Shown here piece after piece: positions 1-64,000 of a DNA stretch of 64,000 nucleotides. Source of the stretch: Syntrophaceae bacterium (GTDB lineage Bacteria > Desulfobacterota > Syntrophia > Syntrophales > Smithellaceae); NCBI GenBank assembly GCA_009773315.1, contig WRPE01000011.1, positions 132 through 64,131 of the forward strand, given 5' to 3'. The position numbers were made by a program, and so were the translations under genes. Below the pieces are notes generated by a model, which was given only the letters and a program-made list of their open reading frames with translations, did not search any database and had not been told where the DNA came from. Positions within the stretch are counted from its first letter, which is position 1. Each line of letters starts with the position of its first letter.

Positions 1-1
1 T

Positions 2-280
2 TATCTCTTCCAGGTTCGCGGCGGTGTGAAACCGGTTGCCGCTCTGAACATTATGGCGTCTCTCTCCTATGCCCATGCCGACAGGAAACCGGCGGGATTT
101 ATCAACAACGATTATGGTTATGAAGTTGATTTAACCGCCACATACAAGATCACCAACAACCTGTCATATATGTTGGGCGCAGGCTATCTGTTTACCGGCA
201 AGTATTATAAGGGGACAAGCGACAGCAATGAGTTGGCCAACGATTTCCTGGTCATCAATAAGTTGACGCTGACGTTCTAG
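2..280 (+). CDS. 3' end of an outer-membrane beta-barrel (porin-like) protein; 5' end lies outside the window
   Basis: Frame is open from the window edge to TAG at 278-280. The sequence shows an alternating beta-strand-like pattern and ends ...NKLTLTF; a C-terminal Phe is typical of OMP barrels. A strong terminator follows. Confidence 0.5.
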   Translation, partial: YLFQVRGGVKPVAALNIMASLSYAHADRKPAGFINNDYGYEVDLTATYKITNNLSYMLGAGYLFTGKYYKGTSDSNELANDFLVINKLTLTF

Positions 281-306
281 GGGGTTTTCAGATCGCAGTT
301 CATTCA

Positions 307-342
307 AATCCCCGCGGGATTTTCGCCCGCGGGGATTTTTTT
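307..342 (+). terminator. Rho-independent terminator
   Basis: Perfect 12-bp stem AATCCCCGCGGG (307-318) pairs with CCCGCGGGGATT (326-337). The loop is 7 nt and a T-run follows at 338-342. Confidence 0.85.
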
Positions 343-607
343 ATTGTGTGCCCGGCCGGGCAAGCGATTCCCGCCCGGCTTTTGTGTATAAGGCGACCAG
401 TGGAGCGAAGCCAAACCAGAAGTGGTCCGCAAATTCACGAGTCCTAAACTTCATGATGTGATCAGCGTTTGGCCAAGGAATACAAACGCGCCCTGAACAT
501 GCTGAACTTTCTTCCGACATGAATGGCGGTGGCATCATATGTCGCAATCATTATAATGAATATCTTACAAAATATGATACCCCCTTTGCTATTTCCCTTC
601 TATTCAG

Positions 608-636
608 TTGACATACCCTTGCGAATTTTTTATACT
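608..636 (+). promoter_or_regulatory. Sigma-70-type promoter for the 714-974 gene
   Basis: TTGACA at 608-613, exactly 17-nt spacer, TATACT at 631-636. The implied leader is about 70 nt before ATG 714. Confidence 0.6.
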
Positions 637-713
637 CCCACACTAAAAATGAGTGTTCTTATCAATTATGGTCCAATGATCCAACCGTAGAAGGTGAATA
701 TGGAGGTGTCATT

Positions 714-974
714 ATGGCGGAAAAGAAGATCGGTGAAGTGGTTAAATTCTTTGCGAAGGCTTCCGTGGCTGCTGTTCATATTACGGAAGGTGAATTGCAG
801 GTCGGTGACAGTATTAAATATTCCGGTCATACAACGGAATTCACCGATGTGATTCAGTCCATGGAAGTGGATAATAAGTCCGTGCAAAAAGCAATTGCGG
901 GTGATTCCATCGGCCTTAAGGTGTCCGACCGTGTGCGTCCCGGCGATGAAGTATTTAAAATTGTGTCTGATTAA
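714..974 (+). CDS. Small EF-Tu domain-2-like (translation elongation factor-like beta-barrel) protein, 86 aa
   Basis: The sequence ...GELQVGDSIKY...KSVQKAIAGDSIGLKV...RPGDEVFK resembles the GTP_EFTU_D2 beta-barrel fold. SD GGAGG lies 6 nt upstream of the ATG. Confidence 0.6.
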   Translation: MAEKKIGEVVKFFAKASVAAVHITEGELQVGDSIKYSGHTTEFTDVIQSMEVDNKSVQKAIAGDSIGLKVSDRVRPGDEVFKIVSD

Positions 975-1059
975 CCATCGCAGAAATTAATTCCTCAAAG
1001 CGACAGCGCGTGATGCCGCGATGATGATCCCTGCGTAATTACTTAAATGGATTTTTTAC

Positions 1060-1758
1060 ATGACTAAAATACTAATCGTGGATGATGAACAAGATATTGC
1101 TGATTTGATATCCTATAATTTGGAAAAGGAAGGCTATTCGACGATCAAGGCTTACGACGGTGGCGATGTTCTCAAAACCGTTAAAACACAAAAACCCGAT
1201 CTGGTTATTCTGGACTTAATGCTGCCCCATATGAACGGTATGGACATCTGCCGAGCCGTTCGCGCCAATCCGGAAACTGCTCATCTGCCGATTATTATGC
1301 TGACGGCAAAGTCCGATGAGGTGGATAAAATTATCGGGCTGGAAATCGGCGCCGATGATTACATGACCAAGCCCTTCAGCGTGAAAGAGCTTATCGCCCG
1401 GGTGAGAACGATTCTGAGGCGCTCCCAGGAAGGAAATAAGACGACGGTCAGAGAAACCTTTGAATTTGGCGGGCTGGCCATTAATTATGCGTCCTGCTCG
1501 GTGACGGTGGAGGGCAGGCCGGTCAAATTGAGCCCCACGGAACTGAAACTTCTTTTCTTCCTGTCCCGCAACCCCGGTCGGGTTTATTCGAGAGATCAGA
1601 TTCTGGATCATGTCTGGGGCGACGACACGTTTATCACCGACCGCGCCGTTGATGTCCATATCCGCCGTCTGCGCAGCCAGATCGAGAAAGATATGGAAAA
1701 TCCCCACTACATTGTGACCGTCCGTGGATTCGGTTATAAATTTGCAGAAGTCAAATAA
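1060..1758 (+). CDS. phoB: OmpR/PhoB-family response regulator (receiver plus winged-helix); probable partner of PhoR
   Basis: N-terminal receiver ILIVDDE...DLVILDLMLP...TAK and C-terminal trans_reg_C region LSPTELKLLFFL...VDVHIRRLR...VRGFGYKF. The phoB name rests on the pst-phoU-phoR context. Confidence 0.75.
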   Translation: MTKILIVDDEQDIADLISYNLEKEGYSTIKAYDGGDVLKTVKTQKPDLVILDLMLPHMNGMDICRAVRANPETAHLPIIMLTAKSDEVDKIIGLEIGADDYMTKPFSVKELIARVRTILRRSQEGNKTTVRETFEFGGLAINYASCSVTVEGRPVKLSPTELKLLFFLSRNPGRVYSRDQILDHVWGDDTFITDRAVDVHIRRLRSQIEKDMENPHYIVTVRGFGYKFAEVK

Positions 1759-1861
1759 ATCAGCGTTTTATTCATCAGACCTCATGGATATCTCCAAACA
1801 ACTTTGATCCTGTATATTTGTGCAGGACAAAATTCACTTATTTATTCAAAATATCTTTATT

Positions 1862-1895
1862 CCTTCATAATAGTGAAACATTAAAAACGTATCAT
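1862..1895 (+). promoter_or_regulatory. Candidate Pho-box-like element plus -10 hexamer upstream of the 1938-6512 cluster
   Basis: CCTTCAT-AATA-GTGAAAC (1862-1879) matches 10/14 positions of the E. coli Pho-box half sites CTGTCAT/CTGTAAC. Exactly 10 nt later comes TATCAT (1890-1895). The geometry is the same as at pstS (6676-6709). Confidence 0.35.
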
Positions 1896-1937
1896 CCCTT
1901 ACGAAAGCTGGAAGAATCAATGAGAAGGAGATGATGT

Positions 1938-3104
1938 TTGAATAGAGGAAATTTGGCAGGAAAAAATGATCCGGTAAGAGGGGTGCATGTTGCACCCAAG
2001 TCGATTCGGGTGATATCGGAAATAATCGGCGTTAAGTATGATCGGTTAGGTTTGAATCCCGGGTCCCTTCCTTTTGCGCCGACGGATACGACTGCCGGAA
2101 GCGAAGCGGAAATGCAGACGGTTGTTATGGGAGACAAGCAACATGTCGACTTGCCGCTATTTATCGAACAGTCCAACTATTTTGCCAATACGAAAAGACG
2201 AGCTGAGGCGGGGGATACATCCCGCAGGGTCATGACTGATCTGGAAAAATATTTAAATGGGAATGTGGAGGGTGTTTGGGAAAACAGTTGGGTGTTTTTT
2301 CCACGGGATAAAATGGGAGAATTCGCCAAAACAATTTTTCAGCATGACATTCTGGCGGACAAGTCGAATCCTTTTGCGGGTCAACGATCAGATTTAAATA
2401 GATTAATCTTCAAAGAAAATGGGTGCGAAAATATCCGGGTTCCGATCAGTTATCTTTTAAAGCTATCCCTGGCGGAAATCATCGATCCGCAGAATAAAGC
2501 CCATCCGCTTATCCACGCCACCGGCTTAAAAATCATGTCATCTTTTCTCAATGATAATACATCACCGGAGACTTCCTCCTTCTACGTTGTTGCCATGCAG
2601 TCGGAAACGGGTATGGGGCGGGTTGTAGCCAAAGAGATGGCGATCCGCTTTCTGTTAAGCCAGTTGCTGGTCATGTATGCCAATAAAAGATATTTGCTCC
2701 AGGAGAATGGACAAAAAGCGATGATCTTCTCATCACCGCATCCGCCGACCCGTCAGAAAATTTTAAGCCAGTGTGTTTCCGATGCGTTTTACCGGGAACT
2801 GTTCATGAATCCTTGCCTGTCCGGTTGGGATAAAGGTGAAGAAAAACATGAATACATGCATCTGTGTCACCGTGTTTTGAGCCGCAGCCAGTTCAACGCC
2901 GTCTTGAAACTACGGGAAGCGGGAATTATTACCAGCAATCTGGTGTCGTTGCCCAACTTATCCAATATCAGTCTGGCCAACAACGGCATTCATGTAAGTT
3001 TGGGGAGCAATAAACTCAGCCATCTGCTTGGCGATCCCTCGTCGGGATTTTCCGTGCGGGACGAAAAATATATCGGCGATCTGGGAATAATTCGCAGCGC
3101 TTGA
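1938..3104 (+). CDS. Hypothetical protein, 388 aa, no motif recognised. May be the N-terminal part of a roughly 700-aa protein split from the next ORF.
   Basis: Long ORF with TTG start 7 nt after SD GAAGGAG (1924-1930). It ends at TGA 3102-3104, overlapping the next ORF in TTGA. Confidence 0.6.
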   Translation: MNRGNLAGKNDPVRGVHVAPKSIRVISEIIGVKYDRLGLNPGSLPFAPTDTTAGSEAEMQTVVMGDKQHVDLPLFIEQSNYFANTKRRAEAGDTSRRVMTDLEKYLNGNVEGVWENSWVFFPRDKMGEFAKTIFQHDILADKSNPFAGQRSDLNRLIFKENGCENIRVPISYLLKLSLAEIIDPQNKAHPLIHATGLKIMSSFLNDNTSPETSSFYVVAMQSETGMGRVVAKEMAIRFLLSQLLVMYANKRYLLQENGQKAMIFSSPHPPTRQKILSQCVSDAFYRELFMNPCLSGWDKGEEKHEYMHLCHRVLSRSQFNAVLKLREAGIITSNLVSLPNLSNISLANNGIHVSLGSNKLSHLLGDPSSGFSVRDEKYIGDLGIIRSA

Positions 3105-4042
3105 AGGAGGACCTTGCCGACCTCGGTGTGTTTGACTCCAAAATGTCTCTTTATCTTCTGGAGAAGCTTCGCGAATACAAGGTCATGGGGTTTTCCGGAT
3201 TTGAAGGCCGTCATTACAGTCTTTTTGAAAGCTTTACGCAGGATATGGGACAGGCCGTAACACTGCAAAATCTTCTCTATCTTTTAGCCTTCAAATATAT
3301 TGTCAGCGGACAGATCGGTCATGAGCATATTCCGGATGATCCTTCCGTCGAAAGTGAACGACGGCAAGTGATTTTCGGCACGGCCATCGGCATTCCGACT
3401 TTCTTTGTGCACGAAAACACAGGGAATGCCCTGTTAAAAAAGATTATGGGTAAAACGGATCGCTTACGTATGAGCAGGCGCTATCCCGGATATACGCGTG
3501 TATACAACATTGAATACAGGCGGGCGTTGCTGAAAATTTTGCGCGACGATGCGGCCGATCTCATAGAAATGCTCAATATGCGGGAAGACATCAATGAACT
3601 GGAAACAAGGCTTTGCGAGCCGGATCGCTTCTCCGCCGCAGGCAAACTGACGTCCGGCATTCTGGGCATGGCCGGCGGCAAATCTCCCATGGATTTATGT
3701 GCCGATGATTTTAATCAGGCGGCGGAAAAATATTACCGGACGGACTTACGCAACCGGCATATCCGCGAGGCATTGGGATTGCTTGGTGAAGTTTTAAACA
3801 AACTGGAAAAAGTCTCCGATGGTCTAAGGCAGGACATAAGGTTTTTGATTAACGGTATTTTGCAGGAAAAGCCAGCCGGTGAATTTCTGGATCGCGCTCA
3901 GCAGGAAATTTTAAATGAAACCGCTTCCGCGGAGACGCTGGAGAAATTAATTAGTATTATTTTAGTACACATTCATTACAAAGCGGAGCTTAATCAAAAA
4001 TTTAAGGATACAACTTATGCAACATCATTACATAGAGCGTGA
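3101..4042 (+). CDS. Hypothetical protein, 313 aa, no motif recognised. May be the C-terminal part of a split gene.
   Basis: ORF lies in the -1 frame relative to the preceding ORF. The only start at the junction is TTG 3101 and it has no good SD. The 3' end overlaps the PSD-family gene by 26 nt. Confidence 0.5.
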   Translation: MKEDLADLGVFDSKMSLYLLEKLREYKVMGFSGFEGRHYSLFESFTQDMGQAVTLQNLLYLLAFKYIVSGQIGHEHIPDDPSVESERRQVIFGTAIGIPTFFVHENTGNALLKKIMGKTDRLRMSRRYPGYTRVYNIEYRRALLKILRDDAADLIEMLNMREDINELETRLCEPDRFSAAGKLTSGILGMAGGKSPMDLCADDFNQAAEKYYRTDLRNRHIREALGLLGEVLNKLEKVSDGLRQDIRFLINGILQEKPAGEFLDRAQQEILNETASAETLEKLISIILVHIHYKAELNQKFKDTTYATSLHRA

Positions 4043-5030
4043 TACACGCAGCATCAAAGCGGAGCAGTTTTACGGGGACCAGGCCGTGCAGTTCATTTAT
4101 GCCCGTATCCGGGAGCAATCATCATGGCTTTTTCGCAAGTTGATCAGCGCCAGAGTTTCACGCGCGCTGAGCTACATGAACTACGATGGAATTCTCGCCG
4201 ATCGCATGAGCAATTATCTCGATATTCACAGGCAATTGAATATTGAACCCCGTGAATGCCTGGATGCGCCGGAGCATTTGAACTCTTTGAGAAAAATATT
4301 TGAACGCAAAATCTGCTACTGGGAGTGCCGGCCAATGCCCCATGATCCCTGCGCCGTCGTATCGCCCGCTGATTCCCGGATGTTGTTGGGATCCTTTCAA
4401 GAAGAATCGGGGTTATTCATCAAGGATAAGTTTTTTAATTATGAGGAGATGTTCGGTTTTGATAAACGCACCTGGCTTGCAGCCTTTCAGGAAGGCGACT
4501 TTGCGGTATTCCGGCTGACGCCGGAAAAGTATAATTACAATCACACGCCTGTTGCCGGAAAAATAATCGACTTTTATCAAATCCCGGGAACCTATCACGC
4601 CTGTAATCCCAACGCCGTTATTTCCGTGGTGACGCCTTATTCCAAAAATAAGCGCGTCGTAACGATTATCGATACGGATGTGGAAGGCGGAACCAATGCG
4701 GGTCTGGTGGCTATGATAGAAGTGGTTGCGCTAATGATCGGAGATATCGTTCAGTGTTACAGTGAAAAAATGTATGAAAGCCCTGTGGTTGTGGGGACAG
4801 GCATGTCTATTAAAAAAGGCGTCCCCAAGAGCCTTTTTCGTCCCGGAAGCAGCACGGTTGTCTTGATCTTTCAAAAGGACAGAATTCGGTTTGCGGATGA
4901 TATCGTGGCGAATATGATTTATCCCGACGCCGAGAGCATTTTCAGCCGCGGCTTTGGGAAATCTCTGGTCGAAACGGATGTCAGGGTCAGATCATTTGTC
5001 GCCAGTTCTGTCATAAGCCGGATGACATGA
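4017..5030 (+). CDS. Phosphatidylserine decarboxylase-family (pyruvoyl-dependent) protein, divergent
   Basis: Contains VVSPADSRM (PSD SPADG-like motif), FRLTPEKYNYNHTPVAGK (position of the canonical DYHRxHxP motif) and FRPGSSTVVLIF (position of the LGST self-cleavage site). Confidence 0.7.
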   Translation: MQHHYIERDTRSIKAEQFYGDQAVQFIYARIREQSSWLFRKLISARVSRALSYMNYDGILADRMSNYLDIHRQLNIEPRECLDAPEHLNSLRKIFERKICYWECRPMPHDPCAVVSPADSRMLLGSFQEESGLFIKDKFFNYEEMFGFDKRTWLAAFQEGDFAVFRLTPEKYNYNHTPVAGKIIDFYQIPGTYHACNPNAVISVVTPYSKNKRVVTIIDTDVEGGTNAGLVAMIEVVALMIGDIVQCYSEKMYESPVVVGTGMSIKKGVPKSLFRPGSSTVVLIFQKDRIRFADDIVANMIYPDAESIFSRGFGKSLVETDVRVRSFVASSVISRMT

Positions 5031-5065
5031 GATGTTTTTCTTATTTATTAAAAAAGGAGGTTGTT

Positions 5066-5467
5066 ATGGTTAGGCAACAGAAAATCGAGTCCATCAGAAA
5101 CAAGCTGGTGAGGAAAATGGAAGAACTTTGGTCCAATGCGGGTCATACTCTGTCTAAAATGAAAAATGACGACGGTCGTTTTGCCGATCCCTTTGATCAG
5201 GCGGCAATCGAGTCCAATAAGTATGTTGAACTGGCCTGCCGTGATCGGGAAAGAGAATTAATGCTGGATATTAAGGAAACGATTCTGCGCATTGACCGGG
5301 GTTTATACGGCATTTGCGATCATTGCGGGAGAGTAATCCACGAAAAAAGACTACTGATTGAACCCATGAGCAAATTATGCATGGAATGCCAGAAGGAAAA
5401 AGAACGAAATCATAAAAGGAAAAACAGACAATGGGCCATGAAAGACATATCCTATAATCATGTTTGA
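5066..5467 (+). CDS. dksA: DksA/TraR-family C4 zinc-finger protein
   Basis: CDHCGRVIHEKRLLIEPMSKLCMECQ gives CxxC-N17-CxxC. The DxxDxA tip motif is present in FADPFDQAA. Strong SD AAGGAGG lies 6 nt before ATG 5066; the ORF track's 5027 start is probably too long. Confidence 0.75.
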   Translation: MVRQQKIESIRNKLVRKMEELWSNAGHTLSKMKNDDGRFADPFDQAAIESNKYVELACRDRERELMLDIKETILRIDRGLYGICDHCGRVIHEKRLLIEPMSKLCMECQKEKERNHKRKNRQWAMKDISYNHV

Positions 5468-6512
5468 TGAGATTTTTCTGCTGATTTTTTCGGGCGTGAT
5501 CGCCCTGTTATTCGCCTGGGCTTTCAGAACGCTTCCTGCGGAAGGCTGGCAGATTGTCGCCTGTTTGCCCGGACGAAAAAGCCCTGATGGTACTTGGCAT
5601 GGCGTTAATTTTACCTACTATGGTTTTTTTAACGCGGTGGCTTATGTATTTGCTGTCGTGATGTTCCTGCTGATGACGGGGTCTCTGGACATCACGATGG
5701 AGATCGCCTTGTCCGTGGTCATTCCGGTGCTGGCCATTTGCATGTGGGCCGCGCGTGTCATTGCCCGGCTGGTGGAAAAAAAACATCACACATTTTCCGT
5801 AGGAGCAGCCGCATTTACCGGCATCATCATTGCGCCGATCGTCATCATATTGCTTAACGCCACCGTTGGCCAATGGTGGGCGATCCATATCCCGGTGACC
5901 CAGACGATGGCCGCGATGTTTATTGCCTATGCCTTTGGAGAAGGAATGGGAAGGCTGGCCTGCATCAGTTTTGGTTGTTGTTATGGGAAGCCGCTGAAGG
6001 ATTGCAATCCTTTCATTAGAAAAATTTTCCGGCGGTGGAATTTCGTTTTTTGGGGAAAAACCAAAAAAATTGCTTATGCCGATGACCTCGAAGGCGTAGC
6101 GGTCATTCCAGTTCAGGCGTTGACGGCGGTTCTTTATACGGGAACCGGGCTTTTGAGTTTTTACCTTTTCTTAAAAGGCTTTGCCGCGGCGTCGTTAATT
6201 CTAACGCTGATGACAACACAGATCTGGCGTTTTGTTTCCGAATTCCTGCGCGCTGATTATCGGGGGAACGGTCGCATCAGCGCCTACCAGGTCATGACTT
6301 TGATAGCCATTGCTTATACCCTGGTGATTTTGACAGTGACGACTAAGTCAGGTGTTGCGGCACCGAATCTGCTTCTGGGGATTACCTCCCTGTGGAATCC
6401 CGGCCTGTTGATTTTTTTAGCGATTTTATGGGTGGTTTCTTTTGTTTACACAGGGAGAAGCAGTGTGACCACCTCATGGATAGACATTCAGGTTGTCAAA
6501 AAGAATATTTAG
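5460..6512 (+). CDS. Polytopic membrane protein of the prolipoprotein diacylglyceryl transferase (Lgt) family, divergent, 350 aa
   Basis: Multiple hydrophobic helices. GRLACISFGCCYGKP aligns with the Lgt signature GRLGNFINGELWG. The start overlaps the dksA end by 8 nt. Confidence 0.55.
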   Translation: MFDEIFLLIFSGVIALLFAWAFRTLPAEGWQIVACLPGRKSPDGTWHGVNFTYYGFFNAVAYVFAVVMFLLMTGSLDITMEIALSVVIPVLAICMWAARVIARLVEKKHHTFSVGAAAFTGIIIAPIVIILLNATVGQWWAIHIPVTQTMAAMFIAYAFGEGMGRLACISFGCCYGKPLKDCNPFIRKIFRRWNFVFWGKTKKIAYADDLEGVAVIPVQALTAVLYTGTGLLSFYLFLKGFAAASLILTLMTTQIWRFVSEFLRADYRGNGRISAYQVMTLIAIAYTLVILTVTTKSGVAAPNLLLGITSLWNPGLLIFLAILWVVSFVYTGRSSVTTSWIDIQVVKKNI

Positions 6513-6675
6513 CCGGCGGGTTTAGCAAGCTGGGCTGGTTTTCATGTTTCAACTCGTTGAAAATAAATAAGTAGTTGAAATATTTCGATAAATTATTTCT
6601 CTACACAGAGTATCTTTCTCAAGTGTTTCGGGGGATTGTTCGCTTGCGCCAAGTTGTATCTGTTACTTCATCGGT

Positions 6676-6709
6676 TTCTCATCAAAATGTAACATTTAAG
6701 TTGTATATT
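6676..6709 (+). promoter_or_regulatory. Candidate Pho box plus -10 hexamer of the pstS promoter
   Basis: TTCTCAT-CAAA-ATGTAAC (6676-6693) matches 11/14 positions of the E. coli Pho-box half sites. Ten nt later comes TATATT (6704-6709). SD GGAGGA lies at 6729-6734 before ATG 6740. Confidence 0.4.
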
Positions 6710-6739
6710 GCTTTACAAATTAAAGAATGGAGGAAAAAA

Positions 6740-7567
6740 ATGTTTAAGATGATTAAGAAAACGGCTTTTGGGCTACTGGTCACGTGCTTTGCAGCGGGGG
6801 CGGTATTCGCCTCTGAATCCATCGTTATCAAAGGGTCGACAACCGTATTACCGATCACTCAGGCGGTTGTTGAAACCTATATGAAGGCCAATCCGGGTGT
6901 GCAGATGTCTGTTTCCGGGGGCGGTTCCGGTGAGGGAATTAAGGCGATTATTGATAAAACAACGGATATCGCCATGTCATCACGCGCCATAAAAAAGGAA
7001 GAAATTGAGCTGGCAAAAACAAGAGGCGCCAACCCGGTGGAACATGTGGTCGGATTGGATGCGTTAATTCCAATCGTGCATCCGAGAAACAAAGTGAGCA
7101 ATTTATCCATTGATCAGTTAAGCCAGATTTATCAGGGCAAGATTACCAACTGGAAGGAAGTCGGCGGCGAGGATTTGAAAATCGTGGTCATTTCGCGCGA
7201 CACATCTTCCGGAACATTTGAATCATGGGACCACTTTATCATGAAAAAGATCAAAGTTACTCCCCGGGCCCAGATGCTGGCCTCCAGTGGAGCCGTGGCG
7301 ACCGCAGTGGCAAAAAACCGTTACGCCATATCCTATGTGGGAATCGGTTATCTGAATAAAAGCATAAAACCTCTTTCAGTAAACGGGATTACCGGATCAA
7401 TCGACGCAGCCCTCGATAAGAGTTATCCACTTGCGCGTGAGCTCTACATGTACACAAATGGCGAACCGCAGGGGGAGGCAGCTAAATTTATGACTTTTAT
7501 CAAATCGCGGGCAGGTCAGAAAATTGTGGCTAAAGTCGGATTTGTGCCCACGATGTCTTTAAAATAG
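6740..7567 (+). CDS. pstS: Phosphate ABC transporter substrate-binding protein PstS
   Basis: Signal peptide MFKMIKKTAFGLLVTCFAAGAVFA, then IKGSTTVLP...SGGGSGEG...SRDTSSGT, typical of PstS-family PBPs. The ORF-track start at 6575 is an upstream extension without SD. Confidence 0.9.
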   Translation: MFKMIKKTAFGLLVTCFAAGAVFASESIVIKGSTTVLPITQAVVETYMKANPGVQMSVSGGGSGEGIKAIIDKTTDIAMSSRAIKKEEIELAKTRGANPVEHVVGLDALIPIVHPRNKVSNLSIDQLSQIYQGKITNWKEVGGEDLKIVVISRDTSSGTFESWDHFIMKKIKVTPRAQMLASSGAVATAVAKNRYAISYVGIGYLNKSIKPLSVNGITGSIDAALDKSYPLARELYMYTNGEPQGEAAKFMTFIKSRAGQKIVAKVGFVPTMSLK

Positions 7568-7600
7568 TTCTTTGATAGATGCGTTTTTTACATAAGCGAG

Positions 7601-7656
7601 AAAATGGTTTTGCCGCGGCAATAAATGTTGTATAAACCGTTGCAAAGCCATTTTTT
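7601..7656 (+). terminator. Intercistronic stem-loop / partial terminator between pstS and pstC
   Basis: Imperfect 18-nt arms AAAATGGTTTTGCCGCGG (7601-7618) and CCGTTGCAAAGCCATTTT (7637-7654), followed by T residues. A pstS-distal attenuator is a common arrangement. Confidence 0.45.
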
Positions 7657-7723
7657 CATGAGATTGGAACAGAGATGATTTTATGATTGCACCCATGCCC
7701 ATATTGTGTATAAAAGGACCGCA

Positions 7724-8611
7724 ATGAACCGGAAAACAAAAGAAATATTCATAAAATATATCTTCTTTCTTTTCGCTTTGGTTGCGATCATCGTTTTGGC
7801 GATGATCGTATTTTCTCTCTTTCGTGAAGGAATGCCGATATTCAAGCAGGTATCTGTCAAAGATTTTCTGTTTGGAATGGAATGGTATCCAACCTACGAC
7901 CCGCCTTATTTCGGTATATTCCCGCTGATTGTCGGTTCATTCATTGTAACCATATTTGCTACTTTAATTGCGGTACCCCTGGGAGTGCTGGCCGCCATTT
8001 ATATTTCTGAGATCGCCCCGCGCTCGATTAAAGAAATTCTGAAATCCGTAATCGAGCTTCTGGCCGGTTTGCCTTCGGTTGTTTTGGGATTTTTCGGCAT
8101 GGTGGTTATCGCACCCGTTTTACAAAATGTATTCGACCTTCCCACGGGCCTGAACATTGTCAACGCTTCAATGATTCTTGCGTTGATGGCAATCCCTACA
8201 ATATCCAGTATTTCCGAAGATGCTCTCTATGCGGTGCCGCAGGAGTTCAAGGAAGCGTCTTATGCTCTGGGTGCGACCAAGTTTGAAACCATCGCTAAGG
8301 TTATTTTTCCGGCTGCTCTTTCCGGTGTAACCACCGCAGTCATGCTGGGCATGGCCAGAGCCATCGGAGAAACAATGGTTGTGCTGATGGTGGCAGGCGG
8401 TGCGGCGGCCATTCCGGAGAGCATTTTTGATTCCGTGCGTCCCATGCCCGCGAGCATTGCTGCCGAAATGGGGGAAACTCCCTACCGCAGTCTGCATTAT
8501 CATGCTCTTTTCGCCACCGGCATGGTTTTGTTCTTTCTGACGCTGGCATTCAATTTAATTGCGGATTACGTATCCAATAAATTCAAGCAGACAGGTTCTG
8601 CCACTCTTTAA
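7724..8611 (+). CDS. pstC: Phosphate ABC transporter permease PstC
   Basis: Six-TM permease with the EAA-type loop EASYALGATKFETI. ATG 7724 follows SD AAAAGGA. Confidence 0.9.
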   Translation: MNRKTKEIFIKYIFFLFALVAIIVLAMIVFSLFREGMPIFKQVSVKDFLFGMEWYPTYDPPYFGIFPLIVGSFIVTIFATLIAVPLGVLAAIYISEIAPRSIKEILKSVIELLAGLPSVVLGFFGMVVIAPVLQNVFDLPTGLNIVNASMILALMAIPTISSISEDALYAVPQEFKEASYALGATKFETIAKVIFPAALSGVTTAVMLGMARAIGETMVVLMVAGGAAAIPESIFDSVRPMPASIAAEMGETPYRSLHYHALFATGMVLFFLTLAFNLIADYVSNKFKQTGSATL

Positions 8612-8623
8612 AAGGAAAGAAGC

Positions 8624-9502
8624 ATGCATCAGATTCAGGCAAGCACAATGAAATGGCGCTATCTCCAGCAATCATTGTTTTTTGCTCTTATCCGCGGGGC
8701 GGCGCTGATTATCACGCTGGCTCTGGGCGGCATCATCTTATATATCATTATACACGGGATTTCTGCCATCAGCTGGGACTTTATTACCAAGCCTCCAACG
8801 CATTCAATGACACAAGGCGGCATCATGCCCGCCATTTTAGGAACGATATATCTTACAGTCGGCGCGATTTCCATTGGTCTGCCTCTGGGAGTCGCTTCGG
8901 CCATCTATCTGTCGGAATATGCCAGGCAGGGCAGGATGATCCGATTGATCAGGGTGGGGATTAATTGTCTGGCCGGCGTTCCTTCGGTTGTTTTCGGTCT
9001 ATTCGGACTTGCTTTCTTTGTGATTTTTTTCGGGCTTGGTTCAAGTATTCTGGCTGGTTCTTTAACCCTGGGATTCCTGATTCTGCCGACGATCATCGGC
9101 GCCTCGGAAGAAGCGCTGAAGTCTGTGCCAAAGACATTTCGGGAAGCGTCGCTGGCGTTGGGGGTATCCAAGTGGCAGACGATTTTCCGTATTGTTTTGC
9201 CCAACGCCCTGCCGGGAATTCTAACCGGGTCTATTCTGGGTATCGGCCGTGCCGCAGGGGAAACCGCTCCGATCATGTTCACCGCTGCTGCATTTTTCAC
9301 TTCCAAACTTCCCAATTCTGTTTTTGATGAGGTGATGGCCCTGCCTTACCATATTTATGTTTTAGCGACAGCAGGGACAAATATCGAGGAAACGCGTCCG
9401 ATTCAGTATGGGACGGTATTGGTTCTGGTGACGCTTGTTCTGGGTATCAATATGATAGCCATCATTATACGAGCTTATATGAGAAGAAATAAAAGGTGGT
9501 AG
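8624..9502 (+). CDS. pstA: Phosphate ABC transporter permease PstA
   Basis: Permease with [20 protein letters not shown] and GRAAGETAP motifs. It is second in the pst gene order. Confidence 0.9.
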
Positions 9503-9504
9503 AG

Positions 9505-10263
9505 ATGGATGCAGATATGATCATCAGACTGAAGAATGTTAACTTTTACTATGGTGAAAACCAGGCGCTGACCAATATAAACATGAATTTCCGCAAAAAC
9601 AAAGTTACCGCCTTAATTGGTCCTTCCGGATGCGGCAAATCAACGCTCCTTCGGCTGCTCAACAGAATGAATGAATTGATCGACGCGACGCGCGTGGAGG
9701 GAGAGATTATATTTGAGGACAAGAATATCTATGCGCCCGATGTGGATCCGGTCGAAATCCGCCGCAAAATCGGCATGGTTTTTCAAAAACCCAACCCTTT
9801 TCCGAAGACCATCTACAACAATATTTCCTACGGACCGAAGCTGACCGGTGTGCCGGTTCATGATATGAGCGCTCTGGTGGAGCAGAGCCTCAAGCAGGCG
9901 GTTCTGTGGGATGAAGTCAAGGACATTCTCAACAAGTCCGCCATGAACCTGTCCGGGGGCCAGCAGCAGCGGCTTTGCATCGCGCGGGCGCTGGCGATGA
10001 AGCCGGATATTTTGCTGATGGACGAGCCGACCTCCGCGCTCGATCCCATCTCGACTGCAAAAATTGAGGAACTGATTGAAGAACTGAAAAAGGACTATAC
10101 GATTATTATCGTGACACATAACATGCAGCAGGCGGCCCGCATCTCCGACGAAACCGCTTTCTTTTATCTGGGGAATCTGATCGAGTACAGCAAAACGGAG
10201 AAAATATTCACCAAGCCGGACGTCAAGCAGACGGAAGACTACATCACAGGAAGATTCGGTTGA
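9505..10263 (+). CDS. pstB: Phosphate ABC transporter ATP-binding protein PstB
   Basis: Walker [10 protein letters not shown], signature LSGGQQQRL, Walker [16 protein letters not shown] 9505 follows SD AAAGGTGG. Confidence 0.95.
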
Positions 10264-10282
10264 GAATCAGGGGGAGGATACA

Positions 10283-10969
10283 ATGGAAGAAAGACGACAC
10301 ACCAGCTCGCACTATGAAAAAGAGCTCAAGGAGATTAAAAACTCTTTGATCTACCTGGGCGCTTTGACTGAGAAAGCGATAAAAGGCGCGATGAAATCCC
10401 TTTCGGATCGAGACTCGGAACTTGCCCGCAAAGTCATCAAGGATGATGACGCAATCGACCGTCTGGACTCAGATCTGGAAGAGCGCTGCATTAAAATCCT
10501 GGCGCTTCGGCAGCCGACGGCAATCGATCTGCGCTTCATCACCACCGCGATTAAAATCACCGGGCATCTGGAACGCATCGGCGACATGACCGTCAACATT
10601 GCCGAAAAAGCCATTCAGCTAAACGAGGTGCCGCAACTTAAACCCTATATCGATTTGCCCCGCATGACGGATCTGGTGGGCGCCATGATCAAAGATTCAC
10701 TCGACAGCTTTATTGCAGGCGATCTGAAGCTGGCAGAAAAAGTTCGCCAGACCGAACAGGTGATTGACGATCTCAATGAGCAGATATTCCGGGAGCTTTT
10801 GACCTTTATGATGGAGGATTCCAAATCGATTCATCGCGCTTTGCTGATTATGCAGATTTCCAAGAATATGGAACGCATTGCTGATCATGCGAAGGGGATC
10901 TCCGACATGGTCACCTACATGGTGACGGGAGAGTGCGTCCGTCATCAAACCTGTCCGCTTGCCGAATGA
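10283..10969 (+). CDS. phoU: Phosphate signalling complex protein PhoU
   Basis: Two PhoU repeats with ERIGD (...HLERIGDM...) and MERIADHA motifs. It lies directly after pstB. Confidence 0.9.
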   Translation: MEERRHTSSHYEKELKEIKNSLIYLGALTEKAIKGAMKSLSDRDSELARKVIKDDDAIDRLDSDLEERCIKILALRQPTAIDLRFITTAIKITGHLERIGDMTVNIAEKAIQLNEVPQLKPYIDLPRMTDLVGAMIKDSLDSFIAGDLKLAEKVRQTEQVIDDLNEQIFRELLTFMMEDSKSIHRALLIMQISKNMERIADHAKGISDMVTYMVTGECVRHQTCPLAE

Positions 10970-10978
10970 GGATCGAAC

Positions 10979-12724
10979 GTGAAGGGTAAACTATTTTTTA
11001 AAATACTGTTTTCCTATCTTGCGATCATTTTCCTGTCATTTTTGATTCTGAATTCGTTCATTAAGGACGAAATTCGGGATGTCCTGACCGGTAAAATCGA
11101 GCGTGAGCTATTTGCTTACGCTCGATTGATCGATTTGAATATACCCTCTGAAACATCCGCGCAGCTGACGCAGGTCGCCTTGATTTCAAGGGCCCGTGTG
11201 ACACTGGTTGACAGGCAGGGGAAGGTGCTGGCGGATTCGCTTCTGGACGCGTCGGGACTCGAAAATCATTTAAACCGGCCCGAAGTGCAGGAAGCCAGGG
11301 TTCGTGGCGAGGGCAGGGCCACCAGCCTGAGTACGTCGGACCGTGCAGGAATGCTCTATGTTGCCGTTGCGGTTAGGGACAGCTCGGATATCATCGGCTA
11401 CGTCCGTTTGGCCCGCTCGCTCGATGATGTTAAAAAAACCGTCGACGAGGTATATGCCTCGTTTTTGATGGCCCTGATCCTCACGTCGACGTTGTCGCTG
11501 ATTCTGGCGTTGATCTTTTCGTTCTACATTACAAAGCCTGTTCGGATCCTGGAAAAATTTACCGAGAAACTGCGTCGCGGGGAGCCTTCGGGGACGCTCA
11601 TTTTGCAGACATCCGATGAAACAAAAATACTCGCTGATAATATCAACTACCTGGTGGAAGAACTTCAAAGTCAGATCCGTCTGGCCAACGAAGAGAAGAG
11701 CAAGCTTATGGCCGCCTTCACCAGCATGACGGAAGGGGTGTTGATCGTCGACGCCTCCGATCAGATTGAATTCGTAAGTGCCGTCCTCCAGGGAATCTTG
11801 CTTGAACCCTACGGCGGCATCGAAGGGAAGACGCTGATGGAGGCATTTCGGAATGTGGAGCTGCACAAAGCGTTTCACCGGTTCAAACTGACGAGAGAAG
11901 TCGTGTCCGCCGAGATCGTGCTCGACAGTATAGAACCGGTCATCATGAACGTGAGCATTTCCGGGGTTCACGGGTATCCCGGTGAAGAAAAAACCATGGT
12001 TGTGTTTCATGACGTGACAAGGTTAAAAAAGCTGGAAAGGATCCGTACAGACTTTGTCGCCAACGTCACGCATGAAATCCGCACGCCCCTGACGGCGATT
12101 ATCGGTTATCTGGAAACCCTTCAGGAGGGAGCACTTCAGAACACGGAAGATGCCAAACGGTTTATCGAAATTTTGCTCAAACAGGCGCAAAGACTTAACC
12201 GTCTGGTGGAAGATCTGATGATCATCTCCAGAATTGAACTGGGTGAGGTAAAATTCCTTTTCGAGGATGTATATCTCCCGGATATCATCGGTGGTGTGAT
12301 TCCTCTTTTGGAAGCTAAAGCGGCGGTCAAAAATATTCGCATCGAGAATCATGTGCCGGAAAAGATGCTGCCTGTAAGGGGAGACCGCGACAGGCTAAGC
12401 CAGGTCTTTGTCAATGTGCTGGATAACGCTGTGAAGTTTACCCCCGGTGGCGGCAGTGTGACAATTAATGCTGAAGAAAAAGCAGGGAACATGGTTGTTG
12501 CGATTACCGATACCGGAATGGGCATTCCCAGAGAAGAAATCCAGCGCCTGGGTGAGCGGTTTTATCGCGTGGACAAAACACGGTCGCGCGACCTGGGCGG
12601 CACAGGCCTTGGCCTGTCGATTGTCAAACACCTGATGCTCTCGCACGGCGGAAGAATGGAAATCGAAAGTCAGTTGGGGCACGGTACAAAAGTCTCTTTA
12701 TTTTTCCCGATTGGGAAAGCATAA
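10979..12724 (+). CDS. phoR: Phosphate regulon sensor histidine kinase PhoR-like
   Basis: N-terminal TM segments, PAS-like region, HisKA box FVANVTHEIRTPLT, and HATPase N/G boxes (NAVKFTP..., DTGMGIP, GGTGLGLSIVK). Confidence 0.85.
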   Translation: MKGKLFFKILFSYLAIIFLSFLILNSFIKDEIRDVLTGKIERELFAYARLIDLNIPSETSAQLTQVALISRARVTLVDRQGKVLADSLLDASGLENHLNRPEVQEARVRGEGRATSLSTSDRAGMLYVAVAVRDSSDIIGYVRLARSLDDVKKTVDEVYASFLMALILTSTLSLILALIFSFYITKPVRILEKFTEKLRRGEPSGTLILQTSDETKILADNINYLVEELQSQIRLANEEKSKLMAAFTSMTEGVLIVDASDQIEFVSAVLQGILLEPYGGIEGKTLMEAFRNVELHKAFHRFKLTREVVSAEIVLDSIEPVIMNVSISGVHGYPGEEKTMVVFHDVTRLKKLERIRTDFVANVTHEIRTPLTAIIGYLETLQEGALQNTEDAKRFIEILLKQAQRLNRLVEDLMIISRIELGEVKFLFEDVYLPDIIGGVIPLLEAKAAVKNIRIENHVPEKMLPVRGDRDRLSQVFVNVLDNAVKFTPGGGSVTINAEEKAGNMVVAITDTGMGIPREEIQRLGERFYRVDKTRSRDLGGTGLGLSIVKHLMLSHGGRMEIESQLGHGTKVSLFFPIGKA

Positions 12725-12752
12725 TCTTTCCGAATTCTCGAAGGAGCAGAAG

Positions 12753-13577
12753 ATGGAAAGCCAAATAGCCAAAGCCATACAATTTAAATATCAGCCGGTC
12801 GCGCTTCTCTGGTCCGAGGAGAAGCCGGCGGACGCGATGCAATTTTCCGAAGGCAAGTGGGGCTGTGTGATGTGGCTGGCCGTTTCTGCGGCCAAAGGCA
12901 AACCGGCTGTGGCCGATAGAAAAACCTTCGGTTGTGCCGGCGGCGGCGTGGGGTTGGGTTTCGGTAATCAGTATCTGAACTTTCCCGGCGGAGAAGAAGG
13001 GTTCTGTCACTTCCTCTCATCGGGGAATGCCGGACGTCCCGGCGGACCGGAACTGGCGAAGCAAATCAAACCTTTCATGACCAAGGAGAGTCATGATCAT
13101 TTCCTGTATGGCGAACGTTATATCAAAAGCCCGGAACTTGTTTCCAAGTTTGTTCATGCGCTGCCGATGACGGACATTCCGGGAAAGTACGTGGTGTTCA
13201 AACCGCTGTCCACGGTTGATGTAACCCAAGAAAAACCGCAGACGATTATTTTTTTTGCCAACCCTGATCAACTCTCCGCGTTAACGGTGTTGGCCAATTA
13301 TGGACGCGGCAACAATGAAAACGTGATGATCCCTTATGCCGCCGGTTGCCAGACCATCGGTATTTACCCTTACCGCGAAGCCAAATCAACTAAGCCTCGT
13401 GCCGTTGCGGGCCTCACCGATCTATCCGCCCGCGTCTATGTCCGCAAACAACTGGACGATCCCCATTTCATGACCTTTGCCGCTCCTTTTGCGCTCTTTG
13501 AGGAGATGGAACAAAACGTCCCCGGCTCTTTCCTGGAGCGGCATACATGGCTCAGTTTGATGAAAGAGAAGCCATGA
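12753..13577 (+). CDS. DUF169-family protein
   Basis: ...YQPVALLWSEEKP...GKWGCVMW...TFGCAGGGVGLGFG resembles DUF169 (COG2043). SD AAGGAG precedes ATG 12753. The gene starts 28 nt after the phoR stop with no terminator between. Confidence 0.55.
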   Translation: MESQIAKAIQFKYQPVALLWSEEKPADAMQFSEGKWGCVMWLAVSAAKGKPAVADRKTFGCAGGGVGLGFGNQYLNFPGGEEGFCHFLSSGNAGRPGGPELAKQIKPFMTKESHDHFLYGERYIKSPELVSKFVHALPMTDIPGKYVVFKPLSTVDVTQEKPQTIIFFANPDQLSALTVLANYGRGNNENVMIPYAAGCQTIGIYPYREAKSTKPRAVAGLTDLSARVYVRKQLDDPHFMTFAAPFALFEEMEQNVPGSFLERHTWLSLMKEKP

Positions 13578-13939
13578 ATCGAAATAATGCTATAAAAATT
13601 GTCTTGTCCATCTTGATTCTGATGTTTTCCGGCCTGTGTTTTGCGGCGGATGTGCAACAATCTGAAATTAATCATTTGCTGCAATACATTGAAAGAACCA
13701 ACTGCAAGCAGGAAAGAAACGGCACGGAATATTCGGGCGCGGAAGCGGTGGCCCACGTGCAGAAAAAGTACGCGTATTTCAAAGACAAAATTCATGGCAC
13801 TGAAGAATTCATTATGTATAGCGCGACGAAAAGCGAGGTATCCGGAAAACCCTATACAGTTCATTGTCCCGGGCAGCCAGCCATCAACAGTCGTGACTGG
13901 CTGCTTAAGGAACTTAGTCGTTTCAGGCAAAAGAAATAA
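13574..13939 (+). CDS. Secreted DUF5329-like protein
   Basis: Signal peptide, then EINHLLQYIERTNC...RNGTEYSGAEAVAHVQKKY...SGKPYTV, resembling DUF5329 (YfeK-like). The start overlaps the DUF169 stop as ATGA. Confidence 0.5.
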   Translation: MNRNNAIKIVLSILILMFSGLCFAADVQQSEINHLLQYIERTNCKQERNGTEYSGAEAVAHVQKKYAYFKDKIHGTEEFIMYSATKSEVSGKPYTVHCPGQPAINSRDWLLKELSRFRQKK

Positions 13940-14100
13940 TTCTGAACGGCGGTTGAGTCGGGAATCTACAATAAACGACGATGTCCGCTTTTCGTAGTAG
14001 CTCTTTTCTTGAAAATGTCGTAAAGTGCCTCTTGGAAATTATAGGATATTGTCCTGACGACAATATAAAAATGACTGTATTTACCTGAAAGGAGTGTCAA

Positions 14101-15816
14101 ATGAATTATCTGTTGCAGCCGAAAAAGTATCAGAGTCTGATGTCTGATGAAGGCTCGAAAGCTATCATGGACAAAACGATCACCTTCTTCGAGAAAATGG
14201 GCAAAACCAGGATTACCGAAGATTTCAACAAAAAGGTCTGGTATAGGGAGTTCGTTGATTTTATTGCCAAAGAGCAGATCTTTGCGAAACTTCTTACTCC
14301 CAGCCAATACGGCGGAAGTGATCTCGACTGCCGTTGGGATACAGCCCGTAACAGTGAATATAGCGAGCTTCTGGCCTTTTACGGTCTGGGTTACTGGTAT
14401 TGTTTTCAGGTCAGCATCCTAGGGCTTGGTCCCATCTGGATGAGTCCCAATGAAAAAGCCAAGAAGAAGGCCGCCGAATTGCTTAAAAAAGGCGCGATCT
14501 TCGCCTTCGGCCTTTCCGAACGGACGCACGGCGCGGACATCTATTCCACCGAAACGACACTGACGCCAAAACCAGATGGTACCTGGGTGGCCAACGGAGA
14601 AAAGTACTATATCGGCAACGGCAACGAAGCGGAGATGGTCTCCACGCTGGGGAAAATCAAGGACGGCACGGATGATTACACTTTCTTTGTTACCAATTTT
14701 CATCACAAAGCCTATGAACTGAAAAAGAACGTTGTTTCCCATCAGCAATATGTTTCCAGTTTTGCCCTTCACGATTATCCCATCACGGAAGAAGACATTC
14801 TTTCGCGGGGATCGCATGCCTGGGATTCTTCGCTCAACACGGTGAACGTCGGTAAGTTCAATATTGGCCCGGGATCTATCGGCGTGACCGAACATAGTTT
14901 TTATGAAGCCATTACCCATGCGGCAAATCGTATACTTTACGGTGTTCATGTTACGGACATGCCGCATGTGAAGAAAAATTTTATGGATGCCTGGCTTAGG
15001 ATCGTGGGAATGAAACTCTACCAACGTCGCTCCACGGACTATTTCCGCAGCGCCAACGCCAACGATCGCCGTTATCTGCTCTACAATCCCACCAGCAAGA
15101 TGAAAGTGACGACGCAGGCCGAAGAAGTAATCAACCTGCTCTGGGAAGTGATTGCCGCCAAGGGATTCGAAAAGGATACCTATTTCTCCCTCGGCGCTTC
15201 AGACATTCGCGGGCCTTCCAAACTGGAAGGAACAGTCCATGTTAATGTTCAGCTCATCCGCAAGTTCATGAAGAACTACTTCTTCAGTCCGACCCAGTAT
15301 GCTCCGGTTGCGCCGGATTTCTCCGCCAAGGACGATCTTTTTCTGTTTAATCAGGGGCCGACAAAGGGATTGGGGACTGTTCAGTTCCACGACTATAAGC
15401 CGGTCTTTGAAGCCAACAAGCAACTCCCGAATGTGGCCATCTTCATTCAGCAGATCAATCTATTCAAGGCATTGCTGGAGAAAGCTGGTCCGGACAAGGC
15501 CCAGGATATGGATCCCATCTTTTCTCTGCCGTTGGGCGAGATGTTCTCCATCGTTGTCTATGGGCAGCTGATTCTGGAACAGGCCAAATTTGGTAATGTT
15601 GATCCGGATATTATCAACCAGATCTTTGATTTCATGGTGCGCGACTTTGCCCGCTTTGCCTTGCAAATCTATGGCACGCACACCACCAGGGATGAACAGC
15701 GTGCGTACTGCAAGGATATCATGCTGATTAAGTCACAGGGAGACGATGACCAATATAACAGAGTCTGGAGTAAATATGTATTTACCTTAAATGGCGAATA
15801 CGCGATGAATGAATAG
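14101..15816 (+). CDS. Acyl-CoA dehydrogenase-family protein (long form, 571 aa)
   Basis: ...IFAFGLSERTHGADIYSTETTL...WVANGEKYYIGNGN... is typical of the ACAD middle domain. SD GAAAGGAG precedes the ATG. Confidence 0.75.
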   Translation: MNYLLQPKKYQSLMSDEGSKAIMDKTITFFEKMGKTRITEDFNKKVWYREFVDFIAKEQIFAKLLTPSQYGGSDLDCRWDTARNSEYSELLAFYGLGYWYCFQVSILGLGPIWMSPNEKAKKKAAELLKKGAIFAFGLSERTHGADIYSTETTLTPKPDGTWVANGEKYYIGNGNEAEMVSTLGKIKDGTDDYTFFVTNFHHKAYELKKNVVSHQQYVSSFALHDYPITEEDILSRGSHAWDSSLNTVNVGKFNIGPGSIGVTEHSFYEAITHAANRILYGVHVTDMPHVKKNFMDAWLRIVGMKLYQRRSTDYFRSANANDRRYLLYNPTSKMKVTTQAEEVINLLWEVIAAKGFEKDTYFSLGASDIRGPSKLEGTVHVNVQLIRKFMKNYFFSPTQYAPVAPDFSAKDDLFLFNQGPTKGLGTVQFHDYKPVFEANKQLPNVAIFIQQINLFKALLEKAGPDKAQDMDPIFSLPLGEMFSIVVYGQLILEQAKFGNVDPDIINQIFDFMVRDFARFALQIYGTHTTRDEQRAYCKDIMLIKSQGDDDQYNRVWSKYVFTLNGEYAMNE

Positions 15817-15893
15817 GCTGTGACACACTCACTAACTGATGTTGTTTGTTTTTTGTGCTTCATAGTGGCCTGTGTTTCAGTAGAAACGTAACG

Positions 15894-15955
15894 GGTTATT
15901 GCAAGCGACGCGGCAATCTCTGGTGCTTCGAGATTGCCGCGTCGCGAGAATAACC
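15894..15955 (+). other. Large stable stem-loop in the intergenic region
   Basis: Perfect 16-bp stem GCGACGCGGCAATCTC (15905-15920) pairs with GAGATTGCCGCGTCGC (15930-15945). After an internal loop, GGTTATT (15894-15900) pairs with AATAACC (15949-15955). No T-run follows. Confidence 0.7.
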
Positions 15956-15985
15956 GTCCGTATCATGGACGTCCAGGAGCTCTAC

Positions 15986-16753
15986 ATGAAGATACGGGTG
16001 TTAGGTTGCCACGGTTCACAACTGCCTTATCACAATACAACAAGTTTCCTTCTTGAAAAAAATATCTTAATTGATGCGGGAACTGTCACGCCTGTGTTGA
16101 CATTGGAGGAACAACTCCGCATTGATTATATTTTCGTAACGCACGCCCATCTGGATCATGTGCGCGATATTATGTTTCTTGCGGACAATCTTTATCATGC
16201 GAAACGGGAAAGACCGCTGATTGTCTGCAGCAGCCGGGGGATCATTGAAAATATCCATCGCCACCTGTTCAATAATGTCATCTGGCCGGATTTTTCGAAA
16301 ATTCCCAGCGCCAAAGCGCCGCTGATTAAGTTTGAGATTCTCACGCCCGGCAGAAAAAAAATATTGGGCGATTGGCGGGTGCGAGCGATGGGTGTTCATC
16401 ATACCGTGGAAACCGTGGGATATATGATGGAGTCGAAAGACAAGGCGGTTCTTTTTCTCGGCGACACGGGGCCCACAGAGGATGTCTGGAAAGTTGCCGG
16501 GACCATGAAGGGGTTGCGGGCGATCTTTGTGGAAACGTCCTTGTCCGGCAGCGTGCAAGATATCGCGGATAAAACCGGGCACCTCACACCGGTGACGCTC
16601 GCGGCGGAACTGAAGAAATTGAAAGACGCAAAACCGGAGATTTATCTTTATCACATGAAGTCCCAGTACGCCGAGGCGATTCGCCGAGAAATCGCGGCAA
16701 TCGGGGATAAGAAAATCCGCATCATTGAAGATGGTCAGGTCATTCGACTATAA
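15986..16753 (+). CDS. MBL-fold hydrolase resembling class-II 3',5'-cyclic-nucleotide phosphodiesterase
   Basis: Starts MKIRVLGCHGS... and carries THAHLDHVRD (HxHLDH motif) and GDTGPT. The ORF-track start 15899 would run through the hairpin, so ATG 15986 is preferred. Confidence 0.6.
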   Translation: MKIRVLGCHGSQLPYHNTTSFLLEKNILIDAGTVTPVLTLEEQLRIDYIFVTHAHLDHVRDIMFLADNLYHAKRERPLIVCSSRGIIENIHRHLFNNVIWPDFSKIPSAKAPLIKFEILTPGRKKILGDWRVRAMGVHHTVETVGYMMESKDKAVLFLGDTGPTEDVWKVAGTMKGLRAIFVETSLSGSVQDIADKTGHLTPVTLAAELKKLKDAKPEIYLYHMKSQYAEAIRREIAAIGDKKIRIIEDGQVIRL

Positions 16754-16768
16754 TTAACCGGCAATCCC

Positions 16769-18040
16769 ATGAATAAATTTAATCCCGGCACCTATCTTTC
16801 CGGCCTGAATATTGACGTGATGCGTTTTGGCCTGGAGGCGATCAACGAATTGTTGTCTCGGATGGGGAATCCGCAGAACTCATTTCCTTCGGTCTTAATT
16901 GGCGGCACCAACGGCAAGGGATCCACCGCCGTCATGCTGGCTTCGATTCTGCAGCAAGCAGGTTTAAAAGTAGGTCTCTATACATCGCCGCATCTGATCG
17001 ATATTCGTGAAAGAATCGTTGTCAATCGAATGAAAATATCCCGTAAGGACCTGGGGGGGCTGATTGCTGAGATCAAAGATCACACCGTGCAGCCGGTTAC
17101 TTATTTTGAGTGTTTGACGGCTGCCGCTTTTCTTTATTTTTCCCGCCGGAAAGTGGATATTGCCGTTTTGGAAGTGGGCTTAGGCGGGAGGTTGGATGCA
17201 ACCAATATCTGTCAGCCGCTGATTTCGGTGATCACCAATATCGCGTTGGAGCATACAGCTTATCTGGGTAAAACGCTGGAAGCGATTGCCCGTGAAAAAG
17301 CCGGGATCATCAAAAAAAACGGGGTTTGTGTCACTGCCGCGACACAAAGAAGAGTCATCGATGTTTTTAACGGGATATGCCACAAGCAGCAGGCCGAGTT
17401 TCTGCGTCTCGGTATTGATTTTAAAATGAAAATCCATCAGGACGAATCAATATCGTATGAAGGACAAAGCCGTAAAATTAACCAACTTACCATGCCTCTG
17501 CGGGGGCCGCATCAGTTGTCCAATGCAGCCCTGGCCTTGGCAGCCATTGAAGTTTTGGAGAAGAAGGGTTACCGGATTGATGATCAGGCTGTCCAGAAGG
17601 GCCTGGCGCAAACCCGCTGGGAAGCAAGACTGGAAGTCCTGCGGCCAAGTCCGCTGTTCCTGTTGGACGGCGCGCACAATCCGGCGGGCATCGTATCGCT
17701 TTGCCGCGCATTGGGAAAGGATTTCTCCGGCCGTCGGCTGATCCTAATCTTCAGCACTCTGGCCGATAAGGATTATCGCCGCATGATGCGCAAGATAGCG
17801 CCGCTGGCTCACCAGATATTTTTGCCGCTGTTAAAGACGAAGCGCGCTGTGCCGCCAACGGTGCTGGCGGCATTCCTCGAGAGCCTCGGTTATTCGGCCC
17901 AGATATCCGACAGCGTAACTGCATCTGTTCGGCAGGCGCTCCAATACGCCGGTGAAAACGATTTGATCTTAGCTTGTGGTTCGCTTTATCTTGCCGGAGA
18001 GGTTAAAACAGATATTTCATCAAAGGCGTTCTTGTGGTAA
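16769..18040 (+). CDS. folC: Bifunctional folylpolyglutamate synthase / dihydrofolate synthase
   Basis: Mur-ligase fold with GGTNGKGST P-loop, SPHLIDIRERI and LDGAHNPAG motifs. Confidence 0.9.
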   Translation: MNKFNPGTYLSGLNIDVMRFGLEAINELLSRMGNPQNSFPSVLIGGTNGKGSTAVMLASILQQAGLKVGLYTSPHLIDIRERIVVNRMKISRKDLGGLIAEIKDHTVQPVTYFECLTAAAFLYFSRRKVDIAVLEVGLGGRLDATNICQPLISVITNIALEHTAYLGKTLEAIAREKAGIIKKNGVCVTAATQRRVIDVFNGICHKQQAEFLRLGIDFKMKIHQDESISYEGQSRKINQLTMPLRGPHQLSNAALALAAIEVLEKKGYRIDDQAVQKGLAQTRWEARLEVLRPSPLFLLDGAHNPAGIVSLCRALGKDFSGRRLILIFSTLADKDYRRMMRKIAPLAHQIFLPLLKTKRAVPPTVLAAFLESLGYSAQISDSVTASVRQALQYAGENDLILACGSLYLAGEVKTDISSKAFLW

Positions 18041-18150
18041 GGGACGAAGCGCATGCAAGAGCGTGAAGCGAAAGAAACAGGGAACGGTCAGCTTGCCCGG
18101 CGTATGCTCGGGGGACAATTCCCGTTGTGATTTAAGGATTATAAACAAGG

Positions 18151-20385
18151 TTGATGAATTTGCCGATCAGATTGAGACAATATATCGGAATGGTAACGGG
18201 GGCGATTTTTGTCCTGTGCGTGAGCAGCAATATTTTTGCTCAGGATATCAAAGTACCTGCTGACGCACCGGTAAAGATCGAAGCGGATAACCTGTCCTAC
18301 GATAACGAACGCGATGTTTACTCGGCTTTTGGCAATGTCGTCATAACTTATGGTGATGGTGTCTTAACCGCCGCCAACGTTGAGTTTGATCGAAAGAATA
18401 ATCTTGCGACCGCAGAGGGCGGTGCATTTCTGAAGATGGCGGAGGATTCGCTCGCGGGCGATAAAATAGTTGTTAATGTACAGAATAAAACCGGTGCGGC
18501 CTATAACGCCAAAGCCTTTTACGCGCGCAATCATTTCTACATAAAAGGGGACAAAATCGAGAAAACCGGCGAGAATAGCTATCGTATCGAAAAGCCTTTG
18601 GCCACTACTTGTGACGGCGAGAATCCCGACTGGCAACTGGCCGGATCGGAGATGGAATTGACCGTTGAAGGGTACGGCTGGTTGAAGAATGCCCGCTTGA
18701 TGACCAAAGGCGTGCCGGTAATCTATACCCCCCTCATAGCGTTTCCCGCGAAAACCAAGCGCCAGACAGGATTGCTTTTCCCTTATCTTGCCTACTCCAG
18801 AGATAAAGACGGTGTAGATGTCGAGATTCCTTTTTTCTGGGCGATTAATCCCCAAATGGACGCGACATTTTATTCGCGTTACATCGAAAAAAGAGGATTT
18901 AAAGAAGGCGCGGAATTCCGGTATTTCGCTGGCAGCAAGTCTTTTGGCACGCTCTATGGCGACTATATGGAAGACAACAAACACGTTACGGAAACCATCG
19001 GCAACACGTTAAGCCGCGACTGGCAGGATATGCACAGGCGATGGTCTTTCATGGTCAATCATCAGACGAATTTTGATTCGCAATTTTATGTCCGGACAGA
19101 TTTGCGTCGTGTTTCCGATGCGTGGTATTTTCGTGACTTTAATGCTCATAACTATTATTTGACTCATTATACCGGTTCGGAAGAAGACCCTTTTCGGAAA
19201 ATTCCTTTTCAAGGGAATGAGTCCTTGCGTTCTCTCGAATCATCGGCGCGTGTGTTCAAGGGATGGAATAACTATAATGTGATGGCGCGCGTCAGCTCAA
19301 CGGACGATTTTGCGGTCAACAATAATGACCGGACCCTGCAACAGTATCCGGAGATCGTTTTGACCGGCATCAAGCAGCCGCTTTTTTCCACGCCTGTGTA
19401 TTTTGAATTTGCCGGTCATTATGACTATTTTTACCGGGGCGAAGGATCCAGAGGGCACTATGTTGATCTTTCGCCGACGATTTCACTGCCTTTTAACATT
19501 TCCAGTTATGCGAAGATCACCCCGCAACTCACTGTGCGGGAAATCTATTGGAATCGCGAAGACAATGCGTTTGATTCCGAAAATAGAAGCGGCAGCCGCA
19601 CGATTTATAATGCCGGCCTAACGGTCAGCAGTCGGCTTTCCCGCGTTTTCGATGTCAGCATTCTGAACTGGGACAAAGTCCGGCATGAAATCAAACCCGA
19701 AGTTTTTTATTCCTATACGCCCGGTGTCCGACAAGACAATATTCCCGATTATTTGCCGAAGATAAGTTCGTTGCTCGATCCATTCACGTCTTTTAATATC
19801 AATAACACAAATGTCTTAACCGAACAAAACGCGTTGGCCTGGTCTCTTACCAATACGGTTACCGCCCGGATCAAAGACAAAACCAGGATTGGTAATTATT
19901 TGGAATTATTACGCTTTAAGCTGTTTCAGGTCTATGACATTAACGAAGCCAGAAAAGAGATGGCAGGATCCACCGGGGATAGGCGACCCATGTCGGATAT
20001 AGGGATGGAGCTTGATCTGAAGCCCCATTCTTATTTGTCCTTTGCGGCCCGTAATAAATATAGTCCCTACAGCGGCTGGAAAGAAATGAACTATGATCTG
20101 GCCATCAGTGACTGGCGCGGTGATAAGCTGACGTTCGGTTACCGTTATACGCGGGATTCCATCGAAGAGATTAATATGGACTTAAAAGCGGTCATCACCG
20201 AGCGCCTGAGTGGCCAATTCGTTATCCGGCGTGATCAGTTTAACAATCAGACCGTGGAAACCACGGTTGGACTGGTCTATACGGAGCAATGCTGGGGTGT
20301 GGGGGTGGCCTATACCAAGACACACGATGATGAAAGAATTATGCTGAAAATATCCCTGGCCGGATTAGGTATGCTTGGGATTTGA
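18151..20385 (+). CDS. lptD: LPS-assembly outer-membrane protein LptD
   Basis: Signal peptide, OstA-like N-terminal domain (IEADNLSYDNERDVYSAFGNVV...) and a large C-terminal barrel (GLLFPY..., WGVGVAY...). Confidence 0.85.
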   Translation: MMNLPIRLRQYIGMVTGAIFVLCVSSNIFAQDIKVPADAPVKIEADNLSYDNERDVYSAFGNVVITYGDGVLTAANVEFDRKNNLATAEGGAFLKMAEDSLAGDKIVVNVQNKTGAAYNAKAFYARNHFYIKGDKIEKTGENSYRIEKPLATTCDGENPDWQLAGSEMELTVEGYGWLKNARLMTKGVPVIYTPLIAFPAKTKRQTGLLFPYLAYSRDKDGVDVEIPFFWAINPQMDATFYSRYIEKRGFKEGAEFRYFAGSKSFGTLYGDYMEDNKHVTETIGNTLSRDWQDMHRRWSFMVNHQTNFDSQFYVRTDLRRVSDAWYFRDFNAHNYYLTHYTGSEEDPFRKIPFQGNESLRSLESSARVFKGWNNYNVMARVSSTDDFAVNNNDRTLQQYPEIVLTGIKQPLFSTPVYFEFAGHYDYFYRGEGSRGHYVDLSPTISLPFNISSYAKITPQLTVREIYWNREDNAFDSENRSGSRTIYNAGLTVSSRLSRVFDVSILNWDKVRHEIKPEVFYSYTPGVRQDNIPDYLPKISSLLDPFTSFNINNTNVLTEQNALAWSLTNTVTARIKDKTRIGNYLELLRFKLFQVYDINEARKEMAGSTGDRRPMSDIGMELDLKPHSYLSFAARNKYSPYSGWKEMNYDLAISDWRGDKLTFGYRYTRDSIEEINMDLKAVITERLSGQFVIRRDQFNNQTVETTVGLVYTEQCWGVGVAYTKTHDDERIMLKISLAGLGMLGI

Positions 20386-20487
20386 TGATGTATTTACCTG
20401 TTACGGATTATGCTATTTATTATTTTGGTCATCAGATCTAACCGGTATTGGAAATTATATTGTGATTCAAATATTCAAATATTTTTC

Positions 20488-20516
20488 TTGACAAACAAAC
20501 AGGAATTGCATAGTTT
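20488..20516 (+). promoter_or_regulatory. Candidate promoter of rplM-rpsI
   Basis: TTGACA at 20488-20493. TG-extended -10-like TGCATAGTT lies around 20507-20515. Confidence 0.4.
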
Positions 20517-20551
20517 ACGTCTTTAAATTTTTAACTAAGTGGTGGTTTACT

Positions 20552-20980
20552 ATGAAAACATTTTCAGCGAAGGCAGAAGAGACAAAACAAGACTGGTACG
20601 TGGTCGATGCATCCGATAAAGTATTAGGAAGGTTGGCTAGCCAGATTGCCCTGCGCCTTCGGGGCAAACACAAAGCTATTTATACGCCGCATGTCGATAC
20701 CGGCGATTTTATCGTGGTGGTGAATGCCGAAAAGATTGCCCTGACCGGCAAAAAGCTTACCGATAAAATTTATTATTCCTATTCCGGTTATCCGGGAGGG
20801 TTAAGAGAAACGGCCGCCGGTAAAATGCTGGCGGAAAAGCCGGAAAATCTCATTCGTATCGCTGTGGCCGGGATGATGCCCAAGAATAATCTCGGCAGAA
20901 AGATGCTTAAGAAACTGAAAGTTTACAGCGGCAATGCGCATCCGCATGAAGCCCAGTGTCCACAGGCATTAGCGGTTTAA
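20552..20980 (+). CDS. rplM: 50S ribosomal protein L13
   Basis: Starts [20 protein letters not shown]...LGRLAS and contains [23 protein letters not shown], canonical L13 sequence. Confidence 0.97.
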
Positions 20981-21026
20981 TTACCCGGAACTCTGAAGAA
21001 TTGATTATATTTTTATGGGAGAAGTC

Positions 21027-21419
21027 ATGACAGTACAACGTTTTTATGCAACCGGTAAGAGAAAGAGCGCTATTGCCCGCGTCTATATGAAAGCAGGTAG
21101 TGGTAATATCGTGGTTAACAAGAGAAATTATGAGGAATATTTTTCCCGTCCCATCCTGAAGATGATCATTCGTCAGCCTCTGGATATCACCGGCAAGAAC
21201 GATCAGTTTGATTTTTATATCAATGTCGGCGGCGGTGGTGTCGCGGGACAAGCGGGAGCTGTCAAACATGGCATTTCCAAAGCGCTTCTGGAGTATGACG
21301 CCGAGTTGCGCCCCATACTGAAAAAGGCAGGTTTTTTAACACGTGACGCCCGCGTCGTTGAGAGAAAAAAATATGGACAACCGGGAGCCCGCAAGAAATT
21401 CCAATTCTCCAAACGCTAA
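21027..21419 (+). CDS. rpsI: 30S ribosomal protein S9
   Basis: ...[14 protein letters not shown]...[19 protein letters not shown]...[12 protein letters not shown]...[13 protein letters not shown] 21027 follows SD GGGAGA; ATG 21015 is an alternative start. Confidence 0.95.
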
Positions 21420-21425
21420 TCATCC

Positions 21426-21457
21426 AAGGGGGGCTTTCAGGCCTCCCTTTTTTTTGG
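21426..21457 (+). terminator. Rho-independent terminator after rpsI
   Basis: AAGGGGGGC (21426-21434) pairs with GCCTCCCTT (21441-21449), including one G-U pair. An 8-T run follows. Confidence 0.8.
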
Positions 21458-21464
21458 AGTTTTT

Positions 21465-22505
21465 ATGAAAATTAAAGCAGCGATTTTCGGGGCCAGCGGT
21501 TACACAGGTCAGGAACTCATCAGAATTTTATCCAGGCATCCGCAGGCGGAATTGATGGCCGTTACCTCCAGGCGTTATGACGGCGTGAAGGTTTCGGACG
21601 TGTTTCCGTCGCTTTCCGGTTTAACGTCACTGACCTATTCAAACGCAACACCCCAGGAGATTGCCAAACTCTGCGATGTGGTTTTTCTGGCTCTTCCTCA
21701 CGGCGTTTCCATGGACATTGCTCCCGTCTTTATCAAGGCGGGTAAAAAAGTGATCGATCTTTCCGCCGACTATCGCCTGCGAGATCTGACCGCTTACGAA
21801 AAGTGGTACGCCAAACACAATAGCGCCGATCTTTTCGGGCAGGCGGTCTATGGGCTTCCTGAGCTTTACCGGCAGGAGATCAAAAAATCCCGGTTGATTG
21901 CCAATCCGGGTTGTTATCCGACCAGTATCATTCTGGGCCTGATGCCCGCGTTGAAAAACAATCTGCTGGATGTTTCCACGATCATTGCCGATTCGGCCTC
22001 CGGTGTGAGTGGCGCAGGCCGGGACCCTCTCGTGGGATCGCTTTTTTGCGAAGTTGATGGTGGATTTAAAGCCTATAAAGTCGGTAAGCACAGGCATACG
22101 CCGGAAATTGAGCAGGAACTCAACACGCTGGCCGGGGGAAAATTTGCTATTTCCTTCACGCCGCATTTATTGCCGGTGAAAAGGGGTATCTTGAGCACGG
22201 TTTACGCGACGCTCACGAAAGACATAACGCTTGCCGAGCTTCATTCGCTGTATGTATCCGCTTATGCTGCGGAAAAATTTGTACGGATAAGCCCTGCCGG
22301 GACGTATCCCAATATTTCGTCCGTTTGCGGATCAAACTACTGCGATATCGGTTTAGCTGTTGATCCACGGACCAACCGGGTGATTATTATTTCCGCCATT
22401 GACAATTTGATCAAGGGAGCTGCCGGACAGGCCGTGCAGAACATGAATTTGGTCTGTTCTCTGGCTGAAGACGGTGGTTTGCAGATGTCCCCGCTTTATC
22501 CTTGA
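21465..22505 (+). CDS. argC: N-acetyl-gamma-glutamyl-phosphate reductase
   Basis: GASGYTGQELIRIL NAD-binding N-terminus and active-site region ANPGCYPTS. Confidence 0.93.
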   Translation: MKIKAAIFGASGYTGQELIRILSRHPQAELMAVTSRRYDGVKVSDVFPSLSGLTSLTYSNATPQEIAKLCDVVFLALPHGVSMDIAPVFIKAGKKVIDLSADYRLRDLTAYEKWYAKHNSADLFGQAVYGLPELYRQEIKKSRLIANPGCYPTSIILGLMPALKNNLLDVSTIIADSASGVSGAGRDPLVGSLFCEVDGGFKAYKVGKHRHTPEIEQELNTLAGGKFAISFTPHLLPVKRGILSTVYATLTKDITLAELHSLYVSAYAAEKFVRISPAGTYPNISSVCGSNYCDIGLAVDPRTNRVIIISAIDNLIKGAAGQAVQNMNLVCSLAEDGGLQMSPLYP

Positions 22506-22520
22506 TGAAAGTAATAAAAC

Positions 22521-23990
22521 ATGCCTCAAAAAATATTTAATACCAGAACAAGACAAAAGGAAACACTTAAACCGATTAAAGAGGGTGCTGTCGGCATGTA
22601 TGTTTGCGGCATTACGGCATACGACGTCTGCCACGTCGGTCATGCCCGCGCAGCGGTGGTTTTTGATGTGGTTTTCCGGCATTTAAAGGCGAGTGGTTAC
22701 AATGTGACGTATGTCAAAAACTTTACCGATATTGACGACAAAATCATTGATCGGGCGAATAAAGAAGGCGTCGGCATTGCTCAAATAGCCGAACGGTATA
22801 TCAAACTGCATGATGAAGATATGGCAGCGCTCAATGTTCTGACACCCACCGTGACGCCAAAGGCGACCGAGCATATGGCGGAGATGATCACTTTGATTTC
22901 AATGCTGGAGAAAAAAGGCATTGCTTACTCAGTGGACGGCGATGTGTTTTTTGCGGTGAATAATTTTCCTGCATACGGCGGATTGTCAGGACGCCATTTG
23001 GATGAAATGACGGCTGGCGCCCGCGTGGACATCAATGACAAGAAAAGGAACCCGCTGGATTTTGTGCTGTGGAAAAAGAGTAAGGAAGGCGAGCCTTTCT
23101 GGGAAAGTCCGTGGGGAGAGGGCAGGCCGGGCTGGCATATTGAATGCTCGGCCATGAGCCGGCGTTATCTGGGCGAGACATTCGACATTCATGGGGGCGG
23201 CGAAGACTTGGTTTTCCCGCATCACGAAAATGAAATTGCTCAATCTCAAGCGGCAACGGGAAAACCCTTGGCCAATTATTGGATGCACAATGGTTTTGTG
23301 AAGATCAACGCCGAAAAGATGTCTAAATCACTGGGGAATATCTTTCCGATACGGGAGATCATCAAACAATACCATCCGGAAGCCTTACGCCTGTTTATGC
23401 TCCAGAGCCATTACCGAAGCCCCGTGGATTATTCGGATACGTCGCTCAAAGAAGCCAGGACGGCGCTTATTCGCTGCTATACTGCCCTGCAGCTCATGAA
23501 AGAAACGCGGGCGTTAGCCCCGCAAGCACAAGAAAAGCTTCTACCCACACCGTTGGAGTACGTTCATAAATTAAATGAATTAAAAGAAAAGTTTAACGCC
23601 GCGCTGGACGATGATTTTAATACAGCGCAGGCCCTGGGTTATATTTTCGACACTGCCCGGTTGATTAATAATATTACGACTGCGGAAAAGAAGATGCCCG
23701 TATCAACCAAGCAGGTCATCCTGGAAACGGCAGCACGTGTATTTATGCATTTTGGCGATGTGCTGGGTGTTTTTCAGTCTGATCCGGAGATCTTCTTTCA
23801 AATCGACCGCGATATGGAAGTCGGGAAGCGCGGCCTGGATGTTTCCAAAATAGAAGCGCTGATTCTGGAGCGGCAAAAAGCCCGCGAAGGAAAAGACTGG
23901 AGCCGGGCTGACGATATCCGTCAGGAACTGGCTTCGCAGAATGTTATCTTGAAGGATGCAGCAGGCCAGACAACCTGGTCGATAGAGTAG
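22521..23990 (+). CDS. cysS: Cysteine--tRNA ligase
   Basis: HIGH-type motif (CHVGHAR), WHIECS zinc/cysteine-binding region and KMSKSLGN. Confidence 0.97.
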   Translation: MPQKIFNTRTRQKETLKPIKEGAVGMYVCGITAYDVCHVGHARAAVVFDVVFRHLKASGYNVTYVKNFTDIDDKIIDRANKEGVGIAQIAERYIKLHDEDMAALNVLTPTVTPKATEHMAEMITLISMLEKKGIAYSVDGDVFFAVNNFPAYGGLSGRHLDEMTAGARVDINDKKRNPLDFVLWKKSKEGEPFWESPWGEGRPGWHIECSAMSRRYLGETFDIHGGGEDLVFPHHENEIAQSQAATGKPLANYWMHNGFVKINAEKMSKSLGNIFPIREIIKQYHPEALRLFMLQSHYRSPVDYSDTSLKEARTALIRCYTALQLMKETRALAPQAQEKLLPTPLEYVHKLNELKEKFNAALDDDFNTAQALGYIFDTARLINNITTAEKKMPVSTKQVILETAARVFMHFGDVLGVFQSDPEIFFQIDRDMEVGKRGLDVSKIEALILERQKAREGKDWSRADDIRQELASQNVILKDAAGQTTWSIE

Positions 23991-24035
23991 GAAACATGCC
24001 TCCCGGTTTTCACACGTCCAGTCCACAACAGCATT

Positions 24036-24140
24036 TTTAATCCCGCTGTTGCGGGACGAGCGTCAATTCTCCGCGAGCTTGCTCGCGATATCTTGACGGT
24101 CATTTCATACCTCGACAGCGAGCTCGCGAGGTGGTTGATT
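24036..24140 (+). repeat. Composite REP-like intergenic repeat, copy 1 (full length, about 105 bp)
   Basis: Modules are AATCCCGCTGTTGCGGGACGAGCG (hairpin), CCGCGAGCTTGCTCGCGA (hairpin) and CGACAGCGAGCTCGCGAGGTGGTTGAT. About 90 percent identical to the reverse complement of 34396-34497. Confidence 0.85.
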
Positions 24141-24258
24141 ATTTCTTTCCTGATTGCCGAAATATATGGAAAATAACTGAAGTAATGGTATATACTTCTA
24201 TTCATTGAAGGCATTACTTTATATAAAACAAAATATCTTGTTTACAATGAGGCAGAGC

Positions 24259-25578
24259 ATGAAAAATATATCCCGTAAATGGCCATTATTCGTCATCATT
24301 CTCCTTGGACTTTTTGTTATTTTCGGGCCGTATTCCGACAGCAAGGTTTCTGGTCGGGACAAAAATATCTACAAAGAGATTAAAACATTCAATGAAGTTT
24401 TGGATATGGTGCAGAAAAACTACGTTGATGAAGTGGATTCCTCCGTCTTGATTCAGGGTGCCATTAGCGGCATGATGAAGTCCCTCGATCCCCATAGCTC
24501 GTTTATGACCGCCGAAATTTATAAAGAACTGGAAGTGGAAACGCAGGGGCGTTTTGGTGGGATCGGCATTGAAATAACTATTTTAAAAGATATTTTAACC
24601 GTTGTTTCTCCTATCGAGGATACACCCGCGTACAAAGCCGGAGTGAAATCCGGCGATCAGATCATCAAAATCGACGGTAAATTCACAAAAGATATTACCA
24701 TCATGGAAGCCGTGAAAAAGCTGCGCGGTCCAAAGGACAGCAAGGTGACTATCACCATTATGCGGGAGAATATGGTCCAGCCTAAAGATATTGTCCTGAC
24801 ACGCGCCGTTATCCAGATTAAAAGCGTCAAATCAAAGATATTTGATGATCATATCGGCTACATCCGCATCGCGTCTTTCCATGAGAGAACATCCACGGAT
24901 CTGCGTAAAGCGATGGCCGAGGTGGGTGCAAAAGCCAGTCCCATGAAGGGGTTGGTTTTGGATTTGAGAAATGATCCGGGTGGACTTCTGAATCAGGCGA
25001 TTGAGGTATCCAATATGTTTTTGAAGTCGGGGATGATTGTTTCCACCCGTGGTCGCACGAAAAACATGGAAACCAAAACAATGGCCAGGGACAATGGCAG
25101 TAAGGAAATAACGGTTCCGATGGTCGTCCTGGTGAATGAAGGCACGGCAAGCGCGGCGGAAATTGTCGCGGGTGCGCTGCAGGATAACGGTCGGGCTCTG
25201 ATTGTGGGGACGCAGACCTTTGGCAAAGCGTCCGTGCAAACCGTGATTCCTCTGGAAAACGGTTCCGCGCTGAAACTGACGACTGCCCGGTATTACACGC
25301 CCAGCGGCAGATCCATTCAGGCCGAGGGGATTAAACCGGATATTATTGTTAAGCTGGTGAAGCCTTCCGAGGAATCGGAGAATGGTCTTACGGAAAAACT
25401 TCGGGAAAAAGATCTCAAAGGCCACATCAAACCGGCCAAAGAAGACGGTACGCAGCTTGAGGAAAATAAAGTTGAAAGTCTCAAGGATGCCTCCGATTTA
25501 ACCAAAGACAATCAACTCCAGACGGCTATTGATATTTTGAAAAGCTGGCATATCATGAAAAAGAATCTGATCAACTGA
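24259..25578 (+). CDS. ctpA: Carboxy-terminal processing peptidase (S41 family) with PDZ domain
   Basis: GGIGIEI...PAYKAGVKSGDQI (PDZ), LDLRNDPGG, and NEGTASAAEIVAGALQD...G..TFGKASVQ (S41 catalytic region). ATG 24259 follows GAGG. Confidence 0.85.
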   Translation: MKNISRKWPLFVIILLGLFVIFGPYSDSKVSGRDKNIYKEIKTFNEVLDMVQKNYVDEVDSSVLIQGAISGMMKSLDPHSSFMTAEIYKELEVETQGRFGGIGIEITILKDILTVVSPIEDTPAYKAGVKSGDQIIKIDGKFTKDITIMEAVKKLRGPKDSKVTITIMRENMVQPKDIVLTRAVIQIKSVKSKIFDDHIGYIRIASFHERTSTDLRKAMAEVGAKASPMKGLVLDLRNDPGGLLNQAIEVSNMFLKSGMIVSTRGRTKNMETKTMARDNGSKEITVPMVVLVNEGTASAAEIVAGALQDNGRALIVGTQTFGKASVQTVIPLENGSALKLTTARYYTPSGRSIQAEGIKPDIIVKLVKPSEESENGLTEKLREKDLKGHIKPAKEDGTQLEENKVESLKDASDLTKDNQLQTAIDILKSWHIMKKNLIN

Positions 25579-25594
25579 TTCCGTTTTCACAGGG

Positions 25595-26608
25595 ATGTGG
25601 ATATTGTCAGCTATGAAAAAGAGAAAAAAGAACAATTTGTTAATGGTGGTTTTAATAGCGTCGATCGTCTTATCTATTGCCGCAATCGCTTACGTGATCA
25701 TGTTTCATCGGGAAGAAATAGTTGTGGTTAAGTCGCCGCCTGAACAGAAGAAGCAAACGACGCAACAGAAGGCCGCCGCAAAAGAAAGGCCGCAGGCTCT
25801 ATCGCCGGCGGAAGAGTTACGGGGAAAAGCCAAAGACCTCCCCCCGCTTCCGCCGGTTGCAGGGACCCCCGCGGAGGAAGAAGATGTTGTTGCTGCCAAA
25901 AGAACGTCGCCTCGGTTGAAGTTAAAGCAAATAGCCATAATTATTGATGATATTGGTTATGATATGATGCCGGTGCAGGAGCTTTTGCGCGTTGACGCGG
26001 ATATCACGTTTGCTATTTTACCGCTTCTTGCCCACTCACGGGAAGCAGCGGACATGTTGCATAAGGCCAATCGTGAAACCTTGCTGCATCTGCCGATGGA
26101 GCCGCTTTCCTATCCAAAGGAAAAACCGGGTAATGGCGCTCTTTTTTCGGATATGAATGATGAAGAGATTGTCTTTCAACTGGAAAAAAATCTGGCTTCT
26201 GTTCCTTATATCTCCGGCGTCAACAACCACATGGGCTCCAAATTCATGGCTGATGAAGAAAAGCTGATACTGGTTTTTAAACAATTGAAAAAGAAGAATT
26301 TGTTTTTTATCGATTCGCGGACGACCAACAATTCAAAAACCACGGCAGCTTCACAGAAAGTTCATTTGACTGTCGCGTCACGCAAAATCTTTCTGGACAA
26401 TAACCGTGATTATTCAAAAATCTATCAAATCCTGATGGATGTGGTCAACGCGCCGGCCGGTAACGAGCCGCTGATTGTGATCGGCCATCCTTATCCCGAG
26501 ACGATTCGAGCAATTAGAGACGCCAATAAATCTTTTCGGGAAAAAGGTGTTTCGATTGTTCCGGTATCGAAACTGATGAAAAAGAAATCATTGGAAGGCG
26601 CATCCTAA
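25595..26608 (+). CDS. Divergent polysaccharide deacetylase (YibQ-like) protein with N-terminal TM anchor
   Basis: IAIIIDDIGYD, LLHLPMEP and VNNHMGSKF motifs are typical of the YibQ/DUF610 family. The start is uncertain (25595 or 25613). Confidence 0.7.
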   Translation: MWILSAMKKRKKNNLLMVVLIASIVLSIAAIAYVIMFHREEIVVVKSPPEQKKQTTQQKAAAKERPQALSPAEELRGKAKDLPPLPPVAGTPAEEEDVVAAKRTSPRLKLKQIAIIIDDIGYDMMPVQELLRVDADITFAILPLLAHSREAADMLHKANRETLLHLPMEPLSYPKEKPGNGALFSDMNDEEIVFQLEKNLASVPYISGVNNHMGSKFMADEEKLILVFKQLKKKNLFFIDSRTTNNSKTTAASQKVHLTVASRKIFLDNNRDYSKIYQILMDVVNAPAGNEPLIVIGHPYPETIRAIRDANKSFREKGVSIVPVSKLMKKKSLEGAS

Positions 26609-26653
26609 TAAACGGGTTTTTCGGGATATAAGCATTGAGAGCAACCATACCTT

Positions 26654-28360
26654 ATGCAAAAAAAACTTATTAATTTCATGGTCTGCGGATTTCTTGTCCC
26701 AGCGATTTTTGCGGGCTGCGCTTCTTTGTCGGCAAACCGTCCATTATCTTATTCATCCATCCCGGAACAGTATTCCGGAGCCGCGGCCTATCATTATTCG
26801 CTGGCCGTTTTGTCGCGCCTGGATGGCGACCTGACGACGTCTATCGATCAATTGAAACAGGCGCTCGCGATTCATCCCGATTCACCTTATCTTACCACCG
26901 AACTGGTTTCGCTGTATGTAGAGAATAGTAATGTTGATCTTGCCTTGTCGCTGGGGGAGTCAGCTCTGGCTAAAAATCCCGGCAATATCGAACTCCGTTC
27001 CATTATGGGCGGTTTGTATTTTAATCTGCGTGAATACGATAAGGCGATTCGGGAATATCAGACCATCATCGAGATGGATCCAAAGAATCTGGTTGCCTAC
27101 TTGTATCTGGCGACTATTTACGCGCAGGAAAAAAAATATGACTCAGCCGATCAAGCTTATAAGAAAATGCTGGAAATAGATCCCGATAATATCATCGGCA
27201 TTTATTACTACGCGAAAACGCTGACCCAAATGAACCGCTTAGCGGAGGCTGAGGCTCTCTATCAAAAGATTACGGTGCAAAGGCCCGCGTTTGAAGCGAG
27301 CTGGCTGGGACTCGCCGCACTTTACGAAACTCAAAACAAATATGATGAAGCCATTAGGGTTTATCGCCGTTATCTGGAGATGAATCCTGCCCGGATCAGT
27401 TTCCGGATAAAGATTGCCGAGTTACTGGTTAAAGCGAATAAACAGGGAGAGGCGGAAAAAGAATTTCAGGAAGTCTTAAAAACGGATCCCGACAACCGCG
27501 AGGTGCGCACCGCTCTGGGGCTTTTATACTACGATATACGCCGGTTTGATGCGGCGGCCGTTCAATTTTTATCGCTGCTGGAAACGGCGCCTGACGACCA
27601 AAAATTGCGTTATCTTTTCGCCAATGCTCTGGAGCAAAAGGGTGATTGGCATACGGCGCAGGCGGAGTATCAAAAAATATCTCCGGTGTTTGAATTATAC
27701 GCCAATGCCCAAATTCAAGCGGCTATGATTTTCAAGAAAGAAGGCAAGCTCGCGGACGCCATCCTGGTTATAACCCAGGCCATTGAAAAGAAAAACGATC
27801 AGGCCGTTTTGTATCTCTACTTAGCATCGCTGTATGAAGAACAGAAGGACTTTGCAGCGGCGGAAAAAACGGTTCTGGAAGGCATTGGGCGCTTCCCCCG
27901 GAATGCTGATCTGCATTATGTCCGGGGCTCGATTCTGGAGAAAATAAACCGTTTTGAGGAAAGTGTTAAATCCATGAAAACCGTTCTGGATATTGATCCG
28001 CAAAATGCGGACGCGCTTAATTTTATCGGCTATTCCTATGCTGATCGTGATATTCATCTTGATCAGGCCGAACAAATGATTGTCCAGGCCTTAAAGATCA
28101 AACCGGACAATGGATACATTCTGGATTCGCTGGGCTGGTTGCATTTTAGAAAAAGCAATTACGACAGCGCCCTGAAATATCTCAAAAGAGCACTGGAACT
28201 TTTGCCGGATGACCCCAATGTTATGGAGCATCTGGGGGATGTTCATTTAAAAATCGGTCAGGAGACAGAGGCTTTGGATTATTACCGGAAGGCTATGAAG
28301 ATTATTCCTGACAATAGTATACTGAAAAAGAAACTTGATAATCTGATTAATAAAAAATAG
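26654..28360 (+). CDS. TPR-repeat lipoprotein, 568 aa
   Basis: Lipobox IFAGCAS. The rest of the protein is many tandem TPR-like 34-aa repeats (A..YY..A, P.N...). Confidence 0.75.
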   Translation: MQKKLINFMVCGFLVPAIFAGCASLSANRPLSYSSIPEQYSGAAAYHYSLAVLSRLDGDLTTSIDQLKQALAIHPDSPYLTTELVSLYVENSNVDLALSLGESALAKNPGNIELRSIMGGLYFNLREYDKAIREYQTIIEMDPKNLVAYLYLATIYAQEKKYDSADQAYKKMLEIDPDNIIGIYYYAKTLTQMNRLAEAEALYQKITVQRPAFEASWLGLAALYETQNKYDEAIRVYRRYLEMNPARISFRIKIAELLVKANKQGEAEKEFQEVLKTDPDNREVRTALGLLYYDIRRFDAAAVQFLSLLETAPDDQKLRYLFANALEQKGDWHTAQAEYQKISPVFELYANAQIQAAMIFKKEGKLADAILVITQAIEKKNDQAVLYLYLASLYEEQKDFAAAEKTVLEGIGRFPRNADLHYVRGSILEKINRFEESVKSMKTVLDIDPQNADALNFIGYSYADRDIHLDQAEQMIVQALKIKPDNGYILDSLGWLHFRKSNYDSALKYLKRALELLPDDPNVMEHLGDVHLKIGQETEALDYYRKAMKIIPDNSILKKKLDNLINKK

Positions 28361-28403
28361 AGTTGCCAAAAACTACGTCAAATTTCCAGGAAGTGTTCCC
28401 GAC

Positions 28404-29174
28404 ATGCGTGATCGATATTTTCCCTGCGGGCGGGTGGTAATTTTTTTATGGCTGTTGCTGCTGGCTTGCGGATGCGCCGGGAAAACGGCGGGCATGCCGC
28501 CAAAATCTTTAGAGGTTATTTCCCGAACGATTCATGAAACGGACAGGATTGTCGCCACGGCACAGATTGATCTGATGACGGCGCAGGGGCATTTTCCGGT
28601 CAGAGCCGCGTTAGTTTTGCAGAAGCCTTCCTATCTTCGTCTGGAGATGCTGCCGCTGATCGGCACACCCGATTTTTTCCTGACCGCAACACCTCATGAT
28701 ATGAGGATATTTATTCCGTCGCGGGGCGAGTTTTATTCGGGAAAACCCTCTGCCGAAAATCTGGCTCGTTTTTTAACTTTTGCATTGGATATTGCAGATA
28801 TGGTGATGATTCTCTCCGGTTCTTATCCACCCCTGGCCGATCAGAATTTGTCATATGCGAATTACGAGGAAGCCGCTTTGCTGCGTGTTGACATGAAAAC
28901 ACCTTTGGGGCCTTCGCAAACGATCTGGATGGAGAAAAACGGAAGAATAACAAGGCTGGTCCGCCATGATTCGGACGGCAGAGAAATTTATCAGGTGCAA
29001 TATGAGGATTATTCGCCGCAGGGCCTTCTTGCCGAAAAGATAACTATTAAATGGACGGATAACGTGACGTCTGTCAGCGTAAAATATTCCGATCTAAAAA
29101 TCGAAAAGGCGACCGATCTGTCGGTCTTTGAATTGCCGGTTCCGGCGGAAATCAAAATAATTAAAATGAATTAA
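28404..29174 (+). CDS. LolB-like / DUF4292-type outer-membrane lipoprotein
   Basis: Lipobox LLLACGCAG. Size, beta-rich composition and position after a TPR protein fit the DUF4292/LolB-like family. No catalytic motif. Confidence 0.45.
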   Translation: MRDRYFPCGRVVIFLWLLLLACGCAGKTAGMPPKSLEVISRTIHETDRIVATAQIDLMTAQGHFPVRAALVLQKPSYLRLEMLPLIGTPDFFLTATPHDMRIFIPSRGEFYSGKPSAENLARFLTFALDIADMVMILSGSYPPLADQNLSYANYEEAALLRVDMKTPLGPSQTIWMEKNGRITRLVRHDSDGREIYQVQYEDYSPQGLLAEKITIKWTDNVTSVSVKYSDLKIEKATDLSVFELPVPAEIKIIKMN

Positions 29175-29212
29175 CAGCGTAGAGATCTGTCTCTATGAAA
29201 ATCATGCATCAT

Positions 29213-29275
29213 TTGAATCCCGCTTAAGCGGGACGAGCGTTCATTCTCCGTAGCGAGCTCGCGAGGTGGTTGATT
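29213..29275 (+). repeat. Composite REP-like repeat, copy 2 (short form, 63 bp, internal module missing)
   Basis: TTGAATCCCGCTTAAGCGGGACGAGCGTTCATTCTCCGTAGCGAGCTCGCGAGGTGGTTGATT. It shares both ends with copies 1 and 3 but lacks about 40 internal bp. Confidence 0.8.
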
Positions 29276-29377
29276 CGGATGCAGGTCCTCCCGCAGTCAC
29301 GACGAGTCCCTTAGCACTGATAAAAAAAGAGGCCTTATGCAAAAGCCCCTTTTTTATTCTTTTATGATCGAACAAAC

Positions 29378-30184
29378 CTAGTTAATGTCCTGAAGCTTGG
29401 AACGCGCAATCCGCGCCTGGCTGGTATTGGGATAATCCCTTATCACCTGCTGCAGAAGCAGCTTGGCGCTTACCTTATCACCCAGATTTTGAAAGGAAAT
29501 CCCCTGCTTTAACAAGGCGTAAGGAACTTTGTTGCTGCTGGGGAATTGTTTGGTCACTTTTTCATATTCCAGAATGGCCTTATCGTATTTCTTTTCAAAA
29601 AAATAACATTCGCCAATCCAGAACTGGGCATTATCAGAATACTCACCTGCCGGATGAGCGGTCAGAAAACCTTGAAAAGCTTCTCTGGCCTTTGTGTAGT
29701 TGCCCCCCTTAAAGGTCTGATAGGCCGCCGCATAAATCGCCGCTTTGTCCTGCTTCCCCGAAGGATCCTTGGTTGAAGCAGAACTGTCGATGTCACTTGA
29801 AGAATCTTTCTTACTGATTTCCAGGAAATTTTCAATGAAACTGATCTTCAGGAGAAGGTTGTCGATCTTTGCCTTATATTCCTTAGAATCCCGGGACGTT
29901 TCCTTCTTCAATGTTTCAACTTGACCGTGTAGTTGCTGGATGTTATCGCGGAGTTCCGCAAAATCCGCGCTGGTGTTGGCTTGTCCTTTGCGCATGGACG
30001 CCAGAGTCGTTGTGTTTTTCTCCTGCTCTTTTTGCGCCGCGGCGATCCGGGTATCCACCACGGCAAGCTTTTCTTCCATCTGCTGGTTTAATTCCGAACG
30101 GACTGCCTTTAAATCGGATGATGTCGCACAGCCGGAAACGAAAAAAACAAGCGCCAAAAATGTGAGATAAAGAGAGCTTTTCAA
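29378..30184 (-). CDS. ybgF: Tol-Pal system protein YbgF/CpoB
   Basis: Lipoprotein-type signal (FFVSGCAT), coiled-coil N-terminal half and C-terminal TPR (YAAAYQTFKGGNY...AQFWIGECYF...). It is last in the tol-pal order. Confidence 0.8.
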   Translation of the reverse strand: MKSSLYLTFLALVFFVSGCATSSDLKAVRSELNQQMEEKLAVVDTRIAAAQKEQEKNTTTLASMRKGQANTSADFAELRDNIQQLHGQVETLKKETSRDSKEYKAKIDNLLLKISFIENFLEISKKDSSSDIDSSASTKDPSGKQDKAAIYAAAYQTFKGGNYTKAREAFQGFLTAHPAGEYSDNAQFWIGECYFFEKKYDKAILEYEKVTKQFPSSNKVPYALLKQGISFQNLGDKVSAKLLLQQVIRDYPNTSQARIARSKLQDIN

Positions 30185-30203
30185 AGCTTTCTCCTTTTCT
30201 GAA

Positions 30204-30827
30204 TTATTTCAAAAGAAACTGTGCTCGTCTGTTCTGTGCCCAGGCCGCTTCATCGTGAGCTTCGTTAGCCGGACGTTCCTCACCATAGCTGATGGTTTCA
30301 AGACGTGATACATTGATCCCCAGATTCACCAGGTATTGCTTGGTTTCCTGGGCACGTCTCTCTCCAAGAGCCATATTGTATTCGGCGGTGCCTCTTTCAT
30401 CGCAATGGCCTTCAACAACGATCTTGGCAGCGCTGTTCTTTGTGAATATGTCGGCGTTGGCTTTCAATATTTCACGGGCATCGGGGCGGATACTGGATTT
30501 GTCATAATCAAAATAGATGTTTTGAATATTCAGGTCGTTGAGTGCTGCTGCATTTCTTGCGGCTCTATCTTTGGCGGCCTGTGCTTTCAGGGCGGCTTCC
30601 CGATCTGCCTGTTCTTTCAGGGCGGCTTCCCTATCTGCCTGTTCTTTCGCTCGGCGGGCGGCTTCATCGTCTTTCACTGCTACCGGTGCCGTCTGAGTGG
30701 GCGCAACCTTTTGTTCCTGGATGGCCTCATCTTTGACAACCGCCTTCTTTTCCGCGCAACCACTGAATATTGTCAAACCAAATACGAAAACCATTAACAA
30801 CCCTATTAGTGTTAAATGTTTCTTCAT
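30204..30827 (-). CDS. pal: Peptidoglycan-associated lipoprotein Pal (OmpA-like domain)
   Basis: Lipobox FSGCAE, low-complexity linker, and OmpA-like domain IYFDYDKSSIRPD...EGHCDERGTAEYNMALGERRA. Confidence 0.92.
   Translation of the reverse strand: MKKHLTLIGLLMVFVFGLTIFSGCAEKKAVVKDEAIQEQKVAPTQTAPVAVKDDEAARRAKEQADREAALKEQADREAALKAQAAKDRAARNAAALNDLNIQNIYFDYDKSSIRPDAREILKANADIFTKNSAAKIVVEGHCDERGTAEYNMALGERRAQETKQYLVNLGINVSRLETISYGEERPANEAHDEAAWAQNRRAQFLLK
30585..30644 (-). repeat. In-frame 30-bp tandem duplication inside the pal linker
   Basis: 30585-30614 and 30615-30644 are identical except for 1 nt. They encode KEQADREAAL twice. Confidence 0.9.
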
Positions 30828-31066
30828 GATATTCTCCTTTCATTATGGGTGTGGGTAGTTCACAAGTTATGTTAAAATTTAAACATAACTTGCCTGTGGA
30901 CGTCAACAAAAATAATATAAAAATTCAATGGCACATAAGGTGCTTTTCAAGGAGATGCCCGACAACCTCGCTGCTTTTCAATATCCCTGTTGAATGCATA
31001 ACTAATCATAATGTTTTCTATACGGCAAAGGCTGGAAAATAACAACCCTAACATGAAATAAATTTT

Positions 31067-32389
31067 CTATTTAAATTTGGGTGACCATGAAGGCATCACC
31101 AAATGGTCTTTATTTTCCTTAAGAACTCGTGTGTTCAGTCCATTAGAATTCATGATACTGATACGACTTTTTGAGCCTTGCCTCGAGCTGAAAACAATTT
31201 GTCTGCCGGAAGGAGACCACGATGGATATTCATTATCCGCATCATCAAATGTCAACTGAATAAGGTTGTTACCTTCCTCATCTACGGAAAAGATTTGGTA
31301 CTTGTGATTGATGAGGCCTTCATAAGCAATCCTGCCGCCGCGGGGAGACCAAGAAGGAGATGTGTTGTAATTGCCTTCAAAAGTTATTCTTTTAACGTTG
31401 TTGCCGTCCGTATCCATTAAAAATATTTGCGGGGAGCCCGAACGATTGGACACGAAAGCGATTTTTTTGCCGTCAGGCGACCAGGCCGGAGAAACATCAA
31501 TGGAATGACTATGAGTTAAACGCTTGAGCGTCATGGCGTCAATGTCCAGGGCATAGATTTCTTCATTGTTGTCCTTACTCAGCGTCAGCAATAATTTTTT
31601 GCTGTCCGGGGAGAAGGAACCGCATAAATTGAGGCCAGGAAACGAAGAAACATTTTTTTCTTTTCCGGTTTTTAAATTTCGCAGATAAACCTCTGGCCGG
31701 CCGCTTTTGTATGATGTGAAAGCAAGATATTGACCGTCCGGCGACCAGCGCGGCGCCGCGACAATGTTTTGATGATTTGTCAGATTTTTCATGTCGGATG
31801 CGTTATAGTTCATCGTGTAAATATCAGACCGGGCATTTTTTTTGATCACAAAGGCAATTTTTGTATTGAAGTCCCCTTCATCTCCGGTCAGCGCAAGCAG
31901 GATATCGGCGGCGATAGCGCGTGCAAGCGCCGACAAGTCGCCGGTTTTATCCAAATATTTTTTATTAAAAAGCATCTGGCCGCGTGTGACATCGTACAAG
32001 CGGCTCTCCACGATAACATCATTTTGGCCGGCGATTATCATATCACCGCGCAGCAGAAAATCCGCGCCAATGACAGACCAATCGGAAAAACGGATGGTTT
32101 CCGGAGTACCTGGTTCAACGCCTTCCAGAAAACTTTTCTTGTCTAAAATATTAAAGATTCCCGATAGATCGATGTAGTGCCGGATGTTGTCGGCAATAGC
32201 GGTATTGAATTCAGCTGATGGTACCGCCCCCGCTTTTTTGTTTTGAAAATCACAAACCGCTATGGGGAATTGTTGAAAACCGGGTGCGTCAATATCAATA
32301 TATACTTTGGCCAAGGCTGTGTTATGCAAAATGCTGATTAATAAAAAAGTGAATAATATAAAAATATTGAATGTATATTTATTTTTCAT
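31067..32389 (-). CDS. tolB: Tol-Pal system beta-propeller protein TolB
   Basis: Signal peptide, TolB N-domain, then repeated PxWSPDG blades (PRWSPDGQYLAF, PAWSPDGKKIAF, PSWSPRGGRIAY, PSWSPSGRQIVF). Confidence 0.95.
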   Translation of the reverse strand: MKNKYTFNIFILFTFLLISILHNTALAKVYIDIDAPGFQQFPIAVCDFQNKKAGAVPSAEFNTAIADNIRHYIDLSGIFNILDKKSFLEGVEPGTPETIRFSDWSVIGADFLLRGDMIIAGQNDVIVESRLYDVTRGQMLFNKKYLDKTGDLSALARAIAADILLALTGDEGDFNTKIAFVIKKNARSDIYTMNYNASDMKNLTNHQNIVAAPRWSPDGQYLAFTSYKSGRPEVYLRNLKTGKEKNVSSFPGLNLCGSFSPDSKKLLLTLSKDNNEEIYALDIDAMTLKRLTHSHSIDVSPAWSPDGKKIAFVSNRSGSPQIFLMDTDGNNVKRITFEGNYNTSPSWSPRGGRIAYEGLINHKYQIFSVDEEGNNLIQLTFDDADNEYPSWSPSGRQIVFSSRQGSKSRISIMNSNGLNTRVLKENKDHLVMPSWSPKFK

Positions 32390-32391
32390 GG

Positions 32392-33150
32392 TTATGGTCG
32401 ATCCTTTGTGTTTGTCTGACGTAATTCAGCGGAATGAAACCGGATGCCGATTTCAATGGAGCGATGGGCCACCCATCCCGTAAGCGGCGGAAAAGGGATC
32501 GATTTTTTAACGGCGCGCATCGCGGACTCATCAAAATAATGATTGCCGGAGCGTTTTTCAAACCCGATATATTCCAGCGCGCCGCTTTGCGCAATTCTAA
32601 CTTCGATGATGGTTTCTACATTGTTTTTGGGCATTAAAGTGGCAGGCAGCGTCCAGTTCTTTTTTATTTTCGACCAGACAAAATGGCTATAGTCGTTTGT
32701 TTGCGATTGGTTTCCAGCCGAAGAGTCAACACCGGGGGATGTCGAGACGGGCGGGGCTTTGCTTGTCTTGTTGTCTTCCATATTGGTAAGTTCTTTTTGT
32801 TTAATAGCGCTGATTGCCTTTTCAATGTCGGGTTTGCCTGTTTCGTCTTTTTTAATCAGAGACACAGCCTTCGAAGTGACAGGATTGTGTTTCAGAATGA
32901 CGGGATGGGCCGTTTGAGATGGTTGCAGTATGCTTTTGGCAACGGAAGTCTCCTGGGGTGACCGCATGATTTCGGAACCCACCAGCGCGACGGAATAGGG
33001 TGCGCCAAAGGTTAGCTGCTTTGATGTGCCGGGTACGGTCATGATAATGGCGGCAATAACAATCAGGTGAAGAAACAGGGAGGCGAAAAACATATTGTAG
33101 GGACTACCGGTATTGCCGAAGGCGTTTTTAGGGGGCGTCCGGGATGTCAT
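32392..33150 (-). CDS. tolA: TolA-like protein (TM anchor plus TonB/TolA C-terminal domain)
   Basis: N-terminal TM helix, a linker containing proline and charged residues, and a TonB_C-like end (...ETIIEVRIAQSGAL...FDESAMRAVKKSIPFPPL). It sits between tolR and tolB. Confidence 0.7.
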   Translation of the reverse strand: MTSRTPPKNAFGNTGSPYNMFFASLFLHLIVIAAIIMTVPGTSKQLTFGAPYSVALVGSEIMRSPQETSVAKSILQPSQTAHPVILKHNPVTSKAVSLIKKDETGKPDIEKAISAIKQKELTNMEDNKTSKAPPVSTSPGVDSSAGNQSQTNDYSHFVWSKIKKNWTLPATLMPKNNVETIIEVRIAQSGALEYIGFEKRSGNHYFDESAMRAVKKSIPFPPLTGWVAHRSIEIGIRFHSAELRQTNTKDRP

Positions 33151-33572
33151 TTTATGCCCTCGGGCGGTTCGGTAATCATGCCAAGCTTATCGACGCCTGC
33201 TTTGCGTATTTCCGACATCACTTCCACCACAAAGCCGTAAGGAACATTTTTATCGGCGCGGAGGAAAATCTCCCGGTCAACGCGCTCAGCAAAGATTGCG
33301 GCAAGCTTCGCGTTAAGATCCTGAAGCGGCATTCGCGTTTTGTTTAAGAAAATTTCTTTGTTTTCTTTAATGCTCAAGACCAGTTTCTCTTCCGCGAGAT
33401 CGATACTTTTTGATTTAACACGCGGCAGGTTGACATCGATGCCCATGGAAAGCATCGGCGCGGTAACCATAAAGATGATGAGCAGCACAAGCATAACATC
33501 AACGAGCGGTGTAACGTTAATGTCCGCCATGGCTCTTTTTTCCCTATTGTTTCTGCGTGTTGTTCGCATCAT
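33147..33572 (-). CDS. tolR: Biopolymer transport protein TolR (ExbD family)
   Basis: ADINVTPLVDVMLVLLIIFMV TM segment is typical of ExbD/TolR. It overlaps tolA by 4 nt. Confidence 0.88.
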   Translation of the reverse strand: MMRTTRRNNREKRAMADINVTPLVDVMLVLLIIFMVTAPMLSMGIDVNLPRVKSKSIDLAEEKLVLSIKENKEIFLNKTRMPLQDLNAKLAAIFAERVDREIFLRADKNVPYGFVVEVMSEIRKAGVDKLGMITEPPEGIK

Positions 33573-33589
33573 GTCTTTCCTGAATCAAC

Positions 33590-34309
33590 TTATTTACGAA
33601 TCAGATAACGCTCGACGATATTTAAAAACTCATCGGCAAAGTTATCCATTTCCTGCACCATTATTTTAGACTTATTCAAAAAATAATTATAGAAAATAAC
33701 CGCCGGGATGGCCGCGGCCAGTCCCGCCGCCGTGGCGATCAGCGCTTCTGAGATGCCGGGGGCGACAACAGCCAGCGTCGCCGAACCGCGCGCACCGATG
33801 GCTTTGAAGGTTTCCATAAGTCCCCAGACCGTGCCGAATAAACCGATGAAGGGGCTGGCCGAACCGGTTGTGGCTAGAAATCCCAACGCGCTTTCCAGTT
33901 TGGTCATTTCCGTGTTGGAGGCTCGGTTGAGCGCCCGCTGCACACTATCCAGAGATGAGAGGCTGATTTCTTCACCGTGTGTTGCGTCTTTCGACAACTT
34001 ATTCACTTTGGTCAGTTCCGTATAGCCGACACGAAACACTTGCGCCGTTGTCGAGCATGCATATTTCTTGGCCGCAGGCAGGACTTCGGAAAGTTTATTG
34101 CTGCGTTGATAGTCGGAATCAAAAGCCTCATTTTCTATTCTGATTTTTCGATAATATCGGAATTTTAGAAAAATGATCGTCCATGAAACGACGGAGAGAA
34201 TGAGCAGAATGAGTAAAACAAATTTGACCATCAAACCGGCGTCTAAAATCATGCCAAGAAGAGAGCCGTGAAAATTGCTTCCTATGCCTAAAGACACAAT
34301 ATCCTTCAC
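33590..34309 (-). CDS. tolQ: Tol-Pal system protein TolQ (MotA/TolQ/ExbB channel)
   Basis: Three TM helices and the conserved end ...SASPFIGLFGTVWGLMETF...VAPGISEALIATAAGLAAAIPAV. Confidence 0.92.
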   Translation of the reverse strand: MKDIVSLGIGSNFHGSLLGMILDAGLMVKFVLLILLILSVVSWTIIFLKFRYYRKIRIENEAFDSDYQRSNKLSEVLPAAKKYACSTTAQVFRVGYTELTKVNKLSKDATHGEEISLSSLDSVQRALNRASNTEMTKLESALGFLATTGSASPFIGLFGTVWGLMETFKAIGARGSATLAVVAPGISEALIATAAGLAAAIPAVIFYNYFLNKSKIMVQEMDNFADEFLNIVERYLIRK

Positions 34310-34395
34310 TTTATTATCTCCAGAAATGGTTTTGAAATTTGCGATGTAACCTAAAGGAAAAAAAGGGGCTTGTCAATACATCTTTTTTTCAAAAG

Positions 34396-34497
34396 GATCA
34401 ACCACCTCGCGAGCTCGCTGTCGAGGTATGCAATGAACGTCATTATATCGCGAGCTCGCTGCGGAGAATTAACGCTCGTCCCGCAACAGCGGGATTA
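34396..34497 (-). repeat. Composite REP-like repeat, copy 3 (full length, inverted orientation)
   Basis: Its reverse complement aligns end to end with 24036-24140 at about 90 percent identity. It abuts the epmA stop codon (TAA, plus-strand 34495-34497). Confidence 0.85.
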
Positions 34498-35454
34498 AAG
34501 TGCTTCCGGTGGAAAGGCAATCACGTCATCAATTATGGCCGTATTGGTCAGAAGCATCATCATTCGGTCGATGCCAAGTGCGATGCCGGCGGCTTTGGGC
34601 ATGGCTTGCAGGGCTGTTAGAAATTTCTCCGGCATATCGTAATGTGCCCAATGTTTCGCGGCTCGTGCCGCGGACGCTTCTTCAAAACGCCGTCTTTGTT
34701 CATCCGCATCAGTCAATTCCGAAAAGCCGTTCGCTATTTCCATGCCTCCGATATAGAGTTCGAAGCGCTCGGCGACGGTCGGATCGCTCTTTTTAATTTT
34801 AGCCAGTGCCGCAAGTTTGGCCGGGTAATCATAAAGAAATGTTGGACGGTTGGCGCCCAGGCGAGGTTCGATATGCTCCACCAGGATTTCGTCAAACTGA
34901 TCTTTCGCCAGGGCTTCCTGGCAACTCATGGGGGCATACCTGAAAAAGGCGTCAGCCACCGTGATTCTTTCCCAGCCCGGCGCGAAATTAAATTTTTTAT
35001 TTTGCCAGATAATATTCTGGTTGCATCCCATGTCCTTTAATGCGGCGATGAGCATGGCTTCACATTGATCCATGAGTTGTTGGTAGTCAAGTTGCGCGAC
35101 GTACCATTCCAGCATGGTGAATTCCGGCAGGTGTCGATCGCCTCTTTCATTGGCGCGAAAGCATTTACTAAACTGGAAAATTCGGGGATAGCCCGCAGCC
35201 AGAAGCCTTTTCATGCAAAGCTCGGGCGAGGTCTGCAAAAACCAGTTGCCCGATGGAATGGCTTCAATATGCTCTTCGGGTGCGGGCGAGGGGATTCTGA
35301 TGGGCGTTTCAACTTCCAGAAAATCTTGTTCGATAAAGAAAGAACGGATGCTTTGAATAAACCGGGCCCGCAAGTGTAGGGCTTGCGACTTGCGCGCCAG
35401 ATAGAAATGATCGTCCTTTGGGAATGTGCTCAAGAATATTATCCTGGAAAACAA
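34495..35454 (-). CDS. epmA: EF-P lysine-beta-lysine ligase EpmA (PoxA/GenX, class-II aaRS-like)
   Basis: LysRS-catalytic-core-like motifs: FLEVETP, FRANERGDRHLPEFTMLEWY, GIALGIDRMMMLL. It lies adjacent to efp and epmB. Confidence 0.9.
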   Translation of the reverse strand: MFSRIIFLSTFPKDDHFYLARKSQALHLRARFIQSIRSFFIEQDFLEVETPIRIPSPAPEEHIEAIPSGNWFLQTSPELCMKRLLAAGYPRIFQFSKCFRANERGDRHLPEFTMLEWYVAQLDYQQLMDQCEAMLIAALKDMGCNQNIIWQNKKFNFAPGWERITVADAFFRYAPMSCQEALAKDQFDEILVEHIEPRLGANRPTFLYDYPAKLAALAKIKKSDPTVAERFELYIGGMEIANGFSELTDADEQRRRFEEASAARAAKHWAHYDMPEKFLTALQAMPKAAGIALGIDRMMMLLTNTAIIDDVIAFPPEAL

Positions 35455-35486
35455 TGATCTCGTAAAAAGTCAAACTTGTCCTTTTT

Positions 35487-35555
35487 GTCATTCTCGCGCA
35501 GGCGGGAATCCAGTTATCTAATAATGTAATAGATTCCCGCCTGCGCGGGAATGAC
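35487..35555. repeat. Pair of 24-bp palindromic REP-like units
   Basis: GTCATTCTCGCGCAGGCGGGAATC (35487-35510) and GATTCCCGCCTGCGCGGGAATGAC (35532-35555) are reverse complements with 1 mismatch. Each unit contains a TCCCGC-N4-GCGGGA hairpin core. Confidence 0.85.
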
Positions 35556-35581
35556 AGGGTGAGAGACTTTGTATAAAGGTG

Positions 35582-36145
35582 CTAACTTTTAACTCTGGTT
35601 AAGTATTCTCCCGTGCGCGTGTCAATGCGGATTTTTTCTCCTTCGGTGACAAAGGTTGGCACGAAGATCGTGTATCCGGTCTGTACTTTAACCGGTTTGG
35701 TCGCGCCGGATACGGTGTCGCCTTTCGCCCAGGGTTCGGCTTCGGTGACAATCAGTTCGACAAAGTTGGGCAGGCTGATGCCGATGGGCCGGTCTTCAAA
35801 CAGTAGAATTTCCACTTCGATATTATCCAGTAAAAAGTTTACCGCATCCCCGACCTGTGCTTCCGTCAGATAAACCTGCTCGTAGTTTTCATTGTCCATG
35901 AAACAATATTTGTCGCCTTCCTTGTAGAGGTACTGCATTTTCTTTTCGCGCAGATCGGCCGTTTCAAAGTTGTCCACGGAGCGGAAGGTGCGTTCGAACT
36001 GGTTGCCGTTGAGCATGTTTTTGAGCTTGGTGCGATACAGAGCCTGTCCCTTACCGGGCTTGACAAAGTTAAATTCAGTGATGATGAAGGGTTCGTTGTC
36101 GATTTTCAGGCGCAGCCCTTTTCTTAAATCGCTGGCGGTGTACAT
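35582..36145 (-). CDS. efp: Translation elongation factor P
   Basis: Starts MYTASDLRKGL...FVKPGKGQALYRTKLKN, with the conserved modified Lys in the PGKGQA loop. Three-domain length, 187 aa. Confidence 0.97.
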   Translation of the reverse strand: MYTASDLRKGLRLKIDNEPFIITEFNFVKPGKGQALYRTKLKNMLNGNQFERTFRSVDNFETADLREKKMQYLYKEGDKYCFMDNENYEQVYLTEAQVGDAVNFLLDNIEVEILLFEDRPIGISLPNFVELIVTEAEPWAKGDTVSGATKPVKVQTGYTIFVPTFVTEGEKIRIDTRTGEYLTRVKS

Positions 36146-36215
36146 AACTGCTAATCTCCTTGGCTACCGGTTATCCGGTAATTGATTAATTTCTTTGATG
36201 CTCTTCCTAATCTAA

Positions 36216-37343
36216 TTATTCAAAATTGTCAAAAAAATCTTGATGTTTCTTTAAATCATTTTTTATCGATTTGGACAGGGCCAGTATGGGGACTTTCCCT
36301 GTTTGTCCCGGCAGATCGGCCACGTATTGCGGCAATGCCAGTCCGGAGCAATGTCTGCGGAGTTCCTCCATTATGGTCAGACCTTCCCGAATATCCGTGC
36401 GAAAATGGCCGCAGCCCTTCACCGGTTCGCAGTGAAAAAGATAATAAGGACGGACGGATATCTTTTGCAATCCATATAACAGGCGTTGCATGACGTCCGG
36501 CGAATTGTTCACGTCTTTAAGCAAAACCGATTGGTTGGAGACAGGGATACCTGCTTCCTGGAGCATATTGCAGGCGCGCGTGGCATCCGCTGTGATCTCG
36601 GTGGGATGATTGAATTGCGTGTTAAACCACAACGGACGGTAGCGTCTGAGTATCCGGCAGAGGTCTTTCGTGATCCTCATCGGCAAAACCGAGGGCATGC
36701 GACTGCCGATGCGCAACACCTCCACATGCGGTATGGCCGCAAACGAGGCCAGGATCATTTCCAGTTTCCCGTCGTCGTAAGTGAGTGGGTCGCCGCCGGA
36801 AAGAATGACTTCACGGACTTTAGGAGAATCCGATACATAGCGAACCATTTTTCTCAACCGGTTTTTAAATGTGTGTGCTTCCGGGGTTTTCCAAAAACGC
36901 TTGCGATTGCAATACCGGCAATAAGTGGCGCAGGTTTTGGTGACTATGGCCAGAGCGCGGTCGGGATAGCGATGAATCAGTTTCGGCGCCGGCATGCAAC
37001 TGTCTTCATTCAGAGGATCCGCAGGACTGTTTGGCAAAACTGAAATTTCCTTCAAATCGGGGATGCACTGCAAAGCGAGGGGGTCGTTTTCCTCGTCTTG
37101 CTGAATCAATGATAAATAGTAAGGGGTGATTGCCATAGGATAGGCGGAAAGCACAGGGCGAATTTTTTCCACCCAAGGCATCGACCTGCCCAAAATCCTG
37201 GCCAACTCTTTTATGGATGTGACACGGTTTTGAAATTGCCAGCGCCAGTCTTGCCAATTTTGGACAGACATATTGGGGAAGTGAGAAAACAGGATTTTAT
37301 TGTTCATAACATTTTCAACCGTTTGCGGCGAATTGCGTATCAC
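36216..37343 (-). CDS. epmB: EF-P beta-lysylation protein EpmB (lysine 2,3-aminomutase family, radical SAM)
   Basis: KamA-family N-terminus (WQDWRWQFQNR) and CATYCRYCNRK (CxxxCxxC). The start is uncertain (GTG 37343, ATG 37307 or ATG 37271); none has a clear SD. Confidence 0.88.
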   Translation of the reverse strand: MIRNSPQTVENVMNNKILFSHFPNMSVQNWQDWRWQFQNRVTSIKELARILGRSMPWVEKIRPVLSAYPMAITPYYLSLIQQDEENDPLALQCIPDLKEISVLPNSPADPLNEDSCMPAPKLIHRYPDRALAIVTKTCATYCRYCNRKRFWKTPEAHTFKNRLRKMVRYVSDSPKVREVILSGGDPLTYDDGKLEMILASFAAIPHVEVLRIGSRMPSVLPMRITKDLCRILRRYRPLWFNTQFNHPTEITADATRACNMLQEAGIPVSNQSVLLKDVNNSPDVMQRLLYGLQKISVRPYYLFHCEPVKGCGHFRTDIREGLTIMEELRRHCSGLALPQYVADLPGQTGKVPILALSKSIKNDLKKHQDFFDNFE

Positions 37344-37597
37344 AATTTCTTATCCGTGCAAAGAAAATCCATGCGTTCCGGATGCTAAAAAAACACAGGG
37401 AATTGTTCCCCGGTCATGATAAGCATCCATAACTGTAATCAAGATCGGGAGAATCCCATTGGACTCTATTCAAAAACGTAAAGAACGGGTGGCGATGGTG
37501 GGAGATTCAAAGTTTATCAGGTTCAACGCTGATATCAATGAAATCAGGAGGAAACAAAAACCGGGTCCCGCATGATTTCATTTATTCTTTTCATTTA

Positions 37598-37626
37598 TTG
37601 ACATTCCTATCCATCTATATTAATAA
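37598..37626 (+). promoter_or_regulatory. Candidate promoter of the lipoprotein gene
   Basis: TTGACA at 37598-37603, 17-nt spacer, TAATAA at 37621-37626. Two TTTCATTTATT direct repeats precede it. Confidence 0.4.
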
Positions 37627-37663
37627 TGTTCCAAGATAAAACTTCAGGAGAGGAGTAGTCATT

Positions 37664-38299
37664 ATGAAAAAATCAAGTGTTTTGATGGGTCGTTTGGTCT
37701 TGTCGGTTTCAGGGATTTTTCTGGTTGCATTGATGATCGGTTGCAGTTCTATTGGTTCCAGCGTCAGTACTACGCCAGTTGCTTTAAAGGGCGTTTTTAT
37801 GGATGGTCCGGTTGGCGGTATAAGTTATGCCACGGCAACACTCAAAGGTGTAACCGGGGCGGACGGCATGTTTAAATACAATCCGGGCGAGACGGTTGCG
37901 TTTTCAGTAGGCAGTCTGACACTCGGTTCTGCCTCGGGCAAACCGGTTGTGACTCCCCTGGATCTTTTTCCGGACGCCAAGGATGCATCCGATCAGCGCG
38001 TGGTGAATATCTGCGTTTTGCTTCAGACGCTAGATCAGGATGGTAATGCCGAAAACGGCATTCTGATTACCGAAAAATCAGCCTCCTTCGTGTCACAATA
38101 TGGGAAAGACATCAATTTCAATAAACCGGTTAGAGCCTTTTCGTTTGACGCCGGATTTCGCAGCGTGATGGCCGAATTGAACGATGTTGACGCATTCGGC
38201 GCAATACCCAGAGCCGTAAAACCGCCGGCCTTAGCTCAGAAGCACCTGGCGGCGACGCTTGCAGGCCTGAAAAAAAAGGAAACACCAGCCCAAAAATAA
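37664..38299 (+). CDS. Hypothetical lipoprotein, 211 aa
   Basis: Signal peptide with lipobox LMIGCSS and SD GGAGAGGAG upstream. No catalytic motif recognised. Confidence 0.6.
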   Translation: MKKSSVLMGRLVLSVSGIFLVALMIGCSSIGSSVSTTPVALKGVFMDGPVGGISYATATLKGVTGADGMFKYNPGETVAFSVGSLTLGSASGKPVVTPLDLFPDAKDASDQRVVNICVLLQTLDQDGNAENGILITEKSASFVSQYGKDINFNKPVRAFSFDAGFRSVMAELNDVDAFGAIPRAVKPPALAQKHLAATLAGLKKKETPAQK

Positions 38300-38323
38300 T
38301 TTATTCATCATAGCAAATTTCAA

Positions 38324-38351
38324 AGGGCTTTTGCCGCAAGGTGAAAGCCCT
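38324..38351. terminator. Bidirectional terminator hairpin between convergent genes
   Basis: AGGGCTTT (38324-38331) pairs with AAAGCCCT (38344-38351) around a 12-nt loop. A/T-rich tracts flank it on both sides. Confidence 0.5.
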
Positions 38352-38369
38352 CAGTTTATCATTCGTTTC

Positions 38370-39326
38370 CTATTTGCCTTTATACAAATACCGCTCAAAG
38401 AATCGGTTGTAGCTTGTCCAGTCGGAATCGGTATTGGCGGCGTCGGCGGCGACGAAGCTTTGAAACGCGTTGACCTTGGCGTCGAGGTCGTCCATAAAAT
38501 GGATGACCAGCGCTTCCATGGTCTTCGGGCGTTTGGGAGAACCGTATTCAAATTCGCCGTGATGGCTTAAGATGATATGGCGCAACTCGAGTGCGATCTG
38601 TGATGGAAAATCCGGGATGCCCTCGATTTTTTTGTTGATCATTTCCACGCCCATGACCAGATGACCAATCATCCGGCCTTCGTCGCTGTATGCAATCAGG
38701 CTTTCATAAGAGAATTCGTAAATTTTGCCGATGTCGTGCAGCATGCCGCCGGCGATCAGCAAATCTCTGTTTAATTGCGGATAATGATCCGCTGCGCGGT
38801 CAAGCAGTTGCACGACGGAAAGCGTATGTTCGAGCAGACCGCCCAGGTAGATATGGTGAAAACCTTTGGCCGCCGGTGCTCGCCGGAAAAGTTCAGCCGT
38901 TTTTTCATCATGAAAAAAAGCGGCGAGCAGTTTTTTTATAGGTTCGGATGAAATGGTATCGATGAAAGCAAGAATGTCTTGAAACATCGCCATCGTATCC
39001 ATCTTACTGACCGGCAGATAATCCGACGTATCAATGTCTTCCGAGGCGCAGGGTTTAATCGTGATAATGGATATCTGAAGCGCGTTGCGGTAACTGAGCG
39101 CCCGGCCTTCGATAAAGATTATATCGCCTTTTTTAAAGACGCGATCCAACTCCACGGCGTTATCCCAGACCTTTCCGTCCATTTCGCCCGTTTTGTCTTT
39201 CAATCGGATGTTTAAATAAGCTGAGCCTTTCTGGGAAAAGGCCATGCTCTTTTCCGCGACTAAAAATGAAGAAGCGATTTTATCGCCCTGCTTGATGTCT
39301 TGAAGATAGATTTCTTTGGTTTTCAA
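38370..39326 (-). CDS. YhaM-like 3'-5' exoribonuclease (OB-fold plus HD domain)
   Basis: N-terminal OB-fold region (FLVAEKSMAFSQKGSAYLNIRLKDKTGEMDGKVWD) and HD domain (GGLLEHTLSV...GMLHDIGK...ILSHHG). Confidence 0.75.
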   Translation of the reverse strand: MKTKEIYLQDIKQGDKIASSFLVAEKSMAFSQKGSAYLNIRLKDKTGEMDGKVWDNAVELDRVFKKGDIIFIEGRALSYRNALQISIITIKPCASEDIDTSDYLPVSKMDTMAMFQDILAFIDTISSEPIKKLLAAFFHDEKTAELFRRAPAAKGFHHIYLGGLLEHTLSVVQLLDRAADHYPQLNRDLLIAGGMLHDIGKIYEFSYESLIAYSDEGRMIGHLVMGVEMINKKIEGIPDFPSQIALELRHIILSHHGEFEYGSPKRPKTMEALVIHFMDDLDAKVNAFQSFVAADAANTDSDWTSYNRFFERYLYKGK

Positions 39327-39371
39327 ATGAACCGCCTTTCTTGAGAAGTCATATTTTTTGAGAGATATTTT

Positions 39372-41285
39372 TTAGAGTTTTTCCCGCAATATCCGGTGAT
39401 CTCCCACGCGCACTGTCAATTTACTGGTGTCGAAATATTCCATGAGCGGAATGATGTATTTGCGCGAGAGTCCTGTTAATTCTTTAAAAGTTGCCGGTGT
39501 CGCCTGACCGTCCCGGGCAAGCTGTGCTTTGTAATCTTCACGCAATTTGGTAAGCGCCTCGCGCGCAAAGCACAGATCTTCATTGATCTTGATGAGTTCG
39601 CCGTCTTTGAGCATTAGTTTGACGATATGTTGCGCCTTGCCTTTCGAATCTTTAAAGCCGTTCATGACGTCGGAAAGAGACGGTGGCGTTAGTCCGGTCT
39701 GCATATAAGTTGATGCAATGGATTGACGTAAGGCGTCCTCTTCACCCGCCAGTTGCACGAGATAGGATGCCAATCGGACGTTGTCCTTATCGCTGACGAG
39801 GATTTCTTTTTTTCCGAGACTTGCGAGGATCAGGTTAAAGAGTTTGGCGGACACCGTAGCGGCTAGCGCGGCCTTGAGTTCTTCCTTGGATATGCCTTCC
39901 TTCAAAGGATTTTTCCTGTGATAGTCCGCGAGGCTTTTAATAATGAGTTCTTCCAGTTGAGCATACAAATGGACGGATACGGAGGTTGTGTCGTCGCTGG
40001 AAAGCAAGATGGCCTGGCGGCTGGAAAATAATTTCTCCAGCGCCTCACGGATTTTTTTGACATGGACGCCCAGTCGAAAAGCGAGCGACTGGATATTGAT
40101 GCCGGCGAAACCGGCCCGTTCTAATAGAACGGAAATTTTTTCCGGCAAGGCGCCACTTTGCAGGGTTTGTAGATCGTCGAGTATTTTTATATTTTTTCTT
40201 TTATGTTTTCCCGGCAACGGATCGAGAATCCGACCGCCGCCGATGGTGGTCACCGGTGAGTAACTGCGCAGTACGAAGTGATCGCCCGCTACCACCACAT
40301 CCTCATCGGCCAGAATGAGCTGGGCAAAGGATTTTTCGCCGGGGGATAGTTCATCCGCATCCAGCAGAACAATTCGCGTCATGATTTCCGTCGTTCCGGT
40401 GTGCAAACGCACCAACGCCCGATTTTTCAGTTTCCGGGTATTTCCGGCCAGGTATTCAAAAGCCACATCAAGCCTTTGTGTGGGGCAGACCGTCTGTGGA
40501 CGCACCAAAACATTGCCTCGTTCCAGCGTCGATTTTTCAATGCCCTGGAGATTGACGGCGGTGCGCTGGCCGCTGAAAGCTTCTTCCACGGGGGCATTGT
40601 GCACCTGGATGCCCCGGATCCGCGCAGAAATATCTTCCGGCAGAATCTGAATATCTTCACCCACTTTGATCTTATCGGAAATCAGCGTGCCGGTTACCAC
40701 GGTGCCGAATCCTTTCATCGTAAAGATGCGGTCAACCGGCAGACGGAAAATGCCGTCATCGGTTTTTTCTTTCAACTGGTCTACGGTTTTATTAATTTCA
40801 GTCAGCAACGCCTGAACGCCGGTTTCTTTAACCGCCGAAACCGGCACGATGGGCGCATTTTCCAGAAAAGTGCCTTTTAGATAGTCGGTAATTTCGGGGC
40901 GCACCAACTCCAGCCAGTCTTTTTCCACCAGGTCAATTTTGGTCAGAGCCACAAGGCCTGTCGTAATTCCCAAAAGCGAGCAGATTTGCAGATGTTCCTT
41001 CGTTTGCGGCATGACGCCTTCATCTGCGGCGATGACCATTAAAACCAGATCAATACCGGCTGCGCCGGCTACCATGTGTTTGATAAATTTTTCATGTCCC
41101 GGCACATCGACAATGCCGAGTGTATGGCCGGAAGGAAGCCCAAGTGAGGCAAACCCCAGTTCAATGGTAATGCCTCTTTCTTTTTCCTCTTTGAGGCGGT
41201 CGGTGTCAATGCCGGTCAGGGCTTTGATTAACGATGTTTTTCCGTGATCCACATGACCGGCTGTTCCCAAAACGAAATGTTGCAT
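39372..41285 (-). CDS. selB: Selenocysteine-specific translation elongation factor SelB
   Basis: GTPase motifs AGHVDHGKT, DVPGHEKF, TKID. EF-Tu-like domains II/III are followed by a long C-terminal winged-helix extension. ATG 41285 follows AGGA; the ORF-track start 41330 is probably too long. Confidence 0.88.
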   Translation of the reverse strand: MQHFVLGTAGHVDHGKTSLIKALTGIDTDRLKEEKERGITIELGFASLGLPSGHTLGIVDVPGHEKFIKHMVAGAAGIDLVLMVIAADEGVMPQTKEHLQICSLLGITTGLVALTKIDLVEKDWLELVRPEITDYLKGTFLENAPIVPVSAVKETGVQALLTEINKTVDQLKEKTDDGIFRLPVDRIFTMKGFGTVVTGTLISDKIKVGEDIQILPEDISARIRGIQVHNAPVEEAFSGQRTAVNLQGIEKSTLERGNVLVRPQTVCPTQRLDVAFEYLAGNTRKLKNRALVRLHTGTTEIMTRIVLLDADELSPGEKSFAQLILADEDVVVAGDHFVLRSYSPVTTIGGGRILDPLPGKHKRKNIKILDDLQTLQSGALPEKISVLLERAGFAGINIQSLAFRLGVHVKKIREALEKLFSSRQAILLSSDDTTSVSVHLYAQLEELIIKSLADYHRKNPLKEGISKEELKAALAATVSAKLFNLILASLGKKEILVSDKDNVRLASYLVQLAGEEDALRQSIASTYMQTGLTPPSLSDVMNGFKDSKGKAQHIVKLMLKDGELIKINEDLCFAREALTKLREDYKAQLARDGQATPATFKELTGLSRKYIIPLMEYFDTSKLTVRVGDHRILREKL

Positions 41286-41454
41286 GTTTTTTCCTGCTAA
41301 CTCAATTTTAGTGATGAACTGGAATAACAAACTCCCGCCATTTTCACAACATCATATTTCCGGAAACGATGTTCAACAGGGAAAATGGTCGATGATTTAC
41401 TTCTTGAAAAACCTATTCGGAATTGTTAGATAACAAGAAAAATGAGGTGTTTTT

Positions 41455-41886
41455 TTGCGCATTCTTGGTTTGGACTACGGCGAGAAAAGAATCGGCGTGG
41501 CCGTCTGTGATGAGTTGGGGTTGACGGCTCAGGGATTACCGACGCTGATTCGTAAAACAAAAAAACATGATTTAGAAATTTTGAGCCATTGGATTAGAAC
41601 TTACTCGGTTCAGAAAATTGTCATTGGATATCCTTTGCGACTGGATGGTTCCGAAGGCATCCAGTGTGAAAAGGTTAACCGTTTTGCCCGTTTGCTTAAT
41701 AAAACTTTTTTGCTGCCCGTGATGAAATGGCCGGAGACCCTGTCGACCAAAGAGGCTGAAGATATTTTAATTTCGTCCGGTATCCGCTGGCAAAAAAGAA
41801 AGGAAAAAGTAGATCAGTTGGCGGCTTGCCTGATTTTGCAAAATCATCTGGATTGCGCTGATAAATCAACTGCCGGGCAATTTTGA
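41455..41886 (+). CDS. ruvX: Putative pre-16S rRNA nuclease / Holliday junction resolvase-like YqgF
   Basis: Starts MRILGLDYGEKRIGVAVCD, the canonical YqgF N-terminus. 143 aa. Confidence 0.88.
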   Translation: MRILGLDYGEKRIGVAVCDELGLTAQGLPTLIRKTKKHDLEILSHWIRTYSVQKIVIGYPLRLDGSEGIQCEKVNRFARLLNKTFLLPVMKWPETLSTKEAEDILISSGIRWQKRKEKVDQLAACLILQNHLDCADKSTAGQF

Positions 41887-41943
41887 ATTCTGCCCTTTCG
41901 ATATTTCAATTATTTCATGATGTCCTTTAAAATGTGACGAAGA

Positions 41944-42966
41944 ATGAAGATAAAGATAAGAAAAATTTTATTTTATGCCTTTTTACTGACGTGTGGCCTG
42001 GCAATTGTGTTTAGTGTAGGGCTGTTCATCTATGCAAAGACTCCGATTGATGTGGTGAATGTTAAAACCGTACTGGTCGATATTCCGACAGGCACCAGTT
42101 TGATTAAAGTGACGAAAATTCTCATGGATATCGGTTTAGTTGAAAACCGGTTTTTGTTTTATAGTTTAGTCGGAATCAAAGGGGGCACCCGGTCTATTCG
42201 CGCCGGTGAATACGAGTTTGCCACATCTCTTTCCCCATCTGAGCTGGTTGATAAACTTATTCATGGAGATATAAAAAACTATCGTGTAACGATTCATGAG
42301 GATTATTCGCTGAAGGAAGTCGCCGCACGTCTTAAAGAATACAAGTTGATTGATGAAAATGCCTTTTTTGAATTGGCTGAGGATGAGGTGTTTTTATCAT
42401 CTCTAGGTGTTCTGGGATCTTCGATTGAAGGATATCTTTTTCCTGACACATACTTCTTGAATCGCTCCATGAGCACCAGACAGATTATGCGCATGATGGT
42501 GGATCGTTTCTGGAGTAAAATTTCACCGGAAATGATCAATAAGGCAGCGAAAAAAGGTCTTGATACCCATCAATTTGTGACTTTTGCCTCACTTGTCGGT
42601 AAGGAGTCTGGAAGTTCCGCAGAAAAGCCAATGATTGCAGCTGTTTTCTATAATCGGCTGAAAAAGAGAATGCCCCTCCAGAGTGATCCTACTACTGTTT
42701 ATGATCTGAAAGATTTCAATGGGAAAGTTCTGCGGAGTCATTATAAAAGAGAATCTCCTTATAATACATATATTATCAGAGGTTTACCTCCAGGACCCAT
42801 AGCCAATCCGGGCCTGGATTCTTTTCGGGCGACCCTAAATCCGGCGGATGTTGATTACCTCTATTTTGTTTCCCAAAAGGACGGCACTCACTTTTTTTCA
42901 TCATCCTTAAATGATCATAACAATGCGGTCCTGCGTTTTCGCAACGCCACCAACGGTAGCGAATAA
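41944..42966 (+). CDS. mltG: Endolytic murein transglycosylase MltG (YceG-like)
   Basis: N-terminal TM helix and YceG motifs (ASLVGKES, PMIAAVFYNRL, LQSDPTTVY, YNTYIIRGLPPGPIANPG). Confidence 0.88.
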   Translation: MKIKIRKILFYAFLLTCGLAIVFSVGLFIYAKTPIDVVNVKTVLVDIPTGTSLIKVTKILMDIGLVENRFLFYSLVGIKGGTRSIRAGEYEFATSLSPSELVDKLIHGDIKNYRVTIHEDYSLKEVAARLKEYKLIDENAFFELAEDEVFLSSLGVLGSSIEGYLFPDTYFLNRSMSTRQIMRMMVDRFWSKISPEMINKAAKKGLDTHQFVTFASLVGKESGSSAEKPMIAAVFYNRLKKRMPLQSDPTTVYDLKDFNGKVLRSHYKRESPYNTYIIRGLPPGPIANPGLDSFRATLNPADVDYLYFVSQKDGTHFFSSSLNDHNNAVLRFRNATNGSE

Positions 42967-43181
42967 CAGACAGTTGCGATATCTTTCTATTTATATATTT
43001 AATTTTGTTCAGTATTACGACTTATCCCCGCCTTCTTTGTAATGCCGCCCATAACGAATAAATGTTGATTTCAGATTGTCTGGAAAATCTTTCATGTAAA
43101 TCGGTTGTCATAAGAGATTTACATTTCCTGTTTTCTTAGTGATTTTAAGTTACTTGGTAAGAAAAAATATTCATTTTTTTC

Positions 43182-43210
43182 TTGACAAAGCCAGTTTCCC
43201 TCTCTATAGT
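43182..43210 (+). promoter_or_regulatory. Sigma-70-type promoter of the dcw cluster (Pmra-like)
   Basis: TTGACA at 43182-43187, 17-nt spacer, TATAGT at 43205-43210. Confidence 0.6.
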
Positions 43211-43217
43211 CGGCCAT

Positions 43218-43241
43218 GTGGAGTAAAGTGGCTTATTGTGG
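43218..43241 (+). promoter_or_regulatory. Three GTGG direct repeats at 10-bp spacing (candidate MraZ operator)
   Basis: GTGGAG-TAAA-GTGGCT-TATT-GTGGAG, with GTGG at 43218, 43228 and 43238. It lies between the -10 hexamer and the mraZ start. Confidence 0.5.
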
Positions 43242-43252
43242 AGGGGATTAGA

Positions 43253-43699
43253 GTGTCTGATTTTCGTGGCCAATATCATCACAGCATTGATGAAAAAGGG
43301 AGAATAATCTTCCCGTCCAAGTTCCGCGACGTATTTGCGGAAAAGTATGACAATCGAATGGTCATTACGAATTGGGATGGGTATTTAATAGTATTCCCCT
43401 TTGCTGAATGGCGAATCATTGAAGAAAAAGTATCACAAAAGCCCATCCTGAACAAGGGGTTTCGCGATTTTCAACGATTTTTTATGTCCGGAGCTGTGGA
43501 CTGTAATTTGGATAGTCAGGGACGAGTGCTGATTCCCCCGACGCTGCGCGAATATGCGAGACTGGAAAAAGATATTATCCTGGCAGGAATGCTGAAAAAT
43601 ATAGAAATCTGGCCAAAAGACCGTTTTGAAGAAAAAATAAAAATGGCCAGTGGCGAAATTGACAGAGATAACGATATCGCTGCCGATCTGGGGATATGA
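43253..43699 (+). CDS. mraZ: Transcriptional regulator MraZ
   Basis: [22 protein letters not shown] and a second [13 protein letters not shown] SpoVT-AbrB repeat. GTG 43253 follows SD GGAGGGG; the ORF-track start 43139 is probably too long. Confidence 0.9.
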
Positions 43700-44637
43700 C
43701 CATGAGCGCCGATTTTACTCATGAGCCGGTGATGCGGGAGGAAGTGTTGTCGTGGCTGGTGGGAAATAAAACCGGCATTTACGTGGACGGCACGATAGGC
43801 GGCGCGGGGCATGCCCGCACGATTCTGGAACAGACTGAGGCCACGCTGATCGGAATAGATTGCGACGCAGAGGCCCTCAAGGCTGCCGAAGAGAGGCTGG
43901 CGCCGTTCGGATTGCGCAAGGTCTTAATCAAGGCAAACTTTGCCGATCTGGTCTCCGTGCTGAAAGACTTGCATATTGATAAAGTTGATGGTGTGCTGCT
44001 GGATTTGGGGGTTTCTTCCCATCAACTGAATACGGCGCACAGGGGGTTTAGTTTCAGCCAGGTAGCGCCACTAGATATGCGGATGGATCAAGATTTGAGG
44101 TTTTGCGCTTATGATATTGTCAACCATTTCACGCTAGCTGAACTGGAAAAGATTATCAAGTTATACGGGGAAGAAAAAATGGCCGCAAGAATCGCCAGGG
44201 CGATATCGCGAGTAAGACAAGTCTCTCCGATTGAGACGACGGTGACGTTGGCCGCTCTTGTTGCCTCGGTCATGCCTGCCCACATGAAGCGGCAAAAGAT
44301 CCATCCCGCCACCCGCACTTTTCAGGCGTTGCGGATTGCCGTCAACCGCGAACTCGATTGTATTGTTCCGGCGATAGAAGGCGCCATAGGCGCGCTTTCG
44401 GTCGGTGGACGCCTTTGCGTGATTTCCTTTCACTCGCTGGAGGACCGGATCGTTAAAAATACCTTTCGCGATCTGGCGGCGACCTGTGTTTGTCCGAAAG
44501 ATATTCCTTACTGCGTTTGTCAAAAAAAAGCCGTCCTGAAAGTTTTGACGCGTAAAGCGGTGGTGCCTTCCATAAGCGAAACTCAGCTAAACCCGCGTGC
44601 CCGTAGCGCAAAGTTGCGTGTGGCAGAGAGGATTTAA
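43696..44637 (+). CDS. rsmH: 16S rRNA (cytosine1402-N4)-methyltransferase RsmH
   Basis: [10 protein letters not shown]...[10 protein letters not shown]...[10 protein letters not shown]...[12 protein letters not shown], canonical RsmH motifs. Confidence 0.95.
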
Positions 44638-44638
44638 A

Positions 44639-44986
44639 ATGGCGCAGACTGCAGGAACACAGGCCATTCCACAGAGCCGACAAATCAAAGAAGCGACCAC
44701 CGCCTCTTTCGGTGTGAAGTATCCTACATTTATTGTGGTGGCTCTTGTCTTGATGTTTGTCGCAGTGATTTATGTCGGTTCGCACATCCGCATGACCAAG
44801 ATGGAATATGGTATTGCCGCAGCGTTAAATGCCAGAGAAAATTTACTGGAAGAACAAAAGAGACTGAAACTGGAGTTAGCAATGCTCAAAGCGCCGCAGA
44901 GAATTGAAGATATTGCCAGAAATAAGCTGCAGATGTCCTATCCCACTGCGGAGCAGGTGATTGTTTTAAAACAAACGGGGAAGTGA
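44639..44986 (+). CDS. ftsL: Cell division protein FtsL
   Basis: Small bitopic protein with one TM helix followed by a coiled coil. It sits between rsmH and ftsI. ATG 44639 follows SD AGAGAGGA. Confidence 0.7.
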   Translation: MAQTAGTQAIPQSRQIKEATTASFGVKYPTFIVVALVLMFVAVIYVGSHIRMTKMEYGIAAALNARENLLEEQKRLKLELAMLKAPQRIEDIARNKLQMSYPTAEQVIVLKQTGK

Positions 44987-44988
44987 GT

Positions 44989-46971
44989 ATGGCGGCAGAC
45001 TCGAAAAAATGGCTGAAGTTCCGGCTGATCAGCCTTCTGGCAATTTTTTTGATTTTGTTTATTGCTTTATTGTCCCGCGCTTTTCAATTGCAGGTTTTAT
45101 CCGGCGAGAAATTAAAAAAGCTGGCTCAACGACAGCATATCACTACATTACCGATTCATTCCGAAAGAGGTATGATTTATGACCGTAACGGTGAGAAACT
45201 GGCCATGTCGGTATTGGCGGACTCCGTGTGCGCGGACCCGACCAAGATTACTGATCAGGCGAAAGTCTCCCGACAGATAGCGGCTATTCTGAATCTTGAT
45301 TCATCCGCCGTCTTCAAAAGAATTTCCGAACCGAAGAGTTTCTGCTGGTTGGCTAGAAAAATTTCTCAGCAGCAGGCGGCACAAGTGGAAGCTGCTGATA
45401 TTGAAGGTGTATTTCTGATCAAAGAGCCGAAACGGTTTTATCCGAACGGTCCGCTGGCGGCTCATTTAATCGGATTTTCCGGGTTTGACGCCGAGGGACT
45501 AGAAGGACTCGAAAAGAAATATGACGCGCATTTAAAAGGAACTCCGGAAAAACTGAGCTGGGCAAGAGATGCTAAAGGAAAAAAACTTTTCCTGCATGTT
45601 GAACGGAATACTTCTCCGAAAGGTGAGAGCGCCAATCTGGTTCTGACCATTGACAGCCGCATCCAGTATCTGGTGGAAACGCATCTGAAAGAAGCTGTGT
45701 TGGATAAAGGAGCAAAAGGCGGCATTGCGATCGTCATGGATCCGAAAACGGGGGAGATTCTAGCCATGGCCAATGAGAAAGGATTCAATCCAAATAACAT
45801 TAGGGGGTTGACGTCGGAGGACTGGCGAAACCGAGCGATTACAGACTCCTTCGATCCCGGTTCAACGTTTAAACCATTTTTGGTCGCCGGAGCCCTAGAA
45901 GAAAAAGTTGTCAAAGAATCAGACCGGTTTTATTGTGAGGATGGATATTATGCCGTTGCCAATCGGGTGATTCGGGAAGCCAATCGGAAGCGTCACGGCT
46001 ATCTGTCCGTACGGGATATTCTGAAGTACTCCAGCAATATCGGCTCCGCGAAAATCGCGGAAAAGCTCGGCAGAGAAAAGTTTTATTCCTATATTAAAAA
46101 TTTTGGTTTTGGATCGAAAACAGGAATTGATTTATCCGGTGAGGCTGCAGGCGTTTTAAGGCCTGTTAAGAATTGGACCAAAGTGGACACGGCAAACATC
46201 GGTTTCGGTCAGGGTATTTCGGTTACGGCCCTTCAGCTTATTTCCGCCATGTCGGCGATAGCCAATAACGGAATATTGATGAAACCCTATATTGTACGAG
46301 GGCTTACGGATAAAAATAACAATCCGATTAAGATGTATGCTCCGGAAATCTTACGCCAGGTCGTTTCTCCCGATACGGCAAAACGTATGACCGCCATGCT
46401 GACCGATGTGGTCGGCGCTGAGGACGGCACCGGCAAAAGAGCTCATATTATCAATGTGGAGGTTGCCGGCAAAACCGGCACCGCGCAGAAATTTGATTTT
46501 GCACGTGGCGTTTATTCATCAGAAAAGGTGCGCACCTCGTTTATCGGATTCTTCCCCTCCGATAATCCACAGGTGGTGATTTTGGTGATTCTCGATGAAC
46601 CGAAGCTTGACAAATGGGGCGGTGTGGCCGCCGCGCCGGTTTTTAAAAATATCGGCGATCAGATTCTCAATTGTTTCAAGACGAACATTCGGCAAACGCC
46701 GGTGTTCGAGCCTCAAAAGATAGACAATCTGCAATGGGTTGCAGCGGACAAATCCCTGGTTGAGGACTTGATGACAGATGAGATGGATGATGACTCGCGC
46801 ATGCCGGACTTTAAGGGCTTGACCATTCGGGAGGCATTGAAAATGGCGAAATCCAGATCGATTGAAGTACAGGTATCCGGAAGCGGCTGGGCTGTGAGCC
46901 AGTCCGCAGAGCCCGGATCAGTTTTAGGCGATGAACGATTGTGTAAAGTTGTATTTGCGATGAAAAACTGA
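44989..46971 (+). CDS. ftsI: Peptidoglycan D,D-transpeptidase FtsI (PBP3) with C-terminal PASTA-like domain
   Basis: TM anchor, SxxK (GSTFKP), SxN (YSSN), KTG (AGKTGTA). The C-terminal ...MPDFKGLTIREALKMA...VQVSGSGWAVSQSAEPG is PASTA-like. Confidence 0.9.
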   Translation: MAADSKKWLKFRLISLLAIFLILFIALLSRAFQLQVLSGEKLKKLAQRQHITTLPIHSERGMIYDRNGEKLAMSVLADSVCADPTKITDQAKVSRQIAAILNLDSSAVFKRISEPKSFCWLARKISQQQAAQVEAADIEGVFLIKEPKRFYPNGPLAAHLIGFSGFDAEGLEGLEKKYDAHLKGTPEKLSWARDAKGKKLFLHVERNTSPKGESANLVLTIDSRIQYLVETHLKEAVLDKGAKGGIAIVMDPKTGEILAMANEKGFNPNNIRGLTSEDWRNRAITDSFDPGSTFKPFLVAGALEEKVVKESDRFYCEDGYYAVANRVIREANRKRHGYLSVRDILKYSSNIGSAKIAEKLGREKFYSYIKNFGFGSKTGIDLSGEAAGVLRPVKNWTKVDTANIGFGQGISVTALQLISAMSAIANNGILMKPYIVRGLTDKNNNPIKMYAPEILRQVVSPDTAKRMTAMLTDVVGAEDGTGKRAHIINVEVAGKTGTAQKFDFARGVYSSEKVRTSFIGFFPSDNPQVVILVILDEPKLDKWGGVAAAPVFKNIGDQILNCFKTNIRQTPVFEPQKIDNLQWVAADKSLVEDLMTDEMDDDSRMPDFKGLTIREALKMAKSRSIEVQVSGSGWAVSQSAEPGSVLGDERLCKVVFAMKN

Positions 46972-46982
46972 GGGATGGAGGT

Positions 46983-49958
46983 ATGATGGAACTGCGGCAA
47001 TTACTCCAAGGCGTTAATATGATCGGGAATAAGGCAGATCAAACAGGCGACGTATCATCGGTCTGTTACGCCGCGGATCAGTGTCAACCAGGCTCGCTGT
47101 TTGTCGCGATTCCCGGACTGGCCCATGACGGCCATAACTTTATTAGTGAGGCCATTAAGCGCGGCGCGCGTTTTATTGTTCATCAAAAAGAAATTAACGT
47201 GCCTGACGGAATCATCGCCATCAACGTGTCCGATAGCCGCCGTGCGTTAGGACTGCTCGCGAAAAATTATTTCGGTGATCCGTCTTCCCGGGTGACCCTC
47301 ATCGGCATTACGGGAACCAGCGGGAAGACCACTGTGTCCTATCTGCTGGAATCTATCCTGACAACAGCCGGTTTTCGCTGCGGCGTTTTAGGGACGGTCA
47401 ATTACCGCTACAATGGCAAGATATTGCCGGCGCCGAACACCACGCCGGAATCTTACGAAATGCAAAAGATCCTCAGCGAGATGGTAAGCTCCGGCGTGAC
47501 ACATGTGATTGCCGAAGTTTCGTCTCATGCTTTAGATCTAAGACGAGTTGACGATTGCGATTTTGATCTGGGTATTTTCACCAATCTCAGTCCGGAGCAT
47601 TTGGATTACCATAAGAATATGGAAGATTATTTCCGGGCCAAAAAAAGATTTTTCACTGAGCTTTTACCGCAAAGCAAAAAAGTCGGTCCCACAAAAATGA
47701 TTATCAACGCCGACGGTCCTTGGGGGCAAAGACTCTTGCGTGAAGTGCAAACGCCTGCGCAGGCCTTTGGCATGGAAAAAAATAACGGGGTGACGGTTCA
47801 GCACGAGGAGATAACGCTGAAAGGGATCCGGGCTGAAATTCAGACAGGTGGACAAAAGATTGCCGTGACCTCAGGACTCATCGGTCGATTCAATCTGTCC
47901 AACATTCTGGCTGCCACCGCCGCCGCGTCTGTCCTCGGCGTTACGCCTTCCGCGATTGAGGCGGGGATTCAAAATTTATCATGTGTTCCAGGACGTCTGG
48001 AAAAAATTGATTCTTCCGCCGGTATTCATGTCTTTGTCGATTACGCCCACAAGCCGGATGCTTTAAAACAGGTGCTGCAAAATTTAAACAAACTGAAGCA
48101 AAAAAGAATATTGACCGTCTTTGGATGCGGTGGTAATCGCGACCGCTCCAAGAGACCCATGATGGGCGAGACGTCAACTCACTATAGCGATCTGACCATT
48201 GTCACCTCCGACAATCCGCGCCGCGAAGAGCCGCTTGCGATTATCGGCGAAATTGAGGCGGGGATCGATCAGGAAAAGATCAGAAAAGTGCCGCCGGAAC
48301 ATCTCGCATTTGCGGATGACGCTCACACCTATACGGTGATTGCCGACCGGAAGGCCGCTATTGTTGCCGCCATCCGTGTGGCCGAGCCGCAGGACATTGT
48401 CCTGATTGCCGGCAAAGGCCATGAAGATTATCAGATTCTGGGAACCAGCAAAGTTCCATTTGACGACCGCGTGATCGCAGCACAGGCCCTGCAAGAGAGA
48501 TTCCCGGCGATTACGGAGGTTGCTTCCCCCGTGTTTTCCCTGGCCGACGTGTTAACCGCAACCGGCGGTAGCCTGATTGCCGGAAAGAAGGAAACCAACA
48601 TTTACGGTGTTTCGACGGATTCCAGGAAAATTTATGAAGACAATCTTTTTATTGCTCTTCAGGGAGAGAACTTTGACGGCCATACTTTTGTGCAAAAGGT
48701 CGCAGATGACGGCGCGGCTTGCGTCATCGTTTCCGATGTTCGCAAAATCGATCCCGAAAAGATAAAGCCTTGCGTCGGCATTATTGAAGTAAAAGATACC
48801 CTTCGGGCGATGGGTGATCTGGCGCATGCTCACCGCCAGCGTTTTTCCATTCCCGTGATCGGGCTGACCGGTTCTTCGGGCAAGACGACCACCAAGGAAA
48901 TGCTTTCCTGCATTCTAGAGCAGGAAAGAAAAGTTCTCAAGACCCAAGAGAATTTCAATAATCTGATTGGATTGCCGCAAACCATCTTCCGCATGACTGA
49001 TCAGCACGAAATCGTTGTCCTGGAAATGGGAACCAACGCACGCGGCGAAATCAAAAGGCTGACGCAAATTGCCGCGCCGGACATCGGGCTCATCACCAAT
49101 GTCGGTCCGGCGCATCTGGCGGGATTAGGTTCGGTTGATATTGTGCGCGAGGAAAAAGGCGATTTATTTTTTAATATGATTCCGTCAGGCATTGCGGTTG
49201 TTAATCTTGATGACGAGGCAGTTTGTAAAGTATCCGAACGATGGTTCGGACGTCGCGTCACGTTTAGCATGAGCGCTGCCGCTGATGTTGGTGTGAACGA
49301 TATCAGAAAAAATGGTGCCCGAGGAACGAGCTTCAATCTGCTTATAGGTGGCCGTGCGCATAAGGTGGACATGAAAGTTGCCGGCATTCACAATATCTAT
49401 AACGCGATAGCTGCCGCAGCGACGGCCGTCGCCTGCGGCATCAGTTTCGAATCGATTCGGCGGGGCTTGACTTTGTTTCATGCGGTGGGTGGACGCATGG
49501 AGATCATCAAACTGCAAAACGGCGCGTATTTGATCAATGATGCTTACAATGCCAATCCCGCGTCCGTGCGTGAAGCCCTGCTGACCCTGAAGGATTTAAA
49601 GAATGCGCACAACGCATTCGTGTTTTTAGGCGATATGCTGGAGTTGGGCGAGGCCGCACCGGAGATGCATCGCAGGGTCGGGATGCTGCTCGCAACCATT
49701 GGGGTGACGGCTGTTTTTCTTCAGGGAGATTTTGCCGACGTGACGGCGGCGGGCGCACTGGAAGGTGGATTGCCCCAGGAGTGGATTATGTATTTGAATG
49801 ACGTGGAAGAAACGATCGCTTTTTTAAAAAGGCAGTTACGCAAAGACGATTGGATTTTAGTCAAAGGATCCCGCCGGATGAAGATGGATAGAATTGTGGC
49901 GAGGATCTGCGAGGGTTTCGGCGCTGAGAAAACAGAAGGCAAGACGGCGGTGCATTAA
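46983..49958 (+). CDS. murE/murF: Fused MurE-MurF: UDP-MurNAc-L-Ala-D-Glu--2,6-diaminopimelate ligase joined to UDP-MurNAc-tripeptide--D-Ala-D-Ala ligase (991 aa)
   Basis: N-terminal half has [18 protein letters not shown] (DAP-specific DNPR motif) and GKGHEDYQ. C-terminal half has STDSRKI...[27 protein letters not shown] and [15 protein letters not shown]. It is a single uninterrupted frame with the junction near 48480-48540. Confidence 0.9.
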
Positions 49959-49972
49959 GGGGGAGACCAAAA

Positions 49973-51052
49973 GTGATTTACGAATTTTTATATCCTTTGC
50001 ATACGATGTTTTCATCCTTCAACGTGTTTCGTTATATCACGTTTCGGACGATTTTCGCTTCGATCACGGCATTGCTGATTTGTCTGATCTTGGGACGCTG
50101 GCTTATTCGCAAACTGCAAAGCCTGCAAATTGATCAGCAGATACGTGAAGACGGACCGAAAACTCACCTGGTGAAAAAAGGAACGCCCACCATGGGGGGT
50201 ATCCTCATCATCTTTGCGGTGGTTATCTCCACACTGTTGTGGGCCAATCTTGCTGTTGGTTATATCTGGCTGGTTCTGCTGGTGACGGTCGGGTTTGGTT
50301 TAATCGGCTTTTTGGATGATTATCGGAAACTGGCCGGTAAAAGCTCCCACGGCGTCTCCGGGAAAACACGGCTCGCTGCGGAAATTATGATCGCCTTGTT
50401 TGTCGGCGTTATTTTATATTTCAAACCGGGATTTAACTCGCAGGTGACAATTCCCTTTTTTAAGACCGTTTTACCCAATCTGGGCTGGGGATACATTCTG
50501 CTTTGCGTTTTTATTATCGTCGGCGCGGCCAATGCCGTGAATCTGACGGACGGCCTCGACGGTCTGGCGACCGGCCCCGCAGGCATCTGTTTTGCGACCT
50601 ATATACTGTTTGCCTATTTTGTCGGTAACGTGAAAGTGGCGCAGTATCTGCAAATTCCTTATGTCCCCGGCGCCGGAGAGTTGTCCGTGTTCTGCGGAGC
50701 ATTGATGGGCGCAGCGCTTGGCTTTCTGTGGTTTAATGCCTATCCGGCGGAAATGTTCATGGGTGATGTCGGATCGCTGTCGATGGGCGGAGCCTTGGGA
50801 ACGGTAGCCATCATCACCAAACAGGAAATTTTACTGGCGATTGTCGGTGGTGTTTTTGTAATGGAAACTTTTTCCGTCATTTTTCAGGTCGGTTATTTCA
50901 AACTGACGGGCGGCAAACGAATTTTCCGGATGGCGCCGATCCATCATCATTTTGAACTCAAGGGTTGGGCGGAACCGAAGGTGATTGTCCGATTCTGGAT
51001 CATTTCGATACTGCTGGCGCTTTTGGCGATCAGCACCTTAAAACTGCGTTAG
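49973..51052 (+). CDS. mraY: Phospho-N-acetylmuramoyl-pentapeptide transferase MraY
   Basis: [22 protein letters not shown] and [10 protein letters not shown] motifs in a 10-TM protein. Confidence 0.97.
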
Positions 51053-51059
51053 AGGAACC

Positions 51060-52403
51060 ATGGAATTTACAGGAAAGAAAATAGTTGTTGTCGGCATGGG
51101 TAAAACGGGCGTTGCGACCGCGGCGTTTCTTGGTGGTCTCGGCGCGACCGTTGTAGCCGTCGATGAAAAACCGCAGCGCCAGTGGGGAGAAGCGTTTGAA
51201 CAGCTAGTCGGTCAACCGTGGCTTACCGTCGGCAGCTATGACGTGACGGCGCTCGACGGCGTTGATCTGGTGGTGCCTTCGCCGGGGATTCCCCCATACA
51301 ATGATATTTTAGCGGCCGCGCAAAAAAGAAATATTCCGATTATCAGTGAGATTGAATTGGCCTATCGTTTTATCAAAGTTCCAATCATTGCTGTGACGGG
51401 CACCAATGGTAAAACTACCACAACCACCCTGCTGGGCAAGATTCTGGCCCATGCCGGGAAGAAAGTATTTGTCGGTGGGAACATCGGCAATCCTTTAATT
51501 GAATATGCCGGATCCCCGCAGACCGATGATTTCATTGTCGCGGAAATCAGCAGTTTTCAACTTCAGTGGACAGAAACATTCCGTCCGCATGCCGCCATGC
51601 TGCTCAATATTACCTGCGATCATGTTAATTATCACGGATCGTTTGAAGAGTACCGGCGTGTCAAGGCTAGTATCTTTGAACATCAACAGGAAAGCGATCT
51701 GGCGATTCTGAATGCTGAAGATGAAACACAGGAAGGACTGGCCGTGTCGAGTCGGGGGCAGGTGGTCCGGTTCAGTTCACGTCGATCGCTTCGTCCGGGA
51801 ATATCCTTACAGAATGATGCGATCGTTTACAGCAAACCGGATGGTACTGAAGAGCGTTATCCTTTGAGCATGATTTCTCTTCCCGGTTTGCATAACGTGG
51901 AAAACGTCATGGCGGCTGTGGTGGCGGCGCGTTTCTGCGGCTGTTCATCGGAGAGTATTATTGAGGCCGTATCCCTTTTTCGCGGCTTGCCGCATCGCAT
52001 CGAATTTGTCGGAGAAAAGAATTCGGTTAAATTTTACGATGATTCCAAGGGAACCAATGTGGATGCTGTCCTCCGCGCGCTTCAGACCTTCTCCACGCCG
52101 GTCATTTTGCTTTTGGGCGGACGGGATAAAGATGGAAATTTTGACGCGCTGCAATCGCTTTTGCCATCAAAAACAAAACAGGTCGTCTTGTTTGGCGAGG
52201 CGCGCGACAGCATTTTGCCGCAGTTGGGCAATATGGCGCCGATGAGCAAAGAGCCGACGCTCAAGGCGGCCGTCGAACATGCTTATCGCGACGCTTTGCC
52301 CGGAGATATTGTGCTGTTGTCGCCGGGATGCGCGAGTTTTGATGAGTTTGCCAATTATAAGGAACGGGGAAATTACTTTAAGGAAGTGGTCAGGAATCTA
52401 TAA
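51060..52403 (+). CDS. murD: UDP-N-acetylmuramoylalanine--D-glutamate ligase MurD
   Basis: GMGKTGVA N-terminus, VTGTNGKTTTTT P-loop and DDSKGTN motif. Confidence 0.95.
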   Translation: MEFTGKKIVVVGMGKTGVATAAFLGGLGATVVAVDEKPQRQWGEAFEQLVGQPWLTVGSYDVTALDGVDLVVPSPGIPPYNDILAAAQKRNIPIISEIELAYRFIKVPIIAVTGTNGKTTTTTLLGKILAHAGKKVFVGGNIGNPLIEYAGSPQTDDFIVAEISSFQLQWTETFRPHAAMLLNITCDHVNYHGSFEEYRRVKASIFEHQQESDLAILNAEDETQEGLAVSSRGQVVRFSSRRSLRPGISLQNDAIVYSKPDGTEERYPLSMISLPGLHNVENVMAAVVAARFCGCSSESIIEAVSLFRGLPHRIEFVGEKNSVKFYDDSKGTNVDAVLRALQTFSTPVILLLGGRDKDGNFDALQSLLPSKTKQVVLFGEARDSILPQLGNMAPMSKEPTLKAAVEHAYRDALPGDIVLLSPGCASFDEFANYKERGNYFKEVVRNL

Positions 52404-53513
52404 ATGGAAGCTGTTGTAAAAAAAGAAACCAACACACCGGATATAATATTGCTGCTGGTCACCTTGATTCTGGTGACGGTAGGCACCGCGATGATTTATT
52501 CGTCGAGTTCCATCCTGGCTCTGGAAAAGTTCAAAGACGGACAATTTTTTCTTAAGAAACATTTGTTTTTTGTTTTTGTCGGTCTGATCATCATGATCGC
52601 GATGACCAAGATTCCTTACGAACAATTGAAGAAAGTGGCTTATCCCGGCGTGATTGTCTCCGTTGTTTTACTGCTGCTGCTTTTCATTCCGTATGTCGGC
52701 ATCAGAAAGGGCGGCGCGACCCGCTGGCTCAATATGGGCGTGTTTTCGTTTCAGGTGACTGAACTGGTCAAGGTGGCGATGGTGATTTTTCTGGCGCATC
52801 TTCTGACACGAAAGGTGCACCATCTGAAGAAATTCAGCCGGGGTGTTTTGATTCCCTTGTCGGTGACAACGGTCATCATGGGTTTAATCATACTCCAGCC
52901 GGATTTCGGCACAGTCGTCATTATCATGTCGATTCTGCTTTTGATGCTGTCGCTGGCCGGTTCCCGGATCACCCATTTGATGTTTCTCGGCGCGGCCTTT
53001 ATCCCCGTAGGAATCTGGCTGATCATGCACAAGGGTTACCGAATGGCGCGCCTGACGGCTTTTCTGGATCCATGGAAAGACGCGGACAATACAGGCTTTC
53101 AGCTCATCCAGTCCTTGATTTCCTTCGGATCGGGCGGTGTGACGGGCCAGGGCATTGGCGACGGCATGCAAAAATTATTTTATCTGCCGGAACCGCACAC
53201 GGATTTTATTCTGGCGGTCATCGCGGAGGAAAGCGGTTTTATCGGCGTGACGGTCGTTATTGTTATGTTTATTTTCTTCCTCTTGCGCGGCTTTATGATT
53301 GCCTTTCGTGCACCGGATCTTTTCGGAACATTGCTGGCCGCAGGCCTTACGATGCTGATTACCATGCAGGCATTCATTAATATCGCGGGTGTGATGGGAT
53401 TGATCCCGCTGAAAGGGTTGGCGCTGCCTTTCTTAAGTTACGGCGGCACGTCGTTTGTCATGAGTATGCTGGTGGTGGGGATCTTGTTGAATATTTCCAC
53501 GCAGCGGACCTAA
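52404..53513 (+). CDS. ftsW: SEDS-family peptidoglycan polymerase FtsW
   Basis: Polytopic FtsW/RodA-family protein (...FQLIQSLISFGSGGVTGQGIG...LPEPHTDFI...LPFLSYGGTS). dcw position fits. Confidence 0.9.
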   Translation: MEAVVKKETNTPDIILLLVTLILVTVGTAMIYSSSSILALEKFKDGQFFLKKHLFFVFVGLIIMIAMTKIPYEQLKKVAYPGVIVSVVLLLLLFIPYVGIRKGGATRWLNMGVFSFQVTELVKVAMVIFLAHLLTRKVHHLKKFSRGVLIPLSVTTVIMGLIILQPDFGTVVIIMSILLLMLSLAGSRITHLMFLGAAFIPVGIWLIMHKGYRMARLTAFLDPWKDADNTGFQLIQSLISFGSGGVTGQGIGDGMQKLFYLPEPHTDFILAVIAEESGFIGVTVVIVMFIFFLLRGFMIAFRAPDLFGTLLAAGLTMLITMQAFINIAGVMGLIPLKGLALPFLSYGGTSFVMSMLVVGILLNISTQRT

Positions 53514-53533
53514 GCGGCGAAAGGATAAAAACC

Positions 53534-54646
53534 ATGCGCATCGTCATCGCGGGAGGAGGAACAGGCGGTCATTTGTTTCCCGGCATTGCCGTTGCGGAGG
53601 AGTTTTTAAAACGCGATCCTCAAAGCCGTGTGCTTTTTATCGGCACAAAAAAAGGGATTGAACACAGACTGCTTAATCAATTGGGTTATACGCTTTCGGA
53701 AATTGATGTGGAAGGTTTGAAAGGAAGAGGTTTAACGGTGTTGATGAAAAGCTTGTGGGCGATACCGAACAGCACGTGGCAGTCCGGACGAATCCTTAGG
53801 GACTTTCAGCCGAACGTCGTTATCGGGGTCGGCGGCTACGCTTCCGGTCCCGCCGTAATGGCCGCGTATCTGATGGGTATTCCCACCGCTATCGCCGAAC
53901 AAAATGCCCGGGCGGGAAATACCAACCGCATTTTAGGGAAATTTGTTCAAAAAATATTTCTGACCTATGAGCAAAGTAAAAACCTGTTTGCGACCCAAAA
54001 AGTTTCCGTTACGGGCAATCCGGTTCGGGCGGCGATAGCCCACGGTCTGAGTCGGACAAAAGGAAAGAAGGCAGGTCGACAGATTCTTATTTTCGGCGGA
54101 TCGCAGGGAGCGACGGCCATTAATAAAACGGTGTTGGCCATGTTGCCGCTGGTGCAGAAAATGAAAAATAGAGTCAGCGTTGTCCATCAGACAGGTGAGC
54201 GTGATCTGGCGATGGCGAAGCAGGCTTATAAACAGTATGCCATCGAGGCTCAGGTCAGTTCGTTTATTGTGGATATGGTTCCCGCCTATGCGGCCTCCGA
54301 TCTGATCATTTGCCGCGCCGGCGCAACGTCCCTTTCGGAAATTACGGTAGCGGGAAAAGCCTCCATTCTGATTCCCTTTCCATGGGCGGCTAATGATCAT
54401 CAAACTCTGAACGCGCAGGCGATGGTCGAAGCCGGCGCCGCAGCAATGATTCGGGAAAGCGAACTCACCGCTGAAAAACTATTTTCGCTTGTGGAGACCT
54501 TACTGGGAGACGATCAAAAATTACGGGACATGGAAGTCAAATCAAAAAAGTTGGGCAGGCCCGATGCCGCCGCAAGAATTGTCGACGCCTGCCAGCAATT
54601 GGTACTGAAGAATAAGCAGGAAAGTAAAAAACGAGGAAAAAATTAA
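53534..54646 (+). CDS. murG: UDP-GlcNAc--undecaprenyl-PP-MurNAc-pentapeptide GlcNAc transferase MurG
   Basis: Starts MRIVIAGGGTGGHLFPGIAVAEE and contains FGGSQGA and CRAGATSLSE. Confidence 0.96.
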   Translation: MRIVIAGGGTGGHLFPGIAVAEEFLKRDPQSRVLFIGTKKGIEHRLLNQLGYTLSEIDVEGLKGRGLTVLMKSLWAIPNSTWQSGRILRDFQPNVVIGVGGYASGPAVMAAYLMGIPTAIAEQNARAGNTNRILGKFVQKIFLTYEQSKNLFATQKVSVTGNPVRAAIAHGLSRTKGKKAGRQILIFGGSQGATAINKTVLAMLPLVQKMKNRVSVVHQTGERDLAMAKQAYKQYAIEAQVSSFIVDMVPAYAASDLIICRAGATSLSEITVAGKASILIPFPWAANDHQTLNAQAMVEAGAAAMIRESELTAEKLFSLVETLLGDDQKLRDMEVKSKKLGRPDAAARIVDACQQLVLKNKQESKKRGKN

Positions 54647-54647
54647 A

Positions 54648-56060
54648 ATGGGAAAAGATCGAGAAACCGGATTTATGCAGCGCAAAGTCAAGCGCATCCA
54701 TTTTGTCGGCATCGGCGGCATCGGCATGAGCGGCATCGCTGAAGTGCTGCTGAATCTCGGTTACGGCATCAGCGGTTCGGACGTTCAGATCAACGATACG
54801 ACGCTGCGCCTGCAACGGCTGGGCGCCCAGGTGGCGCACGGGCACGCGGCGGAAAATATAGGCAGCGCGGATGTGGTGGTGACGTCCACCGCCGTGAAGA
54901 CGGACAATCCGGAGGTGATTGAAGCGCATTGTAAAAATATTCCGGTGATTCCTCGCGCGGAAATGCTGGCGGAACTTCTGAAAATGAAATTTTCCGTCGC
55001 CGTTTCCGGCAGCCACGGCAAAACGACCACGACCTCCATGGTCTCGACCATTTTGGCTGAGGGCGGTCTGGATCCCACCATGGTGATCGGCGGTAAATTG
55101 GCAAGCATCGGATCCAACGCCCGGCTGGGCGACGGCGATATCATTGTTGCGGAAGCGGACGAAAGTGACGGCTCGTTTTTGAAGTTGTCGCCTACCATTG
55201 CCGTCGTTACCAATATCGACCGCGAACATCTGGATTATTATCCGGGCATTGAAGAAATTAAGGCGGCCTTTTTAAAGTTTGCCAATATTGTTCCTTTCTA
55301 TGGCTGCGTCGTGCTGTGCAATGACAATGAGCATGTGCGCGAAATTGCCGGATCGATCAAGCGCCGTGTCATTACTTATGGGATCGAGCAGCCCGCGGAT
55401 TATTGCGCCCGCGATATCCGATTTTTAGAAACGAAGACGCTATATCAACTGTCTTATCGAGGAGAAAGTCTGGGTGACGTTGAGTTGATCGTGCCCGGTC
55501 TTTTCAATGTCTACAACTCGATGGCGGCCGTGGCCGTGGGACGCGAGCTGGGGCTGGATACAGCTACCATCCGCAAAGGTCTCTCCGCTTTTTCCGGTGT
55601 GCAGCGCCGTCTGGAGATGAAGGGCACGGCAGGCGGGATCACGGTCGTGGATGATTACGGACATCACCCGACGGAAATTGTGGCGACGCTTAGCGCGGCC
55701 AGGCAAATGTGGAAGGGCCGGCTGATTGTGGTTTTCCAGCCGCACCGCTATACGCGCACCAGGGCGCTCTTTGATGAATTCACCCGGTCGTTTGGCGACG
55801 CGGATGTGTTGGTGCTCAACGACATTTATCCCGCATCGGAAGCGCCGATACCCGGCATTAATTCCGCAGCCCTCTGGGCGGCGATTAAGGAAAGTGGCCA
55901 CCCGCGTGTGGAATATATCGGTCAGGCGCAAAACACACTCGACTTTCTGCAGGCGATTGCAGAACCCGGTGATGCGGTCATCACGCTGGGCGCAGGCAGT
56001 GTGTATAAGATCGGCGAGGCGTTTCTGGAGCAACTGGAAAAAAAGGGAGAGAAGAGATAA
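54648..56060 (+). CDS. murC: UDP-N-acetylmuramate--L-alanine ligase MurC
   Basis: IHFVGIGGIGMSGIA and VSGSHGKTTTTSM P-loop, plus DDYGHHPTE. Confidence 0.96.
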   Translation: MGKDRETGFMQRKVKRIHFVGIGGIGMSGIAEVLLNLGYGISGSDVQINDTTLRLQRLGAQVAHGHAAENIGSADVVVTSTAVKTDNPEVIEAHCKNIPVIPRAEMLAELLKMKFSVAVSGSHGKTTTTSMVSTILAEGGLDPTMVIGGKLASIGSNARLGDGDIIVAEADESDGSFLKLSPTIAVVTNIDREHLDYYPGIEEIKAAFLKFANIVPFYGCVVLCNDNEHVREIAGSIKRRVITYGIEQPADYCARDIRFLETKTLYQLSYRGESLGDVELIVPGLFNVYNSMAAVAVGRELGLDTATIRKGLSAFSGVQRRLEMKGTAGGITVVDDYGHHPTEIVATLSAARQMWKGRLIVVFQPHRYTRTRALFDEFTRSFGDADVLVLNDIYPASEAPIPGINSAALWAAIKESGHPRVEYIGQAQNTLDFLQAIAEPGDAVITLGAGSVYKIGEAFLEQLEKKGEKR

Positions 56061-56986
56061 TGGCGGATGGGCAGGCCATACAGAATGCCTTGGACGGTTT
56101 GAGCGTCGGCAAAATATGGTTTGACGAACCGATGTCGCGTCATGCGTCGCTGAAACTGGGTGGCAAGGTTGATGCGTTGGTGATGACCGAAAACGAAGAT
56201 CAGCTAGGCGAAGTCGTGCAAAGGCTGAGGGCAAAAAGTATTCCATTTTTGCCGGTCGGGAATCTCACCAATATTCTCGTGCGCGACGGCGGATACCGTG
56301 GCGTCCTGTTATGGATGCGTGGACTGGATCAGGTGATCTGTGGGTCCCGGGAAAATGGACAATATTTTATCGACGCGCAGGCGGGCGCGATACTGGCAAA
56401 GGTCGTAACGCTTGCGGCCGCCCAGGAATTGACCGGTCTGGAGTTTTGCACGGGGATTCCCGGCAGTGTCGGCGGCGCCGTCTGGATGAACGCCGGCGCG
56501 TATGGAACGGAAATAAAAGATGTCATCTCCACCGTATTGGTGATGGACGGTCAGGGGAAAAAGAAAATGTTACAGCGCGACGAGATCGCGTTTGCCTATC
56601 GCCAATCCAATCTGCCCGCGGATGTCATCATTTGCGGGGTGCGCTTCAACTTGCAAAAGGGTGACGGGGTGCAAATTCGCGAGCGGATGGCCGAAATCAT
56701 GAAATGGCGTCAGGAAAAGCATCCGCTGCAGTATCACAATGCCGGATCGGTTTTTAAGAATTTGCCGGGAATGCCGGCCGGCCGTCTGATTGAGGAATTG
56801 GGTTTGAAAGGCGTACGGCGCGGCGATGTACAGGTGTCGAAGAAACACGCCAATTTCATTGTGAATAAAGGCCAGGGCACCGCCTCGGATATGATCACGC
56901 TGATCACATTTATCAAGGAGACGGCCGAGAAAGAAAAAGGCGTCAAACTGGAAACGGAAATAGTTATTGTCGGAGAGAACTTGTGA
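56060..56986 (+). CDS. murB: UDP-N-acetylenolpyruvoylglucosamine reductase MurB
   Basis: FAD-binding PCMH-type domain (LKLGGKVDAL..., GIPGSVGGAVWMNAGAYG) and C-terminal GSVFKN...AGRLIE. Confidence 0.93.
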   Translation: MADGQAIQNALDGLSVGKIWFDEPMSRHASLKLGGKVDALVMTENEDQLGEVVQRLRAKSIPFLPVGNLTNILVRDGGYRGVLLWMRGLDQVICGSRENGQYFIDAQAGAILAKVVTLAAAQELTGLEFCTGIPGSVGGAVWMNAGAYGTEIKDVISTVLVMDGQGKKKMLQRDEIAFAYRQSNLPADVIICGVRFNLQKGDGVQIRERMAEIMKWRQEKHPLQYHNAGSVFKNLPGMPAGRLIEELGLKGVRRGDVQVSKKHANFIVNKGQGTASDMITLITFIKETAEKEKGVKLETEIVIVGENL

Positions 56987-57828
56987 GCGGAAAAATAAAA
57001 GTCAATCTGGAAGCCAAAAAATACCGTCTACGCCGGCGTCTGATCGGAGCATTGGGCGAATCATTAGGTGCTCTGGGTCTGCTTATCGCAGCAGCCGTTC
57101 TCAGTGTCTTGTTTATCTATGCCTACAGCGCGCTTTTGAGCGCCTCTTATCTGGAAGTCAAAGAAGTGTCCGTGCGCGGGGTGAAAGAACTGACGGAAAA
57201 AGACATTCTGGCGATGGCGAAAATTTTGCCGCGTGCGAATATTCTATCTGTAAGCACGGATGCCGTGGCCCGGCGAATATCCGCCAATCCCTGGGTCAAG
57301 AATGTTTACGTCGGCCGGGAACTGCCGAATCGTCTGGTGCTTGAGGTGCGCGAGCGGACGCCGATTGCCCTGGTCAAACAGGCCGGGAATCTTTATCTGA
57401 TGGATGGGGAAGGTTTTGCCTTTAAAAAATTATCTAAAGGCGATGATGTCGATCTGGCCATCATAACCGGCGTGAACATTCAGGCCAAAGCGCAATCCGC
57501 TTTACTGGCCGAGGCGCTGAAACTCCTGGAGACACTATCCGCCTCTGATCAACACGTGGTATTGGGAACGGTTTCCGAAATGCATATTGATGAAGTATTC
57601 GGTTTATCCGTCCTGACGGACAAAGGATTGCATTTAAAATTGGGTCGGGAGAATTTTGCGGGTAAGCTCCATCAGCTTCAGATTGTCTTGGCCGATCTGG
57701 AAAAGCGGGGCATGAAAAACGGTCATTTGTTCGTTGATCTGGCCGATGTTTCCAAAGTTACTGTTCAGCGTAAAGACATACTGGAAAAATCACAGGAACA
57801 GAAAAAAGGACCGCAGTACAGACTATAA
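56983..57828 (+). CDS. ftsQ: Cell division protein FtsQ (POTRA domain)
   Basis: Single TM helix, then a POTRA-like region (LEVKEVSVRGVKELTEKDIL...). It sits between murB and ftsA. GTG start overlaps the murB stop. Confidence 0.8.
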   Translation: MSGKIKVNLEAKKYRLRRRLIGALGESLGALGLLIAAAVLSVLFIYAYSALLSASYLEVKEVSVRGVKELTEKDILAMAKILPRANILSVSTDAVARRISANPWVKNVYVGRELPNRLVLEVRERTPIALVKQAGNLYLMDGEGFAFKKLSKGDDVDLAIITGVNIQAKAQSALLAEALKLLETLSASDQHVVLGTVSEMHIDEVFGLSVLTDKGLHLKLGRENFAGKLHQLQIVLADLEKRGMKNGHLFVDLADVSKVTVQRKDILEKSQEQKKGPQYRL

Positions 57829-57855
57829 TTGGCGGCTATGGAAAAGGGTGAAACG

Positions 57856-59082
57856 ATGAGGAGAAAAAGTAATGTTCTGGTGGGAATCGATATTGGAACG
57901 ACGAAGACAGCGACCATTGTCGGTGAGGTGACGGAAACCGGCATTGACATCATCGGGATGGGGATAACACCCGCCAAAGAGTTGAGAAAAGGCGGCGTGG
58001 TCAACATCGACAGCACTGTCGAGGCGATCAAAAAGGCTGTGGAGGATGCCGAACACATGTCTGGATGCCGCATCAATTCCGCTTACGTCGGTATCGCCGG
58101 CCCTCATATTAAAGGACAGAACTCGCTGGGGATTGTCGCCGTCAAAGGCCGGGAAGTCGGCGAAGACGATCTGCAAAGGGCGATTGAAGCGTCCAAGGCC
58201 ATTGCCATTCCCGTGGATCGGGAAATTCTGCACACGCTACCCCAGAACTATGTGGTGGACGGCCAGGACGGCATCCGTGATCCCGTGGGGATGTCGGGTG
58301 TGCGTCTCGAGGCGAAAGTGCATATTGTAACGGGCTCCGCCGCATCCATCCAGAATATAGTGAAATCCGTCAATCGCGTCGGTCTGGATATCGATGATGT
58401 TGTTCTGGAGCAGCTGGCGGCCAGCGAGGCCATTCTCAGTTCCGACGAAAAAGATCTGGGCGTCGCTTTGATCGACATCGGCGGATCGACCACCGGCATC
58501 GCCATCTTTGCGGAAGGCAGCATCAAGCATACGGCCACTCTACCGGTGGGCGGCAACTTCCTGACATCGGATATCGCTACCGGTTTGCGCACGCCTTTTG
58601 CGGAAGCCGAAAAAATCAAGCTGAAGTATGGTTGCGCTCTGACGTCGATGATTCCGAAGGAAGAGACCATTGAAGTGCCCAGCGTCGGCGGCCGGGAAGC
58701 GCGCATGGTGTCGCGTCAGATCCTGGGCAGAATCGTGGAGCCCCGCATGGATGAAATCCTCAACATGGCGCTCAAGGAAATGGTCCGTTCGGGCTATGAA
58801 GATCTGCTGGCGGCGGGTCTCGTGTTGACCGGTGGTACGTCGCTTTTGCCCGGCATCAATGAAATGGCGGAGCAGATTTTTGACATGCCGGTGCGCCGGG
58901 GCTATCCCACAGGTGTCGGCGGTTTGAGCGATGTTGCCAATTCACCGGCTTTTGCCGTCGGCGTCGGTTTGATTATCTACGGAAGCAAAAATACGTCGAG
59001 CGATTCGGTCTATCGAAAGACGGGTAATGTCTTCAGTGAATTTTTTAAAACAATTAAAAAATGGTTTTTAGAGTTTTTCTAA
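57856..59082 (+). CDS. ftsA: Cell division protein FtsA
   Basis: VGIDIGTTK actin-like phosphate-1 motif and DIGGSTTGIAIF. The start is uncertain (TTG 57829, ATG 57838 or ATG 57856). Confidence 0.93.
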   Translation: MRRKSNVLVGIDIGTTKTATIVGEVTETGIDIIGMGITPAKELRKGGVVNIDSTVEAIKKAVEDAEHMSGCRINSAYVGIAGPHIKGQNSLGIVAVKGREVGEDDLQRAIEASKAIAIPVDREILHTLPQNYVVDGQDGIRDPVGMSGVRLEAKVHIVTGSAASIQNIVKSVNRVGLDIDDVVLEQLAASEAILSSDEKDLGVALIDIGGSTTGIAIFAEGSIKHTATLPVGGNFLTSDIATGLRTPFAEAEKIKLKYGCALTSMIPKEETIEVPSVGGREARMVSRQILGRIVEPRMDEILNMALKEMVRSGYEDLLAAGLVLTGGTSLLPGINEMAEQIFDMPVRRGYPTGVGGLSDVANSPAFAVGVGLIIYGSKNTSSDSVYRKTGNVFSEFFKTIKKWFLEFF

Positions 59083-59100
59083 ACAAAGAAGGGGGTGCGC

Positions 59101-60252
59101 ATGTTTGAATTAACGGAAGTATGCATCGAAAATTCGGCAAAAATTAAAGTGGTGGGCGCGGGCGGGGGCGGCGGTAACGCCATCAATACCATGATTTCCT
59201 ACTCGCTGCGGGGCGTCGATTTCATTATCGCCAACACGGACGCCCAGGCGCTGGGGGCGTCGAGCGCGCCCGTTAAAATCCAGATCGGAGCGGAAGTCAC
59301 CAGGGGCCTGGGAGCCGGTTCCAATCCAGACATCGGCAAACAGTCGGCCCTGGAATCCCGCGATGAAATCCGCCGGCATCTGGAAGGCGCGGACATGATT
59401 TTTATCACAGCAGGCCTGGGTGGCGGCACCGGCACAGGTGCTGCGCCGGTGATCGCGCAGGTGGCCCGCGAGTGTGGCGCGCTGACCGTGGCCGTGGTGA
59501 CCAAGCCTTTTCAGTTTGAAGGCAAAAAAAGAAATTTACAAGCCGAGGAAGGCATCGTACAGTTGCGCGACGTGGTTGATACCCTGATTGTGGTTCCCAA
59601 TCAGCGGCTGCTCAGTCTGGGCGGACGCGGCCTGTCGCTTCTGGACGCTTTTAAAAAAGCGGATGATATTTTGTATCAGGCCGTCAAAGGCATATCCGAT
59701 CTGATTGTTGTTCCGGGGCTGATCAATCTCGATTTCGCCGATGTGAAAAATATCATGTGCAATATGGGCATGGCGCTGATGGGCACCGGCACGGCCAGCG
59801 GCGAAAACCGCGCTATTGAGGCCGCGCAACGGGCGATCTCCTCGCCGCTTCTGGAAGACAATACCATTCAGGGCGCGCGGGGTATTCTGCTCAGCATCAC
59901 CGGCGGACCGGATATGAGCCTGTATGAAGTCAATGAAGCCTCGTCTCTGATTCAGTCCGAAGCGCATGAAGACGCTAATATTATCTTCGGCACGGTCATT
60001 GATGAAAACATGAAGGATGAAATAAGAATAACCGTGATTGCGACCGGTTTTGAAGACGCGATGAAAAAAAAGCAGACGCCGTCCAATGTGGCTCATCTGG
60101 GTGGCTTTCGGAAAGAAGATTTATCGACGCCCGCTTTCCTGCGCAAAGAAAAATCCCGCGACCAGGCCAATGTGCTGACGATGGGCATCAACGATGAAAG
60201 TGAAAACGTCGATATCGAAATTCCCACGTTTCTGCGCCGGCAGGCGGATTAG
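59101..60252 (+). CDS. ftsZ: Cell division GTPase FtsZ
   Basis: [11 protein letters not shown] and the tubulin signature [11 protein letters not shown]. The conserved C-terminal peptide is [16 protein letters not shown] 59095 is an alternative start. Confidence 0.97.
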
Positions 60253-60308
60253 AAGTCTGTTCGTGGTCTTCTGACTAAAGACGAAGGGACAGAGGCCATG
60301 GGAAACGC

Positions 60309-62015
60309 ATGAACTGGAAACAGAAAAAAAAATACGAAACCCTTTTAGCCCGGGAGCAGGGTTTTGTAAAAAAAGTTTGGGGAACCTGCCATACGGTTTG
60401 CCTGGCCTATCCCAATGTTTACCGGATCGGCATGGCCAACCTCGGGTTCCAGACTGTTTATAAGATCATTAATGAGACCCCTTCCTTTCTTTGTGAAAGA
60501 GTGTTTCTGCCCGCCGGTGACGACGCCGAATTCGTCGCCGGCGCGGTGGAAATGGTCAGCCTGGAAAACCAAAAGCCCATTGGTGATTTTGACATTCTTG
60601 CCTTTTCCGTTTCTTTTGAAAACGATTATCCGTCCATCCTGAAGATACTGGACTTGGGCGGTATTCCGCTCAAGGCAGAAGACCGCACGAGCAGGAATCC
60701 GCTGGTGATCGGCGGCGGAATCTCGCTCACGTTGAATCCCGAACCGCTGGCTGATTTTTTTGACGTCTTTATTTTGGGCGAAGCGGAAGAAATTCTGCCG
60801 CAGTTCGCGCGCCTGTTTGCGGATGCCGTCCGTCGTGGGTTTGATCGCAAAGCCCTGCTCAGCGCTTTGCAAAAACAAATACCGGGACTATACGTTCCTT
60901 CCCTTTACGCGCCGCGTTATCTTCCCGACGGGAAAATTCAGGATATTGTGCCGCAGGAAGAGGGATTACCCTGGAGAATTCAGGTTTCCCCCATAAAAAA
61001 CATTAATGCCTTTTGCACAACCGAAGTTGTCAGCAGCGCCGATTCGGAAATGTCGGAGATGTTTCTGGTGGAAGTCAATCGCGGCTGTCCGCACCTCTGC
61101 CGGTTTTGTGCGGCAGGCTTCGTTTATGCGCCGCCGCGCTTCCGCAGCCATGAAGAAATCATCTCGGCCATCGATCGTGGTTTGATGGTGAAAAATAAAA
61201 TCGGCCTGGTCGGCACGGCGGTTTCCGATCATCCCGATCTGGTGAAAATTTGTCAGTACATTGTTGACCACAATGCGCAAGCCGGTATCGGCTCTTTGCG
61301 TGTTGATCAGATCGATGAAAAAATAGTGGACATTCTCAAGGCGGGCGGCATTGAGACGATTGTGCTTGCGCCCGAAGCGGGAAGCCAGCGGCTGCGCGAT
61401 CTGCTGCGCAAAGGGATCACCGAGGACGATATTTTGTGCGCTACCCGTTTGCTGATTAAAAAGGAAATGTCCAATCTGCGGTTGTACTTTATGGTGGGGT
61501 TGCCGACGGAAACAGATGAAGACATCGACGCCATCATTGATCTGGCAAAAAAAATTCAGCACACCGCCCTTGGTCATACGGAAGGCAAACGAAAATTCCG
61601 GCGCATCACGCTGAGCATCAATCAATTTATTCCCAAGCCCCGCACGCCGCTGCAATGGTGCGCTTTGGCAGATGTTCAGGATGTGGGAAAGAAAATTAAA
61701 AAAATTGCCAATGCATTCCGTCAAGACAAGCAGATCAACGTCATTGCCGATGTGCCAAAGTGGAACTACGTGCAGGCGCTCCTGTCGCTGGGCGACCGGC
61801 GTGTGGGTGATATTCTTATGACCGTCCATCGACTCAACGGCAACTGGATGAGGGCGTTTAAAGATGTGAACATCAATCCCGACTTCTACGTCTATCGTCA
61901 AAAAGATTTGAATGAAGTTCTGCCGTGGGATATCATCGAAGTCGGTGTGTCGAAAAGGCATCTGATTCATGAGTACGAAAAAGGCTTAGGCTTAAGGCCG
62001 AAGGCTGAAGGCTGA
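60309..62015 (+). CDS. Radical SAM protein with N-terminal B12-binding-like domain (TIGR03960-like architecture)
   Basis: CPHLCRFCAAG (CxxxCxxC) follows a roughly 230-aa Rossmann-like N-domain (LAYPNVYRIGMANLGFQ..., PLVIGGG...NPEPLADFFDVFILGEAEE). Confidence 0.7.
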   Translation: MNWKQKKKYETLLAREQGFVKKVWGTCHTVCLAYPNVYRIGMANLGFQTVYKIINETPSFLCERVFLPAGDDAEFVAGAVEMVSLENQKPIGDFDILAFSVSFENDYPSILKILDLGGIPLKAEDRTSRNPLVIGGGISLTLNPEPLADFFDVFILGEAEEILPQFARLFADAVRRGFDRKALLSALQKQIPGLYVPSLYAPRYLPDGKIQDIVPQEEGLPWRIQVSPIKNINAFCTTEVVSSADSEMSEMFLVEVNRGCPHLCRFCAAGFVYAPPRFRSHEEIISAIDRGLMVKNKIGLVGTAVSDHPDLVKICQYIVDHNAQAGIGSLRVDQIDEKIVDILKAGGIETIVLAPEAGSQRLRDLLRKGITEDDILCATRLLIKKEMSNLRLYFMVGLPTETDEDIDAIIDLAKKIQHTALGHTEGKRKFRRITLSINQFIPKPRTPLQWCALADVQDVGKKIKKIANAFRQDKQINVIADVPKWNYVQALLSLGDRRVGDILMTVHRLNGNWMRAFKDVNINPDFYVYRQKDLNEVLPWDIIEVGVSKRHLIHEYEKGLGLRPKAEG

Positions 62016-62028
62016 AGGCTGAAGTAAG
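61981..62028 (+). repeat. Heptanucleotide microsatellite (AAGGCTG)n spanning the stop codon of the radical SAM gene
   Basis: Three perfect AAGGCTG units at 62001-62021, flanked by degenerate units (AAGGCTT, AGGCTT, AAGGCCG, AAGTAAG). Confidence 0.85.
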
Positions 62029-62072
62029 TCGTAAAGCACGGCCAGATAGATGCTTCAAATACTTTTATGGTG

Positions 62073-62101
62073 TTGACATACCTTTCTTTTGCTCCTATAG
62101 T
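62073..62101 (+). promoter_or_regulatory. Sigma-70-type promoter upstream of the SCP2-domain gene
   Basis: TTGACA at 62073-62078, 17-nt spacer, TATAGT at 62096-62101. The implied leader is about 105 nt. Confidence 0.55.
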
Positions 62102-62215
62102 TTCCGCGAGCGAAAGATATTCGTTATTAATCGGTCTTGAAGAGGATACGTAGTCTGTAAACAAAATTGATCCGGCCGCCCATGCCGGCCAACAAACAAG
62201 ACAGGAGGAGTCAAT

Positions 62216-62617
62216 ATGTCAGATCTGCACGCCTATTTAGGTCCGTCATGGCGCGACGAAGCGCTCAAAAGGCTTCAATTGGAACTTACCCCGGAAAAAA
62301 TGAATAACGTCACCACATCGATGTCCAACATTTACAAAAACTGTCCCGGCGGTGTGGAAATGTTTCTTTTTGTTGAATGCAAAGAAGGGAAGGTCACCCG
62401 CGTGGAAACGGGGGTAGGCGAGCCTCCCCAGGGGGAATTCAGAATCATCGGAGATTATCAAACTTTTGCCAGAATTTCCCGCGCGGAACTTGGCGCGCAA
62501 AAGGCTCTGATGACCGGAAAGCTGAAGCTCAAGGGCAATCTGGCCCGCGCGCTCAAACTGGCAGCCGTGTCCGACCGTCTGAACAAAGTTCTGGCCCGGA
62601 TTCCAACTCAGTATTAA
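62216..62617 (+). CDS. SCP2 sterol/lipid-binding-domain protein, 133 aa
   Basis: The C-terminal ...AQKALMTGKLKLKGNLARALKL... is the typical SCP2 helix motif. SD AGGAGGAG lies upstream. Confidence 0.65.
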   Translation: MSDLHAYLGPSWRDEALKRLQLELTPEKMNNVTTSMSNIYKNCPGGVEMFLFVECKEGKVTRVETGVGEPPQGEFRIIGDYQTFARISRAELGAQKALMTGKLKLKGNLARALKLAAVSDRLNKVLARIPTQY

Positions 62618-62631
62618 AGGGAGACAAAAAT

Positions 62632-63855
62632 ATGACCAGAAGATTAGACCCCCAGGACAAGTATTATATCGACAATCCGGGACGCGTGAAGGCGATCCAA
62701 GCCCGGATGCATAAGCGCGGCATTGATGTTTATCTTGGTTCTCGCATCCGTACCATGAGTTTTGTGATGGATACCTTCTGCCCGTGGCGAAGTTATCTGA
62801 TCATTCCGTCCGAAGGACAGCCCACCTATTTTACATTTGTGGTCGATGCGCTGCGCGTGGGCGACGAAACCTGGCTGGACAGCGATCATGTTCGCGCCTA
62901 TGGACCGATGGGCGGCATGGATCAGGTTTCCGCCATCACTGATTTTATCAAGGACGAACTCGGCATTCAAAAGGGACGCCTCGGCTACGAGGACGGTATT
63001 TCCACCTACACGGCCGAAGGAAATCTTTCCCATTGGGAATACACTCATTTTAAAGACGCGCTTCCCGGTTTTGAATGGATCAACTCGCACGATATCATTG
63101 ATGCCCTTTCTCTGATCAAAGATAAAGGCACCATCGAACGTTTCCGCACCGCATCGCTGATTGTCGATGAAGGACACAAGGCGGCACGGGCTGCGCTGGA
63201 AAATGGCGGCTACAAAGGCATGACGGAAACTGTGATTGCCGGCATCGCGGCGCTGGCCATGCGCAAGGCAGGCAGCGTGTCGGAGTGGAATTTTGCAGGG
63301 CTCAATGAAATATCCAGCGGATTTCGCACGGGACTGGGCGCCTGCACGCCGCCCACCACCAAAGAGATCATGGCGGGCGAACCGTTGATGCTGGATTTTC
63401 ACGCGATGTTCAAACTGGCGCTGGGCGATCACTCGCACAATTATCTGATCGGACCCGCCACTAAACGTCAGCGCTGGCACGCGGATAACTTTGTCGCGAT
63501 TATTCAGAAAGTCATTGATAATTACCGTGCCGGGACAACGCCGGGAACGCTTGCCGCCATCATGATGGACTTTGCGGAATCGCGCGGCTGCGGTGATTTT
63601 ATTCAGCCTGCCTGCGAACACGGGATCGGCCTTTTTGGCGATGAGTGGCGGATCGGCGCCGTCGTCAATCCCGACCTTCCTTACTGGACGGATCAGGATC
63701 ACGTCTATCAGGAAAACGAAATGGTCGTCTGCGCGATGCAGTATGCCGCGCCGGAAGAAAATATTGGATTCCGTTATGAAAATGATATTGTCATCGTCAA
63801 AGGCGGTTGTGAGGTCTTATCGAAATATCCGCTGGGCATTGAAGAAATATCGTAA
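62632..63855 (+). CDS. M24-family (Xaa-Pro peptidase / creatinase-like) protein
   Basis: Creatinase/prolidase-like N-domain (RVKAIQARMHKRGIDVYL...) and pita-bread C-domain (...LMLDFHAMF..., ...ENDIVIVKGGCEVLS). ATG 62632 follows SD AAAGGGAGA. The ORF-track start 62377 overlaps the SCP2 gene and is rejected. Confidence 0.65.
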   Translation: MTRRLDPQDKYYIDNPGRVKAIQARMHKRGIDVYLGSRIRTMSFVMDTFCPWRSYLIIPSEGQPTYFTFVVDALRVGDETWLDSDHVRAYGPMGGMDQVSAITDFIKDELGIQKGRLGYEDGISTYTAEGNLSHWEYTHFKDALPGFEWINSHDIIDALSLIKDKGTIERFRTASLIVDEGHKAARAALENGGYKGMTETVIAGIAALAMRKAGSVSEWNFAGLNEISSGFRTGLGACTPPTTKEIMAGEPLMLDFHAMFKLALGDHSHNYLIGPATKRQRWHADNFVAIIQKVIDNYRAGTTPGTLAAIMMDFAESRGCGDFIQPACEHGIGLFGDEWRIGAVVNPDLPYWTDQDHVYQENEMVVCAMQYAAPEENIGFRYENDIVIVKGGCEVLSKYPLGIEEIS

Positions 63856-64000
63856 GAACAAGGGGTCCGGCGACCCTAAAATAATATTGGCTTTATGCTT
63901 GAGGGTGGTGTATTATTAAAAAATAAACGAACCGACGCTTTGGTATCATGAACTTTCATCACCATCAGTCATCATAGGGGGAGGGTCAATGCTGAAAGGA

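Follow-up and report, generated by a model that had tools for sequence, protein, structure and literature searches.

The closest described parallels to the operon analysed here are the Pho-regulated phosphorus-free lipid systems PlcP-Agt, BtaAB (DGTS) and OlsBA/OlsF/OlsH. With OlsH, aminolipid synthesis already has one known ATP-dependent ligase (PMC12971839), and DUF3419 is the annotation on a putative betaine-lipid synthase, a BTA1 homologue, of Microchloropsis gaditana (PMC10685587). The present operon likewise has a Pho-box-type promoter and lies beside pst/pho genes. An earlier note had proposed it as an undescribed system differing in composition from these, and both points stood: none of their enzymes is in its conserved core, and the module is conserved but seemingly undescribed, our literature search having found no publication on a ligase-PSD-Lgt operon.

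Gene structure of the operon

In the 64-kb window, the whole stretch of DNA analysed, five co-oriented ORFs lie at 1938-3104, 3101-4042, 4017-5030, 5027/5066-5467 and 5460-6512. From first to last, neighbouring ORFs overlap by 4 and then 26 nt, stand 35 nt apart (with the DksA start at ATG 5066) and overlap by 8 nt, exactly as the earlier note had given them. The block does sit between a phoB-like regulator and pstSCAB-phoU-phoR, both flanks matching Pho families in NCBIfam and Pfam (Table 1). The best NCBIfam match of the regulator was TIGR02154 PhoB, just under its cut-off (275.8 versus 296.2 bits), and a PhoB-like gene of the same ORF cluster is present in 35 of 80 related loci. Downstream, the PstS-family, PstC, PstA, PstB and PhoU proteins exceed their NCBIfam cut-offs, while the top models of the phoR-like kinase are PnpS, WalK and PhoR, every score being under cut-off. 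No terminator-like site was found from 6512 to pstS by a consensus scan, which gave fewer sites overall than in shuffles; what the earlier note says on terminators therefore carries little information.

Table 1. Features of the operon and its flanks in the window
Feature	Position	Strand	Description
PhoB-like OmpR-family response regulator	1060..1758	+	Pfam Response_reg and Trans_reg_C; directly 5' of operon
Pho-box-like promoter of operon	1862..1895	+	7-4-7 direct repeats CCTTCAT-AATA-GTGAAAC (1862-1879); -10-like TATCAT (1890-1895), 10 nt downstream
Ligase gene, 5' part	1938..3084	+	Residues 1-382 of ~815-aa protein; TTG start, GAAGGAG Shine-Dalgarno
Deletion junction	3084..3085		340 nt (~113 codons + 1 nt) missing, found in every relative; frameshift
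Ligase gene, 3' part	3085..4042	+	Shifted frame; ~residues 498-815 of intact homologues
Phosphatidylserine-decarboxylase (PSD)-family pyruvoyl enzyme, 337 aa	4017..5030	+	PF02666, 8.9e-36; 26-nt overlap with ligase end
DksA-family C4 zinc-finger protein, 133 aa	5066..5467	+	PF21157 and PF01258; start ATG 5066
Divergent Lgt-family polytopic membrane protein, 350 aa	5460..6512	+	PF01790, 33.8 bits versus cut-off 24.9
Pho-box-like promoter of pstS	6676..6709	+	TTCTCAT-CAAA-ATGTAAC (6676-6693); -10-like TATATT (6704-6709)
pstS (ATG 6740), pstC, pstA, pstB, phoU, phoR-like kinase	6740..12724	+	NCBIfam

The idea of five fully translationally coupled genes did not survive. In all 80 related loci the parts matching ORF1 and ORF2 form a single ORF of ~814-819 aa, with 351 nt separating the two parts in 73 of them, and the ORFs of 388 and 313 aa are halves of one ~815-aa gene. 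Relative to locus L003, the window is without 340 nt (L003 positions 1576-1915) at 3084/3085, which shifts the frame. The junction, mapped from blastn breakpoints and by comparing flanks with L003, L002, L024, L007 and L020, reads GATCTGG followed directly by GAATAATTC, and the missing peptide is encoded nowhere else in the window. Past the junction, the frame of the 5' part reaches a TGA at 3102-3104, and TTG 3101, the start of ORF2, has no Shine-Dalgarno site upstream. Because the deletion shifts the frame, the 4-nt overlap and the apparent coupling of ORF1 to ORF2 are its by-product. The 5' part is 54% identical to Trichlorobacter lovleyi P0033 over residues 20-384 and contains GSE56AE58 and NNGIH352 motifs; the 3' part, which includes an FE35GR37 motif and the C-terminal helical domain, is 61% identical over its residues 1-119 to P0033 503-620. 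Since ORF1 and ORF2 are one gene, the locus reads as a four-gene operon behind a Pho-box-like promoter, with its first gene disrupted, rather than as five genes.

The split could itself be an assembly artefact, the organism having an intact ligase gene. Both fragments are otherwise stop-free and 75-82% identical to close relatives, so that any inactivation would be very recent, and artefactual splits were seen in other metagenomic members on indel-rich contigs. However, what is missing is one clean block of 340 nt and not a homopolymer indel, the identical junction lies on a second, differently named contig, which may share reads (ENA ERZ27284380, k139_583297; 100% identity over 10,030 nt), and the NCBI MAG contig carries an identical Lgt-like protein. 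We regard an artefact as rather unlikely. The split ligase is probably inactive in the present genome, as probably is the pathway, which may not operate in the present organism because its ligase gene is disrupted.

The conserved core and its protein families

ORF clustering of the 80 loci gave only three common members, the ligase (77 loci), the PSD-like decarboxylase (63) and the divergent Lgt-like protein (62), and these form the core. It spans Syntrophales, Geobacteraceae, Syntrophobacter, Desulfomonile, Syntrophorhabdus and Acidobacteriota; in 67 of 71 loci the PSD-like gene is next to the ligase gene, and the Lgt-like gene is present in 60 of 65. The DksA-like gene had been counted as a member of the cluster. 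Its family was confirmed by Pfam (TIGR02420 scores 91.7, under its cut-off of 115.5), an AAGGAGG Shine-Dalgarno site serves ATG 5066 and the gene call of L085 has the same start, but the gene occurs in just 29 of 65 loci, only the Syntrophales-type ones, and is a lineage-specific passenger outside the core.

The first two ORFs had been described as having no assignable feature, and profile searches indeed found no Pfam or NCBIfam model for the ~815-aa ligase family, nor did sequence and profile searches link it to glutamate-cysteine ligase (GCL) families. A fold was nevertheless obtained from the AlphaFold model of an intact homologue, P0121 (816 aa; pLDDT 93.1, pTM 0.93), whose eight best Foldseek matches in the PDB were all GshA, GshF, PafA or yeast GCL. 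Their E-values were marginal (8e-3 to 0.27, none ≤0.001), with probabilities of 0.41 to 0.99 and target-normalised TM-scores of 0.28-0.47; the ranks directly below had probabilities ≤0.06. By eye, GSE53xE55, E112, NNGTH350 and FE534xR536 of P0121 map onto GLE27RE29, E67, GVH150 and IE328VR330 of E. coli GshA, each of the four positions sitting on model beta strands. Helices at residues 635 to 801 in model 2 make up the C-terminal helical domain, and hydropathy gave no hydrophobic segment. The predicted model thus has a GCL/PafA-type fold, and we take the protein to be a soluble enzyme belonging to a new ATP-dependent carboxylate-amine ligase family. Such a fold implies that a carboxylate is activated as an acyl-phosphate and then joined to an amine, with ATP required.

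The PSD and Lgt family calls of the earlier note both held (Table 1). The PSD-like protein scores under every NCBIfam equivalog cut-off (122 versus 371; 75.7 versus 111.75); it aligned to E. coli PSD structures (2e-9) and, full-length including the N-terminal region, to the bacterial PSD model NF001941 (residues 4-299). All of 61 orthologues keep D119, H176 and G277-S278-S279-T280, and by sequence the self-cleavage site is intact. There were also weak matches to PsiD-type tryptophan decarboxylases. Free, soluble amino acids can also be substrates of PSD-family enzymes, which counts against a lipid reading.

The Lgt-like protein has at least seven hydrophobic segments by hydropathy and an invariant Cys-rich GRLACISFGCCYG motif. 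Its NCBIfam Lgt equivalog score was 33.6 versus 334, and a PDB sequence search returned no match to solved Lgt structures. In hhalign R165 aligns with R143 of E. coli Lgt, C168 and C173 take the places of N146 and E151, and by eye W-R257-x3-E261-x2-R264-x-D266 corresponds to E. coli R239/E243/R246. Because H103, N146 and E151 of the E. coli enzyme have no equivalents in the hhalign alignment, phosphatidylglycerol-dependent diacylglyceryl transfer by this protein is not assured. Some sources name the gene 'prolipoprotein diacylglyceryl transferase'.

Phosphate-regulon and lipid-gene neighbourhoods

The sequence TCATN5TGNAACAT has only two matches in the window, before the operon and before pstS (0.06 expected), and a Pho-box-like motif occurs at the same two positions in related Smithellaceae loci. 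The site of one locus, L026, is CTGTCAT-CAAA-CTGCAAC, which is close to the E. coli Pho box consensus. When the motif was slightly relaxed, 19 of 74 ligase genes had an upstream match, as did 11 of 17 pstS genes. These elements suggest that PhoB may control the operon; counting against this, 11-bp-phased repeats outside Smithellaceae were only about five-fold enriched in a crude test.

The three-gene linkage holds across orders and phyla; linkage to pst/pho genes was partial. Among the 40 loci flanked by 8 kb or more on both sides, 22 have such genes no further than about 10 kb away, in various arrangements and including Blastocatellales L059 and Pelobacter L066; pho genes are missing from the flanks of the other 18, and also from three further upstream contexts. 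In Desulfurivibrio phoU abuts the ligase, and in four loci (L010, L035, L056 and L080) alkaline phosphatase genes lie downstream.

Genes for DUF2062 and Zn phospholipase C proteins stand directly 3' of the Lgt-like gene in six Geobacteraceae-type loci, and in one, L058, all five genes are closely packed on one strand. On a Victivallales contig, metallophosphoesterase, DUF3419 (BtaA-like) and methyltransferase genes lie ahead of the ligase gene in the same orientation, with overlaps of 4 nt. The neighbourhoods in several orders and two phyla, the shared Pho-box-like element and the phospholipase C and betaine-lipid partners together connect the module with both the phosphate regulon and phospholipid turnover. 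In this respect the proposal of a phosphate-linked membrane-lipid module is supported; its five-ORF make-up is not.

Proposed role and comparison with known systems

Our leading reading, which we hold to be evenly balanced between right and wrong, is that the operon may be a phosphate-starvation response rebuilding glycerolipid head groups. The Lgt-like enzyme would transfer diacylglyceryl from phosphatidylglycerol to a non-phosphate acceptor, freeing glycerol phosphate; the PSD-like enzyme would turn a lipid-bound alpha-amino acid into a primary amine by decarboxylation; and the ligase would add an amide-linked carboxylate or amine to the lipid head group. The third gene, present in Syntrophales-type loci only, encodes a DksA-type RNA-polymerase-binding factor. 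The analysis itself establishes how the genes are built and conserved, the families and folds assigned to them and the presence of the promoter motif; PhoB control, induction when phosphate is limiting, the lipid substrates, the order of the steps and the product are as we infer them.

Alternatively, the ligase and decarboxylase might make a soluble amino-acid-derived amide or amine for phosphate stress (thiol, polyamine-like or compatible-solute-type), with the Lgt-like protein assisting at the membrane, for example in export or anchoring, without acting on lipids. Soluble or protein substrates are used by every characterised protein of related fold to the ligase (GshA, GshF and PafA), the PsiD matches point to soluble-substrate decarboxylases within the PSD family, and the ligase is without hydrophobic segments. 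Yet the Lgt-like gene is as conserved as the PSD-like one (62 versus 63 loci) and overlaps its neighbours, the PSD-like alignment to NF001941 is full-length, and phospholipase C and betaine-lipid genes are operon partners elsewhere, and we consider a soluble product unlikely. Less probable still is remodelling of lipoproteins rather than bulk lipids, in which the Lgt paralogue, when phosphatidylglycerol is scarce, would lipidate prolipoproteins from another donor provided or modified by the other two enzymes. Membership of the Lgt Pfam family is consistent with this, and the residues unlike E. coli Lgt fall within the R143 motif, where they could change donor or acceptor choice; but the Lgt catalytic residues H103, N146 and E151 have been lost, ORF clusters of the 80 loci contain no conserved lipobox protein, signal-peptidase II or Lnt gene nearby, and the large ATP-dependent ligase is left without a role. 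That ordinary housekeeping psd and lgt genes lie by chance beside an unrelated hypothetical gene and the pst operon, as the Pfam domains of both proteins and the name of the last gene might suggest, is scarcely credible given scores far under the equivalog cut-offs, solved Lgt structures unmatched by sequence and a three-gene linkage kept across orders and phyla.

Each core protein resembles a known enzyme in part. GshA/GshF and PafA, of the glutamine-synthetase-like carboxylate-amine ligase superfamily, are the only fold matches of the 816-aa homologue, and, by eye, four motif positions (GxExE, E, GxH and ExR) fall on beta strands in the order in which E. coli GshA has its metal- and phosphate-binding residues. 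Unlike these enzymes, the ligase has no detectable sequence similarity to them, exceeds them by ~300 residues, carries an additional helical domain at the C-terminus, and is partnered by PSD-like and Lgt-like genes, not by glutathione or Pup-proteasome genes. The PSD-like protein shares with bacterial Psd (PF02666, PRK00723-type) a domain of near full length and the invariant D-H-S and GS(S)T self-cleavage motif, whereas it falls under equivalog cut-offs and is always paired with the ligase, not pssA. The Lgt-like protein is an above-cut-off, polytopic member of Pfam LGT with a counterpart of R143 and by-eye counterparts of R239/E243/R246; it differs in its very weak similarity, which leaves solved Lgt structures unmatched, in the replacement of the H103, N146 and E151 counterparts, in the added invariant Cys-rich motif and in being 60 residues longer than E. 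coli Lgt. In contrast to the Pho-regulated phosphorus-free lipid systems, the core has no glycosyltransferase or acyltransferase, and its three proteins are non-homologous to Agt, BtaA/B and OlsA/B/F/H; like PlcP-Agt and BtaAB, the operon is in some lineages joined to phospholipase C genes or to BtaA-like and methyltransferase genes.

A putative ligase gene split by a deletion

The five co-oriented ORFs of the Pho-locus block lie where the earlier note placed them (see table), and their junctions had the sizes it gave (overlaps of 4, 26 and 8 nt and one gap of 35 nt), provided that the DksA-like protein starts at ATG 5066, which is preceded by AAGGAGG and is also the start in a public gene call. 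The flanks were likewise as described, with a PhoB-like regulator upstream and pst/pho genes downstream: PstS-family, PstC, PstA, PstB and PhoU proteins all scored above NCBIfam cut-offs and are followed by a PhoR-like kinase.

ORF1 and ORF2 had been read as two separate unknown genes, but a single ORF, hereafter the ligase, holds both parts in all 80 related loci that we fetched. In the T. lovleyi homologue P0033, residues 20-385 resemble ORF1 and residues 503-620 the start of ORF2, and the ~117 residues between them are absent from the window. The spacing between the two parts is exactly 351 nt in 73 of the 80 loci, and the ligase ORF is 814 aa long in the related locus L008 and 819 aa long in Syntrophus buswellii DM-2, whose genome is complete. 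By DNA alignment, 340 nt of the related locus L003 (1576-1915) are missing at the break, so the downstream part of the ligase is out of frame. Among the residues best conserved in the family, some lie in the lost segment, for example KIxEHFLPLF and HELDYTHLRMxWRRW; a search for a relocated copy of this segment found it encoded nowhere else in the window. Because a single gene was split by the deletion, the 4-nt overlap, earlier taken as translational coupling, is accidental; the TTG at 3101, where ORF2 starts, has no ribosome-binding site in front. For this genome, the '388 aa' and '313 aa' gene calls are pieces of a disrupted gene, and an exact-product look-up found no identical product of either fragment on record.

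A contig from another assembly (ENA k139_583297) was 100% identical over 10,030 nt and carried the same deletion junction, so the 340-nt deletion is probably a real allele. With its ligase gene disrupted, this genome probably lacks a functional pathway. A truncation hot spot in the ligase, to which the truncated close relatives P0001 and P0008 might point, was rejected: both lie on indel-rich contigs with many other split genes and are biologically uninformative. Selenocysteine read-through or a programmed frameshift between ORF1 and ORF2 was dismissed because the frames differ and the window just lacks 340 nt that all 80 relatives have. Of five 'partial' database members whose contigs were fetched, four reach the contig end and the fifth stops 66 nt short. 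The ligase frame continues directly into the central part of the PSD-like protein in two further metagenomic genomes (P0012, 582 aa, on an 86-kb JGI contig, and P0066, 618 aa); both are in-frame internal deletions in which the ligase C-terminus and PSD N-terminus are gone. With the loss in the window, this makes three independent deletions inside the operon.

Positions of features in the window, with strand where recorded
Feature	Position	Strand	Detail
Inverted repeat	300-345		GC-rich, then T-run
Sigma-70 promoter	608-636		near-consensus TTGACA-17-TATACT, ahead of 86-aa ORF
86-aa ORF	714-974
PhoB-like regulator	1060-1758
Pho-box-like site, operon	1862-1879		CCTTCAT-AATA-GTGAAAC
-10-like element, operon	1890-1895		TATCAT, 10 nt downstream of the Pho-box-like site
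ORF1 (ligase, first part)	1938-3104
Deletion junction	3084|3085
ORF2 (ligase, second part)	3101-4042
PSD-like	4017-5030
DksA-like	5066-5467
Lgt-like	5460-6512
Pho-box-like site, pstS			TTCTCAT-CAAA-ATGTAAC, then TATATT
DUF169 gene	12711-13577		PF02596
LptD	18151-20385
CysS	22521-23990
TolB	31067-32389	-
SelB	39372-41330	-	selenocysteine-specific elongation factor
Cell-wall/division cluster (presumable)	44983-62015
991-aa ORF	46983-49958		two Mur-ligase domain sets

Elsewhere in the window, the inverted repeat CCCCGCGGGATTTTCGCCCGCGGGG follows a short ORF ending at 280 and looks like a strong intrinsic terminator. The 86-aa ORF is made up solely of an EF-Tu/EF-G domain-2-like fold, and lies just upstream of phoB both here and in ~15 related Smithellaceae-type loci. 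The phoR-like kinase gene and the DUF169 gene share 14 nt at the end of the former, which would fit co-transcription of DUF169 with the pst-pho operon. The 991-aa ORF, apparently a fused MurE-MurF, lies at the start of the presumable cell-wall/division cluster. The presence of SelB implies that UGA is decoded as selenocysteine in some genes of the organism, and LptD, CysS and TolB indicate an ordinary chromosomal context.

Conservation of the module and its link to phosphate genes

We scanned 185,579 species genomes for relatives of the ligase and found the module or a ligase relative in at least 591 species-level genomes. The carriers are Syntrophales, Geobacteraceae, Desulfobacterota relatives and Acidobacteriota, anaerobes of sediment, peat and digesters. 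When ORFs were clustered over the 80 loci, the common members were the ligase (77), the PSD-like protein (63) and the Lgt-like protein (62), followed by PhoB-like (35), DksA-like (29) and Pst/PhoU/PhoR proteins (21-28); the search, which covered ORFs of 90 aa or more, gave no further widely recurring partner and no small substrate ORF. The PSD-like gene directly follows the ligase in 67 of the 71 loci with room for it, and 60 of 65 carry an Lgt-like gene. The DksA-like gene is confined to Syntrophales-type loci (29 of 65).

Linkage to phosphate genes in related genomes, which the earlier note had suggested looking for, was found in part of the loci: among the 40 that have 8 kb or more of flank on both sides, 22 carry pst/pho genes within ~10 kb. 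The arrangements vary, and include one Blastocatellales and one Pelobacter genome; on a Desulfurivibrio contig, the ligase gene comes straight after pstSCAB-phoU. Alkaline phosphatase genes are found downstream in four loci.

By sequence, the site ahead of the window operon has the features of a Pho box, with 7-bp direct repeats at 11-bp phasing ~10 nt upstream of a -10 element. The motif TCATN5TGNAACAT occurs twice in the 64 kb, once before the operon and once before pstS, against 0.06 occurrences expected. The same Pho-box-like motif recurs in relatives, both before the ligase and before pstS, and the copy in one of these loci (L026, CTGTCAT-CAAA-CTGCAAC) closely resembles the Pho box of E. 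coli. In other lineages, 11-bp-phased repeats were seen by eye. A generic test for 11-bp-phased half-sites gave 35% in non-Smithellaceae loci versus 6.5% in control windows, a roughly five-fold enrichment that is modest and was therefore not relied on.

Five Geobacteraceae loci (L054, L058, L061, L070 and L075) carry four tandem units at 11-bp phasing ~200 nt upstream of the ligase (GTAACAC-AACA-TTTACAC-AGCG-AAAACAC-GTTC-GTCACAA, then TATATGAT), an arrangement that suggests a Pho box specific to this lineage. Comparable repeats with CTTCAC were present in Syntrophobacter (L040, L053) and Syntrophorhabdaceae (L080) loci. In the Pelobacter locus L066, a masked run of N at ~9780-9960 lies directly upstream of the ligase and makes its promoter unreadable.

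Identities of the encoded proteins

We reproduced the earlier PSD, DksA and LGT domain assignments with Pfam. The PSD-like protein matched PF02666 at 123.9 bits (gathering cut-off 22), and D119, H176 and the G277-S278-S279-T280 cleavage motif were invariant in 61 orthologues. It aligns with E. coli PSD structures, including PAD and YxxxHxP. It fell below every Psd equivalog cut-off in NCBIfam (NF001941, 122.3 vs 371; TIGR00163, 75.7 vs 111.75), and orthology with true Psd was not found by these models. In the DksA-like protein, the DksA_N and zinc-finger Pfam domains both exceeded their cut-offs, and the DPFDQAA tip (DxxDxA) and four Cys were visible; TIGR02420 scored 91.7, under its cut-off of 115.5.

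The Lgt-like protein matched PF01790 weakly yet above threshold (33.8 bits, cut-off 24.9). Orthology with Lgt was not found with NF000778 (33.6 vs 334), and phmmer found no match among all PDB chains at E up to 10. Published mutagenesis and structural studies give H103, R143, N146, E151, R239 and E243 as the essential residues of E. coli Lgt. An hhalign alignment (E = 0.1) paired R143 with R165 of the Lgt-like protein, whereas H103, N146 and E151 corresponded to T120, C168 and C173. The invariant WR257xxSE261xxR264xD266 resembles R239/E243/R246 of E. coli Lgt by eye only. With three residues replaced and this likeness seen only by eye, the essential set of Lgt is only partly kept.

The ligase belongs to a large, highly conserved family without a curated model. 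A profile search of 1.84 billion representatives gave 622 clusters at 50% identity, and the 150 matches listed were all family members, full-length or fragments. The family is compact, with full-length members of 750-825 aa. The best 120 matches of a word-indexed protein search contained only truncated members (at most 679 aa), whereas the exhaustive representative search returned many full-length ones (750-824 aa), so lengths from the former are misleading for this family.

The earlier view that ORF1 and ORF2 carry nothing assignable held for sequence, since neither fragment matched Pfam or NCBIfam, but not for structure, as the model of an intact homologue (P0121, 816 aa) resembles the fold of glutamate-cysteine ligase (GCL) and PafA. 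Among 25 ligase homologues scanned individually, no relevant Pfam match was found even at E up to 5; PDB sequences gave no meaningful match (best E 0.56), and hhalign against E. coli GshA gave E = 0.62 without sequence signal. By these comparisons, membership of Glu_cys_ligase, GCS2, GCS, Pup_ligase or Gln-synt_C was not found.

A first AlphaFold model, built on a shallow alignment of 25 truncated homologues, reached pLDDT 68 and had no usable Foldseek match. Only the deeper alignment worked, with 72 sequences headed by a full-length member (pLDDT 93.1, pTM 0.93). Against the PDB, the top eight Foldseek matches of this second model were all GCL (3nzt, 2d32, 1va6, 1v4g, yeast 3ig5), bifunctional GshF (3ln7) or PafA, a Pup ligase (4bjr), with probabilities of 0.41-0.99, target-normalised TM-scores of 0.28-0.47 and E-values of 8e-3 to 0.27; the following ranks had probabilities of at most 0.06. 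The match to the shared GS/GCL/PafA fold, an antiparallel beta-sheet active-site funnel, is marginal but coherent, and E-values in this range suggest kinship with GCL/PafA at fold level rather than family membership.

E56, E58, H352, E536 and R538 are invariant in one ligase alignment (A1), and the motifs are conserved in a second (A2). In the model, GSExE, WENSW, NNGTH and FEGR all map to beta strands and follow the order of the metal and phosphate ligands of GshA; they were matched by eye to GLE27RE29, E67, GVH150 and IE328VR330 of E. coli GshA. The modelled C-terminus is a helical domain of ~170 residues. The protein is predicted to be an ATP-dependent, amide-forming ligase, which would work through an acyl-phosphate and release ADP + Pi.

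Proposed function and known phosphorus-free-lipid systems

Replacing phospholipids under phosphate scarcity is a major microbial strategy. The best-supported reading of the module is Pho-controlled rebuilding of glycerolipid head groups in phosphate starvation, in which an Lgt-type lipid transferase would act with a PSD-type decarboxylase of a lipid-bound amino acid and the predicted ligase; product, substrates and step order are what we infer. Genes for DUF2062 and a Zn-dependent phospholipase C directly follow the Lgt-like gene in six Geobacteraceae-type loci, to which the phospholipase is limited; the five genes of L058 share a strand and are closely packed. On a Victivallales contig, genes for a metallophosphoesterase, a DUF3419 protein and a methyltransferase, overlapping each other by 4 nt, precede the ligase; this trio was found only beside that ligase copy. 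As the chief alternative, the pathway would make a soluble metabolite rather than a lipid. The ligase has no hydrophobic segment, and the Lgt-like protein is a polytopic membrane protein.

A more specific proposal, which we think unlikely, is that the three core enzymes turn phosphatidylglycerol directly into a new class of phosphorus-free glycerolipid. The Lgt-like protein would move diacylglyceryl onto the side chain of a free amino acid (in cysteine or homocysteine, for example, the thiol), releasing glycerol phosphate from which phosphate could be salvaged. The PSD-like protein would decarboxylate this phosphatidylserine look-alike to an amine, which the GCL-fold ligase would cap with a gamma-glutamyl-type residue. 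If true, the head-group chemistry would be new, and the GCL/PafA fold would gain its first lipid-directed member, one that is widespread among Desulfobacterota and Acidobacteriota of anaerobic habit.

Rebuilding of head groups by the module, if its product is a lipid, would account for part of the unassigned phosphorus-free lipids in anoxic environments, and would provide a new GCL-fold branch and an Lgt paralogue with a function that can be tested. Our literature search found no description of the module or of its three enzyme types together. To our knowledge, only OlsF-, OlsH- and PlcP-type routes are candidates in anaerobes of the carrier type; PlcP, a phosphate-regulated phospholipase, is a metallophosphoesterase. 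The conserved core consists of the ligase, PSD-like and Lgt-like proteins only, and differs from the PlcP-Agt, BtaAB and OlsBA/F/H systems in lacking the enzymes that define each of them.
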